Source of the DNA: Frankiaceae bacterium
GTDB lineage: Bacteria; Actinomycetota; Actinomycetes; JAFAQI01
Direction of reading: 5' to 3'
DNA length: 49,068 nucleotides
NCBI GenBank assembly: GCA_030840585.1
Contig: JAVEEG010000081.1
Span: 1-49,068, forward strand
Notes under the pieces: model-generated
Seen by the model: the letters and a program-made list of their open reading frames with translations, nothing else
What the model was told of the DNA's origin: nothing
The model's database searches: none
Position numbers and translations under genes: made by a program
Part shown: in pieces, positions 1 to 49,068 of the stretch
Layout of the letters: the number at the start of each line of letters is the position of its first letter
How positions within the stretch are numbered: the stretch's first letter is position 1

Positions 1-34
1 CGACGTCGTCAACGGTCAGCGGCCGGAACGTCAT
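1..34 (-). CDS. 5' end of a gene running off the window (N-terminus MTFRPLTVDDV...)
   Basis: ATG at 34-32 on the minus strand. Only 11 codons are visible, so no family call is possible. Confidence 0.2.
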   Translation of the reverse strand, partial: MTFRPLTVDDV

Positions 35-106
35 CTGCGCAGTCACCGGCCCAGCCTGACCGATCCCGCCCGCAGCCGCATCTGATTTGTCGGGGACCAT
101 GGAGCC

Positions 107-625
107 ATGACCGAGCAACCGGAGGGCCCAACCGAAGGGCTGCGCATCGTGACCGTCGGACCGGACGGCCAGCCCATCGGGCCCGGCCAGCCGGATGACG
201 ACGATGGCATGCCGTTGACCGAGATGGTCGAGCAGCCCGCGAAGGTCATGCGAATCGGCACGATGATCAAGCAGCTGCTCGAAGAAGTGCGGGCCGCACC
301 GCTCGACGAGGCCAGCCGGGTCCGGCTGCGCGAGATTCACCAGAGCTCGATCAAGGAACTGGCCAGCGGGCTCGCCCCCGAGCTGCGGGAGGAACTCGAG
401 CGGCTGACGCTGCCGTTCTCGGACGATTCGGTGCCGACCGACGCCGAGCTACGGATCGCGCAGGCTCAGCTGGTCGGTTGGCTGGAGGGGCTGTTCCACG
501 GCATCCAGACCGCGTTGTTCGCCCAGCAGATGGCCGCCCGCGCGCAACTCGAAGAGATGCGCCGCCGCGCCTTGCCAATGGGCGCGCCAGACCAACCCGC
601 CCAACAAACAGGCCCCTACCTGTAG
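107..625 (+). CDS. bpa: Bacterial proteasome activator (Bpa/PafE, DUF2587 family)
   Basis: 172-aa ORF with a disordered acidic N-terminus and a helical core (KQLLEEVR...LREIHQSSIKEL...AQLVGWLEGLFHG). The C-terminal tail is ...QQTGPYL, resembling the GQYL proteasome-docking tail. Confidence 0.75.
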   Translation: MTEQPEGPTEGLRIVTVGPDGQPIGPGQPDDDDGMPLTEMVEQPAKVMRIGTMIKQLLEEVRAAPLDEASRVRLREIHQSSIKELASGLAPELREELERLTLPFSDDSVPTDAELRIAQAQLVGWLEGLFHGIQTALFAQQMAARAQLEEMRRRALPMGAPDQPAQQTGPYL

Positions 626-760
626 TTCGCGCCGCCCCCTCCCCGTCGACTGTGACGTTTGAGGCGGAATGACCGGCGGATAACGCTTCGAACGTCACAG
701 TCGACAGCGATAGCCGGGGGTCGGACACAACCTTTCCGGCCGGCCGGGAGTCTGTGGGGC

Positions 761-1288
761 GTGGGCGACATCGGTCAGACCGCGCAAGAAGCGATCCCGA
801 CGCCCGTTGCCGAGCAGAGCGACGAGGCGCTGCTCACCGCGCTGTTCCTCGACCGGTACGACGCGCTGATCCGGTTCGCGACTGCGATCGCGGGTTCGCG
901 CCACCGGGCCGAGGACGCCGTACAGGACGCGTATGCGCGGTTGTTCGCCCACCCGCGACGGCTGCGGGATCGGGGCGCGGCCGACGCTTACTTGCGTTCC
1001 GCGGTGCTGAACGCGGCCCGGTCCGCCGCGCGGCGCCGGCCGCTCTTGCACCGGGCCGCAAAGCCCGACGCCGATCTCGCGCTCGGTGTCGCCGCGCGCC
1101 GGGACGTCGTCACCGCCCTGCAGTCGTTGCCGCGGCGCGAACGCGAGGCGGTCGCGTTGCGCTACCTGCTCGACCTGTCCGAGCGGGACACGGCGCTGGC
1201 GCTGCGGGTCAGCGTCGGTGCGGTGAAGGGTTACACGTCGCGCGGGCTGGCCCGGCTCGCTGATCTGCTCGGAGACCGTGATGGCTGA
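761..1288 (+). CDS. ECF (sigma-70 family) RNA polymerase sigma factor
   Basis: Region 2 (RAEDAVQDAYARLF) and region 4 (LPRREREAVALRYLLDLSERDTALALRVSVGAVKGYTSRGLARL) motifs. GTG at 761 follows a GGGAG; the track ORF begins at 659. Confidence 0.85.
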   Translation: MGDIGQTAQEAIPTPVAEQSDEALLTALFLDRYDALIRFATAIAGSRHRAEDAVQDAYARLFAHPRRLRDRGAADAYLRSAVLNAARSAARRRPLLHRAAKPDADLALGVAARRDVVTALQSLPRREREAVALRYLLDLSERDTALALRVSVGAVKGYTSRGLARLADLLGDRDG

Positions 1289-2186
1289 ACCGTCCGACGT
1301 CCTCGTAAGGCTGCGCGAGGTCCCCGGTGCGAGCCCGGACGACGACACCTTGCGCGCGATCCTCGCCGCGGGTCGGCGGCGGCGGGGTCGTCGCCGGTAC
1401 GCGCCGGTCGCGGCGTCGGCCGTGGCCGTCGCGATGGTGGCGGTGGTCGCGCTCGTGGTGCGGCCGTTCGGCACCGCCGATGACCGCCCGGCCGGTGGCG
1501 GGCACCAGTGCACGCCCGCCCAGCTGCGGGTCACTACCAGCGCCATCTCCATCGGCTCGAACCCGCACCCGTTCGACAGCGTGACCGTGCTCATCCAGAC
1601 CAGGCAGCGCTGCGCCGTTTCCGGCCCGTTCCGGATCGAGGTCCGCGCGGCCGACGGGACGTGGACGCCCGTCCCGCAACCGGCGCAGGTGGTCGGCATC
1701 CGGCACATGCTCGCCACCGGACGGCAGACCGCCGCGACGCTACGGCTGGACCCGCCGAGGACGTACGGCATCGACCTCGGCTGGACCCGCAAGTCGGCGC
1801 GATGCGCGCCGCGCGACATCCGGCTGGCCGGTCCGGGTCTCGCCATCCCGATGGCATCACTGCCGCAGTGGTGCGGCCAACCGATCGCCGTGAGCAACAC
1901 CTACTCCGCCTACGTCACGTACAGCGTCAAGTGGATCAGCGCGGTGCCGAAGGGCGACGACCTGATCGTCACCTACCAAGGTGTGTGCCGCGGGGTTCGC
2001 CCGCAGGTCGCCGAAACCGCGCGCACCGTCACCGTCGCCCTCGTTACGGCGGTCGTCACCGGACCGAGTGGCTGCTTCGCGATTCCCCTGACGCCGGTGA
2101 CGACGCGAGCGCGATTGCAACAACCGCTGGGCGACCGAAAGCTGCTGCATGCGAAGGTCGGACTGTGGCCGGCGATCAGTCGCTGA
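1281..2186 (+). CDS. Single-pass membrane protein with a DUF4232-like extracytoplasmic domain (candidate anti-sigma partner)
   Basis: Overlaps the sigma stop codon. It has an Arg-rich juxtamembrane segment, then a TM (VAASAVAVAMVAVVALVV), then C-x3-L...C-x-V-x-G-P repeats typical of DUF4232. Confidence 0.6.
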   Translation: MAEPSDVLVRLREVPGASPDDDTLRAILAAGRRRRGRRRYAPVAASAVAVAMVAVVALVVRPFGTADDRPAGGGHQCTPAQLRVTTSAISIGSNPHPFDSVTVLIQTRQRCAVSGPFRIEVRAADGTWTPVPQPAQVVGIRHMLATGRQTAATLRLDPPRTYGIDLGWTRKSARCAPRDIRLAGPGLAIPMASLPQWCGQPIAVSNTYSAYVTYSVKWISAVPKGDDLIVTYQGVCRGVRPQVAETARTVTVALVTAVVTGPSGCFAIPLTPVTTRARLQQPLGDRKLLHAKVGLWPAISR

Positions 2187-2985
2187 CGTAGAGGCGTTCG
2201 AGTACGACGGCCACGCCGTCGTCGTCGTTCGACGCCGTCACCTCGTCGACGATTGCGAGCACTTCGGGATGCGCGTTCGCGACCGCGACACTGTGCCCGG
2301 CCCACGCGAGCATCGGCAGGTCGTTCGGCATGTCGCCGAACGCGACGACATCCGCGGCCGAGTGGCCGTTGCGCTGCACTACTTCGGCCAGCGTTGTCGC
2401 CTTGCTGATCCCGGCGGCACTGATCTCGAGCAGGCCGTCGCGAGAGGAGTGCGTCATCGTCGCGGTCGCCTCGTCGACGACCGCACGCGCGCGGCGTAAC
2501 AACTCGTCCGAGTCGAGTCCTTCGTGGCGGGCCAGCAACTTCGCCAACGGCCGCGACAGCAGGGTCTCGAGATCGGCGACCACCGCGCCAGCGTCGACCG
2601 TGGGCCAGCGCGGCCGGTACGCCGGCTCGTGGCCGAACTCCAATTCGACCGTCTCGACCGCGAACCCGAGGCCGGGGATCGCGGCCCGCAACGACGCCAC
2701 CAACTCGCGCGCGACATCGACGCCGAGCGGATGTGACTCGACGATCGTCTCGGTCCGCAAGTCGTAGACCAGCGCGCCGTTCGCGCACACAGCGAGACCG
2801 TGGTGCCCGGTCTGCTCGGCGATCTGATGCATCCATCGCGGCGGCCGGCCGGTGACGATGACGACGGTCGCGCCAGCCTCCGCCGCCATCACCAATGCGT
2901 CGCGGGTGCGGGTGGAAATGGTGCCGTCCGATCGCACGATGGTGCCGTCGAGATCGGTCGCGACGACCAGCGGCACCAACTTCAT
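2176..2985 (-). CDS. Cof-type HAD-IIB family hydrolase
   Basis: [17 protein letters not shown] (DxDGT motif), ...[10 protein letters not shown]..., ...[15 protein letters not shown] at 2985 overlaps the serS stop (ATGA). The track ORF extends spuriously to 3240. Confidence 0.85.
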
Positions 2986-4244
2986 GCGATCGGTTCGAGC
3001 ACCTCGCGGCCGAGGTATGGCCGCAGCGCTTCCGGCACCCGGACCGATCCGTCGGCTTGCTGATGCACTTCGAGCAGGCAGGCAATCGTTCGCGCGATCG
3101 CGCACAGCGTTCCGTTGAGTGTCGCGACCGGCGCCGGGCCCTCCGCGGTGCGGTAGCGCACGCCGAGCCGGCGCGATTGGAACGTCGTGCAGTTCGACGT
3201 AGAAGTCAGTTCGCGGTAACGACCCTGCGACGGGAACCACGCCTCGCAGTCGAACTTGCGCGCCGCACTCGACCCGAGATCACCGGCCGCAATGTCCAGC
3301 ACCTGGAACGGCAACTCCAGCGACGTCAGGAATTGCTTCTCCCAGTCGAGCAACCGGCGATGTTCGGCAACCGCATCGTCCGGCGGGCAGAACGAGAACA
3401 TCTCGACCTTGTCGAACCAGTGCACCCGGATGATGCCTTTGGTGTCCTGGCCATACGAGCCGGCCTCGCGGCGGAAGCACGACGAGAAGCCGGCGTACCG
3501 GCGCGGCAGCAGATCCCCGTCGAGGATCTCGTCCATGTGCATCGCGGCCAGCGCGACCTCGCTGGTGCCGACGAGATACAGATCGTCGGACTCCACCCGG
3601 TAGATCTCGGCGGCGTGCGCACCGAGAAAACCGGTGCCCTCCATGGCTTCCGGCCGTACCAACGACGGCGCGATCACCGGCACGAACCCGGCCGCCGTCG
3701 CTTGCGCCATCGCCAGGTTCACCAACGCGAGTTCGAGCAACGCGCCTACGCCGGTGAGGAAGTAGAACCGCGCACCGCTGACCTTCGCGCCGCGTTCCAG
3801 ATCGATCGCGCCGAGCCGCTGGCCGATCTCGACATGGTCGCGAACCTCGAAGTCGTACGACGGCACCGTGCCGATCGTCTCGATCACGACCGAGTCGGCT
3901 TCACCGCCTTCCGGCGCGCCGTCCTCGACGAGGTTCGCCAACGCGTACGACGTCGCGCGCAATGCGACGTCCGCGGCCGACTGCTCCTCCTCCGCGGCGC
4001 GGACCGAATCCTTGAGTGCCTTGGCCTTCTCGATCAACGCCGGTCGCTCGGCCGGCGACGCCGACTGGATCCCTTTGCTGGCCGTATTCGACTCGGCCCG
4101 CAACGTGTCGGCGGCGGTCACCGCGAGCCGGCGGCGTTCGTCCGCGGCGAGCACCGCGTCGACCAGCGCGGGGTCGGAACCGCGCATGCGCTGGCTGCGC
4201 CGGAAAGCGTCCGGGTCGGCACGGAGGGCCCGAAGGTCGATCAC
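2982..4244 (-). CDS. serS: Seryl-tRNA synthetase
   Basis: 420 aa with an N-terminal coiled-coil arm ([12 protein letters not shown]...) and class II motifs ([47 protein letters not shown]). Confidence 0.95.
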
Positions 4245-4384
4245 GCTCCGAGGCTATCTGTGCGGCCTCGACTACCTGTCTTCGCGAAATTGTTTCGACA
4301 CGGCGCGCGAGGTTCCCGACGAAGCCCCGTTGTCCGGGTCAGTACGAACGGGTCGTACATCCCCCACGAAGGGAGCTCCACTTC

Positions 4385-4534
4385 ATGAAGCGGATCGCCG
4401 CTGTTCTCACCCTCGCCGGCGCGCTCGTCGGCATCGCCGCCCCGGCTGCTTTCGCCGACGGCAGTGCCTGCGTGCACTTCTACCTGAACGTGAACGGCAC
4501 CGAGCAGACCGTCGACCAGTGCACCCCGGTCTAA
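4385..4534 (+). CDS. Small secreted two-cysteine peptide (49 aa precursor)
   Basis: AAGGGAG lies 9 nt upstream of ATG 4385. Signal peptide MKRIAAVLTLAGALVGIAAPAAFA, then DGSACVHFYLNVNGTEQTVDQCTPV. A hairpin follows. Confidence 0.6.
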   Translation: MKRIAAVLTLAGALVGIAAPAAFADGSACVHFYLNVNGTEQTVDQCTPV

Positions 4535-4557
4535 TCTGCTGAACTCTCTAGTCGAGG

Positions 4558-4584
4558 CCCCCGCACCGTCCGTCAGTGCGGGGG
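4558..4584. terminator. GC-rich hairpin between convergent genes (small peptide / pheA)
   Basis: cccccgcac (4558-4566) pairs with gtgcggggg (4576-4584), with a 9-nt loop. Confidence 0.55.
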
Positions 4585-4601
4585 TCTCGCCGTGTCCGGA
4601 A

Positions 4602-5534
4602 TCAATTACCGCGACGCAGCGCTTCGACCCAGGCATGCGCGTCGGTGAAGTCAACGTCCGCCGTACCCGGCCGTTCGGTCGCCGCGACCCCGTCGGCCCG
4701 CGGGTACGAGCCGAGGAACCGTACGTCGGCACACTCGCGGCGTAGCGCCGCCAACGTCTCTGCCACCCGCGCGCTGGCGATGTGTCCCTCGGCGTCGATC
4801 GAGAAGTAGTAGCGGCCGAGACCGACGCCGGTCGGGCGCGACTCGATACGGGTGAGGTTCACCCCCCGCACCGCGAACTCGGTGAGCAGTTCGAGCAGCG
4901 CACCCGGATGGTCGTCGCGGATGAACGCGATGACCGTCGTACGGTCGGCGTTGCTCGGCGGTGGCGGCGCGGCCGGTTGGCGGACCAACACGAACCGAGT
5001 CACCGCGCCCGCGTTGTCGGCGATGTCCTCGGCGAGCGCGGAGAGCCGGTAGTGCTCGCCGGCGATCGGGGCGGCCACCGCGGCGTCGTACTCGCCGGCC
5101 GCGACCATCCGCGCGCCGTCCGCCGTGCTCGGTGCGGGTACGAACCGCGCCGCCGGCACGTGCGCGCGCAGCCAGCCACGCACCTGCGCCTCGGCGTGCG
5201 GCATCGTCGTGACCGTCTTGACGTCGTCGAGCGACGTGCCGGGCCGGGCGAGCAACGTGAACGTGACCGGCAACAACACCTCGCGGACGATGTGCAACGG
5301 ATCGCCGGTGGCCAGCCCGTCGAGGGTCTCGGCCACCGAACCCTCGACCGAGTTCTCCAGCGGTACGACGGCGCCGGCTGCCTCGCCGGCGCGAACCGCG
5401 TCGTGGGCGTCCGAGACGGAAATGCACGGCAGCGGGTCGAGTCGATCCGCGCCGGGCATCGTCCGCAACGCCGCCTCGCAGAACGTGCCGCGCGGGCCGA
5501 GGTAGGCGTAGCGGCCGGGCGGGATCCCAGGCAC
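4602..5534 (-). CDS. pheA: Prephenate dehydratase
   Basis: YLGPRGTFCEAA, PLENSVEGSV, TRFVLV, and a C-terminal ACT domain (LLELLTEFAVRGVNLTRIESRPT). Confidence 0.9.
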   Translation of the reverse strand: MPGIPPGRYAYLGPRGTFCEAALRTMPGADRLDPLPCISVSDAHDAVRAGEAAGAVVPLENSVEGSVAETLDGLATGDPLHIVREVLLPVTFTLLARPGTSLDDVKTVTTMPHAEAQVRGWLRAHVPAARFVPAPSTADGARMVAAGEYDAAVAAPIAGEHYRLSALAEDIADNAGAVTRFVLVRQPAAPPPPSNADRTTVIAFIRDDHPGALLELLTEFAVRGVNLTRIESRPTGVGLGRYYFSIDAEGHIASARVAETLAALRRECADVRFLGSYPRADGVAATERPGTADVDFTDAHAWVEALRRGN

Positions 5535-5536
5535 CG

Positions 5537-6037
5537 TCAGCGCCGGCTCGGCCCGCGCATCGCGAGCTCGATCGACTGCTCTTCTTCCGGCGACAGCGAC
5601 TGCTCGCTGCGGCCGGCCTTCACGCCCTTCGCGTACGTGCGCGCCTCGCTCCGGCCATGAATCGACGTGATGACGAGGCCGTCGCCGGCGTCGTCGAGCA
5701 GCGCCGCCGTGAACGACAACCGGCCACCCATGTCGCCGAACGCGTCGTACCGGACGACGGAGACGTGCCGCAGCGCATCGCTGAGCGCCGCCTTCGTGGT
5801 CGCGACCTCACTGCGCGCGGCGGCGAGCTCGGAACGCAGCGCCGCGGTTTCGCGCTGTTGCTCGCCGATGACGTCGAGCACGCTGCGCGATCCGTCCGGA
5901 CCGTCGAGGGCGGCGAAGCCGCGGCGCAGCCGGGACACGCGCAGGTGCGCGGTGAACCCGAGCAGCAGCGCGAGCAACGCGCCACCGGCCGCGCCCAGCG
6001 CGACCTCGTCAACGGTGGTCGCGGGCAGCGGGAACAC
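5537..6037 (-). CDS. DUF4446 family membrane protein
   Basis: N-terminal TM (ALGAAGGALLALLLGF), a coiled-coil region, then VVRYDAFGDMGGRLSFTAALLDDAGDGLVITSIHGR. The start is uncertain: GTG 6037, or the ATGs at 6079 and 6109, which lie inside the repeat element. Confidence 0.7.
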   Translation of the reverse strand: MFPLPATTVDEVALGAAGGALLALLLGFTAHLRVSRLRRGFAALDGPDGSRSVLDVIGEQQRETAALRSELAAARSEVATTKAALSDALRHVSVVRYDAFGDMGGRLSFTAALLDDAGDGLVITSIHGRSEARTYAKGVKAGRSEQSLSPEEEQSIELAMRGPSRR

Positions 6038-6070
6038 GGTCCGCAAGCGTAACCGATCGCCGTTGCGTGC

Positions 6071-6141
6071 CGTGATCATGGCGTTCGCAGCACTTTGGCG
6101 CGTGATCATGGCGTTTGCAGCCGTACAACGCCATGATCACG
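6071..6141. repeat. Two 21-nt direct repeats plus an inverted copy (alternative-hairpin element) in a divergent intergenic region
   Basis: cgtgatcatggcgttCgcagc (6071-6091) and cgtgatcatggcgttTgcagc (6101-6121) are direct repeats. aacgccatgatcacg (6127-6141) is the exact reverse complement of the first 15 nt of either copy. Confidence 0.8.
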
Positions 6142-6186
6142 AAACGCGGCGCGGGGGGTGGCGGGCTCACTACTAATGTCGTTTGC

Positions 6187-6948
6187 GTGGACCAGGCCGA
6201 GCTGCGGGCGCTGCTCGAATCCGTGGCGGCGGGCGAGGTCGCAGTCGCCGACGCCGCGTCCACGTTGGTGGCCGGGCCGCTCGCGGGCTATACCGACCTC
6301 GGCTTCGCCCGGCTCGACGCCCATCGCGGCGTGCGCACCGGCGACCCCGAGGTCGTGTACGCCGCCGGCAAGACCACCGAACAGGTCATCGCGCTGCTCG
6401 GCGCGCTGGCCGCACAGCCTGGCGACCGACCCGCGCTCGCGACCCGGCTCACCGACGACATGATCGCCGCGGTCGGTACGGCGTTCCCGGACGCGCTGGT
6501 CGACGAGGTGGCGCGGTGCGTGGCGGTCGGTGCGCTGCCGGCGCCGCGCGGCGAAGTGGTCGTCGTATCGGCGGGCACCAGCGACGAGCGGGTCGCCACC
6601 GAAGCTGCGTTCGTGGCGCGCGCCTTCGGTGCCGACGTCCGCCGGGTGTGCGATGTCGGCGTGGCTGGCATCCACCGGCTGCTGGCCGAACGCGACGCAC
6701 TCGCCGGAGCCGGCTGCCTCGTCGTGGTCGCCGGGATGGAAGGCGCGCTGCCGAGCGTGGTCGGCGGCCTAGTCGGTACGCCGCTGGTCGCGGTGCCGAC
6801 AAGCGTCGGGTACGGCGCCTCCTTCGGCGGCTTGGCCGCGTTGCTCGCGATGCTCAACTCGTGCGCGCCCGGGGTCACGGTCGTGAACATCGACAACGGT
6901 TTCGGCGCCGGTGTGTTCGCGGCCCGGGTCGCGCGCAGGGCCGGATGA
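6187..6948 (+). CDS. larB: Nickel-pincer cofactor biosynthesis protein LarB (AIR-carboxylase-like)
   Basis: LRALLESVAAGEV...LGFARLDAHRGVRTGDPEVVYAAGKT..., VVVVSAGTSDERVA, VVVAGMEGALPSVVGGL, VPTSVGYG. Start is at GTG 6187, or earlier at 6115/6133. Confidence 0.8.
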   Translation: MDQAELRALLESVAAGEVAVADAASTLVAGPLAGYTDLGFARLDAHRGVRTGDPEVVYAAGKTTEQVIALLGALAAQPGDRPALATRLTDDMIAAVGTAFPDALVDEVARCVAVGALPAPRGEVVVVSAGTSDERVATEAAFVARAFGADVRRVCDVGVAGIHRLLAERDALAGAGCLVVVAGMEGALPSVVGGLVGTPLVAVPTSVGYGASFGGLAALLAMLNSCAPGVTVVNIDNGFGAGVFAARVARRAG

Positions 6949-8111
6949 CCCGCGTCGGTTGGGTGGACGCCGGCTCCGGCGTCAGCGGCGACATGTTGCT
7001 CGGCGCGCTGTCCGACCTCGGCGCGCTCGACGTCACAACACTCGGTTTCGACGTAACCGCGACGGCCGGCACTCGCGGCGGCCTGCGCGGTGTCGGTGTC
7101 GCGGTCCGGGCCGAGCCCGATCAGCCGCACCGGCGGCTCGCGGATCTATTGGCGTTGCTCGACCAGATGCCCGTCGGCGCGGAGGTACGCGCGCGGGCGG
7201 CGGCCGTCTTCCATCGGCTGGCCGCGGCCGAGGCTCGCGTGCACGGCGTCGCACCGGAATCCGTCGAGTTCCATGAGGTCGGCGCGGTCGACACGATCGT
7301 CGACGTAGTCGGCGCCTGCCAGGGCTTCGCCGCGTTGGCTCTCGACCAGACCGTCGTGTCGCCGATCGCCCTCGGCGGCGGGCAGACCCGCTCGGCGCAC
7401 GGCGTGCTGCCGGTTCCCGGCCCGGCGGTGCTCGAACTGCTCAGTGCGAGTCACCTCGTCGGGTACGGCGGCCCCGTCGACGTCGAACTGGCGACGCCGA
7501 CCGGCGTAGCGATCCTCGCCGAACTCGCCGACGCCACCGGCCCGATGCCACCGCTTGCGGTGACTGCGACCGGCATCGGTCTCGGCGGTCGCGACCTCGC
7601 CGAGCAGCCCAATGTGTTGCGGATCGTCGTCGGCACGGAATCGTCGGACCGCGACGACGCGTGGCTGCTGCTCGAAGCGAACGTCGACGATCTCGATCCG
7701 CGGTTGTGGCCGGCGGTGCTCGCCCGGCTGCTCGACGCGGGCGCCGGCGACGCCTGGCTCACCCCGATCGTGATGAAGAAGGGCCGCGCGGCGCACACGG
7801 TCAGCGTGCTGGTGAGCCCCGAACTCGCCGACGCCGCGGCCCGGGTGCTGTTCACCGAAAGCTCGACGATCGGCATCCGTACCACCCGGGTCGGCAAGCG
7901 GGCGCTGGCCCGCGAGTGGGTGAGCGTCGACGTCGCCGGCCAGGCGGTGCGGATCAAGCTGGCCAGACTCGACGGCCGGGTGGTGAACGCCGTACCGGAG
8001 TACGACGACGTCGCGGCCGCGGCGGCCGCGCTGGGCCGGCCGGTCAAAGCGGTCCTCGCCGCGGCGACCGCAGCCTCGGCGCACCTGCTCGACGACGCCG
8101 GGACCGGCTGA
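6945..8111 (+). CDS. larC: Nickel insertion protein LarC (DUF111 family)
   Basis: MTRVGWVDAGSGVSGDMLLGAL..., VHFHEVGAVDTIVDVVG-like motif (VEFHEVGAVDTIVDVVG), C-terminal KKGRAAHTVSVL. ATG overlaps the larB stop (ATGA). The upstream part of the 642-aa track ORF is spurious. Confidence 0.85.
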   Translation: MTRVGWVDAGSGVSGDMLLGALSDLGALDVTTLGFDVTATAGTRGGLRGVGVAVRAEPDQPHRRLADLLALLDQMPVGAEVRARAAAVFHRLAAAEARVHGVAPESVEFHEVGAVDTIVDVVGACQGFAALALDQTVVSPIALGGGQTRSAHGVLPVPGPAVLELLSASHLVGYGGPVDVELATPTGVAILAELADATGPMPPLAVTATGIGLGGRDLAEQPNVLRIVVGTESSDRDDAWLLLEANVDDLDPRLWPAVLARLLDAGAGDAWLTPIVMKKGRAAHTVSVLVSPELADAAARVLFTESSTIGIRTTRVGKRALAREWVSVDVAGQAVRIKLARLDGRVVNAVPEYDDVAAAAAALGRPVKAVLAAATAASAHLLDDAGTG

Positions 8112-8716
8112 TGTCGCTCGTCGTCGCGCTCACCGTCTTCGCGACGATCTTCCCGGCCGAGTTGCCGGACAAGACGTTCGTGGCCGTGCTGGTGTTGTCG
8201 ACCCGGTTCGCGCCGTTGCCGGTCTGGGTGGGCGCCGCCGCGGCCTTCGTCGTACAGAGCCTGGTCGCGGTCACGGCCGGCGGGCTGGTCTCGCTGCTGC
8301 CGAAGCAGCCGGTCCGCGCGGTCACCGCGCTGCTGTTCCTGGCCGGCGCGATCGTGCTGCTGCGGCTGCAGGACGAGGAGCCGGAGCAGGAAGCAGCCGA
8401 GGTCGAGGCGGAGGTCCGGGACGTGCCGCGGCGGCCCAGCTTCCGGCGCGCGTCGCTGACCACGTTCGGGGTGCTGTTCGCGGCCGAGTGGGGCGATCTG
8501 AGTCAGGTGCTAACCGCGGCGTTCGCGGCGAAGTACCGCGACCCGGTGTCGGTCGGGGTCGGCGCCACCGCGGCGCTCTGGTTGGTGGCCGGGCTCGGCG
8601 TGATCGGCGGCCGGTCGCTGCTGAAGGTGATCCCGGTGGTGTGGATCCGGCGGGTGGCGGCGGTGCTGTTCTTCGCGTTCGCGGTGATCACCGCGGTCGA
8701 CGCGGCCCGGGCGTAA
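8111..8716 (+). CDS. TMEM165/GDT1 (UPF0016) family cation transporter
   Basis: Two E-x-G-D-(K/R)-(T/S) style motifs (FPAELPDKTF and FAAEWGDLSQ) in a 6-TM protein. Its ATG overlaps the larC stop. Confidence 0.8.
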   Translation: MSLVVALTVFATIFPAELPDKTFVAVLVLSTRFAPLPVWVGAAAAFVVQSLVAVTAGGLVSLLPKQPVRAVTALLFLAGAIVLLRLQDEEPEQEAAEVEAEVRDVPRRPSFRRASLTTFGVLFAAEWGDLSQVLTAAFAAKYRDPVSVGVGATAALWLVAGLGVIGGRSLLKVIPVVWIRRVAAVLFFAFAVITAVDAARA

Positions 8717-8726
8717 CGAAAAGCGC

Positions 8727-9239
8727 TTAGCCGCCGACCGGAGCCAGGAAGGTGAACGACCCGACCGTCTCGCCGTGCGCGTCGTGGATCGGGGCGGCGG
8801 AGGCGTCGACGGTCTGCCGGCTGCCGTCGCTCTGCCGGACCCGCAGCAAGCTGCGCATCAGCCCGTGCCCGGGCGAGAGCACCGCGATCGGCGCGATCCG
8901 TACGGCGTAGTCCGGCCGGGAGCCGCCGGTCTCGAAGTCGACGAGGTCGATCACGTCGAGCAGCCGGCGGCCGATGATCGCGATATCGCTGCACCCGAGC
9001 AGCTCCGCGCCGCGGGTGGACACCGACAGGATCTGGCCTTCGGTGTCGAGGACGAGGCAGGGGTCGTGCGCCGCGGCCGCCGTAGCGATCCAGCGGGCCA
9101 GCGGGGTGGACGCCGCCGGGGCGCGGCCGTTGTCACCGAGGTCGACGACGTGATTCGCCGTCGCGGTGCTGCGCTGGGTGGGGGCCGTGACCACCTCTTC
9201 GCCGTGCAGCCGCTCAAGCCGCAGGATGAGCCTGGTCAC
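8727..9239 (-). CDS. PAS domain-containing protein
   Basis: 170 aa with a PAS-like core (PCLVLDTEGQILSVSTRGAELLG...IGRRLLDVI...). Its GTG start overlaps the upstream stop (GTGA). Confidence 0.6.
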   Translation of the reverse strand: MTRLILRLERLHGEEVVTAPTQRSTATANHVVDLGDNGRAPAASTPLARWIATAAAAHDPCLVLDTEGQILSVSTRGAELLGCSDIAIIGRRLLDVIDLVDFETGGSRPDYAVRIAPIAVLSPGHGLMRSLLRVRQSDGSRQTVDASAAPIHDAHGETVGSFTFLAPVGG

Positions 9240-10435
9240 GAATCTCCCCCCTGGTTGACCTCGTCATTGTGACGCAGAGTTACCGGCCGCGCCATGCGGA
9301 CCGGGAGTAAAAGCAGCAGGACAAGCGCCATCAGACCGAACCCATCCTGGACTATTCGACCTACCGGCACGAGGGTCCTTCCCGCCGCGGCGTGCGATCC
9401 AAGCCAAGGGATCCGGAGGACGAAAAACCCCCAAACCACGCTCGCGACGGCCAATTGCTGCCAATTCCGGCCGGTCCCGATCAGCACGCCGATGACCAGC
9501 GGCAGCCACACCAGGTGGTGGATCCAGGAGACCGGGGACACCAGAACAGCGGTCAACCCGACCAGCGCGACCGCCGTGACCTCCGCCCCGCGGCGCGAGG
9601 CCGCGCGGGCGCGCCAGAGCCCGATCACGGCGACGATGACCGCGGAGAGTAACCAGGCGATTGCAACCGCCCGGCTGTGGCCGGGCAGCGCCCGCAGCCA
9701 CATCCCGCGCAGCGACTGGTTCGACGTACCGGCGTTCGACCGCAGCCGCTCGGTGTGGAACAGCGCGTCGGTCCAGTACCGGTGCGAGTCGGCGGGAAGG
9801 ATCGCCGCCGCGGCCAGGGTGCACCCGGCGAAGGTCGCCGCAGCGGTCAGGGCCGCCCGGCGGCTGCCCCGGACGAACAGGTAGACGACGAACACCGCCG
9901 GGGTCAGCTTGACCGCGGTCGCGATGCCGATCAGCACCCCTTGCGTACGGCGGGGGCGCAGGCAATCGAGCACGCACAGCAACGCGAGCAGCTCGTCGAC
10001 CTGGCCGAACTTGATCTCGTCACGCAGCGGCAGGGTCAGCGTCAGCAGCCCGGCGAGCAGCCCGAGCAGCAGCGGCCACCACTGGCCGAACCGGCGCAGC
10101 AAGGGCCGGAAGCCGACCGCGGTGAGCCCGACCGTGCAGGCGAGCTCGCCGAGGGTCCAGACGATCCCGGCGGCGGCGAACGACAGCCAGGCGAGCGGCA
10201 CCGCGAGCAGCGCGGCGAACGGTGGATACGTGAACGGCAGCCGCTGCGGCGGATGGCTCAGGTACCCGTAGAGGTCGCGGCCGTGCAGCACCGACGTACC
10301 CGCGTTGCGGTAGACGTCGAGGTCGACCAGCCGCTCGGCCGGGGTCGCGGTGAGCCGGGCGACGACCAGCCAGCCGACGAGCACCGCGAACACGACGAGT
10401 CCGGCGACGGCAGCCGCCGCCAGCCGGCGGTGCAT
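9236..10435 (-). CDS. GT87/DUF2029 family polyprenol-phosphate-dependent glycosyl(mannosyl)transferase
   Basis: Multi-TM protein with DLDVYRNAG...LYGY...FTYPPFAALL near the N-terminus. ATG at 10435 (MHRRLAAAAVAGLVVF); the track ORF extends spuriously to 10648. Confidence 0.75.
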   Translation of the reverse strand: MHRRLAAAAVAGLVVFAVLVGWLVVARLTATPAERLVDLDVYRNAGTSVLHGRDLYGYLSHPPQRLPFTYPPFAALLAVPLAWLSFAAAGIVWTLGELACTVGLTAVGFRPLLRRFGQWWPLLLGLLAGLLTLTLPLRDEIKFGQVDELLALLCVLDCLRPRRTQGVLIGIATAVKLTPAVFVVYLFVRGSRRAALTAAATFAGCTLAAAAILPADSHRYWTDALFHTERLRSNAGTSNQSLRGMWLRALPGHSRAVAIAWLLSAVIVAVIGLWRARAASRRGAEVTAVALVGLTAVLVSPVSWIHHLVWLPLVIGVLIGTGRNWQQLAVASVVWGFFVLRIPWLGSHAAAGRTLVPVGRIVQDGFGLMALVLLLLLPVRMARPVTLRHNDEVNQGGDS

Positions 10436-10514
10436 GCAGCAGATGAAAGCAGAGCCGCCGACGCTGCCTATCGGCGAGGGAATATCCGCCGCGCTCGGCG
10501 GGGAGAACGAAGCA

Positions 10515-11483
10515 ATGAATCGCACCACGACTCCGCTGGCCGACGACCTTTCGGCCGCGTTGCAACTCTCCGACCCCAGTGCCCTCGATGCGCTGGGGTC
10601 GCGCCGTCCGGCCGACCAGCGGGATCGGTTCGCGACCCTGCTGCACATTTACGAGCTGCACACGGCACCGCTGGAGCGGGTCGGTACGGCGGCGCGCTGG
10701 CAGCATCACCCGGCCGTCGCCGCGCTGAAGCAGACCTGCGAAGCGGAGTGGCTGTCCGAGCTCGAACAACTCTCACTCCCCGGTGACTTGGCCGAAGCCG
10801 ACGCGGTCGACGCGATGCGAGCGCTCGCCGCCCGCGACCGGCTGCCGGACATCTACAAGTGGCTGGCGCGCACGGCGAGTTGGCCCGAGGTCGTGCACTT
10901 CCTCGCCCTCGAAGGCGGCCCGGACGCGGGCTTCGACGACCTCGTCGCGGTCTGCCAGGTCGGGCTGTCCGGCCCGGCCAAGATGGAGCTCGCGACGAAC
11001 TACTGGGACGAGATGGGTGACGGTTCACCCGACGACGTGCACACGACGTTGCACGACCGGTTGGCCGCGGCGATCGAGATGCCGGCCATCCCGCTCGACG
11101 AGCAGCCGGTCACGGCGCTGGCCCGCACTGCGCTCGGTGGCCTCTTCGCGACGAACCGCTGGCTGCAACCGGAGATGCTCGGCGCGCTCGGCCTGATCGA
11201 GTTGCAGGCGGGCCCGCGCTGCCGGCTAGTGCTCCAGGCGTTCGACCGGTGCGGCGCACCGGAGGCGGCGTACCCCTTCTACGAAGTGCACGCCGAGGTC
11301 GATCCGCGGCACGGCAAGGACTGGCTGGAGAAGGCGATCGAGCCGACGGTTCGCGACCATCCGGACTGGGCCGAACGCATCGTCCGGGGTGCGCTGTGGC
11401 GCAGTGCGGTCAACGCCGCGTTCCTCGCCGACGTCACGACGATGCTGGCGGAACCCGAGCTGGCTGAGGTGACCGCCGCGTAG
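10515..11483 (+). CDS. Heme-oxygenase-like diiron (iron-containing redox enzyme, PF14518-type) protein
   Basis: Carboxylate/His ligand pattern: LALEGG, NYWDEMGDG...VHTTLH, LIELQAG, YEVHAEVDPRHG. GGGGAGAA SD lies before ATG 10515. Confidence 0.65.
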   Translation: MNRTTTPLADDLSAALQLSDPSALDALGSRRPADQRDRFATLLHIYELHTAPLERVGTAARWQHHPAVAALKQTCEAEWLSELEQLSLPGDLAEADAVDAMRALAARDRLPDIYKWLARTASWPEVVHFLALEGGPDAGFDDLVAVCQVGLSGPAKMELATNYWDEMGDGSPDDVHTTLHDRLAAAIEMPAIPLDEQPVTALARTALGGLFATNRWLQPEMLGALGLIELQAGPRCRLVLQAFDRCGAPEAAYPFYEVHAEVDPRHGKDWLEKAIEPTVRDHPDWAERIVRGALWRSAVNAAFLADVTTMLAEPELAEVTAA

Positions 11484-11493
11484 GCTTCGCGCC

Positions 11494-12708
11494 GTGAGCC
11501 CTGTCGTCCGCACCGGGGGCGTCCAGAGCGAAGTCGGGCGGCTGCGCACCGTCGTCCTGCATCGCCCCGGGCCGGAGCTCAAGCGGCTCACGCCACGCAA
11601 CTCCGCCGACCTGCTCTTCGACGCGATCCCCTGGGTCGAACGGGCACAGGAAGAGCACGACGTGTTCGCCGCTGCGTTGCGCGACCACGGGGTCGAGGTG
11701 CTCTACCTCGGCGAGTTGTTGGTCGAGACGCTGGCGGCTTCGCCCGACGCGCGTGCGGCCGTGATCGCGCACACGCTCGACGACCCGCAGCTCGGCCGGA
11801 CGTTGCGCCGCGAGGTCGGCGCCTGCCTCGAATCACTTGATCCGAGCGAGCTCGCCGCCGTACTCGTCGGCGGGCTCGCGCACGAGGAACTCCAGCGCGG
11901 CTCCGGCCTCGTCTACCAGCTGATGAACCCGCACGATTTCGTCGTACCGCCGCTGCCCAACCTGCTGTTCACCCGGGACAGCGCGGTGTGGATCGGATCG
12001 TCCGTCGCGGTCACCAGCCCGAGCATGCCGGCCCGGCGACGGGAGACCTGGCTCACCGAAGCCGTCTACACCCATCACCCGAATTTCGTTGGTACGCAAC
12101 GGATTTATTCACCCGGCGAGGAATGGCTGGAGGGCGGCGACGTGCTCGCGCTCGCGCCCGGAGTGCTGGCGATCGGCGTCGGCCAACGGACCACGCCGGC
12201 CGGTGCGGAGACGCTCGCCGCGCGAGTCTTCGACGCCGGTCTCGCGCACGCGGTCGTCGTCGTACCGATCAAGCAAGAGCGGGCGACGATGCATCTCGAC
12301 ACCGTCTGCACGATGGTCGACCACGACGCTGTCGTCATGTATCCGGCCGTCGCCGACAGTCTCGTCGCGCACGTCGTCACCCCGGCCGAAGACGGTCACG
12401 TCACCGTCGCCGCACCGGAACCGTTCCTGCGCGCCGCCGCGCGGGTGATGGGCATCGACACGTTGCGGGTCATCGACACCGGCCTCGATCCGGTCACCGC
12501 CGAACGCGAGCAGTGGGACGACGGCAACAACACCCTCGCGATCGCACCGCGCCTCTGCGTCGCGTACGAACGCAACATCGAAACCAACACCCGCCTCGAA
12601 GCAGCCGGCATCGAGGTCGTCCGGATCCCCGGCAGCGAGCTCGGCACCGGCCGCGGCGGGCCGCGATGCATGAGCTGCCCGGTTACGCGCGAGCCGGTTG
12701 ACCGGTGA
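11494..12708 (+). CDS. arcA: Arginine deiminase
   Basis: VQSEVGRLRTVVLHRPG, LLFTRDS, EGGDVL, MHLDTVCTMVD, and a C-terminal GGPRCMSCP catalytic-Cys motif. Confidence 0.92.
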   Translation: MSPVVRTGGVQSEVGRLRTVVLHRPGPELKRLTPRNSADLLFDAIPWVERAQEEHDVFAAALRDHGVEVLYLGELLVETLAASPDARAAVIAHTLDDPQLGRTLRREVGACLESLDPSELAAVLVGGLAHEELQRGSGLVYQLMNPHDFVVPPLPNLLFTRDSAVWIGSSVAVTSPSMPARRRETWLTEAVYTHHPNFVGTQRIYSPGEEWLEGGDVLALAPGVLAIGVGQRTTPAGAETLAARVFDAGLAHAVVVVPIKQERATMHLDTVCTMVDHDAVVMYPAVADSLVAHVVTPAEDGHVTVAAPEPFLRAAARVMGIDTLRVIDTGLDPVTAEREQWDDGNNTLAIAPRLCVAYERNIETNTRLEAAGIEVVRIPGSELGTGRGGPRCMSCPVTREPVDR

Positions 12709-13543
12709 GTTGCCGGCGTACCGCCGCTGGTCGGTTCGTGATGATGACGTCGACACCCAACTCGACGACGTAGTCGACGTCCTCGGGCTCATCGACGGTC
12801 CAGACATGGACCGGCACTCCGTGCGCGTGCGACCGCTCGACGTACGACGGGACCGCCCGCAGCGCGCGCAATGAAGGCCCGACCGCGTCGGCCGGGCTCG
12901 GCGGAACACCGTCGCGCAACCGCAGCGGCACCCGCTGCATCAGGTAGACGGTCGGTACCGCGGGGGCGAGGGCGCGCAGCCGGCGCAGGCTCGACGACGC
13001 GAAACTCATCACCCGCGCGGGCGACCGACCCTCGGTGTCCGGCCGGTCGAGCCCGAACCGGGCGAGCAGATCGGCAAGGGTCAGTTCGACGAGTCCGGCG
13101 TAACGGGTCGGGTGCTTGGTCTCGATCGCGATCTCGACCCGCCGGCCGCAGTCGGCGACGGTTTCGAGCAGCCGCTCGAGGGTCAACACCCGGCGGTCGC
13201 CTTCGTCGCCGTCCGGCGCGTGCTCGAGGTCCGGCGCCTCGCCCCGGGACGGATGCCACGACGCGAAGTCGAGCTCCGCGAGGTCGGCCAGCTCCAGCGT
13301 GGACACGACGCCGTGGCCGTCGCTGGTGCGATCGACCCGCCGGTCGTGGACGCAGACGAGGACGCCGTCGCGGGTGAGCCGGACGTCGCACTCCAGCGCG
13401 TCGGCGCCCGAGGCGATGGCGTGCCGGTAGGCCGCGAGGGTGTGTTCGGCGGCGTCGTCGGAGGCCCCGCGGTGGGCGACAACCTGAGGCAGGCCCGGGA
13501 CGAGCGGCACCGCCACATGCTGGCACGAGACGGCGAGCACCAT
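12683..13543 (-). CDS. Glycerophosphodiester phosphodiesterase family protein
   Basis: VVAHRGAS...EHTLAAY...GADALECDVRLTRDGVLVCVHD, and C-terminal VHVWTVDEPEDV...GVDVIITNRP. Confidence 0.88.
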   Translation of the reverse strand: MVLAVSCQHVAVPLVPGLPQVVAHRGASDDAAEHTLAAYRHAIASGADALECDVRLTRDGVLVCVHDRRVDRTSDGHGVVSTLELADLAELDFASWHPSRGEAPDLEHAPDGDEGDRRVLTLERLLETVADCGRRVEIAIETKHPTRYAGLVELTLADLLARFGLDRPDTEGRSPARVMSFASSSLRRLRALAPAVPTVYLMQRVPLRLRDGVPPSPADAVGPSLRALRAVPSYVERSHAHGVPVHVWTVDEPEDVDYVVELGVDVIITNRPAAVRRQLTGQPARA

Positions 13544-13595
13544 CCGGCCTTATCCTGAACGTGCGGAAAACACCGCATTGTCCGGGGAGGCCGAG

Positions 13596-14951
13596 GTGAG
13601 CGGGCTACCGGGAATGCGCGCGTGCCTGGCGGTAGTCCTCGGCGCGGCCGGACTGACGGTGCTCTCACCCGGTGTCGCGGCCGCGCAGACCTACTACTTC
13701 GAGGGCGAGACCACCGCGACCGCGGTGCACCTGACCCTCACCCAGAAGCCGGCCAGTTCACTGATCACCGCCGGCCTGGTCGACGACGCCGCGGGTTACG
13801 CCGCGAGCGCGTACGACTCGAGCGGCAGCAGCGAGGCGCAGGCCGCGCCGCTGTATCCCGGCAACCTCGTGGTGCAAGGGCCGAGCCTGTTGTGCGCCGA
13901 CGTGTTCGGCAGCGATCCGTTCCCGGCCTGCCCGATCCCACCGCCGCCGTACCCGCTGCTCGCCGACGCGAGCTACCCGCGGTCGAAGCAAGCGCACGCG
14001 CAGACCAATCAGTCGCCGGTAGGCTCCGGGCCGTTCGTCCTCACCCCCGCGCACGCCGAGGCGACCGCGACCGAGAACGCCAACGAGGGATCGACGGCCG
14101 GTACGGCGCTGTCGGTGCTCGCGGGCTCGCCCGCGGCCGTCACCGTCGGCGCCGCCACCGCACACTCGACCCTGCACGCGACCGCAGGTGCCATCACGAT
14201 GCACGTCGAGTCGGCGGTCAGCGACATCACGATCGCGGGCCTCGTGCACATCGCGGCGGTGCACGCGATCGACGACGTCACCGTGTCCGCGGCCGGCAAG
14301 CCGATCGACCATCCGCGGATCACCGTCACCGGCGTCACGGTGGCGGGGCAGCCGGCGAGCATCGACGGCGACGGCATTCACATCGCCGGGCAGAACGGTC
14401 CGTCGCTGGCGCAGCAGGTGGCCCAGCAAGGTGTCACGTTGCGCACCGTTGGCGTCAACCGCTCCGACGCGACCCGGTCCGCCCGCAGTGACGCGACCGG
14501 CCTGGCGATCGGCTTCAGCGTGCCGGTCTCCGGTTTGCCATACATCCCTAATCCGTTCCCGCCGCCGTTCGACGCGGTGCCCGGGGTGAACGCGAACGGG
14601 ACGTACGTCGGCACCATCACCCTCGGGTCGGCCGGTGCGGTCGCCGCTGGTCAGACGCAGCCGGGGTTCGATCTCGGCGGCATCATCACACCGGTGACGA
14701 CGGCCGGCACGACCGCGCCGCCGGTCACCGTGCCGCCGGCCGCGCCCGGGTCGGCGCCGCAAGCCGTCACCGCGAAGCCGCCGGCTTCCGCCCCGGTCGT
14801 TGCGGATCGGCCGGTGTTCGTTCGGGTCTTCCTCGACGCGTTCTCGATCCGCGACCTCTACGCCGTACTGGCCATCGGCATGGTGGCGATGTTCGTCGGC
14901 TGGCGTGCGTTGTTGGCGCTGCGATTGCTGCGGCGGCGGAGAAGCGCATGA
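13596..14951 (+). CDS. Secreted, C-terminally membrane-anchored protein of unknown function
   Basis: GGGGAGG SD lies before GTG 13596 (the track ORF starts at TTG 13578). It has a signal peptide ...GVAAAQT, an Ala/Thr/Val-rich beta-like body, a Pro-rich stalk, and a C-terminal TM followed by RRRR. Confidence 0.6.
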   Translation: MSGLPGMRACLAVVLGAAGLTVLSPGVAAAQTYYFEGETTATAVHLTLTQKPASSLITAGLVDDAAGYAASAYDSSGSSEAQAAPLYPGNLVVQGPSLLCADVFGSDPFPACPIPPPPYPLLADASYPRSKQAHAQTNQSPVGSGPFVLTPAHAEATATENANEGSTAGTALSVLAGSPAAVTVGAATAHSTLHATAGAITMHVESAVSDITIAGLVHIAAVHAIDDVTVSAAGKPIDHPRITVTGVTVAGQPASIDGDGIHIAGQNGPSLAQQVAQQGVTLRTVGVNRSDATRSARSDATGLAIGFSVPVSGLPYIPNPFPPPFDAVPGVNANGTYVGTITLGSAGAVAAGQTQPGFDLGGIITPVTTAGTTAPPVTVPPAAPGSAPQAVTAKPPASAPVVADRPVFVRVFLDAFSIRDLYAVLAIGMVAMFVGWRALLALRLLRRRRSA

Positions 14952-15511
14952 CGCAGGCCGCCGAGTCGGCGCCGCGATCCCGGCAGCGGGCGGGCGCCGA
15001 TGCGCCGCTCGACCTGCCCGATCGCCGGGTCTTCTGGCAGTGGGTCTGGTCCGCCATCCGACCGATCGTCGGGTGGGCACTGGCGATCGCCGGTGCGGTC
15101 GCGCTGTTCGTCGGCTGGTGGGGCGTCTCCGGTGAGGCGCTGACCTCGAAGCAGATCCCCTACCTCGTCTCGGCCGGGCTGACCGGGGTCGCGTTGTTCA
15201 TCCTGGCCGGCGTCTTCCTCGCGACCGACGACATCCGGCGGCAGTTTGGGCAGATCGCCGAGTTGCAGCGCAAGGTCGACGATCTGTACGCGTTGTTCGC
15301 CGCGGACATCGCCGCCGGCGAGAGCGACTCGGTGGTGACCGGCATCGATCCGCCGGCGTACGTCGCGCTGCCGACCGGATCGTCGTACCACCGTCCGGAC
15401 TGCGCGCTGGTCGCGGGCAAGCGGGAGGCCGCGCCGACCGACGCAGCGGCGGTGCGCGACCGGGGTCTGTCGCCGTGCCGGGTGTGCTCGCCCGGCCGCC
15501 CGACGGCCTGA
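14948..15511 (+). CDS. Membrane protein with a C-terminal His/Cys cluster
   Basis: ATGA overlap with the upstream gene. Contains 2-3 TMs, a short coiled coil, and the C-terminal YHRPDC...SPCRVC. Confidence 0.6.
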   Translation: MTQAAESAPRSRQRAGADAPLDLPDRRVFWQWVWSAIRPIVGWALAIAGAVALFVGWWGVSGEALTSKQIPYLVSAGLTGVALFILAGVFLATDDIRRQFGQIAELQRKVDDLYALFAADIAAGESDSVVTGIDPPAYVALPTGSSYHRPDCALVAGKREAAPTDAAAVRDRGLSPCRVCSPGRPTA

Positions 15512-15523
15512 CCTCCGCGGCTC

Positions 15524-17488
15524 GTGCTCGCACTCGACTACCTGTTCGCCGGGCTGGCGCTCGGTGCGGTGGCGGCGCTGTCCGGTGTCGGCATGCTGGT
15601 CACCTATCGAGCCACCGGCGTGTTCAACATGGCGCACGGCGCGGTCGCGATGCTGGCGGCGTACCTCTACTGGCAGCTCACCGATCCGTGGGGCGTGCCG
15701 GAGTGGATCGCCGCGCTGATCATCCTGCTCGGGTTTGCGCCCGCGTTCGGTGCGCTGGCTGAGCGGGTCGTCTTCCGGCCGCTGCAACGCCGGTTCGCGT
15801 CGCCAGCGGAGTCGTTGGTCGCGACCATCGGCATCCTGGTGTTGCTGCTCGGTGTCGCGTACATGGTGTGGGGGCAGCAGACCCGGCATCCGCCGTCGCT
15901 GTTCCCGAACGACGTGGTGCATCCGGGCGGGCTCACGGTGCACATCGAGGCGTTCGCGGACCTCGGTGCGGTCGCCGTCGGCACTCTGGGTCTCGGGCTG
16001 TTGCTACGTCTCACCCCACTCGGCACCCAGATCCGCGCGGTCGTCGATCGACGTGATCTGGCCGAGCTGTCGGGGGTCGACGCCGACCGGGTCGCGGCGA
16101 TCGGCTGGGCGCTCGGATCGGTCTTCGCCGCGTTGACCGGGATCCTGCTCGCGTCGCAGCTGTCGCTGGATCCGTTCAATCTCACGTTGGTTGTACTGGA
16201 GACGTTCGCGATGCCGGTGATCGCCGGGCTGACGAACATTCCGATCGCGGTCGCGGCCGGCATCGCCCTCGGCATCGGGTCGAGCGAGATGAACCTGTTC
16301 TCGCCCGGGCCCGGTCCGATCTTCGACATCTGGAACGCGCTGCACGCCAACCTGCCGGTGGTGCTGTTGCTGATCGCGCTGCTCGTGCGGCAGCGGCTCG
16401 CGCAGAGTGGCGACGCGGGCATGGCAACGACGTTCGCGCAACGCCGCGCGGCCGAGCCGACGATCCCGATGATGGCGTTGCAGTACGGGCTCGCCGCGCT
16501 CGCATTGTTCGCGCCGTTGCTGCTCGATCCCGTGCACCTACGGCAGGCACAAGCGGTGCCGGCGCTGGCCATCATCTTCGTGTCGCTGGTGGCAGTGACC
16601 GGCTACAGCGGGCAGATCTCGCTCGGGCAGGCGGGGTACGCCGGGCTCGGTGCGCTGTTCTGCGCGAAGGTCAGCGGTGACACCCCCGAACTCGTGGCGT
16701 TGCTCGTCGGCGCGCTCGCGGCCGGCATCGTCGGGTTCGCCACCGGTTACCCCGCGATCCGGCGGCGCGGGCTGTTCCTCGCGTTGACGACATTCGCGGT
16801 CGGCACGTTCGTCAGCCGGTTCGTGTTCCAGCAGCCGTACTTCACCAACGGCGTGACCGTACGGCGACCGTCGTTGTTCGGGTTGTCGTTGTCCGGCGAT
16901 CACGCGTTCTACCTGTTCGAGCTGGCGATGCTCGCGATCGCGTTCCTGATCATGTACAACCTGCGCTCCGGTGCGCTCGGCCGATCGTTGATTGCCATTC
17001 GGGACAACGAGGACGGCGCGCGAGCGGTCGGGGTCGACGTACGCGCGTTGAAGGTGCTGATCTTCACGGTGAGCGCGATGCTCGCCGGTCTCGGCGGCGC
17101 GTTGCTGACCCAGCAGAAGCTGGCGTTCGACCCGACCGACTTCGATCCGCTCGCGGCCAGCCTGCCGTGGTTCACCGTCGTCGTCGTGTTCGGCGCGGAC
17201 AGTGCGGCCGCAGCGGTGGCCGGCGCGGGTCTCGTCGTACTGGTCAACTCACTCGTCGGGCAGGCGGCGGCGTACGAGATCATGGTCGGCCTGCTAGCCG
17301 CGTTCCTCGGCCGGCTGCCCGGCGGTGTTGCCGAGTTGAACCGGCGCGCGGTCGAGTGGGTGCGCACGCCGCGGGCGCTGATGCGCAGGTACGTCGAACA
17401 GACCGCGCCGCGGCCGGCGCCAGTGCTGTCGGCGCGCGGCCGGGCGGCGCTCGATCGGCTGCGCGCGGCGCGGGCGGAGCGGTCATGA
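15524..17488 (+). CDS. Fused branched-chain amino acid ABC transporter permease (LivH-LivM)
   Basis: 654 aa. The N-terminal half is LivH-like (YRATGVFNMAHGA) and the C-terminal half is LivM-like (GYSGQISLGQAGYAGLGA). Confidence 0.85.
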   Translation: MLALDYLFAGLALGAVAALSGVGMLVTYRATGVFNMAHGAVAMLAAYLYWQLTDPWGVPEWIAALIILLGFAPAFGALAERVVFRPLQRRFASPAESLVATIGILVLLLGVAYMVWGQQTRHPPSLFPNDVVHPGGLTVHIEAFADLGAVAVGTLGLGLLLRLTPLGTQIRAVVDRRDLAELSGVDADRVAAIGWALGSVFAALTGILLASQLSLDPFNLTLVVLETFAMPVIAGLTNIPIAVAAGIALGIGSSEMNLFSPGPGPIFDIWNALHANLPVVLLLIALLVRQRLAQSGDAGMATTFAQRRAAEPTIPMMALQYGLAALALFAPLLLDPVHLRQAQAVPALAIIFVSLVAVTGYSGQISLGQAGYAGLGALFCAKVSGDTPELVALLVGALAAGIVGFATGYPAIRRRGLFLALTTFAVGTFVSRFVFQQPYFTNGVTVRRPSLFGLSLSGDHAFYLFELAMLAIAFLIMYNLRSGALGRSLIAIRDNEDGARAVGVDVRALKVLIFTVSAMLAGLGGALLTQQKLAFDPTDFDPLAASLPWFTVVVVFGADSAAAAVAGAGLVVLVNSLVGQAAAYEIMVGLLAAFLGRLPGGVAELNRRAVEWVRTPRALMRRYVEQTAPRPAPVLSARGRAALDRLRAARAERS

Positions 17489-18279
17489 GCAGTGGCGCGC
17501 GGCTGGAGGGGATCGGCATCACCCGGCGGTACGGCGGGCTGACCGCGGTCGACGACGTATCGGTTGTTGCTGAGCCCGGTCGGGTGACGGCGCTGATCGG
17601 GCCGAACGGCGCCGGCAAGACGACGTTGTTCCAGTGCTTGACGGGGTCCGAGCGGCCGGACAGCGGGCGGGTGTTGCTCGACGGCCGCGACATCACCCGG
17701 CTGTCGCCGGACGCGCGAGCCCGGCTCGGGATCGGCCGGACGTTCCAACGGCTCGCGGTCTTTCCGACGATGACCGTCGCGGACAATCTCGGCGTCGGCG
17801 CGGAGAACCGTACGCGCGGGCCGGCGGTGTGGCGAGTCGGTGGATTGTTGTTGGGAATCCTGGGTTTTCCGGTCGTAGACACCGACCGGCATCAGCGCAC
17901 GGTGGACGAGACGTTGGCGTTGTTGCGGCTCGACGGCGTGCGCGATGTCGCAGCCGGCGCGTTGCCGACGGGGACGTTGCGGCTGGTCGAGTTGGGCCGC
18001 GCATTGTGCAACGACCCGGCGGTGCTGTTGCTGGACGAGCCGGCCAGCGGATTGGACACGACGGAGACGGACAACCTGCAGCACGTCATCCGGCAGGTGG
18101 CCGCGGACGGAGTCGCTGTACTGCTGGTGGAGCACGACGTCGACCTCGTGTTCGGTGTTGCGGACACGGTGTACGCGATGGCCGAGGGCCGGCTGATCGC
18201 GTCCGGGCAACCGGACGACGTACGCGCGCATCCGGCGGTGCAGGCGGCGTACCTCGACGTCATGGCGGCGGATCGATGA
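17485..18279 (+). CDS. ABC transporter ATP-binding protein (LivG-like)
   Basis: Walker A GPNGAGKTT, signature ASGLD, Walker B LLLDEP. ATG overlaps the permease stop. Confidence 0.9.
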   Translation: MSSGARLEGIGITRRYGGLTAVDDVSVVAEPGRVTALIGPNGAGKTTLFQCLTGSERPDSGRVLLDGRDITRLSPDARARLGIGRTFQRLAVFPTMTVADNLGVGAENRTRGPAVWRVGGLLLGILGFPVVDTDRHQRTVDETLALLRLDGVRDVAAGALPTGTLRLVELGRALCNDPAVLLLDEPASGLDTTETDNLQHVIRQVAADGVAVLLVEHDVDLVFGVADTVYAMAEGRLIASGQPDDVRAHPAVQAAYLDVMAADR

Positions 18280-18971
18280 GCATCGAGTTGTCGCTGCGCG
18301 GGATCCGCGCGGGGTACGGCGCGGTCGAGGTGCTGCACGGGATCGACCTCGATGTGCCGGCCGGTGCGCTGACCGCGTTGCTCGGGCCGAACGGCGCCGG
18401 GAAGACGACGTTGTTGTCGGTGGCAGCCGGGCTGTTGCCGGCACGGTCCGGGCAGGTCGTGTGGGCCGGCCGTGACGTGACCGCCGAGCCGCCGGATGCG
18501 CGGGCTCGTGCGGGGATGGCGCTGGTGCCGGAGCGACGCGGCATCTTCGGGGCGCTGTCGGTGCGGGAGAACCTAGAGATATTCGCCGGCCACGGTGCGT
18601 CGTTCGATGTGGCGCTGGCGGCGTTCCCGGTACTTGCCGAGCGGCTGGGGCAGCGGGCCGGCAGCCTGTCGGGTGGCGAGCAGCAGATGCTGGCGATGTC
18701 GCGGGTGATGCTGCGCGACCCGCGGCTGATGCTGCTCGACGAGATCTCGCTCGGGTTGGCACCGCGAGTGACCCGGCGGCTGTTCGACGTGGTCGGTGAG
18801 TTGGCCCGCGGCGGTACGACGGTGCTGCTCGTGGACCAATATCTGTCCGACGCGCTGCGGTTAGCGGACGTGTTCTATGTGCTGGCCCGCGGTGAGGTCG
18901 CGTTCGCCGGCGAGCCCGGCGAGCTAGCCGGCCGGACGCTTCCCGGCTACGTCACGCCGGTCTCCGGCTGA
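18276..18971 (+). CDS. ABC transporter ATP-binding protein (LivF-like)
   Basis: GPNGAGKTTLL, LSGGEQQML, MLLDEISLGLAP. ATGA overlap with the upstream gene. Confidence 0.9.
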   Translation: MSIELSLRGIRAGYGAVEVLHGIDLDVPAGALTALLGPNGAGKTTLLSVAAGLLPARSGQVVWAGRDVTAEPPDARARAGMALVPERRGIFGALSVRENLEIFAGHGASFDVALAAFPVLAERLGQRAGSLSGGEQQMLAMSRVMLRDPRLMLLDEISLGLAPRVTRRLFDVVGELARGGTTVLLVDQYLSDALRLADVFYVLARGEVAFAGEPGELAGRTLPGYVTPVSG

Positions 18972-18980
18972 CCGCGGTCA

Positions 18981-19535
18981 TTACAGCGTCCATTCGCCCG
19001 TTTCACCGAAGCCGCTGTCCATCGAGAACTGAACCTTGGCAACCTTCGCTTTCTTTGGCACCTGGAACACCAAGTATCCGACCACGAGGCCGCCGGGCGC
19101 AGCCTTCACCTGGGCCGGCAAGAGCACACCGGCATTGATCTTGTCGACGAAATCGGCTTCGAATTGCTCACCCTGGTCATCGACGACCTTCGCGCCGTTC
19201 GACGGCGCGTCGTCGTATGCCACCGACCCTGTGTTGGTGAAGCGGAATCGAACCGCCACGTAGCGATTGCCCGGGTCCGGCGAGGAAAAGCCGTCAGTCG
19301 CACGAACCGGATCCACCACGCGGACCGCCGCTACCGAAATCTTTGAGCCGTGGTCATTGCCAGCAAGCGTGATCGCATCGCCCAGATGCGCGACCGTCTT
19401 CGCCTTGCTCGCCTTGTCAGGAGAGTTCTTGACACCCGTGTTGCCACAGCCTCCGTTGGCTCCCATTGAGGCCATCAACGCGACCGCTCCGACTAGGGCA
19501 ACAACCGAGCGCTTCATAGACACGGTGTTCTTCAT
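18981..19535 (-). CDS. DUF4352 domain lipoprotein
   Basis: Signal peptide plus Cys (GANGGC), then a YVAVRFRFTNTG...GYLVFQVPK immunoglobulin-like DUF4352 pattern. Its codon choice is visibly more A/T-rich than its neighbours. Confidence 0.7.
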   Translation of the reverse strand: MKNTVSMKRSVVALVGAVALMASMGANGGCGNTGVKNSPDKASKAKTVAHLGDAITLAGNDHGSKISVAAVRVVDPVRATDGFSSPDPGNRYVAVRFRFTNTGSVAYDDAPSNGAKVVDDQGEQFEADFVDKINAGVLLPAQVKAAPGGLVVGYLVFQVPKKAKVAKVQFSMDSGFGETGEWTL

Positions 19536-19753
19536 AGGTTCGCGCCTTTCTGTATCTCTCGCGCGTCCCTACCCACATTCGGACAGTGATGCATCAAGAT
19601 GGCGCGGGTAATTCGTGGCGTGGCACCGCGGTTGCGGTGCGTGACTGACAGCGCAGAGGCGCGCCCGCTCCATCGCCCAAGATCATCGCGAGCTCAGGCA
19701 GTCTGCCCGCGCACATTTGGCTGGTTAAAGGCGCGATCTTGCCCGGGCCACAC

Positions 19754-21253
19754 CTACGTCGCGCTGTAGGGCCACTCGTGGACGCTGAAGCAGTTCTTGT
19801 TCATGTCGGGTACTTGGGTCACCCAGGTGTGTGAGCTGTCCGACCATCGCGCCACGTTGATGCAGTTGGTCACGGGTTCCTCCGGCGCGCTGCGATGTTC
19901 GAACCACCGCGGCACCAGCAGGCCGTGCCCGTCGTACGGATGCGATGGCCCAGCATCGACGTACTTCATCACGCAGGCACGCGTGACCGCGGCGCCGCAG
20001 GACGCGATCGCGTCCGCGATCCACTGCCCGCCGGCCCAACCCTCCAGCGCCCACTCCGACATCTGCTGGCCGCCGCCATGACCATCCGCCGCCATCTGCT
20101 GCCGGAACGCCGCGACCTCCGGGTACTTCGTGTCGGCGTAGTTGCGGGTCATGCCGGTCGCGAACAGTTTGTTGCGGCACTTCGGTGAGTCGCCGTAGTC
20201 GGTGTCGACCGACTGCTCCCAGCTCTGCGTCGTCAGCACCTTCGCTTGCAACGAGTCGGACACGCCGTTGTCGTCGAGCGCCTTGCACAACCGAACGTTG
20301 CCCTCGCGGTCGATCGTGTCGTAGACGTACTTCACGCCCTTGCTCTTGAAGTCGATCGCGACCGAGTCGTAGTCCGGCAGCGCGAAGTTCACCGTCTTCA
20401 CCACGACTTGGAAACCCTCATGCCGCAGGCCGTCCGCGATGCTGTTGCCGAACCGCGTGGACGCCGACTGGTTGTAGTCGACGACACCCGCGACCAACGG
20501 CACCTTCGGGTACGTCGTCTTGAAGTAGCGATACACCTCGGTGCCGCCGTACAGGTTGTTCTTGAAGCCGATCTGTTTGCCGTCGCGCGGGTACTCCTCG
20601 CCGTAGACGTCGAACATGTTCGGGTACTGGTTGTACGGGTTGTCGATCGGCTGGCTGCCAATGTCCGGCACCCGCTTCTGATACACGTACGACGCGCCGC
20701 TGTAGGTGAGGATCGCGTTCGACGCCAACGCGAACACCTTGTCGCTGTCGACGAGTTGGCGCACGCACGCGGTGTTCTGATCACCGCTGCCCTGGTCGTC
20801 GCAGAACCGCAGGATCAGCTGCCGGCCGTGAATGCCGCCGTGCGCGTTGGTCCAGTGGATGAACGCGGCCAGCCCGTACGTCGGACCGACGAACGCGCGC
20901 GGATCGAACGGGTTGGTCTTGCTGACGATGTTGCCGATCGTGATCGTCGTCGGGGTCACGCCGATGTCGGATGCGGTGTTGCCCTGCGGGTTGTTACTGC
21001 CGCCGTTGCCGCCCTGCGGGCCGGTCGTACTGCCGCCGCCGCCCGGTCCGGAGCTCGGCCCGCCACCCGGGCCGACCGGGCCACTGGTCGCGCCGGGACC
21101 GGCGCTCGGACCGCTGCTCGCCTGCGGGCCGGACTGGCCGGCCTGCAGTTGTTGCGCGCGGTCGAAGGCACCGTTGGACAGCCGGGTCCCGCAGGCGGTG
21201 AGCAGCAGCGTGCCGAACGCAACTGCGCCGGCCAATGCGCGGGAGGGCGCCAT
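19754..21253 (-). CDS. ABC transporter substrate-binding lipoprotein (Leu/Ile/Val-binding, PBP type 1 family)
   Basis: Lipobox LLLTAC, a long Gly/Pro/Ser linker, then a Peripla_BP_6-like body (ITIGNIVSKT...GGIHGRQL...DSDKVFAL). Confidence 0.8.
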   Translation of the reverse strand: MAPSRALAGAVAFGTLLLTACGTRLSNGAFDRAQQLQAGQSGPQASSGPSAGPGATSGPVGPGGGPSSGPGGGGSTTGPQGGNGGSNNPQGNTASDIGVTPTTITIGNIVSKTNPFDPRAFVGPTYGLAAFIHWTNAHGGIHGRQLILRFCDDQGSGDQNTACVRQLVDSDKVFALASNAILTYSGASYVYQKRVPDIGSQPIDNPYNQYPNMFDVYGEEYPRDGKQIGFKNNLYGGTEVYRYFKTTYPKVPLVAGVVDYNQSASTRFGNSIADGLRHEGFQVVVKTVNFALPDYDSVAIDFKSKGVKYVYDTIDREGNVRLCKALDDNGVSDSLQAKVLTTQSWEQSVDTDYGDSPKCRNKLFATGMTRNYADTKYPEVAAFRQQMAADGHGGGQQMSEWALEGWAGGQWIADAIASCGAAVTRACVMKYVDAGPSHPYDGHGLLVPRWFEHRSAPEEPVTNCINVARWSDSSHTWVTQVPDMNKNCFSVHEWPYSAT

Positions 21254-21267
21254 AACGGATCATTCTG

Positions 21268-22700
<1,433 letters not shown>

Positions 22701-22704
<4 letters not shown>

Positions 22705-23792
22705 GACATCACCACTGCGGTGTCCAGGCCGAACTCGGCGACCGCCGGCAAAGTACGGCCGTGCAACACCAACTCGGTCACCGCGTCCGCGGTGATCGGC
22801 GCCAACAGCACCCCGTTGCGGTAGTGGCCGAGCGCGACGACGACACCCGGTCCGGCGGCGCCGATCACCGGCGCATTGCTGGGTGTCCCCGGCCGCAGCC
22901 CGGTGCTGACCTCGAGCAGTTCCATCTCCAGGATCGCCGGCAGGATCTGCTGCGCGTCGTGCAGCAGATCGTGGACCGCGCCGGCCCGCGGCCGTTCGTC
23001 GTACCCGGCCTCTTCGCTGGTCGCGCCGACGACGAGTTCGCCGCCATCCCGCGGGACGACGTAGACCGGCACCCCGCGCACCGAACCGCGCAGCACATGG
23101 TCGAGCACCGGCCGGTCCGCGCGCAGCCGCAGCGTCTGGCCCTTCACCGGTCGCAGCCCAGTCGCAGGGACACCGGCGATCTGACCCGAGCGCGCACCGG
23201 CCGCGACAACAACGGTGCCGCAGCCGAGGACATCACCGTCGGCCAACGTGACGGTGCCGGCGTCGATCGATACCGCGGCCTGCGGCTCGATCGTTGCCCC
23301 GGCCAGCAGTGCGTGATGCAACCGGCGCGGATTGACCGCGTGGTCGTCACCGGCGAGCAACCCGCCGGGCAGTCCAGCCGCGAGCGAAGGTTCGAGCTCG
23401 CGCAGTTCGCGCGCAGTCAGCATCGACGAGTTCAACCCCAGGCTGTGGTGCAGCTCAGCCAGGTCGCGCAGCGCGGCGAGATCGGCGGCATCCCAGGCCG
23501 CGACGACGGTGCCGGTCTGGCGGTAGTCGACGTCGAGACCGGTCGCCGCTTGCACCGCGTCGACGAAGTCGGGGTAGCGGCGCGCGGACGCGAGATTGAG
23601 TCGCAGCAACCGCTCTTCGCCGTAGTGCAGCTCGGTGACCGGTGCGAGCATGCCGGCGGCCGTTCGGGTCGCGCCGCTGCCAGGTGCGGGATCAACGACG
23701 GTGACACTGGCGCCGGCTGCACTCAGTCGCCACGCGATCGCCGCGCCGATGATCCCGCCACCGACGACAACGACATCTGTGGTTGCGCGCAT
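22701..23792 (-). CDS. thiO: Glycine oxidase ThiO (FAD-dependent)
   Basis: N-terminal [17 protein letters not shown] dinucleotide fold. Operon position ahead of thiS-thiG, with an ATGA overlap. Confidence 0.88.
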
Positions 23793-23812
23793 TTACCAAT
23801 ACCGTACGCGTC

Positions 23813-24439
23813 GTGGACGGGCGGCTCTATCTATGTACGGACGGTCGGCGCGCACGCGGCGACCTCGACGACTTCTTGGACGCCGTGCTCGCGGCCGGAG
23901 TCGACATCGTGCAGTTGCGCGAGAAGGGGCTAGAGGCACGCGACGAGCTCGCGCTGCTTGAGGTGTTCGCCGCCGCGGCCGAGCGGCACGGTCGGTTGTG
24001 GGCGGTCAACGATCGCGCCGACCTGGCCGCGATCAGCGGCGCGCCAATCCTGCATCTGGGTCAGGACGATCTGCCGGTGGCGGCCGCGCGGCGCATCGTC
24101 GGTGACGACGTGCTGATCGGCCGGTCCAGCCACGATCCGACGCAGTTCGACACGGAGATCGCCGACGCGACGGTCGACTACGTGTGCGCCGGACCGACAT
24201 GGGTGACGCCGACGAAGCCGGGGCGACCGGCGGCCGGGCTGGACCTGCTGTCGCACGCGACAGCGGCTGCCGGTGACCGGCCGTGGTTCGCGATCGGCGG
24301 CATCGACCTAGACAACCTTGACGACGTGATCGCCCGCGGTGCGCGGCGAATGGTCGTCGTACGGGCGATCACCGAAGCCGAGGATCCCGGTGCGGCCGCA
24401 GCGGAGTTCGCCCGCCGCCTGCGCAGCGCGGCCGGCTGA
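23813..24439 (+). CDS. thiE: Thiamine-phosphate synthase
   Basis: [41 protein letters not shown]. Start is at GTG 23813, or TTG 23783 as in the track. Confidence 0.88.
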
Positions 24440-24467
24440 CTTCCGCGCGGTGCAGGGGCGGGATACC

Positions 24468-24644
24468 GTGCGGCTAGCAGCGACCGACGGGAGGTCCGCG
24501 AGGGCGGAAAAGGACGAGCGCACACCGGACGCGCCCAAGGAGTCCGAGAAGACCCCGCTCGAGCCCGCGCCCAACACCGACTGGGTCAAGACGATCCAGA
24601 TCAAGCGGATCCTCCGGGACGACGTCGAGCGGCGGGATGAGTAG
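24468..24644 (+). CDS. Small highly charged protein (58 aa), unknown function
   Basis: GTG is preceded by GGGGCGGGA. Third-position GC bias is consistent with coding. Its stop overlaps the next ATG by 8 nt. No family was recognised. Confidence 0.4.
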   Translation: MRLAATDGRSARAEKDERTPDAPKESEKTPLEPAPNTDWVKTIQIKRILRDDVERRDE

Positions 24645-25137
24645 CGACCAAGGCACGCAGTACCACGCGTTCGTCGCGGAACAGATGAAGGCCGAGTACG
24701 AACGGCGGACGACACTCGAGGCGCGCGGCCTCGCCGTTGTCACCGGCAGCGGCACGCTGGTGACGCTGGTCTTCGGAATCGGCGCGTTCGTGTTGGGCAA
24801 GGACTACAAGCCGAGCGCGACCGCGGTCTGGGCGCTCGGCGTCTCCCTCGTGCTCTTCATCGTCGCCGCGTTCTTCGGACTGCTGGCCAACTTCCTCCGC
24901 AAGTACGAGGTCGCCTCGCCGACCACCGTCAATCTCATGTTGACGACGCATTGGACCGACACCGAGGTGGCGGCGCGCAACGTGTGCGCGGTTGCCGACG
25001 CCGAGACGCTGAAGTCACTTCGAGCGGGAAGCAACGACAAGGCGCAGCAGGTCACGGTCGCCTTGATCTGCCAGCTGCTCGCGACCGGCGGCCTCGCCTT
25101 CGCCGTGCTCTGGGAGTTCGCCCACCACCATCACTGA
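24637..25137 (+). CDS. Three-TM membrane protein, unknown function
   Basis: 166 aa: an N-terminal amphipathic helix, two adjacent TMs, a soluble insert and a C-terminal TM, ending in HHHH. Its 3' end overlaps the thiD 3' end by 7 nt. Confidence 0.6.
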   Translation: MSSDQGTQYHAFVAEQMKAEYERRTTLEARGLAVVTGSGTLVTLVFGIGAFVLGKDYKPSATAVWALGVSLVLFIVAAFFGLLANFLRKYEVASPTTVNLMLTTHWTDTEVAARNVCAVADAETLKSLRAGSNDKAQQVTVALICQLLATGGLAFAVLWEFAHHHH

Positions 25138-25931
25138 CGCACGCGCCAGAAATGGCCGACTGGACCGCGGCCGGATCCCAATGGGAATGAGCCTTCGACG
25201 GCCGAGGTGATGAACTCCTTGCCGGCCGCGACCGCCGCCGGTACGTCGAGGCCGCGGGCCAGCGATGCCGCCGTCGCCGCCGCCAACGTGTCGCCGCTGC
25301 CGTGCGTGTGTACCGACGGATGCCGCGGCGCGGACAACTCGCTGAACGAAGAACCGTCGTATAGCACGTCCACCGCCGGCTGATCCGAGTCGAGATGACC
25401 GCCCTTCACCAGCACCCACCGCGGCCCGAACTCGAACAATCGCTTCGCCGCCTCGCGCATACCAGCGCGGTCGCGCACCTCCAGGCCCAGCAGCACCTTC
25501 ACCTCTGGCAGGTTCGGCGTCACCAATGCGGCCAACGGAAAGAGCTTTGAGGTCAACGCGGTCACGGCGTCATCGGCGAGCAGCGGATCGCCGTGCTGCG
25601 ACGCGGACACCGGATCGACAACCAGCGGACCGACGTCAACCGACTGGAGTACTTGCACCACTGCGGTGATGACGTCGGCGTTGGCAAGCATGCCGGTCTT
25701 CGTCGCGTCGACCCCGATGTCTGTCGCGACCGCCATGACCTGCGCCGCGACGAACGAGCCCGGCAGCGCATGCACTCCGACGACACCGCGCGAGTGTTGC
25801 GCCGTCACCGCGGTGACGGCGGACATGCCGTGCACGCCACAGCACAGGAACGTCTTGAGATCGGCCTGCAACCCGGCGCCGCCGCCGGAGTCGGAACCCG
25901 CGATCGTCAGCGCCGTCGGCGGCCGGGTCAT
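25131..25931 (-). CDS. thiD: Hydroxymethylpyrimidine/phosphomethylpyrimidine kinase
   Basis: [27 protein letters not shown], and C-terminal [12 protein letters not shown] 25931 overlaps the permease stop. Confidence 0.92.
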
Positions 25932-27289
25932 GCAGCCGGAATACGTCGGCGCGACAACGGCAGGGTGACCACCGCCGCGACGACGAACGACAGCAACGAC
26001 GCACTCATCCACGACTGCGCGGTGAAGTGCAACCAGCCGGCGACCTCGTGCCAGCCGTCGGCCCACCACGTGACATATCCCGGGTTCACCAGCTGGTACG
26101 CCGCGACCCCGAGCAGCCACGGCAGCACCATCCAGAACCGCGACGGCGCGTCCTCGCTGACGTTCCAGGCACCGCGGCGGCCGGCGAAGTAGTCGACCAG
26201 CAGCACGGCCGTCAAGGGGACGAGCACCGACCCGAGCAACAGCAGGAAGTCCGAGTAGCTACCGATCCCGAAGACCAACGCGAGCACGGTCGCCAGCGAT
26301 CCGATGAGCACCGCGAGCAGCCGGCGGTCGGCCCGCGGCACGACGTTCTGCAACGACACGACGGTCGAGTAACTGTCGGCGAACGACTGGTCCAGCTCGC
26401 GCGCGACCAGCGCACCAAAGGCGAGCCAGCCCACCGGCACCGCGATGAACCGGGCGAACATGTCGTGCTGCATGTTCGCGTCCGACGCCTGCACCACCGT
26501 GAGCAACGCGATCAGCCCGAGCACATAGCAGGCGATCTGCGCGACGCTGTATCCGATCATCGCCGCGCCGAACGCGGACCGGCCACTGCGCGCGTGCCGG
26601 CTGTAGTCACTCGCCAGTGGCGCGAACGACACGGCGACCGCGACGGTGAAGTCGGTGCCGGTCCAGAAGCCGTTCCAACCGCCGTGGGTCAGTGATGGCA
26701 ACGGATGCCGCAGCAGTTGCACGAACAGGTACGCCGTCGCCAGCGCAACGACGACGAGCGCGTACCGCCGCAACACGCGGACGACCGAGAGTGGGTAGAT
26801 GCTCATCAATGTCGTCAACGCGCCTGCGACCACGACGTACGGCCACAGGTGGCCCTGCCAGCCGAGAAGTTGTTGCGCGCCTTGGGAAATCACCACGATC
26901 TCGAACACCGCCCAGCCGACCAGCTGGATCACGTTGATCAGCGTCGGCAGGTACGACAACCGCCGGCCGAACAGTCCACGCAGCAGCACCATCGCCGGCG
27001 CGCCGGTCTGCGCACCGGGTACGGCGGCCGCCGCCAGCATCGCCGTACCGACGACCGTGCCGACGACGACCGCAAGGGCCGCGGCGACGAACGACATCGA
27101 GTGCACGCCGTCGGGCTGCAGCACGTAGACCGCACCCACTGGGCCGAGCAACGAGACGCCGAGGTTGAACCACAGCGCGATCTGGTCGAGCCAACCGAGC
27201 ACCCGGGGCGGTGGCTCTTCCAACGTCAGCGGCGCCTCGACCCCGCGCGCGTCGACAACATCCGGAATCCGTTCGGCCGTCGCCGTCAT
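25928..27289 (-). CDS. NCS1 family (cytosine/purine/thiamine-precursor) permease, CytX-like
   Basis: 12-TM profile. It sits directly downstream of a TPP riboswitch and upstream of thiD. AGGGAG SD lies 5 nt before ATG 27289 (the track uses GTG 27295). Confidence 0.8.
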
Positions 27290-27294
27290 GGCCA

Positions 27295-27382
27295 CTCCCT
27301 CGGGTCCGCATTACCGGACCGGTTAGGCGGTCGGCGGCCGGACAGCCGCCCTCTCAGCCCGGTGCTTCCGAGCTCCCGCGTG
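27295..27382 (-). promoter_or_regulatory. TPP (THI-box) riboswitch
   Basis: The minus-strand RNA reads ACGCGGGAGCUCGGAAGCACCGGGCUGAGAGGGCGG...CCGCCUAACCGGUCCGGUAAUGCGGACCCGAGGGAG. It contains the CUGAGA box and the pyrimidine-sensing GGUAAUGC...AGGGA arm. The SD is part of the 3' strand. Confidence 0.85.
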
Positions 27383-28289
27383 CCTCGACGACGAATCTAC
27401 TCCGCCGCCGCAACCGGTCCTCCGCGACGAGGATGCCGAGCAGCACGATCAGCGCACCAACGAAGTCGTTCCAGCGCAACGACTCGCCCAGCGCCGCGAC
27501 CCCGAGCGTCACCGCGACCAGCGGTACGACGTACGTCACCGTCGACGCGGTCGTCGCGCCGACGTCGCGGACCAGCCCGTAGTAGATGACGTACGCGAGC
27601 CCGGTGCCGGCGGCGCCGAGCGCGAGCACCGACAACCACACCCGCGGTGACAGCGACACGGAATGGGTGGCGACCACCGGTGCGACGACACCGATCTCGA
27701 TCGCCGCGCAGGTCAGTTGTGCCGCGGCGAGCCCGAGCGGCGCGGCCCGGCCGGTGAGGAACTTGCGGGTGTAGACGAACGCGACGCCGTAACAGGCACC
27801 GGCACCGAGGCACGCGAGCTGGCCGGCCAACCCGGCGCCGTCCACGCTCCGCCACGGCGCGAGCACGACCAATGTGCCGGCGAAGCCCATCACCAGCCCG
27901 ACGACCCGCGCACGGTTCGGCCGCTCGGCCGGCAGGAACAAGATGGCGAACACCAGGGTCCACAGCGGCGTCGTCGCGTTGTAGATGCCGGCGAGCCCGC
28001 TGGTCGCGCCGTTGTCCTCACCCCACGCGAAACCGAGGAACGGTACGACGTTCGACACCAGACCCATGACCGCGGCGTGCACCCACACGACCGGCTGGCG
28101 CGGCAACGGTTCGCGCCGGATGGCAAGCCAGGCCAGGATCGCGACCGCGCCAAGAACGATGCGACCGAGCACGATCTGGGTCGCGGTCATGCCTTCGAGC
28201 GCGACCTTGATGAACAGGAAGCTGCAGCCCCAGATCGCGGCGAGTACTCCGATGCGCGCCCACGGCGAGCTCCACCGCGTCCGCACCAT
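27354..28289 (-). CDS. EamA/DMT family transporter
   Basis: 10-TM profile with two EamA repeats (AAIWGCSFLFIKVAL...). ATG 28289 overlaps the Fpg TAA by 1 nt; the upstream part of the track ORF is spurious. Confidence 0.85.
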   Translation of the reverse strand: MVRTRWSSPWARIGVLAAIWGCSFLFIKVALEGMTATQIVLGRIVLGAVAILAWLAIRREPLPRQPVVWVHAAVMGLVSNVVPFLGFAWGEDNGATSGLAGIYNATTPLWTLVFAILFLPAERPNRARVVGLVMGFAGTLVVLAPWRSVDGAGLAGQLACLGAGACYGVAFVYTRKFLTGRAAPLGLAAAQLTCAAIEIGVVAPVVATHSVSLSPRVWLSVLALGAAGTGLAYVIYYGLVRDVGATTASTVTYVVPLVAVTLGVAALGESLRWNDFVGALIVLLGILVAEDRLRRRSRFVVEARGSSEAPG

Positions 28290-29152
28290 TACTTGAGCAG
28301 CCGCGAGAGCCGGCGGTCGGCGAGCGGCTTGCCGCCGGTCTGGCAGGTCGCGCAGTAGTCGAGCGACGAGTCGGCGAACGACACGGAACGGACCACGTCG
28401 CCGCACACCGGGCACGGCTGGCCGGCCCGCCCGTGCACCCGCATGCCAAGCTTCTTCTCCGCCTTGAGATCGGCCGCGGACAGGCCACGGGCGCGCTCGA
28501 CCGCGTCGGTCAACGTCGCACGGATCGCGTCGTACAGCCGGGCGATCTCCTCGTCGTCGAGGTTCGCCGCCGGCTTGAACGGCGACATCTTCGCGACGTG
28601 CAGGATCTCGTCGGAGTACGCGTTGCCGATGCCGGCCAGCTTGCCCTGGTCGCGCAACAGGCCCTTCAGTTGCGACCGGTCGCCGGCGATGACCGCGCGA
28701 AAATCGTTCAAGCTAAAGGAATCCGCGAGCGGATCCGGGCCGAGGCGGGCGATGCCCGGCACCTCGGTCGCCGGGTCGCGGACGACGTACACCGCTAGCC
28801 GCTTCTGGGTGCCCTGCTCGGTGAGGTCGAAGCCGGAGCCGTCATCCAGATGCACCCGCAGCCCGAGCGGGCTCTTGCCCGGCTTCGGCGGCGCGGGTGG
28901 CAACGAGTCGCGCCAGTGCAGCCAGCCGGCCCGAGACAGGTGCGTGACCAGGTGCAGGCCGCTGACGTCGAGGTCGAGGAACTTGCCCCACCGCCGTACG
29001 CCGGAGATCTCCAGCCCCGGCAGCGCGGTCACCGGCGGATCGAACGTCTTCAGCACGCTGATCGCCGCCACGTCGATCCGGGCAATCACGCGACCGACCG
29101 CGCGGCCGACCAGGAAGTCGGCCAGCGCCTGCACCTCGGGCAGTTCGGGCAC
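28289..29152 (-). CDS. Fpg/Nei family DNA glycosylase/AP lyase
   Basis: N-terminal MPELPEV catalytic Pro2/Glu3, an H2TH region, and a C-terminal zinc finger CPVCG...YCATCQ. Confidence 0.9.
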   Translation of the reverse strand: MPELPEVQALADFLVGRAVGRVIARIDVAAISVLKTFDPPVTALPGLEISGVRRWGKFLDLDVSGLHLVTHLSRAGWLHWRDSLPPAPPKPGKSPLGLRVHLDDGSGFDLTEQGTQKRLAVYVVRDPATEVPGIARLGPDPLADSFSLNDFRAVIAGDRSQLKGLLRDQGKLAGIGNAYSDEILHVAKMSPFKPAANLDDEEIARLYDAIRATLTDAVERARGLSAADLKAEKKLGMRVHGRAGQPCPVCGDVVRSVSFADSSLDYCATCQTGGKPLADRRLSRLLK

Positions 29153-29186
29153 GGGATCCAGTCTCCGTCACGCCACCGCCGCCAAC

Positions 29187-29257
29187 CACTTCGGAGGGCT
29201 GGTGACCAGATCCGAGGCCGATTTACGGCGTGTCGTGGTCACCAGGTCTCCGAAGTG
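29187..29257. repeat. Long imperfect inverted repeat (21-bp arms, 29-nt loop)
   Basis: cacttcggagggctggtgacc (29187-29207) versus ggtcaccaggtctccgaagtg (29237-29257); 19 of 21 positions are complementary. Confidence 0.75.
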
Positions 29258-29276
29258 CCGGTGGCCGGGGCCGGCG

Positions 29277-29621
29277 CTAGGCCCAGCCGAGCTCGTCGAG
29301 GCGGTCGTCGTCGATGCCGAAGTGATGCGCGACCTCGTGCACGACAGTGACCTGCACCTGGCGGACGACGTCGTCGAGCGTCCGGGCCCGGCGCAGGATC
29401 GGCAGCCGGTAGATCGTGATCCGATCCGGCAGCACCCCGCCGTACGACGACGTCCGGGCGGTGAGGGGGACACCGTGATAGAGCCCGAGCAGGTTGGGCG
29501 ACGAACCCATGTCCTCCACGACGACCGCGACGTTGCGCATCAACCGGCCGAGTTCCGGCGGGATGCTGTCGAGCGCCTGCTCGACGAGGGCGCCGAACGT
29601 CTCCTCGTCGACCTCGACCAT
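29277..29621 (-). CDS. Zinc metallopeptidase-like protein (zincin, DUF1025 family)
   Basis: VVHEVAHHFG HExxH motif. ATG 29621 avoids an overlap with the divergent MFS gene (the track start is 29645). Confidence 0.75.
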   Translation of the reverse strand: MVEVDEETFGALVEQALDSIPPELGRLMRNVAVVVEDMGSSPNLLGLYHGVPLTARTSSYGGVLPDRITIYRLPILRRARTLDDVVRQVQVTVVHEVAHHFGIDDDRLDELGWA

Positions 29622-29638
29622 GCTGCCATCATCACCCG

Positions 29639-30853
29639 GTGGCACCCACGACCGCGCGGCCGAGGATCAGCGCGCTGCGGTTCGTCGCGTGGTTCGGCCT
29701 GGTCTCGGCCCTCGGCGACATCGTCTACGAAGGCGCCCGCAGCGTCATCGGCCCGTACCTCGCCACCTTCGGCGCATCCGCCGCGACCGTCGGCCTCGTC
29801 ACCGGCGTCGGCGAAGCGGTCGCGCTCGTCCTGCGGCTGGGCACGGGGCCGCTGTCGGACCGGACCGGCAAGCCGTGGCCGCAGACGATCGTTGGGTACG
29901 CGCTCACGATGCTCTGCGTGCCACTGCTCGCGCTTGCGGGTGGCACCGCGAGCGCCGCGGTGCTCTACAACGGCGAGCGGCTCGGCAAAGCGATCCGGTC
30001 GCCGAGCCGGGACACGATGCTCGCGCATGCGTCGGCGGTCGTCGGCGTCGGCCGTACGTTCGGTTTGCACGAAGCGCTCGACCAGACCGGCGCGCTCACC
30101 GGCCCGCTGCTCATCGCCGCGGTGCTGGCCCTCGGCGGCGGCTACTCCCTGGCGTTCGGGCTCCTGGCCATCCCCGGCGTGATCGCGCTGATCGTCCTCG
30201 CCCGGCTCCGCGCCGCGGCCCCGGACCCGAGCGAGTACGACCCGGCCGCACAGGTCTCCGATGCGAAGAAGCTCCGGCTCGATACCAAGCTGCCGGCCCG
30301 GTTCTGGCTCTACAGCGGCTTTTCCGCGCTGACGATGCTCGGGTTCGCGACCTGGGCCGTGCTCGCCTACCACCTGGTCCACCGGCACGTCATGTCCAGC
30401 TCGGTGATCCCGATCCTGTACGCCGCCGCGATGGGTGCGGCCGCGCTCGCGTCACTCGCGGTCGGCCGGCTCTACGACCGGGCCAGCTTCCGCGGTCTCG
30501 TCGTCATCCCGCTGCTGGCCGCCGCCGTACCGCCGCTGTCGTTCTCGACATCGGTCCCGGCGGTCGTGGTCGGCGCGGTCGTCTGGGGCGCCGGGATGGG
30601 GGTGCACGACTCGACGATGCGGGCCGCGGTCACCGACCTGGTCCCGCGGTCGCGTCGGGGTGCCGGGTACGGCACGTTCACCGCGATCTACGGCGTCGCC
30701 TGGCTGATCGGCGCCGCGATGATCGGGGCGCTGTACGACGTGAGCATCACCTCGATCGAGGTGGTCGTCGTCGCCGTACAAGTGGCCGCGCTGGCCGCGC
30801 TCGTGCCGCTGTTGCGGGCCGACCGGACCGCCCGGCTCAGTGCGCCGGTGTGA
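29639..30853 (+). CDS. MFS transporter
   Basis: About 12 TMs with a loop 2-3 motif, GPLSDRTGKPW. Confidence 0.8.
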   Translation: MAPTTARPRISALRFVAWFGLVSALGDIVYEGARSVIGPYLATFGASAATVGLVTGVGEAVALVLRLGTGPLSDRTGKPWPQTIVGYALTMLCVPLLALAGGTASAAVLYNGERLGKAIRSPSRDTMLAHASAVVGVGRTFGLHEALDQTGALTGPLLIAAVLALGGGYSLAFGLLAIPGVIALIVLARLRAAAPDPSEYDPAAQVSDAKKLRLDTKLPARFWLYSGFSALTMLGFATWAVLAYHLVHRHVMSSSVIPILYAAAMGAAALASLAVGRLYDRASFRGLVVIPLLAAAVPPLSFSTSVPAVVVGAVVWGAGMGVHDSTMRAAVTDLVPRSRRGAGYGTFTAIYGVAWLIGAAMIGALYDVSITSIEVVVVAVQVAALAALVPLLRADRTARLSAPV

Positions 30854-31778
30854 CCTGCGTGGCGCCCGCGTCCGGCCCGATGCACACCCGGTCCACGTAC
30901 TTCAGCCCGTCGATGCAGATCAGGCCGGTGTCGGACGCGCCGCGGTCGTGACCCTCCACGTCGATAGTCCCGTTCTTGTCCGGGCTGCGCAGGTGCAACC
31001 CGGGCCGACCGGCCGGGTGCGCCGCCCGGTGCACCGGCGCGGTGACGTGGTGGGACCCGGTGAGTGGACGGGTCAGCTGCCGGGCCACCGGAGCCCGGTC
31101 GGCAACCGGCTGGACCCGGACCGTTGCCGGAGCCACGTGCAAGCGCAGATGGTCGGACCCGGACCCGAACGGCGCGCCACCGGTGACGACCGTCACCAGC
31201 GCGACGCTCGCGACCGCGGCCGAGCTGAGGCCGAGGCTGGCCCGGTTGACCCGCGGCCGGAGCGCGCGGATCACGATGCCGGCCAGGCCGAAGCAGCCGA
31301 CCATCTCGGACAACCGGCGGCGCAACCGGTGCCGGCGAGCCCGTAACGCCGGCGACGCGGCCTCGGTGGCGACCTCGCCGTCGAGGCCGGCCATGACACA
31401 GCGCACGTCGTCGTAGGACATGGTGCCGAGCGCGCGGAGCACCCGGTCGAGCCGCATCCGGGCCTCGACCGTGTCGACCAGCTCGCTGCCGTCGTCGGTG
31501 TCGTCGCTGCAGCAGTCGAGCGAGACGCTACGACGAAGGCGCCGGTGCTGGTCGATCGCGGCGTTACGGGCGACGGTCATGCACCAGCGCATCAGGTCAT
31601 CGACGTCGGTGTGCGGGACCTGCCGGGTCAGCAACCGCTCGGCGACGTCCTGGACCGCGTCCTCCGCCGCGTGCGCCGAAACACCCCGCGAGCGCAGGAA
31701 GCGCAGCAGCCGCTTGCGCATCAGCGGCCACCACTCGGTCCACTCCGGCGTAACGGAAGTCGAGGTCGAACGTGTCAT
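30837..31778 (-). CDS. ECF sigma-like domain fused to a TM segment and a Cys-containing extracytoplasmic domain
   Basis: Region 2 (AEDAVQDVAERLL...WCMTVARNAAIDQHRR) and a degenerate region 4 (MSYDDVRCVMAGL...RARRHRLRRRL), followed by a hydrophobic stretch (LGLSSAAVASVALVTVVTGG) and a roughly 130-aa tail. ATG is at 31778. Confidence 0.6.
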   Translation of the reverse strand: MTRSTSTSVTPEWTEWWPLMRKRLLRFLRSRGVSAHAAEDAVQDVAERLLTRQVPHTDVDDLMRWCMTVARNAAIDQHRRLRRSVSLDCCSDDTDDGSELVDTVEARMRLDRVLRALGTMSYDDVRCVMAGLDGEVATEAASPALRARRHRLRRRLSEMVGCFGLAGIVIRALRPRVNRASLGLSSAAVASVALVTVVTGGAPFGSGSDHLRLHVAPATVRVQPVADRAPVARQLTRPLTGSHHVTAPVHRAAHPAGRPGLHLRSPDKNGTIDVEGHDRGASDTGLICIDGLKYVDRVCIGPDAGATQVTPAH

Positions 31779-31820
31779 TGACGTCAGCAGCTCGTGATCA
31801 AGCACCTCTAGGAGGACTTC

Positions 31821-32018
31821 GTGCGCGTCACCGCGCTTGCTCTTGTTGCCGTCAACATCGTCGTCGGATGGGCCGTAGCCGCCGGCCCCGCCAGCGCCAA
31901 ACTCGTCCCCGGCGTCATCACCGACAGAGTCGCACCGTTCCCGGTCTCGCAGTGCTACACGGTGACCACCAACCCGCCCACTGAGATCAAGCCGAGCGCC
32001 ACCGTCTGCCAGCCCTGA
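31821..32018 (+). CDS. Small secreted two-cysteine peptide (65 aa precursor)
   Basis: AGGAGGA lies 4 nt before GTG 31821. Signal peptide ...AAGPASA, then KLVPGVITDRVAPFPVSQCYTVTTNPPTEIKPSATVCQP. A terminator hairpin follows. Confidence 0.65.
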   Translation: MRVTALALVAVNIVVGWAVAAGPASAKLVPGVITDRVAPFPVSQCYTVTTNPPTEIKPSATVCQP

Positions 32019-32024
32019 CACCGC

Positions 32025-32051
32025 GCACCCCCACTCTCGTGGTGGGGGTGC
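32025..32051 (+). terminator. Hairpin terminator after the small peptide gene
   Basis: gcacccccac / gtgggggtgc, a 10-bp perfect stem with a 7-nt loop, followed by ttcgcc. Confidence 0.6.
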
Positions 32052-32090
32052 TTCGCCACGCGGCGGCGTATTCCTGCCGCGCGTAATCGC

Positions 32091-32118
32091 CGCCCGGCCG
32101 GCGGGGGCCGGCCGGGCG
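32091..32118 (-). terminator. GC hairpin just after the S8-like gene stop
   Basis: cgcccggccggc / gccggccgggcg, a 12-bp perfect stem with a 4-nt loop. Confidence 0.5.
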
Positions 32119-32121
32119 GTC

Positions 32122-33408
32122 CTAACCGCAGCGAGCGCTGGTGAACAACGCCTGCCGGGCAGTCGTTACGGCTGTCTGAGCGGTGTCGTCGTCGGACCGG
32201 TTGGGTTCGGCCGCTAGCCCGGCCAACACCCGGCGGGCCAGGGTCATGGTGGTCGCGTTCAGCGCGCCGTACCCCTCGATCGCGAACCCGGCCGGCTCCG
32301 GCAGGCTCGGTACCGCGACGTGGCGCAGCAGCGTCGACAGTTCGCCGCCGGTCAGCCGGCCGTCCGCGAGCGGGCCGGTGTGCGGCCGGCTGCCGGCGCT
32401 GCCCAGCCAGGCGAGCGCGCCGGAGTGGCCCGCGTTCGGGGTGTGCAGCTGGGCCCGGGCGGTGGCGATCAGGCTCGCGGCGCGGCCCGCGGTGAGCGGC
32501 GCGGCGCCGCTGGTGCCGCCGAAGTGCGCGCCGCCGGTGAGCGAGTCGGGGGACGCGGCGGTGAACGAGTAGAGGTCGCCGGTCACGTACGGCCGGGTCA
32601 CCTGGCCGGTCGCGAACGCCGGGTCGCTCTCCGACTGGTGCACCCCCATCCAGGGCGTGCCGTCGGAGTTGACCCCGCCGACTTGGTAGACGTCCGGCAG
32701 GCCGGGGGGCGGGTTAATCACGCCGCTCTGCTCGTCGTCGCCGGACCCGGCGAAGACCAGCCGGCCGGACGTCGCGAGCTGGTGGATGCCGGCGGCGCCG
32801 GAGCAGGTGAACGACGAGGGCTTGTTCGGATTGGCGGTGTCGACCTCGGTGATCGTGGCCGTGACCGCGATGTCGATCCAGGGCTGGTTGGCGACCCACG
32901 ACCACGCGTTGTCGCCGTCGCCGAGGACCACCACGAGTTCGGCGGTCGGCGCGGTGCCGTACTTGCGACCGACGGCCGAACTGGTGACGCCGGTTCCGTG
33001 CAGCCGGTCGGCGAGCAGGTCCGTCTCTTTCGGCGGCTGGTTGCCATCCGTCGCGGCGTACACCCCGATGATCCGGGTGCCGGCGACGCGGTAGAGGGTG
33101 TCCGGCGCGAGGTGGCCGAGCGGTCCGGACTCGCTCGCGCGGAGCCGGTCGGCGAACGCGCCGCTGCGCGGGAGCCGTACGACGCGGGCCGCGGGGTAGC
33201 CGGCCGGCAATGCCGGGTCGCGGCCGTCCGCGGTCGCGAAGTCGCTGTGCAGGACGTTCAGGCCCGCCTCGCCGACGACGGCGATCACGACGGGTCGGAC
33301 GGCGGGCTGCGCCTTGGGTGCCACCTTCGCCGCGGCCGAGCCGATGGCGACCGGCGCGCAGAACGAGGCAACGAGAAGCGGCAGCAACAACCGCTGGGAG
33401 ACTCGCAT
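32122..33408 (-). CDS. Secreted subtilisin-like (S8) domain protein with non-canonical catalytic positions
   Basis: Signal peptide, a His motif LHGTGVTSSAVG and a Ser motif GGTSGAAPLTAG. The Asp box instead reads VVGEAG, and the oxyanion Asn position reads AGSG. Confidence 0.65.
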   Translation of the reverse strand: MRVSQRLLLPLLVASFCAPVAIGSAAAKVAPKAQPAVRPVVIAVVGEAGLNVLHSDFATADGRDPALPAGYPAARVVRLPRSGAFADRLRASESGPLGHLAPDTLYRVAGTRIIGVYAATDGNQPPKETDLLADRLHGTGVTSSAVGRKYGTAPTAELVVVLGDGDNAWSWVANQPWIDIAVTATITEVDTANPNKPSSFTCSGAAGIHQLATSGRLVFAGSGDDEQSGVINPPPGLPDVYQVGGVNSDGTPWMGVHQSESDPAFATGQVTRPYVTGDLYSFTAASPDSLTGGAHFGGTSGAAPLTAGRAASLIATARAQLHTPNAGHSGALAWLGSAGSRPHTGPLADGRLTGGELSTLLRHVAVPSLPEPAGFAIEGYGALNATTMTLARRVLAGLAAEPNRSDDDTAQTAVTTARQALFTSARCG

Positions 33409-33502
33409 GCCAGCCCTCCCTTACCTGCGCCTTCTGCATCTGGCCGCACGACGGCGTCGTGGTTATCCCTTACAACGCTCGCGAAGAGCAAAGGATGTGG
33501 TC

Positions 33503-33539
33503 GGCGGTGCCGGCCCGGGGGGGGTGGGCCGGCACCGCC
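33503..33539 (-). terminator. Hairpin terminator downstream of the giant gene
   Basis: ggcggtgccggccc / gggccggcaccgcc, a 14-bp perfect stem with a 9-nt G-rich loop. On the minus strand it is followed by a ctttgctcttc tract. Confidence 0.6.
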
Positions 33540-33604
33540 GAGTTCAACTCACGGACCGGAAACGGTCTCGGTACATCGAGGAACACGCACCAGCCGGCGG
33601 GTCG

Positions 33605-36600
33605 TTACGGAACTATTTTTTCGACCCCGTACTGCTCTCGTCGCCGGCTCCGCAGGGCCAGTCCCGCGCCGGTCGCCATCGTCAATGTCGCCGCGGCCAG
33701 CATCCAGGCGGCATCGTCGCTCGACGAGCCGCTCCGCACCAGGGCGAGGCTGGCAACGGGGTCGGTCTGATCCTCGGGCGCGCCCGCACCCACGGCCTGG
33801 CTGAGCGGCTGGCTGGCGGGTTGCTGCGCCTCCGCCTGCCCCTGCGGCGGCGGGTGCGCGACGGCCACCCCGCGTTCGGGCGCCCCGCCGTCGTCGAGCC
33901 GCGCGGGCGGGATCAGCGGCGGCGGTACGAACAGGTGCCGGTGGGTGTGGTGCGGGGTGCGCACCGGGGTCGGCGTGGGCGCCGGAACCGCCGGCGGCAC
34001 GACCCCGCAGTCCGGGATCACCGGCGGGTCCGGCACCAGCAGCGGCGGCGGCGTGACCTTGACCGTCGGCAGCGGGTCGACCGTCGGCGACGGTGTCGGA
34101 TCGGTGTGCGCGGCACGGGCCGGACCGGCGGGGGTGGGCAGCGGCGGGATCGTCGTAGCGGTGCCGATCGGAGCGCAGCGCAGCCCGGGGTCGTAGCCCG
34201 TCGTGGTGGACATCCGGTCGACCGTCGTCCAGGTGCCCGTCGGGCCGTCGGCGACGCCGCCGGTGAGCACGTCCGTCCGGGCGGCCAGGTCGGCGAGTCG
34301 GGTACCGGGCTGCGGATCGCCGACCGCCGCGGCCGGCACCGACATCACGACGGTGTCGCCGCTGACGTGCCCGGTCGCGCTGCCGGCGACGGTCTCGGCG
34401 CGGCCGCTCGCGGTGGTGCCCCACTGGTAGCTGACCGTCGGGGCGCTGGCGTCGGCGGACGGCGCGCTCGGATCACCGGCCGCCGGCGACCGGGCCCGGA
34501 GGAAGTACTGCACGCCGCGGTTCGACCACGTCATGGTCCACGCCGACCCGGTCGCGCCGGTCGGCGGTACGGCGGAAAACCCGGCGACGTCGAGCGTTGC
34601 CGTCAGCGTCCCGCCGGCGACCTGGACGCCGAGCCGGCGGAGGTCGAGCGCGCTCTGGTTGCTCCCGGACCACTGCGCGTCTCCGGCGCGGTCGCTGCCC
34701 TGCGGCGCGCAGCGCGCCGGCCCGCTGCTGGTGGCCGGCGGCGCGGTGCTGCAGGTGCGAGCGGTGGCGTGCGCCAGCAGGCTCGGGCCGGTGCACTGCC
34801 GGGTCATGGCGATGCCGGCCGTGGACCCGTCGTCGTGCATGCCGCGCGACTCGGAGTACGCGACGATCGCGCGGCCGGTCCGCGGGTCCATCGCGACCTG
34901 GATGCCGCTGCCGGCTTCGGCCGGTCCGGTGGGGCCGAACCAGCCGCAGATGTTCCCCACCGTCTGGCACAGCCCGCCCTCGTGCACCGCGGACTGGCTG
35001 ACCACGCTCTGCGCGAACGTCGGGTGGGCCGCTTTCGCGTCCGTCGACGTGGCGAGGTAGACCCACCACTGGTGGTCCGGCGTCGCGATGTCGCGGCCCG
35101 GCGCCGTACTGCCGTAGAACGCCACCGCGACCCGGCCGTCGTCACCGGCGACGATCGCGGGGTAGGCGGCATTCGGCACGCCACTGTCGACCTGCGTCGG
35201 CTTCGACCAGGTAGCGCCGTGATCCGTGCTGTGACTGAGCACGATGTGATGACCGTCGTCCCACGCGAGATAGGCGGTGCCACCGGCATCGACCGCGAGT
35301 TGCGGCAGGCCGTGATAGCCGAAGCAGTACGCCTCGCTGACCCAGCCAGCATCGGTCCGGCACGGCAGTGTCTCGAGGACAGACGGCTTGGCCCAGGTGA
35401 GGCCGCGGTTGGTGGTCGCGACGGTCTCGATCGTCGACGCCGACGTGTCCTCGAATCCGGTGCACGAGTAGGTCGGCCCGATGAGGTGCTGGCAACCGGT
35501 GATCGTCGTGGGAAACACCGGCACGAGGCCGTCCGCACCGCGCATGACCGGTTGCGACGTCAGCCGGGGGGCCAGGCCGTACTCCGGCAGCCCGGTGTCG
35601 ACCACGTGGGTGAGCTGGACGTACTGCGTCCCGCCGCGGCTAAGGGCGAAGTCGACGACGCCGTCCGACGTGTCCTGGAAGACCATGCCGCTGGTGTCGC
35701 CATCGATCGCGACGACGGACGGGTTGTCGAGGTCACCGGTCGGCGTCGTCGTAAGCGCCGCGTTCGGGCTGGTGAGAAAGGTGTGCGCGCCGTCGCGCGA
35801 CGCACCGGCCGTGACGTTCGACGTCGGGAAGCCGGCCTGCTCGGAACCGCTGCCGAACACCAGTCGATCCGCGCTGCCGGTCGGTGGGGCGAGCGCAGTG
35901 CTGCCCGGCGGCGAGGCGGCAATCGAACACGTGCGGCTCGATTTCGCCGCTGCATAGGCGAGGTCCGGCTCGCCGAGGTAGATCGGCGCGTCATGACCAC
36001 GGGCATCTGCGTCGAGTGCGTACGACCAGACGGCACACGGCATCGACCGCGCGGTGCCGCCGAGGTCGAACACGCTGAGCCCCCGACCAGGTCCGGACAT
36101 CGGTGACATCGCGTACACGTTGCCCGCAGCGTCGACCGCGAGGCTCGCGTCGGTGCTCTCCTGGCCCAGGTTCGGCAGCCGTACGGCGGGGGTGAAACCC
36201 CAGCCGGCCCCGCGGATCGGTGCGACATCCGGCCGCAGCGGCGCCGCGGCCACATGGGTGATCCGCCGGACCCGGCCACTGAGCACATCGGTGACGACGA
36301 GGTTGCCGGCCGGATCGAGCTGCATGCTGTGCAGGCCGGCGAAGCAGGCCGTGGCCGCGGCACCGCCGTCGGCACATTCACCACCGATGAACCACCACGC
36401 GGCGGCCGCGCTGCCGAAGCTGTACACGTCGTAGATGTTCCGGCTCACGCCGGCGATCGTGCCGACAACGCCGTCCGGATCCACCCGCCGGATGCGGTTG
36501 GTGAACTCGGCCACGTAGACACTTCCGTCGCGGTCGACCGCGAGGCCGAACGGCAGCGCGAACGCGGCCTCGCGACTATGGCTGCCGTCGCCGTAGCTAC

Positions 36601-39466
36601 AGATGGCTCCGTACGTACAGCCGGAACCGCCGGCGTACGTCGCGATCGCGCGGGACGCGAGGGCGATGCCGCTGAGGGCGACCGGCTGCCTTCCGACGTT
36701 GACGGCGAGCACCCGGCCGGCGCTGCTGGTGCCGCCGGTCGTCGTCATCGCGTCGGTCATGAGCAGCAGGTCACGGCGGCTGTCGTAGGCGAGTGCGGCC
36801 GGCGCGATGTCGACGTTGTAGGCGGGCTTGCCGTCGACCAACGGTTCCGGCGTCGGCGGTGTCACACCGAGCAGCGCGGCGACCTGCGTGACCAGCGTGT
36901 GTGCGCGGCCGGCGACGAGATAGTCCTTGCCGCAGTAGTTGACCGCGAGGACCTGTTGGTCGAGTTGGTCGACGACGAACAGGGTGCCGCGCTTGCTGTC
37001 CAACGTCATCGCGCCGAGCCCGATGATGACGTCGAGATAGGTGTTGCAGAAGTCCTGGCAGTTGCCGGCGGCCGGGAACAGCGGCAGGTGCAGCCGCTGC
37101 ACCGGATGGCGGTAGACCGTGCCGATCGTGCCGGCTCGGACGGCGTGTCCTTGGGGCCGCAGCGTCTTCGCGGAGAAGTTGACGTACCGGACCGCGTCGC
37201 CGTCGGAGATGTAGAGGTTGTCGTACTGGTCGAGCAACAGGTACTCGGGATCTTCGAGCACCGCGTCTTGCGGGCGGCCACCGTCGCCGCCTCCGGCCTT
37301 CGGTGGTTGGCAGTCCAGGGTCAGACCGAAGTAGAACGGCGGCGCGACCGTGCACGACCGCGCCTTGCCGGCAGCGACCGTCACCATTCCGTCCGGCGCG
37401 ATCCGTACGACGACGCCGTAGTTCGGGATGGCGGCGTACGTGACGCCATGGCTGTCGGTGACCGCGTCGACGGCGTCGCCGAGGTCGGCGCCGGTGAGGT
37501 ACGCGCGGTTGCGTGCCATCGCACCGCCGGCGAGGTCGCCCGGGTGCGAGATGTCGCCGGTAGCGGACGATCCGATGCCGCAATATGCCGCTTGGCCGTT
37601 GCCGGCGAGCAGATGCGCGTGGCCGGTTGGCCCGACCTGCACGATCCGGCTGGCGCCCCAGTCGGACACGACGAGCCCGCGCGCGGTCGCGGCGACACCC
37701 ATCGGGTAGCTGAGCCGGTCGCCGAGGCCCGCGGTCTTGCCGCCGGCAACGGTGCGGACGATCCCGGCCGCGGAGATGTCGCGGACCGCGTCGTTGTAGG
37801 TGTCCGCGACGAGCAACCCGCCGTGACCGTCGGCCGACAGATCGCCGTAGAACCAGCCGTCGTGGTCGCGCACGTCGAACTGCGCGTTGCCGACCGGCCC
37901 GCCGTCGCCGGCGTACCCGGGTGCGCCACCGCCGAGGCTGGCGATCTCACCCGCCGCAACGCTGGTGCCGTACATCTGCGCCGGCTCGCCGCCGGTGTTG
38001 AGGCCGAGGAGGTAGACCGCCTTGCTCTCGACCAGCCAGACACTCGCGAACGGCGAGCCGACCCCGCGGTAGGTCTCGCTCGACGCGAGCAAGGCGAGAC
38101 CGTGCGGGCCGACGACCATCCCGGCGACGAACGGGATCCGGGCGGCGTCCGCGGCCGTCGGGACGTCGCCGGGCTTCGGTGACGGCGTGGTGCCGAAGGT
38201 CGTGTCGGTGAACGAGGGATACGAGCCGTCGCCCGCGATCGTTGCGACGGTGTCAGGGTCGACGACCACTGGCCCGTCGGTGCTGTCGTAGAAGGTCTTC
38301 TGTGCTGACGACAGGTTGAGGAAGCGGATCTGGGTCGCCGCGACGTACCCGGGCTGGTCGTCGCCGAAGCGCTGGTTGCGTGGCCCGTCGGCCTGCCCGG
38401 ACGGGTACGCGGTGATGCTGGAGTCCGCGAGGTAGAAGGTGCTGGAGTCGGCGACGTAGAGGTTGCCGTCGTCGTCGGCAGCCATCGCGGCGATGTTGTT
38501 GAACGCGGCCTTTTCGACCGGGCCGCCGTCACCGCGTCCGGGCGGGAGGGTGGGGGATCCGGCGATGAACTCGTTGGTGCCGTCGGCGCGCAGCCGCCCG
38601 ATCGCGGGAGCGCCGGCCGGCACGTCGCGGGCCTGCCAGTCCGAGCCGGCGGGGTGCCCGTCGTCGATGTAGCGGTTGAACGTGTAGAAGACCCCGCCGT
38701 GCTGGTCGGGGACGATGCGGACGTCGGTACCCTCGAGCGAATTCCAACCCCGGGCGACCCGGCCTTCGACCGGGCCGCTGAGGTTGCCGAGAGTGCGGAC
38801 CCGGCCATCGGGGTCGAGGGTGCGGATGTACGGCGTGGGCTGGGCGTGCAGGTCGGAGCCGACATCGACCCAGAAGATCCGGCCGGCCCGGTCGACGACG
38901 ACGTTGCCGGGGCTGACCGACGTCTGCAGGCCGTCCATCCCGTCGCAGCGACCGCCGAGGACGGTGTCGACCGTGCCGGGGCCGTGGGTGAGTTGGGTCG
39001 GCGGGTAGAAGACCGATTGGCGATCGCCGGCCAGCTTGGGATCCCAGGGGTCGGTCGTGCTGGCGCGCGCGGGCGCGGTGGGTGCGCCGGCAGCGGGCGC
39101 GACCGTTCGGGGCAGCAGCGGGTTGGGGACCTTCGCCGCACGGCCGGCCGGCTTGACGACGGGTGGCTTGGCCGGCTGGCCCAACTTGGCCGCCAGCTCG
39201 GCCTGCGATTCGGGCGTGACGGGGAGGCGCCCGAGGACCGGGGTGGCGGCGGGTACGACGAGTCGCCGGCCGTTGCGGACATCGAGGACCAGCTGGCGGT
39301 CGGCCACCGTGCCGAGCGACAGGAAGGGTGAGGTCAGGCGACCCGGCTTGTGCCCCGAGGTGCCGAGTGCTGCGTGCCAGCCGGGGACCCAGGCGAGCAG
39401 AAGGGTCGCGGCGAGCACAGCGCGCAGGGCCTTCTTGGCCCCGCCGCCGCCTTTAGTGCCGCGCAC
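33605..39466 (-). CDS. Giant (about 1950 aa) secreted, C-terminally anchored protein with NHL-type beta-propeller repeats and BNR/Asp-box (sialidase-like) repeats
   Basis: GGGGAGG SD before GTG 39466 (the track ORF begins at TTG 39550) and a signal peptide. Repeated LxxPxGVAxxxxGxLxVADxxNxxIR-like units lie at about 36.4-38.9 kb. The Asp-box SHSTDHGATW is near 35.2 kb, with degenerate copies. A Pro-rich stalk at about 33.85-34.15 kb is followed by a terminal TM and RSRRRE. Confidence 0.8.
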   Translation of the reverse strand: MRGTKGGGGAKKALRAVLAATLLLAWVPGWHAALGTSGHKPGRLTSPFLSLGTVADRQLVLDVRNGRRLVVPAATPVLGRLPVTPESQAELAAKLGQPAKPPVVKPAGRAAKVPNPLLPRTVAPAAGAPTAPARASTTDPWDPKLAGDRQSVFYPPTQLTHGPGTVDTVLGGRCDGMDGLQTSVSPGNVVVDRAGRIFWVDVGSDLHAQPTPYIRTLDPDGRVRTLGNLSGPVEGRVARGWNSLEGTDVRIVPDQHGGVFYTFNRYIDDGHPAGSDWQARDVPAGAPAIGRLRADGTNEFIAGSPTLPPGRGDGGPVEKAAFNNIAAMAADDDGNLYVADSSTFYLADSSITAYPSGQADGPRNQRFGDDQPGYVAATQIRFLNLSSAQKTFYDSTDGPVVVDPDTVATIAGDGSYPSFTDTTFGTTPSPKPGDVPTAADAARIPFVAGMVVGPHGLALLASSETYRGVGSPFASVWLVESKAVYLLGLNTGGEPAQMYGTSVAAGEIASLGGGAPGYAGDGGPVGNAQFDVRDHDGWFYGDLSADGHGGLLVADTYNDAVRDISAAGIVRTVAGGKTAGLGDRLSYPMGVAATARGLVVSDWGASRIVQVGPTGHAHLLAGNGQAAYCGIGSSATGDISHPGDLAGGAMARNRAYLTGADLGDAVDAVTDSHGVTYAAIPNYGVVVRIAPDGMVTVAAGKARSCTVAPPFYFGLTLDCQPPKAGGGDGGRPQDAVLEDPEYLLLDQYDNLYISDGDAVRYVNFSAKTLRPQGHAVRAGTIGTVYRHPVQRLHLPLFPAAGNCQDFCNTYLDVIIGLGAMTLDSKRGTLFVVDQLDQQVLAVNYCGKDYLVAGRAHTLVTQVAALLGVTPPTPEPLVDGKPAYNVDIAPAALAYDSRRDLLLMTDAMTTTGGTSSAGRVLAVNVGRQPVALSGIALASRAIATYAGGSGCTYGAICSYGDGSHSREAAFALPFGLAVDRDGSVYVAEFTNRIRRVDPDGVVGTIAGVSRNIYDVYSFGSAAAAWWFIGGECADGGAAATACFAGLHSMQLDPAGNLVVTDVLSGRVRRITHVAAAPLRPDVAPIRGAGWGFTPAVRLPNLGQESTDASLAVDAAGNVYAMSPMSGPGRGLSVFDLGGTARSMPCAVWSYALDADARGHDAPIYLGEPDLAYAAAKSSRTCSIAASPPGSTALAPPTGSADRLVFGSGSEQAGFPTSNVTAGASRDGAHTFLTSPNAALTTTPTGDLDNPSVVAIDGDTSGMVFQDTSDGVVDFALSRGGTQYVQLTHVVDTGLPEYGLAPRLTSQPVMRGADGLVPVFPTTITGCQHLIGPTYSCTGFEDTSASTIETVATTNRGLTWAKPSVLETLPCRTDAGWVSEAYCFGYHGLPQLAVDAGGTAYLAWDDGHHIVLSHSTDHGATWSKPTQVDSGVPNAAYPAIVAGDDGRVAVAFYGSTAPGRDIATPDHQWWVYLATSTDAKAAHPTFAQSVVSQSAVHEGGLCQTVGNICGWFGPTGPAEAGSGIQVAMDPRTGRAIVAYSESRGMHDDGSTAGIAMTRQCTGPSLLAHATARTCSTAPPATSSGPARCAPQGSDRAGDAQWSGSNQSALDLRRLGVQVAGGTLTATLDVAGFSAVPPTGATGSAWTMTWSNRGVQYFLRARSPAAGDPSAPSADASAPTVSYQWGTTASGRAETVAGSATGHVSGDTVVMSVPAAAVGDPQPGTRLADLAARTDVLTGGVADGPTGTWTTVDRMSTTTGYDPGLRCAPIGTATTIPPLPTPAGPARAAHTDPTPSPTVDPLPTVKVTPPPLLVPDPPVIPDCGVVPPAVPAPTPTPVRTPHHTHRHLFVPPPLIPPARLDDGGAPERGVAVAHPPPQGQAEAQQPASQPLSQAVGAGAPEDQTDPVASLALVRSGSSSDDAAWMLAAATLTMATGAGLALRSRRREQYGVEKIVP

Positions 39467-39571
39467 GACGCCTCCCCCGGCGGGCCAGGCGCTGGGGAAA
39501 AGCCTGGACAAGCCATGACAAACGGTAAGGCGCGGGTGTACCGCAGGCAAGGTAGGTCCGAAGCGCCGCGG

Positions 39572-40564
39572 CTAGTGAATGCCGTAGGTGTGCCAGGTGG
39601 CGATGCCGACGGACCAGGTCGTACCGAGCGGGTTCGCCACCCAGTTTGAGAAGCCCGCGTAGCTCGGCCCGGTCGCCTCAGTCGCCACCGCGAAGGACAA
39701 CTTGTCCGCCCACTGACCTTGACTCGAGTTGACGACGTTGGTGATGTCGTTCTCCGGATGCAGGTCTGGATTCGCCGGGACGCCGAGCCAGCAGCCGAAC
39801 GGATAGTCCCCCGGTGACGTCGGCTGCTTACCGTTGTCGCCGTACAGGCAAGGCCGAACCCCGCCGAAGACGCCGCCGTTGTCGGCCGGGGCAGCGCTCG
39901 ATTTCAGGACGAATGCGGTCGCCAGCGATTGCACGTAGGTGGGCTGGCGGAAGCTGAAGGTTTTCCCGCCACCGCGCAGCGTGCCGGCGGCGTAGCCGGA
40001 CTGCGGCGTGCACGGTAGGGGTGCGGAGTCACAATGGGTCGGTATCAAACCCAGGCCGCCGTTGATCCGGCCACCGGCCGTGTAGCTGCGCTTCCCGGTG
40101 AGATCAGGGCTGCGGATAGTCAGTCGCGCGGCGCCGTCGGTGAACAGGTAGAAGTCGGTCGCGCCGGTGTACATCAGCTCGGGCGTGCCCCACAGAATCC
40201 ACGCGTTCTTGCCGTCGGAGTCATTCATCTCGGGGTGGCCCGGCGGGTGCACGGCGATCATGAACATGTTCAGGCAGTGCGTCTGTCCGGGGGTTGCGGT
40301 CTTGCAGGAGTACTCGATCGACCGCGGGATCACGTGCACCGTCGCATAGGTGCCGCTGAGGACGGTGAGCTCCATTCGGCTCACCGGGGTCGATACGTTG
40401 CGCGGCGCGACCAGCGTGATGCCCTGCGCGCCATGGAAGGTGACCGTCGTGACCCCGCCCAGCGGAGCGGAGACGGTGCGCGGCCGCGCCCCAGCCGGGA
40501 CGGCCGCCACCATCGCGCTGAGCGCAAGGAGGACGGTCAGCCCACGGCTGAGGCGCGTACGCAT
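39572..40564 (-). CDS. Secreted Cys-rich protein, unknown family (330 aa)
   Basis: Signal peptide (LLALSAMVAAVPAGA) and 8 Cys; no motif recognised. Only 3 nt downstream of the preceding gene and about 100 nt upstream of the preferred giant-gene start (GTG 39466). Confidence 0.65.
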   Translation of the reverse strand: MRTRLSRGLTVLLALSAMVAAVPAGARPRTVSAPLGGVTTVTFHGAQGITLVAPRNVSTPVSRMELTVLSGTYATVHVIPRSIEYSCKTATPGQTHCLNMFMIAVHPPGHPEMNDSDGKNAWILWGTPELMYTGATDFYLFTDGAARLTIRSPDLTGKRSYTAGGRINGGLGLIPTHCDSAPLPCTPQSGYAAGTLRGGGKTFSFRQPTYVQSLATAFVLKSSAAPADNGGVFGGVRPCLYGDNGKQPTSPGDYPFGCWLGVPANPDLHPENDITNVVNSSQGQWADKLSFAVATEATGPSYAGFSNWVANPLGTTWSVGIATWHTYGIH

Positions 40565-40567
40565 CGA

Positions 40568-41155
40568 TTAACTCCAGGCCGTCGAGTAAACGGCGGGGTA
40601 CTTGTAGGTGATCGTGCCGACCTGAACGCTCACGTCGTAACGGGCGTGGCGCACCTTGCCGGTCGCGGGGTTGGTGATGTTGAGGACACACTGTGCCTCG
40701 ATCGGGCCGACCACTGCCAGGTCGTTGCTCGACGGGGTGGTCTGCGAGACCGGCGCGCAGGCCTCACCGAACGACGCGTTCGGCACGATCGCGTGCCAAG
40801 AACCACCAGCCGGGAGCGACGAGTTCGGGACCCAGTATTCGAAGCTGAGCTTCAGGGTCGCCTTGAAGCCCGTCTCGAACGACGCGCATTCGACGTTGCC
40901 CTCGGCGACATCCGTCTGCAGGACCGCGTCGATGGCGACCTGCGTGTACGGCGTGGCCTGCGTCGCGGCCGGCGTCGGCGGCTGGCAGGTGACACCCGGC
41001 GCCGAGCCGGTGGCGTAGACCGAGATCGCCACGGAGTTGTTGGTCGCGGTGTCCAGCGTGGCGGCGGCGATGTCGGTCGACAAGGCGCTGGCGTTCGTTG
41101 CCATCGCCAGCATCGCGGCTGCCGCGCCGGCGACAACAATTGCTGTCTTGCGCAT
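40568..41155 (-). CDS. Secreted protein, unknown family (195 aa)
   Basis: AGAGGGGGG SD, signal peptide (AAAAMLAMATNASA), 4 Cys, beta-rich composition. Confidence 0.65.
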   Translation of the reverse strand: MRKTAIVVAGAAAAMLAMATNASALSTDIAAATLDTATNNSVAISVYATGSAPGVTCQPPTPAATQATPYTQVAIDAVLQTDVAEGNVECASFETGFKATLKLSFEYWVPNSSLPAGGSWHAIVPNASFGEACAPVSQTTPSSNDLAVVGPIEAQCVLNITNPATGKVRHARYDVSVQVGTITYKYPAVYSTAWS

Positions 41156-41181
41156 GGAAAAGGCCCCCCTCTGGGCTACTT

Positions 41182-41201
41182 GTCCGGGATTGTTCCCGGA
41201 C
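41182..41201 (-). terminator. Short hairpin between the ligase operon and the secreted-protein operon
   Basis: gtccggga / tcccggac, an 8-bp stem with a 4-nt loop. It could be a terminator or a 5'UTR structure. Confidence 0.4.
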
Positions 41202-41268
41202 TACCGCAGAGTAGGTAGGTAGTAACGCTCGGTCAACGGAGGTTGAGCCTGTATGCGCGTGCTGCTCG

Positions 41269-42351
41269 TCATGGCTGGATAACGAGCGGACTCCATCTGA
41301 GGTGACGATCGTCGTAACGACCCTCGTCGACGGCGGCGAGGAATGCGGCCAGCCGAGCGGCGGGCACGACGAGGTAGCGGCGCCGGCGGCCGTCGTCGAG
41401 CTCGAACGCGACCCGGTCCCACCGCGCGACGACCGTACGCAACGTGAAGCCCGGCCGGACCACATCGTCCACGACCCGTCCGTGCATCGCCGCGCCCGAC
41501 GGGGCGGTCGCCGTGGCCGGTGGGTCGGGGGCCGGTTGCTCCAGCGGCAGCGGCCGCCGCCCGGCCACGATCGCGTCGACGACCGCTACGTCGCCGGCTC
41601 CCACCAGGTCCGTCGCCAGCGGACGCAACCGCGACCACACCCGGTCCAGCAACACACCGGCGGGCATCACGCCAGCGTCCGTGGGCACCGCCGCCGCGCG
41701 TCCGTCCCGGTAGAGGTCGACGCCTGCCGCGCAGCGGTCGACGTACCAGCCGAACCGGCCGGTCGCGCGCTCCAGCCGCGCCGCCGGCGTCGGCAGGTTG
41801 TCGAGTAGCCGCGGGCGCCGCGAGCAGGCGACGGCGCCGGCGATCGCGAACACGGTGGCCGCGCGCAGCTGCTCGCCGGCCGCGTACTCGCCGCCGATCT
41901 CCAGCCGCCCGCGCCGCGGCCGGACCAACAATCCGGGCGACTCGGCCCGGTCGAGCAGCAACATCTGCGGCAGTGCGAGTCGGCGAGCGAACCGGTCGGC
42001 CGCGCGCACGACCGCCCGATCCGGCGCGCTCACGTTGATGTGGGTCGAGTACCCCTCCAGCCGCAGGCCGCGCGGAACGGCCGCGCGCAGCCGCTGGTAA
42101 CCCAGCCGGGCCAGCGCCTCGATGTCGGCGGCGGCGCCGGTTTTGACAGCTACCGGCGGTGTCGCGACCTCGGCCTCGCGGCCGTCCGCGGTGATGACGC
42201 CGCCCCAGCGGCAGCGGTGCGCGTGCAGGTCGTCCGGATCCAGCCGGCGGCCGTCGAGTGGCAGCGCATCAATGAGCGCGGCGAAGTCACGTTGCCGGCC
42301 ACCGCGACCGAGTACGCGCCATTCGCGCTCGACGCCGGCGAGCAGCGTCAC
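41269..42351 (-). CDS. Divergent carboxylate-amine ligase (GS / GCS2 / PafA-like fold) with a C-terminal extension
   Basis: The GTG at 42351 overlaps the upstream stop (GTGA). Motifs are in family order: GVEREWRV (GxExE), GREAEVATPP (ExxxE-ATP), GYSTHINVS (H-x-N, compare PafA HENY), LLVRPRRGRLEIGG (compare GCS2 RP..G.LE.R). Confidence 0.45.
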   Translation of the reverse strand: MTLLAGVEREWRVLGRGGRQRDFAALIDALPLDGRRLDPDDLHAHRCRWGGVITADGREAEVATPPVAVKTGAAADIEALARLGYQRLRAAVPRGLRLEGYSTHINVSAPDRAVVRAADRFARRLALPQMLLLDRAESPGLLVRPRRGRLEIGGEYAAGEQLRAATVFAIAGAVACSRRPRLLDNLPTPAARLERATGRFGWYVDRCAAGVDLYRDGRAAAVPTDAGVMPAGVLLDRVWSRLRPLATDLVGAGDVAVVDAIVAGRRPLPLEQPAPDPPATATAPSGAAMHGRVVDDVVRPGFTLRTVVARWDRVAFELDDGRRRRYLVVPAARLAAFLAAVDEGRYDDRHLRWSPLVIQP

Positions 42352-43142
42352 TGCCGCTGGACGTACGCCGGCAGTACCGCCTGGGCGATGGCAGCCGCGA
42401 CCGAGGCGTCCCGGGCCGGGTTCACCAACCCGGCGGAAGAGCCCTCCTCGAGGGTGATCGTGGAGAAGATGACAGCGACCGGCCCGACCGGTACGACTGC
42501 CTCGGCCGGAAGGAACTGGGTCGTCCCGTTGACCTTCTGCAGGTACGGCGGGTGCACGAACGCACCCGGGCCAAGGGCCGGGATCGGCGTCGCCTTCACC
42601 TGCGCCGCGGTCAGCGTCTGCCGGATGTGCTCCACGCCGGCCGGCGGGTCGTACCTGATCTCGAGAGTGCGAAACGGCGAGGGGTCCTTGCCCGCGTATA
42701 GGCACGACGCCGGCTTGTTCTCCGAGGGGTCGAGCTTGGCGCCGAGCGCCTGCTCGGCTGCGGCCTGGGTGACGAGGTCACACGGCTTCGGCAGGCTCAC
42801 CGCCGATGGCACGGTCCGCGCCGGAGTGGTGAGCGGCGACGGCGACGGTGGGCCGATGACCGCGGGGTGCTCGCCGTGCTCGCCGGAACTACTGCTCTTG
42901 ACGGCCGCCGCGGCACCACCGGCCGCGGCGGTCACCAGCGCGCCGGCCGCGAGCAGTCCTACCGCGCCACTGCCGAACCCGCTCGCGCCGGATCGGGTCG
43001 CGGCGAGAGTGGCGTGCGGTTGCTGCCGAGCCTTGTCCCGCCGGCCGTGCGACATCGGCCGGCCGGTCACCGGATGCCGTTCGGCGGCGACGAGCGACTG
43101 CGGGTCCAGCCGCTTGCGCAGCCGGATCAGATCGAATGCCAC
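42348..43142 (-). CDS. Membrane-anchored protein with a DUF3558-like extracytoplasmic domain
   Basis: Basic N-terminus, a TM (AVGLLAAGALVTAAAGGAAAAV), and PCDLVTQAAAEQALG...SCLY as in DUF3558 lipoproteins. The start is uncertain (GTG 43142 or ATG 43055). Confidence 0.55.
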   Translation of the reverse strand: MAFDLIRLRKRLDPQSLVAAERHPVTGRPMSHGRRDKARQQPHATLAATRSGASGFGSGAVGLLAAGALVTAAAGGAAAAVKSSSSGEHGEHPAVIGPPSPSPLTTPARTVPSAVSLPKPCDLVTQAAAEQALGAKLDPSENKPASCLYAGKDPSPFRTLEIRYDPPAGVEHIRQTLTAAQVKATPIPALGPGAFVHPPYLQKVNGTTQFLPAEAVVPVGPVAVIFSTITLEEGSSAGLVNPARDASVAAAIAQAVLPAYVQRQ

Positions 43143-43152
43143 GTTGCCGTGG

Positions 43153-43446
43153 TCAGTGTTCGCCGCCGGCGCTCTTGGCCTCTTTGGCCTCGCGCCGTCG
43201 CTTCGACCGGTCCTCGACCTTCTCGGTCGCCGCGCCGAGGACCGCTCCGGCGAGGAACTCGCCGCCGGTCTTCGCGGCCAGGCCGCCGATCATCTCGCCG
43301 GTCGACTCGCCGCCCTCGGCTCGGGCGCCGCCGCCCTCGACGCTGAGACCACCGGCACCGCCCGCGCCGCCGGCGCCGCCTGGACCGCTCAACAATCCCT
43401 CGCGACCCTCGGTACCGAAGCCGGCCGCGTTGCCCTTCTCGCCCAT
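43153..43446 (-). CDS. Gly-rich, probably disordered small protein (97 aa) ending in ...SAGGEH
   Basis: GGGGAG SD lies 5 nt before ATG 43446. Composition is Gly/Ala/Glu-rich, with a basic helix (KVEDRSKRRREAKEAK) before the GGEH terminus. Confidence 0.6.
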   Translation of the reverse strand: MGEKGNAAGFGTEGREGLLSGPGGAGGAGGAGGLSVEGGGARAEGGESTGEMIGGLAAKTGGEFLAGAVLGAATEKVEDRSKRRREAKEAKSAGGEH

Positions 43447-43574
43447 CTGCACTCCCCGCTGTGACAGTCCTCGCAACGTTAAGGCGGCGGCCGTCAAGAT
43501 CGCAGCAAGTTCACTCAATGCGGTAGAAGAAGACCGCGGCCACCCGTACGCGGAGCGGTCCCTAGAGAGGCCGG

Positions 43575-43604
43575 ATAACGTTGCACGTTATTAACGGGAC
43601 GCGT
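43575..43604. promoter_or_regulatory. Overlapping palindromes (candidate HigA operator) immediately upstream of higB
   Basis: ataacgt-tgc-acgttat (43575-43591), cgtta-t-taacg (43586-43596) and acgcgt (43599-43604). This is an A/T-rich patch in a GC-rich genome. Confidence 0.6.
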
Positions 43605-43605
43605 T

Positions 43606-43899
43606 ATGCTGGACGCCGTGCTGCGCTCGTTCCGCGATCGCGACACGGAACGTGTCTGGCAACGCCTGGCGGTTCGCAAGTTCGGTCCGGACGTCCAGCG
43701 GGCAGCGCTGCGCAAGCTGCTGATCCTGGACGCCGCTGACTCCTTGCAGGACTTGCGGGTGCCGCCGGGTAACCGGCTGGAGAAGCTGAGAGGCGACCGA
43801 AAGGGGCAGCAGAGCATCAGGATCAACGACCAGTGGCGGATCTGCTTTCGCTGGACCGCGGCCGGGCCCGAAGATGTCGAGATCGCCGACTACCACTGA
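43606..43899 (+). CDS. higB: Type II toxin HigB (RelE/ParE superfamily, plasmid maintenance killer)
   Basis: LRSFRDRDTERVW...LDAADSLQDLRVPPGNRLEKLRGDRKGQQSIRINDQWRICFRW, a typical HigB sequence. Confidence 0.88.
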   Translation: MLDAVLRSFRDRDTERVWQRLAVRKFGPDVQRAALRKLLILDAADSLQDLRVPPGNRLEKLRGDRKGQQSIRINDQWRICFRWTAAGPEDVEIADYH

Positions 43900-43908
43900 G
43901 GAGGAGTG

Positions 43909-44211
43909 ATGAGAGCCAGCGCGATCATGCCGCCGATCCACCCGGGCGAGGTGCTGCTCACTGAGTTCCTCGAGCCGCTCGGCGTCACCCAGCACCGGCT
44001 GGCCGTAGCGATCAGCGTTCCGCCGCGCCGCATCAACGAGATCGTCCACGGCAAGCGAGGTATCAGCACCGACACCGCGCTTCGGTTGTCGCGCTTCTTC
44101 GGTACGACGGACCGGTTCTGGCTGAACCTGCAGAGTCGCTACGACATCGAGATCGAGCGAGACCGCCTAGCCGAGACCCTCGATCAGATCGAACCGCTCG
44201 CGATCGCCTAA
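43909..44211 (+). CDS. higA: Type II antitoxin HigA (XRE-type HTH)
   Basis: IHPGEVLLTEFLEPLGVTQHRLAVAISVPPRRINEIVHGKRGISTDTALRLSRFFGTTDRFWLNLQSRYD. GGAGG SD; ATG 43909 (the track uses GTG 43906). Confidence 0.9.
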   Translation: MRASAIMPPIHPGEVLLTEFLEPLGVTQHRLAVAISVPPRRINEIVHGKRGISTDTALRLSRFFGTTDRFWLNLQSRYDIEIERDRLAETLDQIEPLAIA

Positions 44212-44241
44212 CGCGCGGGAACTAGACGCTCGCTTTGTCGA

Positions 44242-44328
44242 TGGTGGGCGAGGGGGGACTTGAACCCCCACGTCCTTACGGACACACGGACCTGAACCGT
44301 GCGCGTCTGCCAATTCCGCCACTCGCCC
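44242..44328 (-). tRNA. tRNA-Leu (anticodon CAG), CCA encoded
   Basis: Manual fold: acceptor GGGCGAG/CTCGCCC, anticodon stem CACGG/CCGTG with loop TTCAGGT, a long variable arm, T-arm GGGGG-TTCAAGT-CCCCC, then ACCA. Confidence 0.93.
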
Positions 44329-44435
44329 GAGAGGCCCGACCACGCTAGCACCCGACCGCCCGCCCAACCGGCAGCCCGAGCCAGCCCCTCAGCCCCGCTG
44401 GATACGATCATGGCCGCCTGGGGAAGGGACGCTTC

Positions 44436-45221
44436 GTGGGAGTGGTGCAGCGCTTCGAGCGGCGTCTCGGTGGGCTGGTCGAGGGCGCGTTCGCCAAGGT
44501 CTTCAAGGGCGAGGTCCAGCCAGTCGAGGTCGCGCAAGCCCTCCAGCGGGAGACCGACGACCGCCGTACCGTCGTCGGCGACGGCAAGGTCCTCGTCCCC
44601 AACGACTTCGTCGTCGAGCTCGGCCCGCACGACCACGAACGCCTCTCCCCCTGGACCAAAGCCCTCACCAAAGAACTCGCCGCCATGGTCCGCGAGCACG
44701 CCACCGAGCAGGGCTACTCGTTCGTCGGACCCGTCACCGTTGCGCTCGAAGAAACCCCCGGCGTCGACACCGGGGTGTTCCGGGTCCGCAGCGGCGTCTC
44801 CGCGGGCGATCTCGTCGACGGCGGCGTGCTCACCAAGGCCGGCTCACCCGCCACCGACGCACGACAAGTCAGCCCACCGGGCGCCCTCCCCGGAAACCCA
44901 AGGCTCGTCTTCAGCACCGACGGCAAGGCGCAAGCCGACTCACCCGAGGGCCGCGGCGAGGAGCGCGCATACTTCCTCACTCACGCTGTCACCGTGATCG
45001 GCCGCGGCGCCGACTGCGACCTTCAGCTCACCGATCCCGGCGTCTCCCGCCGGCACGCCGAACTCCGGCTGGAAAGCGACGCGATCGTCCTCGTCGACCT
45101 CGGCTCCACCAACGGCATCCGGGTCAACGAGGTCGCCGTCGGCCGCCGCCCGCTCTCCCCCGCCGACCGCATCCACCTCGGCTCGACCACCCTCATCTTC
45201 CAGCGCGACAGCGGGGACTGA
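44436..45221 (+). CDS. fhaA: FhaA (DUF3662 + FHA domain protein)
   Basis: MGVVQRFERRLGGLVEGAFAKVF N-terminus and a C-terminal FHA (TVIGRGADCDLQLTDPGVSRRHAEL...DLGSTNG). Confidence 0.9.
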   Translation: MGVVQRFERRLGGLVEGAFAKVFKGEVQPVEVAQALQRETDDRRTVVGDGKVLVPNDFVVELGPHDHERLSPWTKALTKELAAMVREHATEQGYSFVGPVTVALEETPGVDTGVFRVRSGVSAGDLVDGGVLTKAGSPATDARQVSPPGALPGNPRLVFSTDGKAQADSPEGRGEERAYFLTHAVTVIGRGADCDLQLTDPGVSRRHAELRLESDAIVLVDLGSTNGIRVNEVAVGRRPLSPADRIHLGSTTLIFQRDSGD

Positions 45222-45229
45222 CCGACGCG

Positions 45230-45721
45230 ATGAGCGCCGTACTGTTCGTCCTGCACGTCGTCGTCCTCGTCCTGCTCTGGGGCCTGGTCCTCGCCGCGAT
45301 CGTCGCCGTCCGCCACGACGTCTTCGGCGGCCGGCGCCAACCCACCGCCGCGCCAGCGCCAGCGCCCCAACCAACGAAAGCCCCGAAAGCGCCGAGATCA
45401 GCCGCCGCCAAACCGGCACCGTCGAAAAGCAGCGCCCGCGTCCTCGTCGTTACCGACGGCCCGCTCGCCGGTACGACGCTGCCGCTCAGCCGCCAGCCGG
45501 TCACCATCGGCCGCGCCGACAGCAGCACGCTGGTCGTCTCCGACGACTACGTCTCCAACAACCACGCCCGGCTGGTGCCCGACGGCGACGCGTGGATCCT
45601 CGAAGACCTCGGCTCCACCAACGGCACCTACCTCGACCGCCAGCGGGTGACGCAAGCGACCCCGGTCCCGATCGGTACGCCGATCCGCATCGGCAAGACC
45701 GTCATGGAGCTACGCCGGTGA
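45230..45721 (+). CDS. fhaB: FhaB/FipA (TM + FHA domain protein)
   Basis: N-terminal TM, a Pro/Ala linker, then an FHA domain (VTIGRADSSTLVVSDDYVSNNHARL...DLGSTNGT). Confidence 0.9.
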   Translation: MSAVLFVLHVVVLVLLWGLVLAAIVAVRHDVFGGRRQPTAAPAPAPQPTKAPKAPRSAAAKPAPSKSSARVLVVTDGPLAGTTLPLSRQPVTIGRADSSTLVVSDDYVSNNHARLVPDGDAWILEDLGSTNGTYLDRQRVTQATPVPIGTPIRIGKTVMELRR

Positions 45722-47097
45722 CGCTCTCGCTCCGCTACGGCGCCCGCAGCGACGTCGGCCTGCTCCGCGAGCTCAACGAAGACTCGATGTACGCCGGCCC
45801 GCGGCTGCTCGCCATCGCCGACGGCATGGGCGGGCACGCCGCCGGCGAGGTTGCCAGCCGGGTCGCGATCGAGTCGGTCGCGCCGCTCGACGACGACCAG
45901 CCCGGCGCCGACCTCGTCACCAGCCTGCGCGAAGCAGTCGAGACCGCGAGCCGGTTCCTGCAGGACATGTCCGATGCGGACACCGCCCTGGACGGGATGG
46001 GTACGACGCTGACCGCGCTGTTGTTCTCCGACCGCCGGCTCGGCCTGGTGCACATCGGCGACTCCCGGGGCTACCTCCTCCGCGATGGCGTGCTCAACCA
46101 GATCACCCACGACCACACCCTCGTCCAGCACCTCGTCGACGAAGGTCGCATCACCCCGGAAGAAGCGAGCACCCACCCGCAACGGTCGTGGATCACTCGC
46201 TCGCTGACCGGCCGCGGCGAACTCGAACTCGACCTGTCCATCCGCGAGGTACGCGAAGGTGACCGCTACCTGCTCTGCAGCGACGGCCTGTCCGGCCCGG
46301 TCAGCGCGGAGACCATCGCCGACACGCTGCGCAGCGCGTCCGATCCGCAACAGGCTTGCGACCAGCTCATCGAACTCGCACTGCGGGCCGGCGGGCCGGA
46401 CAACATCACCGCGATCGTCGCGGACGTGATCGGCACCGACAGTGCCAGCGAGACACCGATCGTCGGGGGCGCGGCGGCCGGCGCCATCGGCACGGACAGC
46501 GCCGCCGCGGACAGCCCGGCCAGCCGGGCCGCGCAGCTTTCCCGCCGCGGTCGCCGAGGCGGGCGGCACAGTGCCGACGCCGACGATCCCGCGGCCGAAA
46601 CACCAACGCCCCCGATGCCGGCGAAGTCCCGCGCCGGCCGGCGGATCGCGATCGCGATCGGGCTGGTCGCCGTCGTCGTTATCGCTGTCGTCGTGGGCGC
46701 GTTCTTCTACATCCGCACCCAGTACTACGTCGGCATCGCCAAGGGCAACCCGGCCACCGTCGGCATCTACCGCGGCGTCAGCGGTCAGGTGGTGATCAGC
46801 CTGTCCAGCCTCGACCGCCGCACCGACCTGCCGCTGCAAGCCTTGCCGCCGTACCAGCAAGAGCAGGTGAAGAACGGCATCGACGCATCGAGCCGCGCAG
46901 ACGCCGAGCGCATCGTGTCCGGCCTGCGCTCCGACGCTTGCCCGACCCCATCGCCGACTCCGACAGCCACCGCGACGCCGTCGCCGACACCTAAGCCCGC
47001 GGCCAGCAGCGCGCGCGCAAAGAAGACGCCGCCGCCATCACCCACCCCGACACCGACGCCCACGCCGACGCCGTCCTACTGCGCGAGCACGCCATGA
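45718..47097 (+). CDS. pstP: PP2C-family Ser/Thr phosphatase PstP
   Basis: GARSDVGLLRELNEDS, IADGMGGHAAGEVAS, GGPDNIT, then a TM and a Pro/Thr-rich extracellular tail. GTGA overlap with fhaB. Confidence 0.92.
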   Translation: MTLSLRYGARSDVGLLRELNEDSMYAGPRLLAIADGMGGHAAGEVASRVAIESVAPLDDDQPGADLVTSLREAVETASRFLQDMSDADTALDGMGTTLTALLFSDRRLGLVHIGDSRGYLLRDGVLNQITHDHTLVQHLVDEGRITPEEASTHPQRSWITRSLTGRGELELDLSIREVREGDRYLLCSDGLSGPVSAETIADTLRSASDPQQACDQLIELALRAGGPDNITAIVADVIGTDSASETPIVGGAAAGAIGTDSAAADSPASRAAQLSRRGRRGGRHSADADDPAAETPTPPMPAKSRAGRRIAIAIGLVAVVVIAVVVGAFFYIRTQYYVGIAKGNPATVGIYRGVSGQVVISLSSLDRRTDLPLQALPPYQQEQVKNGIDASSRADAERIVSGLRSDACPTPSPTPTATATPSPTPKPAASSARAKKTPPPSPTPTPTPTPTPSYCASTP

Positions 47098-48521
47098 CCG
47101 CGGCCACCCTCGCCCCGGCAGCGCGAACCGGCCGCGGTCGCGCGACCGAGCTGTCGCTGATCGTCTTCGCGATCGTGCTGACCCTCACCGCGTACGCCGC
47201 GACCGGTCTGGCTCACTCCAAGCAACTGCCGACCGACATGCTCACCTACGGCCTCGGTCTGGTCGCCCTGTTCGGGATCGCGCATTTCGTCGTACGACGG
47301 TTCGCGCCGTACGCCGATCCGTTGCTGCTGCCGATCGCGACCGCACTGAACGGGCTCGGGCTCGTCATCATCTGGCGGCTCGACCTCGCCGCCGCGGACG
47401 ACGCGCGGGTCGCACACCATGCGGTGCCGCGTGGTGCGGCGCCGCTACAACTCGTCTGGATGTGTCTCGGCGTCGCACTGTTCGTCGCCGTCCTCGTCCT
47501 CGTTCGCGACCACCGGCGGCTGCGGTCGTACAGCTACACCGCGATGTTCATCGGTCTGGTGCTGCTCGTGCTCCCGGCCATGTTGCCGGCCAGCCACAGC
47601 GTCGTGAACGGCGCGCGGATCTGGGTGCGGTTCGGGTCGTTTTCGTTCCAGCCCGGCGAGATCGCGAAGATCCTGCTCGAGATCTTCATCGCCGGCTACC
47701 TCGTCCGCCATCGCGACCTGCTCCGACTGGCTGGTCGGCGGATCGGGCCGATCGACCTGCCCCGCGCCCGTGACCTCGGTCCGCTGTTGCTCGCGTGGGG
47801 TGTCAGCCTGCTCGTGCTCCTGCGCGAAAGCGACCTCGGCTCCAGCCTGCTGTTCTTCGGCATCTTCCTGGTGATGCTCTACGTCGCGACCGAACGCGGG
47901 TCGTGGTTACTGCTCGGCCTGATGCTCTTCGTCGTCGGCTCGCTGATCGCGTACGCCACGATCGGTCACGTGCACGACCGGGTCACTGCATGGCTCGACC
48001 CGTTCAACAACCGCATCTACAACAAGCCGTTCGGCAGCAGCTACCAACTCGACCAAGGCTTGTTCGGCATGGCCACGGGTGGCATCACCGGCACCGGACT
48101 CGGCCAAGGACGGCCCAACCTCGTCCCGTTTGCGAACACCGACTTCATCATGGCGTCGGTCGGCGAGGAGCTCGGGCTGGCCGGGGTCATGGGCATCCTC
48201 ACCTGCTACCTGCTGTTCGTCAGCCGCGGCCTGCGCGCCGCGCTCGGTGCTCGCGACGGTTTCGGCAAGTTGCTCGCGACCGGCCTCGCGTTCACGTTCG
48301 CGTTGCAGGTGTTCGTTCAGGTCGGCGGCGTCACCCGGCTGATCCCGTTGACCGGCCTGACCTTGCCGTTCCTTTCGTACGGCGGATCCAGCCTGGTCAC
48401 CAACTGGGTGTTGCTCGCGCTGCTGCTGCGGATCAGCGACGCCGGTCGGCGACCACAAGCGCCACCGGCACCGGCACTACCGACAGCGGACGAGAGCACG
48501 ACGGTGGTGGTCCGGCCGTGA
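47094..48521 (+). CDS. rodA: FtsW/RodA/SpoVE family peptidoglycan glycosyltransferase
   Basis: Multi-TM profile, FQPGEIAKILL and TDFIMASVGEELG motifs. Synteny after pstP. Confidence 0.9.
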   Translation: MTAATLAPAARTGRGRATELSLIVFAIVLTLTAYAATGLAHSKQLPTDMLTYGLGLVALFGIAHFVVRRFAPYADPLLLPIATALNGLGLVIIWRLDLAAADDARVAHHAVPRGAAPLQLVWMCLGVALFVAVLVLVRDHRRLRSYSYTAMFIGLVLLVLPAMLPASHSVVNGARIWVRFGSFSFQPGEIAKILLEIFIAGYLVRHRDLLRLAGRRIGPIDLPRARDLGPLLLAWGVSLLVLLRESDLGSSLLFFGIFLVMLYVATERGSWLLLGLMLFVVGSLIAYATIGHVHDRVTAWLDPFNNRIYNKPFGSSYQLDQGLFGMATGGITGTGLGQGRPNLVPFANTDFIMASVGEELGLAGVMGILTCYLLFVSRGLRAALGARDGFGKLLATGLAFTFALQVFVQVGGVTRLIPLTGLTLPFLSYGGSSLVTNWVLLALLLRISDAGRRPQAPPAPALPTADESTTVVVRP

Positions 48522-49068
48522 ACCGCCCACTGCGCAAGGTCGCGATCGCGGCGCTGGTCATGTTCGCCGCACTACTGATCAACGCGAACGTCGTGCAAGT
48601 CGTGCAGGCGCACTCGCTCGCCAACGACAGCCGCAACAGCCGGATCATCTACGACCAGTACTCGCACCGGCGCGGCCCAATCGTCGTCGCCGGCAAGCCG
48701 ATCGCGAAGTCGGTCGTCACGAAAGAGGCGTTGAAGTACCTGCGGGTGTATCCGCAAGGTCCGCTGTACGCGCCGGTCACCGGCTACTACTCATTGACCT
48801 ATCGCTTCTCCGGCATCGAGGCCGCGTCCAATGACGTACTGTCCGGCAGCTCGGACAAGCTGTTCGTCAAGCGGCTGTCCGACTACTTCACCGGCCGCGA
48901 GATCGAGGGCGGCGCCGTCGTACTCACCCTCAACCCGCGCGCGCAGCAGGTGGCGTACGACCAGCTGACCAGCCATCACTACCGCGGTGCTGTCGTTGCG
49001 ATCCAGCCCACCACCGGAGCCATCCTCGCGCTGGTGTCGACGCCGTCGTACGACCCGGGCCGGGTCTC
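48518..49068 (+). CDS. pbpA: Penicillin-binding protein PbpA (class B transpeptidase), 3'-truncated by the window
   Basis: The GTG at 48518 overlaps the rodA stop. N-terminal TM, then RGPIVVAG...YPQGPLYAPVTGYYS...GIEAASNDVLSG...VAIQPTTGAILALVSTPSYDP. Confidence 0.85.
   Translation, partial: MNRPLRKVAIAALVMFAALLINANVVQVVQAHSLANDSRNSRIIYDQYSHRRGPIVVAGKPIAKSVVTKEALKYLRVYPQGPLYAPVTGYYSLTYRFSGIEAASNDVLSGSSDKLFVKRLSDYFTGREIEGGAVVLTLNPRAQQVAYDQLTSHHYRGAVVAIQPTTGAILALVSTPSYDPGRV

Follow-up and report, generated by a model that had tools for sequence, protein, structure and literature searches.

Our analysis leads us to propose that three adjacent genes, encoding a small disordered protein (S), a membrane protein (M) and a compact enzyme with the GS fold (L), constitute one conserved functional module of Actinomycetota in which L makes an ATP-dependent S~M isopeptide at the membrane. 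We put the probability of this reading somewhat short of even odds, at about 0.45. The module lies on the minus strand of a window, by which we mean the whole stretch of 49,068 nucleotides that was analyzed. A reading made earlier from the sequence alone had described three tightly packed genes with a 10-nt gap and a GTGA overlap, and a strong Shine-Dalgarno site ahead of the first; these coordinates and features stand, the gap lying between S and M and the overlap between M and L. In-frame GC3 is 0.86 for S and 0.88 for both M and L.

43153 to 43446, minus strand: S, 97 aa, MGEKGN...KSAGGEH; open reading frame and start confirmed
43452 to 43457, minus strand: Shine-Dalgarno site of S, GGGGAG, 5 nt ahead of the ATG
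42348 to 43142, minus strand: M, GTG start, 264 aa; single-pass membrane protein
41269 to 42351, minus strand: L, 360 aa; GS-fold carboxylate-amine ligase-like enzyme

A scan for promoters and terminators across the operon gave no signal above chance. None of the PADLOC models of anti-phage defense systems matched S, M, L or either of the two genes downstream of them at E<=0.1, and a viral structure library and a plasmid collection returned no matches. The sequence-only reading knew of no described system with this architecture, and the literature that we searched, on the motif, on PafA/Dop-like uncharacterized families and on amidoligase and peptide-tag systems, likewise contained no description of such a module. 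That reading had also pointed to bpa as a sign of a proteasome system in the host: the gene is indeed in the window (86 to 625; PF10759, E=1.9e-75), but it is unlinked, 41 kb from S-M-L, and no proteasome gene is present among the tabulated genes of the loci of seven relatives.

Conservation of S is concentrated at its N-terminus and, as a second block, around a predicted helix near its C-terminus.

43429 to 43446, minus strand: N-terminal motif of S, M-G-E-K-G-N, invariant family-wide (30 of 36 loci)
43168 to 43254, minus strand: helix-forming segment of S, residues 65-93, an AF2 helix with pLDDT about 70-77

MGEKG-type ORFs were found at 30 of the 36 L loci; in the other six no S was found within the available DNA, and two of those six are truncated contigs. 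The peptide GEKG occurs 29 times in six-frame translations of the 36 loci, in 28 cases where a small ligase-adjacent ORF has its start codon, an association that exceeds chance. Forty of 52 database S proteins begin MGEKG[N/I/L] and four more begin MEKGN; on the assumption that Met is removed before Gly and not before Glu, the Glu of these variants would still be residue 2 of the mature protein. The linkage also holds in reverse, since three of four S proteins used as starting points have L directly downstream and the fourth has M downstream on a contig that is cut upstream. Most of 29 compared loci also have a purine-rich, GGAG-like site about equally far ahead of the S start. Within the motif the codons vary synonymously (GGC/GGT/GGA/GGG, GAG/GAA, AAG/AAA) with the amino acids fixed, which argues that the motif is conserved at the protein level and rules out an RNA-level cause of the conserved start. 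The remainder of S is fluid: length ranges from 63 to 155 aa across the family, most of it disordered, and invariance is confined to the 5-6 N-terminal residues. The second conserved block of the family comprises the helix-forming segment and the LAAKTGGEF before it, and within the helix-forming region the alignment reads approximately [V/L][R/K]DK..D..AD..[I/V]DEAR.R. S matches no Pfam or NCBIfam family, Pup (PF05639) included. From these patterns of conservation we conclude that S is a real and, as judged from sequence, translated protein that is largely disordered and whose invariant feature is the N-terminal (M)GEKGN. The small ORF is thus both conserved and genetically linked to the ligase gene, as the 30 of 36 loci and the reverse linkage indicate.

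M combines two short cytosolic motifs with a single membrane span and an outer domain.

43059 to 43088, minus strand: cytosolic motif 1 of M, AAERHPVTGR, with invariant Glu21 at 43080 to 43082
43026 to 43046, minus strand: cytosolic motif 2 of M, GRRDKAR, with invariant Lys37 at 43032 to 43034
42900 to 42986, minus strand: transmembrane helix of M, the uncharged hydrophobic stretch ASGFGSGAVGLLAAGALVTAAAGGAAAAV
42351 to 42899, minus strand: extracytoplasmic domain of M, variable between lineages

The topology places the N-terminus in the cytosol and the C-terminal domain outside the cell. Over the loci, motif 1 follows the consensus ..[A/P][A/P]ER[D/H/V][P/V]x[T/S/G]G[R/K], or about ..PER[D/H]PxTG[R/K], and the Lys of motif 2 sits in an Arg-rich R.[D/N]K.[R/H] patch of the tail. 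A Lys is present 15-23 residues past the motif-1 Glu in all 32 M segments compared, and K/(K+R) elsewhere in the same segments is 0.075. An equivalent transmembrane helix lies downstream of the motifs in all relatives. At least 31 of the 36 loci carry M, as a partner gene or a fusion, with the canonical motif and transmembrane helix; among 254 L-family members 116 have at least 520 aa, and every long form inspected is an L::M fusion with M at the C-terminus of L. The middle gene had been labeled DUF3558-like, a label that we abandon: in the window PF12079 scores 14.9 bits (E=0.027) where the Pfam gathering threshold is 34.1, and a relative with 74% identity and eight other M proteins give no match to it. 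Nine M relatives match no Pfam family at the curated cut-off, two of them having sub-threshold matches only. The further remark that an extracytoplasmic middle protein fits poorly with cytosolic tagging is right about the outer domain, but M is a constant, often ligase-fused partner with conserved motifs on the cytosolic side. M is, on its predicted features, a single-pass membrane protein, fused to L in many lineages, with a tail that carries an invariant Glu and an invariant Lys.

The third protein had been described as a compact enzyme of the GS/GCL/PafA fold, and its structure prediction agrees. The AF2 model of L is confident (pLDDT 94.2, pTM 0.93). In a Foldseek search of the PDB, ranks 1-7 are all Dop (E 1.1e-7 to 7.8e-5, TM 0.43-0.55), followed by YbdK (E 7.8e-4, range 8e-4 to 1.4e-3) and then GS at about 2e-2; PafA is not among the best 50 matches. 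Foldseek assigns a probability of 1.00 to the matches with Dop and with YbdK, and of 0.75-0.9 to those with GS, in keeping with the six-stranded saddle fold common to GS, GCS and PafA. Sequence comparisons are silent by contrast with these structural matches. L and 36 relatives have no Pfam match at E<=10, with PF03136, GCS2 (PF04107), Gln-synt_C and Amidoligase_2 among the models searched, and L has no NCBIfam match; the profile searches thus bear out that L is not an ordinary GCS2/EgtA-type enzyme. A profile of L found nothing relevant among PDB sequences, its only match being a chance one to a glucanase (E=0.13), and hhalign against PafA/Dop sequences rebuilt from PDB alignments aligned the GhExE strand alone, with a probability of 0.7%. 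Clustering at 50% identity divides the L family into about 925 clusters, and no listed member has a functional name. The model argues strongly that L is a new family of the GS-fold carboxylate-amine ligase superfamily, with the Pup enzymes, specifically Dop, as its nearest solved structures. When S was fused in silico to L, its N-terminal motif stayed undocked in the AF2 model (pLDDT 34-38), an uninformative result as the S part had no alignment depth.

Conservation within L was taken from a 36-sequence family alignment and strands from the AF2 model.

42319 to 42336, minus strand: core strand 1 of L, GVEREW (GhExE; E8, E10), near-invariant columns on strand 4-14
42154 to 42207, minus strand: core strands 2-3 of L, WGGVITADGREAEVATPP (D56, E59, E61), strands 52-56 and 59-63
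42031 to 42054, minus strand: core strand 4 of L, GYSTHINV (H104-x-N106), strand 97-108
41887 to 41940, minus strand: core strands 5-6 of L, SPGLLVRPRRGRLEIGGE (R144, R146, R149, E151, E155), strands 140-146 and 149-155
41710 to 41757, minus strand: family-specific motif of L, RFGWYVDRxAxGxDLY, with no counterpart identified
41317 to 41499, minus strand: C-terminal small beta+alpha domain (CTD) of L, strands 297-330 and helix 331-342

The superfamily is defined by GhExE, [H/Q/D]x[N/H], an Arg on strand 5 with another in the preceding loop, and Ex[R/K]xxD or, in PafA, [Q/H]x4D (PMC2588565). In L the GhExE, the acidic strands 2/3, H-x-N and the strand-5 Arg fall in order on the predicted core strands, and the four motifs noted earlier (GVEREW, GREAEVATPP, THINV and VRPRRGRLEIGG) are all present on invariant or near-invariant columns of the alignment. 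Strand 4-14 carries G6-V-E8-R-E10, with G6, E8 and E10 at least 90% conserved. On strands 2-3, which have the acidic residues typical of the superfamily, the invariant positions are G50, G51, T54, D56, G57, E61 and P66. Strand 4 contains H104-I-N106, where H104 is invariant together with G100, S102 and T103, and position 106 is N or S. Strands 5-6 are invariant at P139, G140, R144, P145, R146, R149, E151 and G154; R144 and R146 thus supply the strand-5 Arg, R149 stands at the start of strand 6, and in the loop ahead of strand 5 the 36 sequences reveal no conserved Arg. The strand-6 motif E151-I-G-G-E155 is an Ex3E whose leading Glu is invariant and whose spacing and basic residue differ from Ex[R/K]xxD. 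The family-specific motif is invariant at R199, G201, D205, R206, D212 and Y214. The CTD is mobile, being found at the N-terminus of L in members L029 and L035 and duplicated in L003, where a second M carries it N-terminally; assignment of this domain to KTSC was rejected, the match being sub-threshold and confined to one of 36 members.

How might these proteins work together? We picture L at the cytosolic face of the membrane, bound or fused to M. With ATP and Mg it would phosphorylate the gamma-carboxylate of a Glu (Glu3 in S, or else Glu21 in M), and the activated carboxylate would then be joined to the epsilon-amine of a Lys, that of Lys37 in M or of Lys4 in S. S and M would thereby become linked in an isopeptide conjugate, S~M, by PafA-like chemistry on one dedicated membrane target. 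The reactive Glu would be separated from the tag's N-terminus by a single residue, unlike the C-terminal Glu of Pup. The variability of the outer domain of M suggests that the reaction may be coupled to an extracytoplasmic signal. Taken to its fullest extent, the proposal is that Actinomycetota possess a second, Pup-independent protein-conjugation system in which the Glu beside the N-terminus of S (G-E-K-G) is linked to the Lys of the M tail, or the reverse pairing, in a signal-coupled manner; this broader form is less likely than not, and we hold it only tentatively.

Some observations sit uneasily with an S~M conjugate. L and PafA/Dop share no detectable sequence homology, and PafA falls outside the best 50 structural matches. 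To our knowledge, members of the superfamily activate free or C-terminal Glu, and internal Glu-Lys crosslinks are usually the work of ATP-grasp enzymes. Finally, there are the six of 36 loci in which S was not found.

Among other explanations, we consider the most serious to be that L modifies small molecules or single residues, forming a gamma-glutamyl amide or placing a small amine or an amino acid on the Glu in the E-K and E-R motifs, with S and M serving as substrates, regulators or scaffolds. Small molecules are the substrates of most of the superfamily, GS, GCS1/2 and YbdK included (PMC2588565), L has significant structural similarity to YbdK and GS, and the two conserved Glu residues occupy like contexts, G-E-K-G and P-E-R-x-P, that would suit a single enzyme. 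However, L matches none of the GCS2, Gln-synt_C and Amidoligase_2 models, no other biosynthetic or transport gene is conserved beside the module in those relatives' loci with tabulated genes, and a metabolic enzyme would have no need of co-inherited S and M, a fusion to M or an invariant Lys. We regard this explanation as unlikely, though worth keeping in view.

Less probable again is a module in which L is a Dop-like amidase or hydrolase, or a non-catalytic or regulated binder, and S is a pseudosubstrate or inhibitor that competes with the M tail, so that the whole would act as a membrane-controlled switch. The best structural matches of L are to Dop, a hydrolase, rather than to PafA, and the motifs of S and M resemble one another (E-K vs E-R) as those of competing ligands might; in cyanobacteria, GS is known to be inhibited by small proteins. 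Yet the residues of the predicted metal, ATP and phosphate motifs are strictly conserved, which argues for catalysis, and binding alone does not explain why both partners invariably have Lys and not Arg.

The sequence-only reading itself drew an analogy with Pup. On this model S would be a modifier joined through a C-terminal Glu, GGEH would be trimmed by one residue to expose that Glu, and L would be a miniature PafA. The S of the window does end in KSAGGEH, a terminal -EH recurs in 8 of 14 S proteins of its close subclade, and L has a Dop-like fold. The ending is nevertheless no trait of the family. GGEH is confined to the window's S, the tail before -EH varies even within the subclade, and outside it the C-termini are unrelated (…ERGP, …DDES, …PPAD, …PRP and others), with no terminal G-[E/Q] signature in about 45 other S proteins. 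That reading had itself named a C-terminus variable across homologues as grounds for giving it up, and had looked for conservation of GG[EQ]x; what is conserved is (G)EKGN at the opposite end. As the module encodes no trimming enzyme and Pfam gives no match to Pup, this explanation now seems very improbable. Weakest of all, and scarcely credible, is the idea that S is a RiPP precursor tailored by L and exported or sensed by M: a small ORF does adjoin an amide-forming enzyme and a membrane protein, but S is 63-155 aa and mostly disordered with no variable core behind a conserved leader, M has a single transmembrane helix and no transporter or protease domain, and no other RiPP enzymes are nearby.

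We know of no bacterial protein-tagging system with a GS-fold ligase other than pupylation, of which PafA is regarded as the sole ligase. If S~M conjugation is correct, GS-fold chemistry would have been adopted for modifying proteins on at least two occasions, with opposite tag polarity and a dedicated membrane target. Candidate sites are E3 and K4 of S, E21 and K37 of M, and E8, E10, D56, H104 and R146 of L, and the module has cultured hosts in Blastococcus, Knoellia, Oryzobacter, Cumulibacter and Tenggerimyces. Were the substrate a small molecule, L would still define an enzyme family of the superfamily that is new and unannotated.

The Pup-PafA/Dop system (PF03136, PF05639) invites the closest comparison. 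Both systems have a GS-fold core, Dop being the best structural match of L, with the same motif order of GhExE, G-x-x-x-x-x-D...E-x-x-T-P, H-x-N and an Arg-rich strand 5; in both, the gene beside that of the enzyme encodes a small intrinsically disordered partner containing a helix-forming segment, and both reside in actinobacterial hosts. Strand 4 reads GYSTHINV in L and YGCHENY in PafA/Dop, strands 2-3 read WGGVITADGREAEVATPP in L and GARLYVDHAHPEYSTPE in Dop, and D56 of L (GGVITAD-G-REAEVATPP) aligns by motif with the catalytic Asp of Dop, D94 (GARLYVD94-H-AHPEYSTPE), and may correspond to it. In contrast to the Pup enzymes, of about 450-500 aa, L has 360 aa and no sequence-level match to them; the conserved, reactive-looking motif of S is (M)GEKGN at the N-terminus, where Pup has GG[E/Q] at its C-terminus; S-M-L has a dedicated membrane partner with Glu and Lys motifs of its own; and its neighborhood lacks a linked proteasome gene, both in the relatives' tabulated loci and in the window, where bpa is distant.

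The YbdK/GCS2 enzymes (PF04107; PDB 1r8g, 1tt4) resemble L in size (about 360-370 aa), fold and GhExE, and in having Glu at the strand-6 position (E151 in L), as in Ex[R/K]xxD, and not His or Gln. They are weaker structural matches than Dop, however, and give no HMM match; YbdK lacks the CTD, and a conserved partner, whether a small protein or a membrane protein, is absent from GCS2 enzymes. Graspetide macrolactam/isopeptide ligases form ATP-dependent amide bonds between internal Glu or Asp and Lys side chains through an acyl-phosphate intermediate. They are functional analogues only, with an unrelated fold (ATP-grasp vs GS-like), and their substrates are short leader-core peptides, whereas S-M-L would act on an N-terminal tag and the tail of a membrane protein.

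A possible precedent for modification at the membrane comes from the membrane-anchored PafA homologues of Plesiocystis and Rhodopirellula, for which Iyer, Burroughs and Aravind (2008, PMC2588565) predicted a role in modifying membrane proteins. As we propose for L, the ligase lies at the cytosolic membrane face, and its gene is linked to that of a membrane protein and not to proteasome genes. Those enzymes, however, are bona fide PafA proteins with four transmembrane helices inserted after strand 4 and a true Pup encoded alongside, whereas in S-M-L the small protein is distinct from Pup and the anchor is a C-terminal fusion or a separate single-pass partner.

Three adjacent minus-strand genes in the window encode a small disordered protein (S), a membrane protein (M) and a GS-fold ligase-like enzyme (L). 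We show that L is genetically locked to S and M, and that the only family-wide invariants of these two partners are short Gly/Pro-flanked motifs with Glu and Lys. The genes lie as the sequence-only reading had described them, including the lengths of S and L, the spacing and the strong Shine-Dalgarno sequence:

43153..43446, minus strand: S, 97 aa, starting MGEKGN and ending KSAGGEH
GGGGAG, 5 nt ahead of the ATG, minus strand: Shine-Dalgarno sequence of S
42348..43142, minus strand: M, 264 aa, GTG start, 10-nt gap after S
41269..42351, minus strand: L, 360 aa, GTGA stop/start overlap with M

In-frame GC3 is alike in all three (0.86-0.88). Longer ORFs from a mechanical listing lack support: one of 121 aa for S, whose homologues start at MGEKGN behind a ribosome-binding site in every case, and one of 478 aa for L, whose closest relatives have 360-368 aa.

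Directly upstream of S are a HigB-like toxin gene (PF05015, E=1e-18) and an HTH antitoxin gene, a HigB/HigA pair adjoining tRNA-Leu(CAG) (43606-44211, plus strand; 44242-44328, minus strand). This region looks like a typical insertion hotspot, and S-M-L and the secreted-protein genes beyond may thus occupy a variable region. Downstream of L and in the same orientation (33605-41155, minus strand) are genes for two signal-peptide proteins of 195 and 330 aa without a Pfam family and, beyond them, for a protein of 1981 aa that combines NHL/teneurin-NHL with BNR-like repeats and has a hydrophobic segment at its C-terminus; in the relatives' loci examined, L adjoins none of these three genes. The actinobacterial fhaA-fhaB-pstP cluster (FHA, FHA, PP2C; 44436-47097, plus strand) starts just past the tRNA and puts the window in a conserved chromosomal neighbourhood, one that usually lies near the replication origin. 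Further away, G+C falls to 0.62-0.64 at 19001-21000, compared with about 0.70 elsewhere, around a periplasmic-binding-protein gene (19754-21259) beside a branched-chain amino-acid permease gene.

The sequence-only reading had called the third gene a GS/GCL/PafA-like ligase and proposed profile searches, in which neither L nor any of 35 diverse relatives, scanned singly, matched Pfam or NCBIfam. A first search with L gave 227 matches, every one "hypothetical", and an exhaustive profile search put the family at 925 clusters (50% identity), of which 558 scored E<=1e-30. The closest named relative comes from a Frankiaceae MAG (72% identity); the other named sources are Acidimicrobiia, Nocardioidaceae, Dermatophilaceae, Knoellia, Oryzobacter, Blastococcus, Cumulibacter, Tenggerimyces and Nitriliruptorales in Actinomycetota, and one Limnocylindria MAG. 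The family profile found no solved structure by sequence. An AlphaFold2 model built from the family alignment (pLDDT 94.2, pTM 0.93) was compared with the PDB by Foldseek, and ranks 1-7 were all Dop, the Pup deamidase/depupylase (E 1.1e-7 to 7.8e-5, query TM 0.43-0.55), followed by YbdK/GCS2 (7.8e-4, 1.4e-3) and glutamine synthetases (about 2e-2); PafA was not among the top matches. The carboxylate-amine ligase superfamily is defined by ordered motifs on core strands (PMC2588565), and the conserved blocks of L, five in the family alignment with 34 invariant columns, sit on predicted core strands in that order:

Strand 1: G-V-E8-R-E10
Strands 2-3: D56 and E59/E61
Strand 4: H104-x-N106
Strand 5: R144/R146, with R149 just after
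Strand 6: E151...E155

Matched by motif, WGGVITAD56-G-REAEVATPP of L is the putative equivalent of GARLYVD94-H-AHPEYSTPE of Dop, and YSTHINV that of YGCHENY. L has the predicted fold of an ATP/Mg-dependent carboxylate-amine ligase, and its catalytic motifs are strictly conserved and apparently complete. When L was compared by hhalign with a small PafA/Dop alignment, the GhExE strand alone aligned (probability 0.7%), which places L outside that sequence family and in one of its own with the same fold. The earlier assignment stands for fold and motifs. The last ~70 residues form a small beta+alpha domain (CTD). This is a mobile domain, being N-terminal to the catalytic domain in loci L029 (3740-4834) and L035 (3707-4831) and duplicated in L003 (7728-8744), where a second M-like paralogue placed directly behind an L::M fusion carries it at the N-terminus.

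The three genes keep company in varied arrangements. Among 36 loci (the window and L001-L035 from relatives), 30 have an S-type ORF. The order is S-M-L in the window, L001, L004, L013, L029, L031 and L034, and in L030 the M motif likewise lies between S and L; S-L-M is found in L002, L012, L019 and L037; S-L::M, with M joined to the L C-terminus, in L003, L005-L007, L009, L014, L016, L017, L023, L026, L027 and L036; and L, then CTD-M, then S in L008 and L011. Such fusions occur in many lineages, and 116 of 254 family members have at least 520 aa. In the Knoellia, Humibacillus and Oryzobacter type, L is convergent with an S-M operon on the opposite strand. As a reverse test, four S proteins that had turned up independently of L, each on a long contig, were taken as starting points. 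L directly follows S in three of them (Tenggerimyces flavus L036, L037 and L038); L039 has M downstream, and its contig breaks off 57 nt before S. The L of L038 (5249-6900, an ENA contig) is split into several short called genes, probably by frameshift errors of long-read assembly rather than as a pseudogene. No flanking gene is common between loci, which argues that S, M and L travel as a unit. In L001, a 74%-identity relative, a Vsr endonuclease and a DNA cytosine methylase follow L (3968-5593), a neighbourhood unlike the window's and consistent with a portable module. The proteasome activator gene bpa (PF10759; 86-1288, plus strand, including the ECF-type sigma factor gene immediately after) lies 41 kb away and shows no linkage to the module, and no proteasome genes occur in the seven relatives' loci with genes tabulated.

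Conservation in S is concentrated at its N-terminus. In 28 of the 36 loci an ORF of 63-155 aa starts [M/V]GEKG[N/L/I/M], and two additional loci have the variants MEKGN and MGEKAN; the sole other GEKG in six-frame translations is one unrelated internal match. The N-terminus is conserved at the protein level, with four codons in use for Gly2 and both codons for Glu3 and for Lys4. Most loci have a purine-rich GGAG-like site upstream. A profile search found 52 S proteins, 40 starting MGEKG[N/I/L] and four MEKGN, the remainder being mostly V-starts or mis-called starts containing GEKGN. By Met-aminopeptidase specificity the initiator Met should stay in MEKGN forms, so Glu would still be the second residue of mature S. 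A second, helix-forming block, approximately [V/L][R/K]DK..D..AD..[I/V]DEAR.R (LAAKTGGEFLAGAVLGAATEKVEDRSKRR in the window), is predicted as a helix by AF2 (pLDDT about 70-77); the remaining sequence has a high content of G, A, S, T and P.

In M, an N-terminal tail of ~50 residues lies in the cytosol and is followed by a single TM helix and an outside domain. This domain differs between lineages and has sub-threshold Pfam matches only (DUF3558 for the window's M, CwsA and DUF2970 for two relatives), so the DUF3558 label falls short of the cut-off. Conservation of the tail falls into two parts. Motif 1 reads [F/Y]D...(6-9)...hh[A/P][A/P]-E-R-[D/H/V]-[P/V]-x-[T/S/G]-G-[R/K] (LVAAE21RHPVTGR in the window), and motif 2, R-x-[D/N]-K-x-[R/H] (GRRDK37AR), follows 15-23 residues past the motif-1 Glu. 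Across the wider set at 50% identity both motifs become looser (E-S, E-I, E-H; GK[R/N] patches) and are still recognisable. The motif-2 Lys is present in 32/32 tails examined, a count over phylogenetically related sequences that carries no formal probability, and the rest of these tails contains 27 K and 332 R, a Lys share of 7.5% among basic residues. Such retention of Lys in a high-GC actinobacterium speaks for a need for the epsilon-amine itself. In most lineages the S helix has [R/K]-D-K near its start (VRDKAID, IKDKAVD; 43255-43281 region), resembling R-[D/N]-K of motif 2 (43026-43046), and both proteins may offer the same kind of lysine site.

We envision a scenario, to which we give a probability of roughly 0.45, in which L would phosphorylate one Glu side chain of the S and M motifs (G-E3-K4-G in S; P-E21-R plus D-K37 in M) and join it to a Lys side chain of these motifs at the inner membrane face, yielding an S~M isopeptide conjugate. 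S-Glu3 to M-Lys37 would be closest to pupylation, with the tag Glu beside a free terminus; alternatively, M-Glu21 may pair with S-Lys4, or M may be crosslinked internally. Against this model, the likeness to PafA/Dop is at the level of fold only, the top structural matches lack PafA, and an AF2 chimera of S and L left the S N-terminus undocked, its S part being without alignment depth. We also know of no superfamily member that uses an internal glutamate of a protein. There is a minority chance that L attaches a small amine to the Glu residues or produces a metabolite; GCS2 enzymes and glutamine synthetases are among its structural neighbours, and a metabolic enzyme would not need the invariant lysines. 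A role for L as a hydrolase of the Dop type, or as a switch that S controls by acting as pseudosubstrate, is rather improbable; Dop heads the structural matches, and the strictly conserved motif residues for metal, ATP and phosphate point to catalysis. Ligation of S through a C-terminal Glu, as the sequence-only reading proposed, now seems very improbable: in the window's close subclade (55-63% identity; proteins P0121-P0130) 8/14 S proteins end in -EH (RAEH, RSEH, RTEH, SAEH, GGEH; 43153-43170, minus strand) after a basic tail of varying length and sequence, while outside it C-termini are acidic or Pro-rich, and across the family they are unrelated. The Pup-like terminus is either a subclade trait or a local coincidence. 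That S-M-L is a RiPP pathway is less probable still.

Neither the MGEKG motif nor the S-M-L module is described in the full-text literature searched, in agreement with the sequence-only reading, which knew of no described system of this architecture. The finding holds and goes beyond the ordinary in interest, with the C-terminal rationale in need of correction. In outline the module resembles Pup/PafA, a disordered small protein being encoded beside an enzyme of the GS fold. Unlike PafA/Dop, L has neither an HMM nor a profile-profile match, and the module has neither a Pup terminus nor proteasome linkage; L gave no match to GCS2 and S none to Pup. For membrane association, the nearest precedent lies in PafA homologues with inserted TM helices from Plesiocystis and Rhodopirellula. 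A role in modifying membrane proteins was predicted for them (PMC2588565) and, unlike S-M-L, they are true PafA/Pup pairs. A genuinely new membrane-coupled protein-conjugation system is a tentative reading, well short of even odds. We rate S-M-L as a putative variant of GS-fold peptide/protein ligation whose signals across the family are a candidate tag motif at the N-terminus of S and, on its membrane partner M, a Glu/Lys pair.
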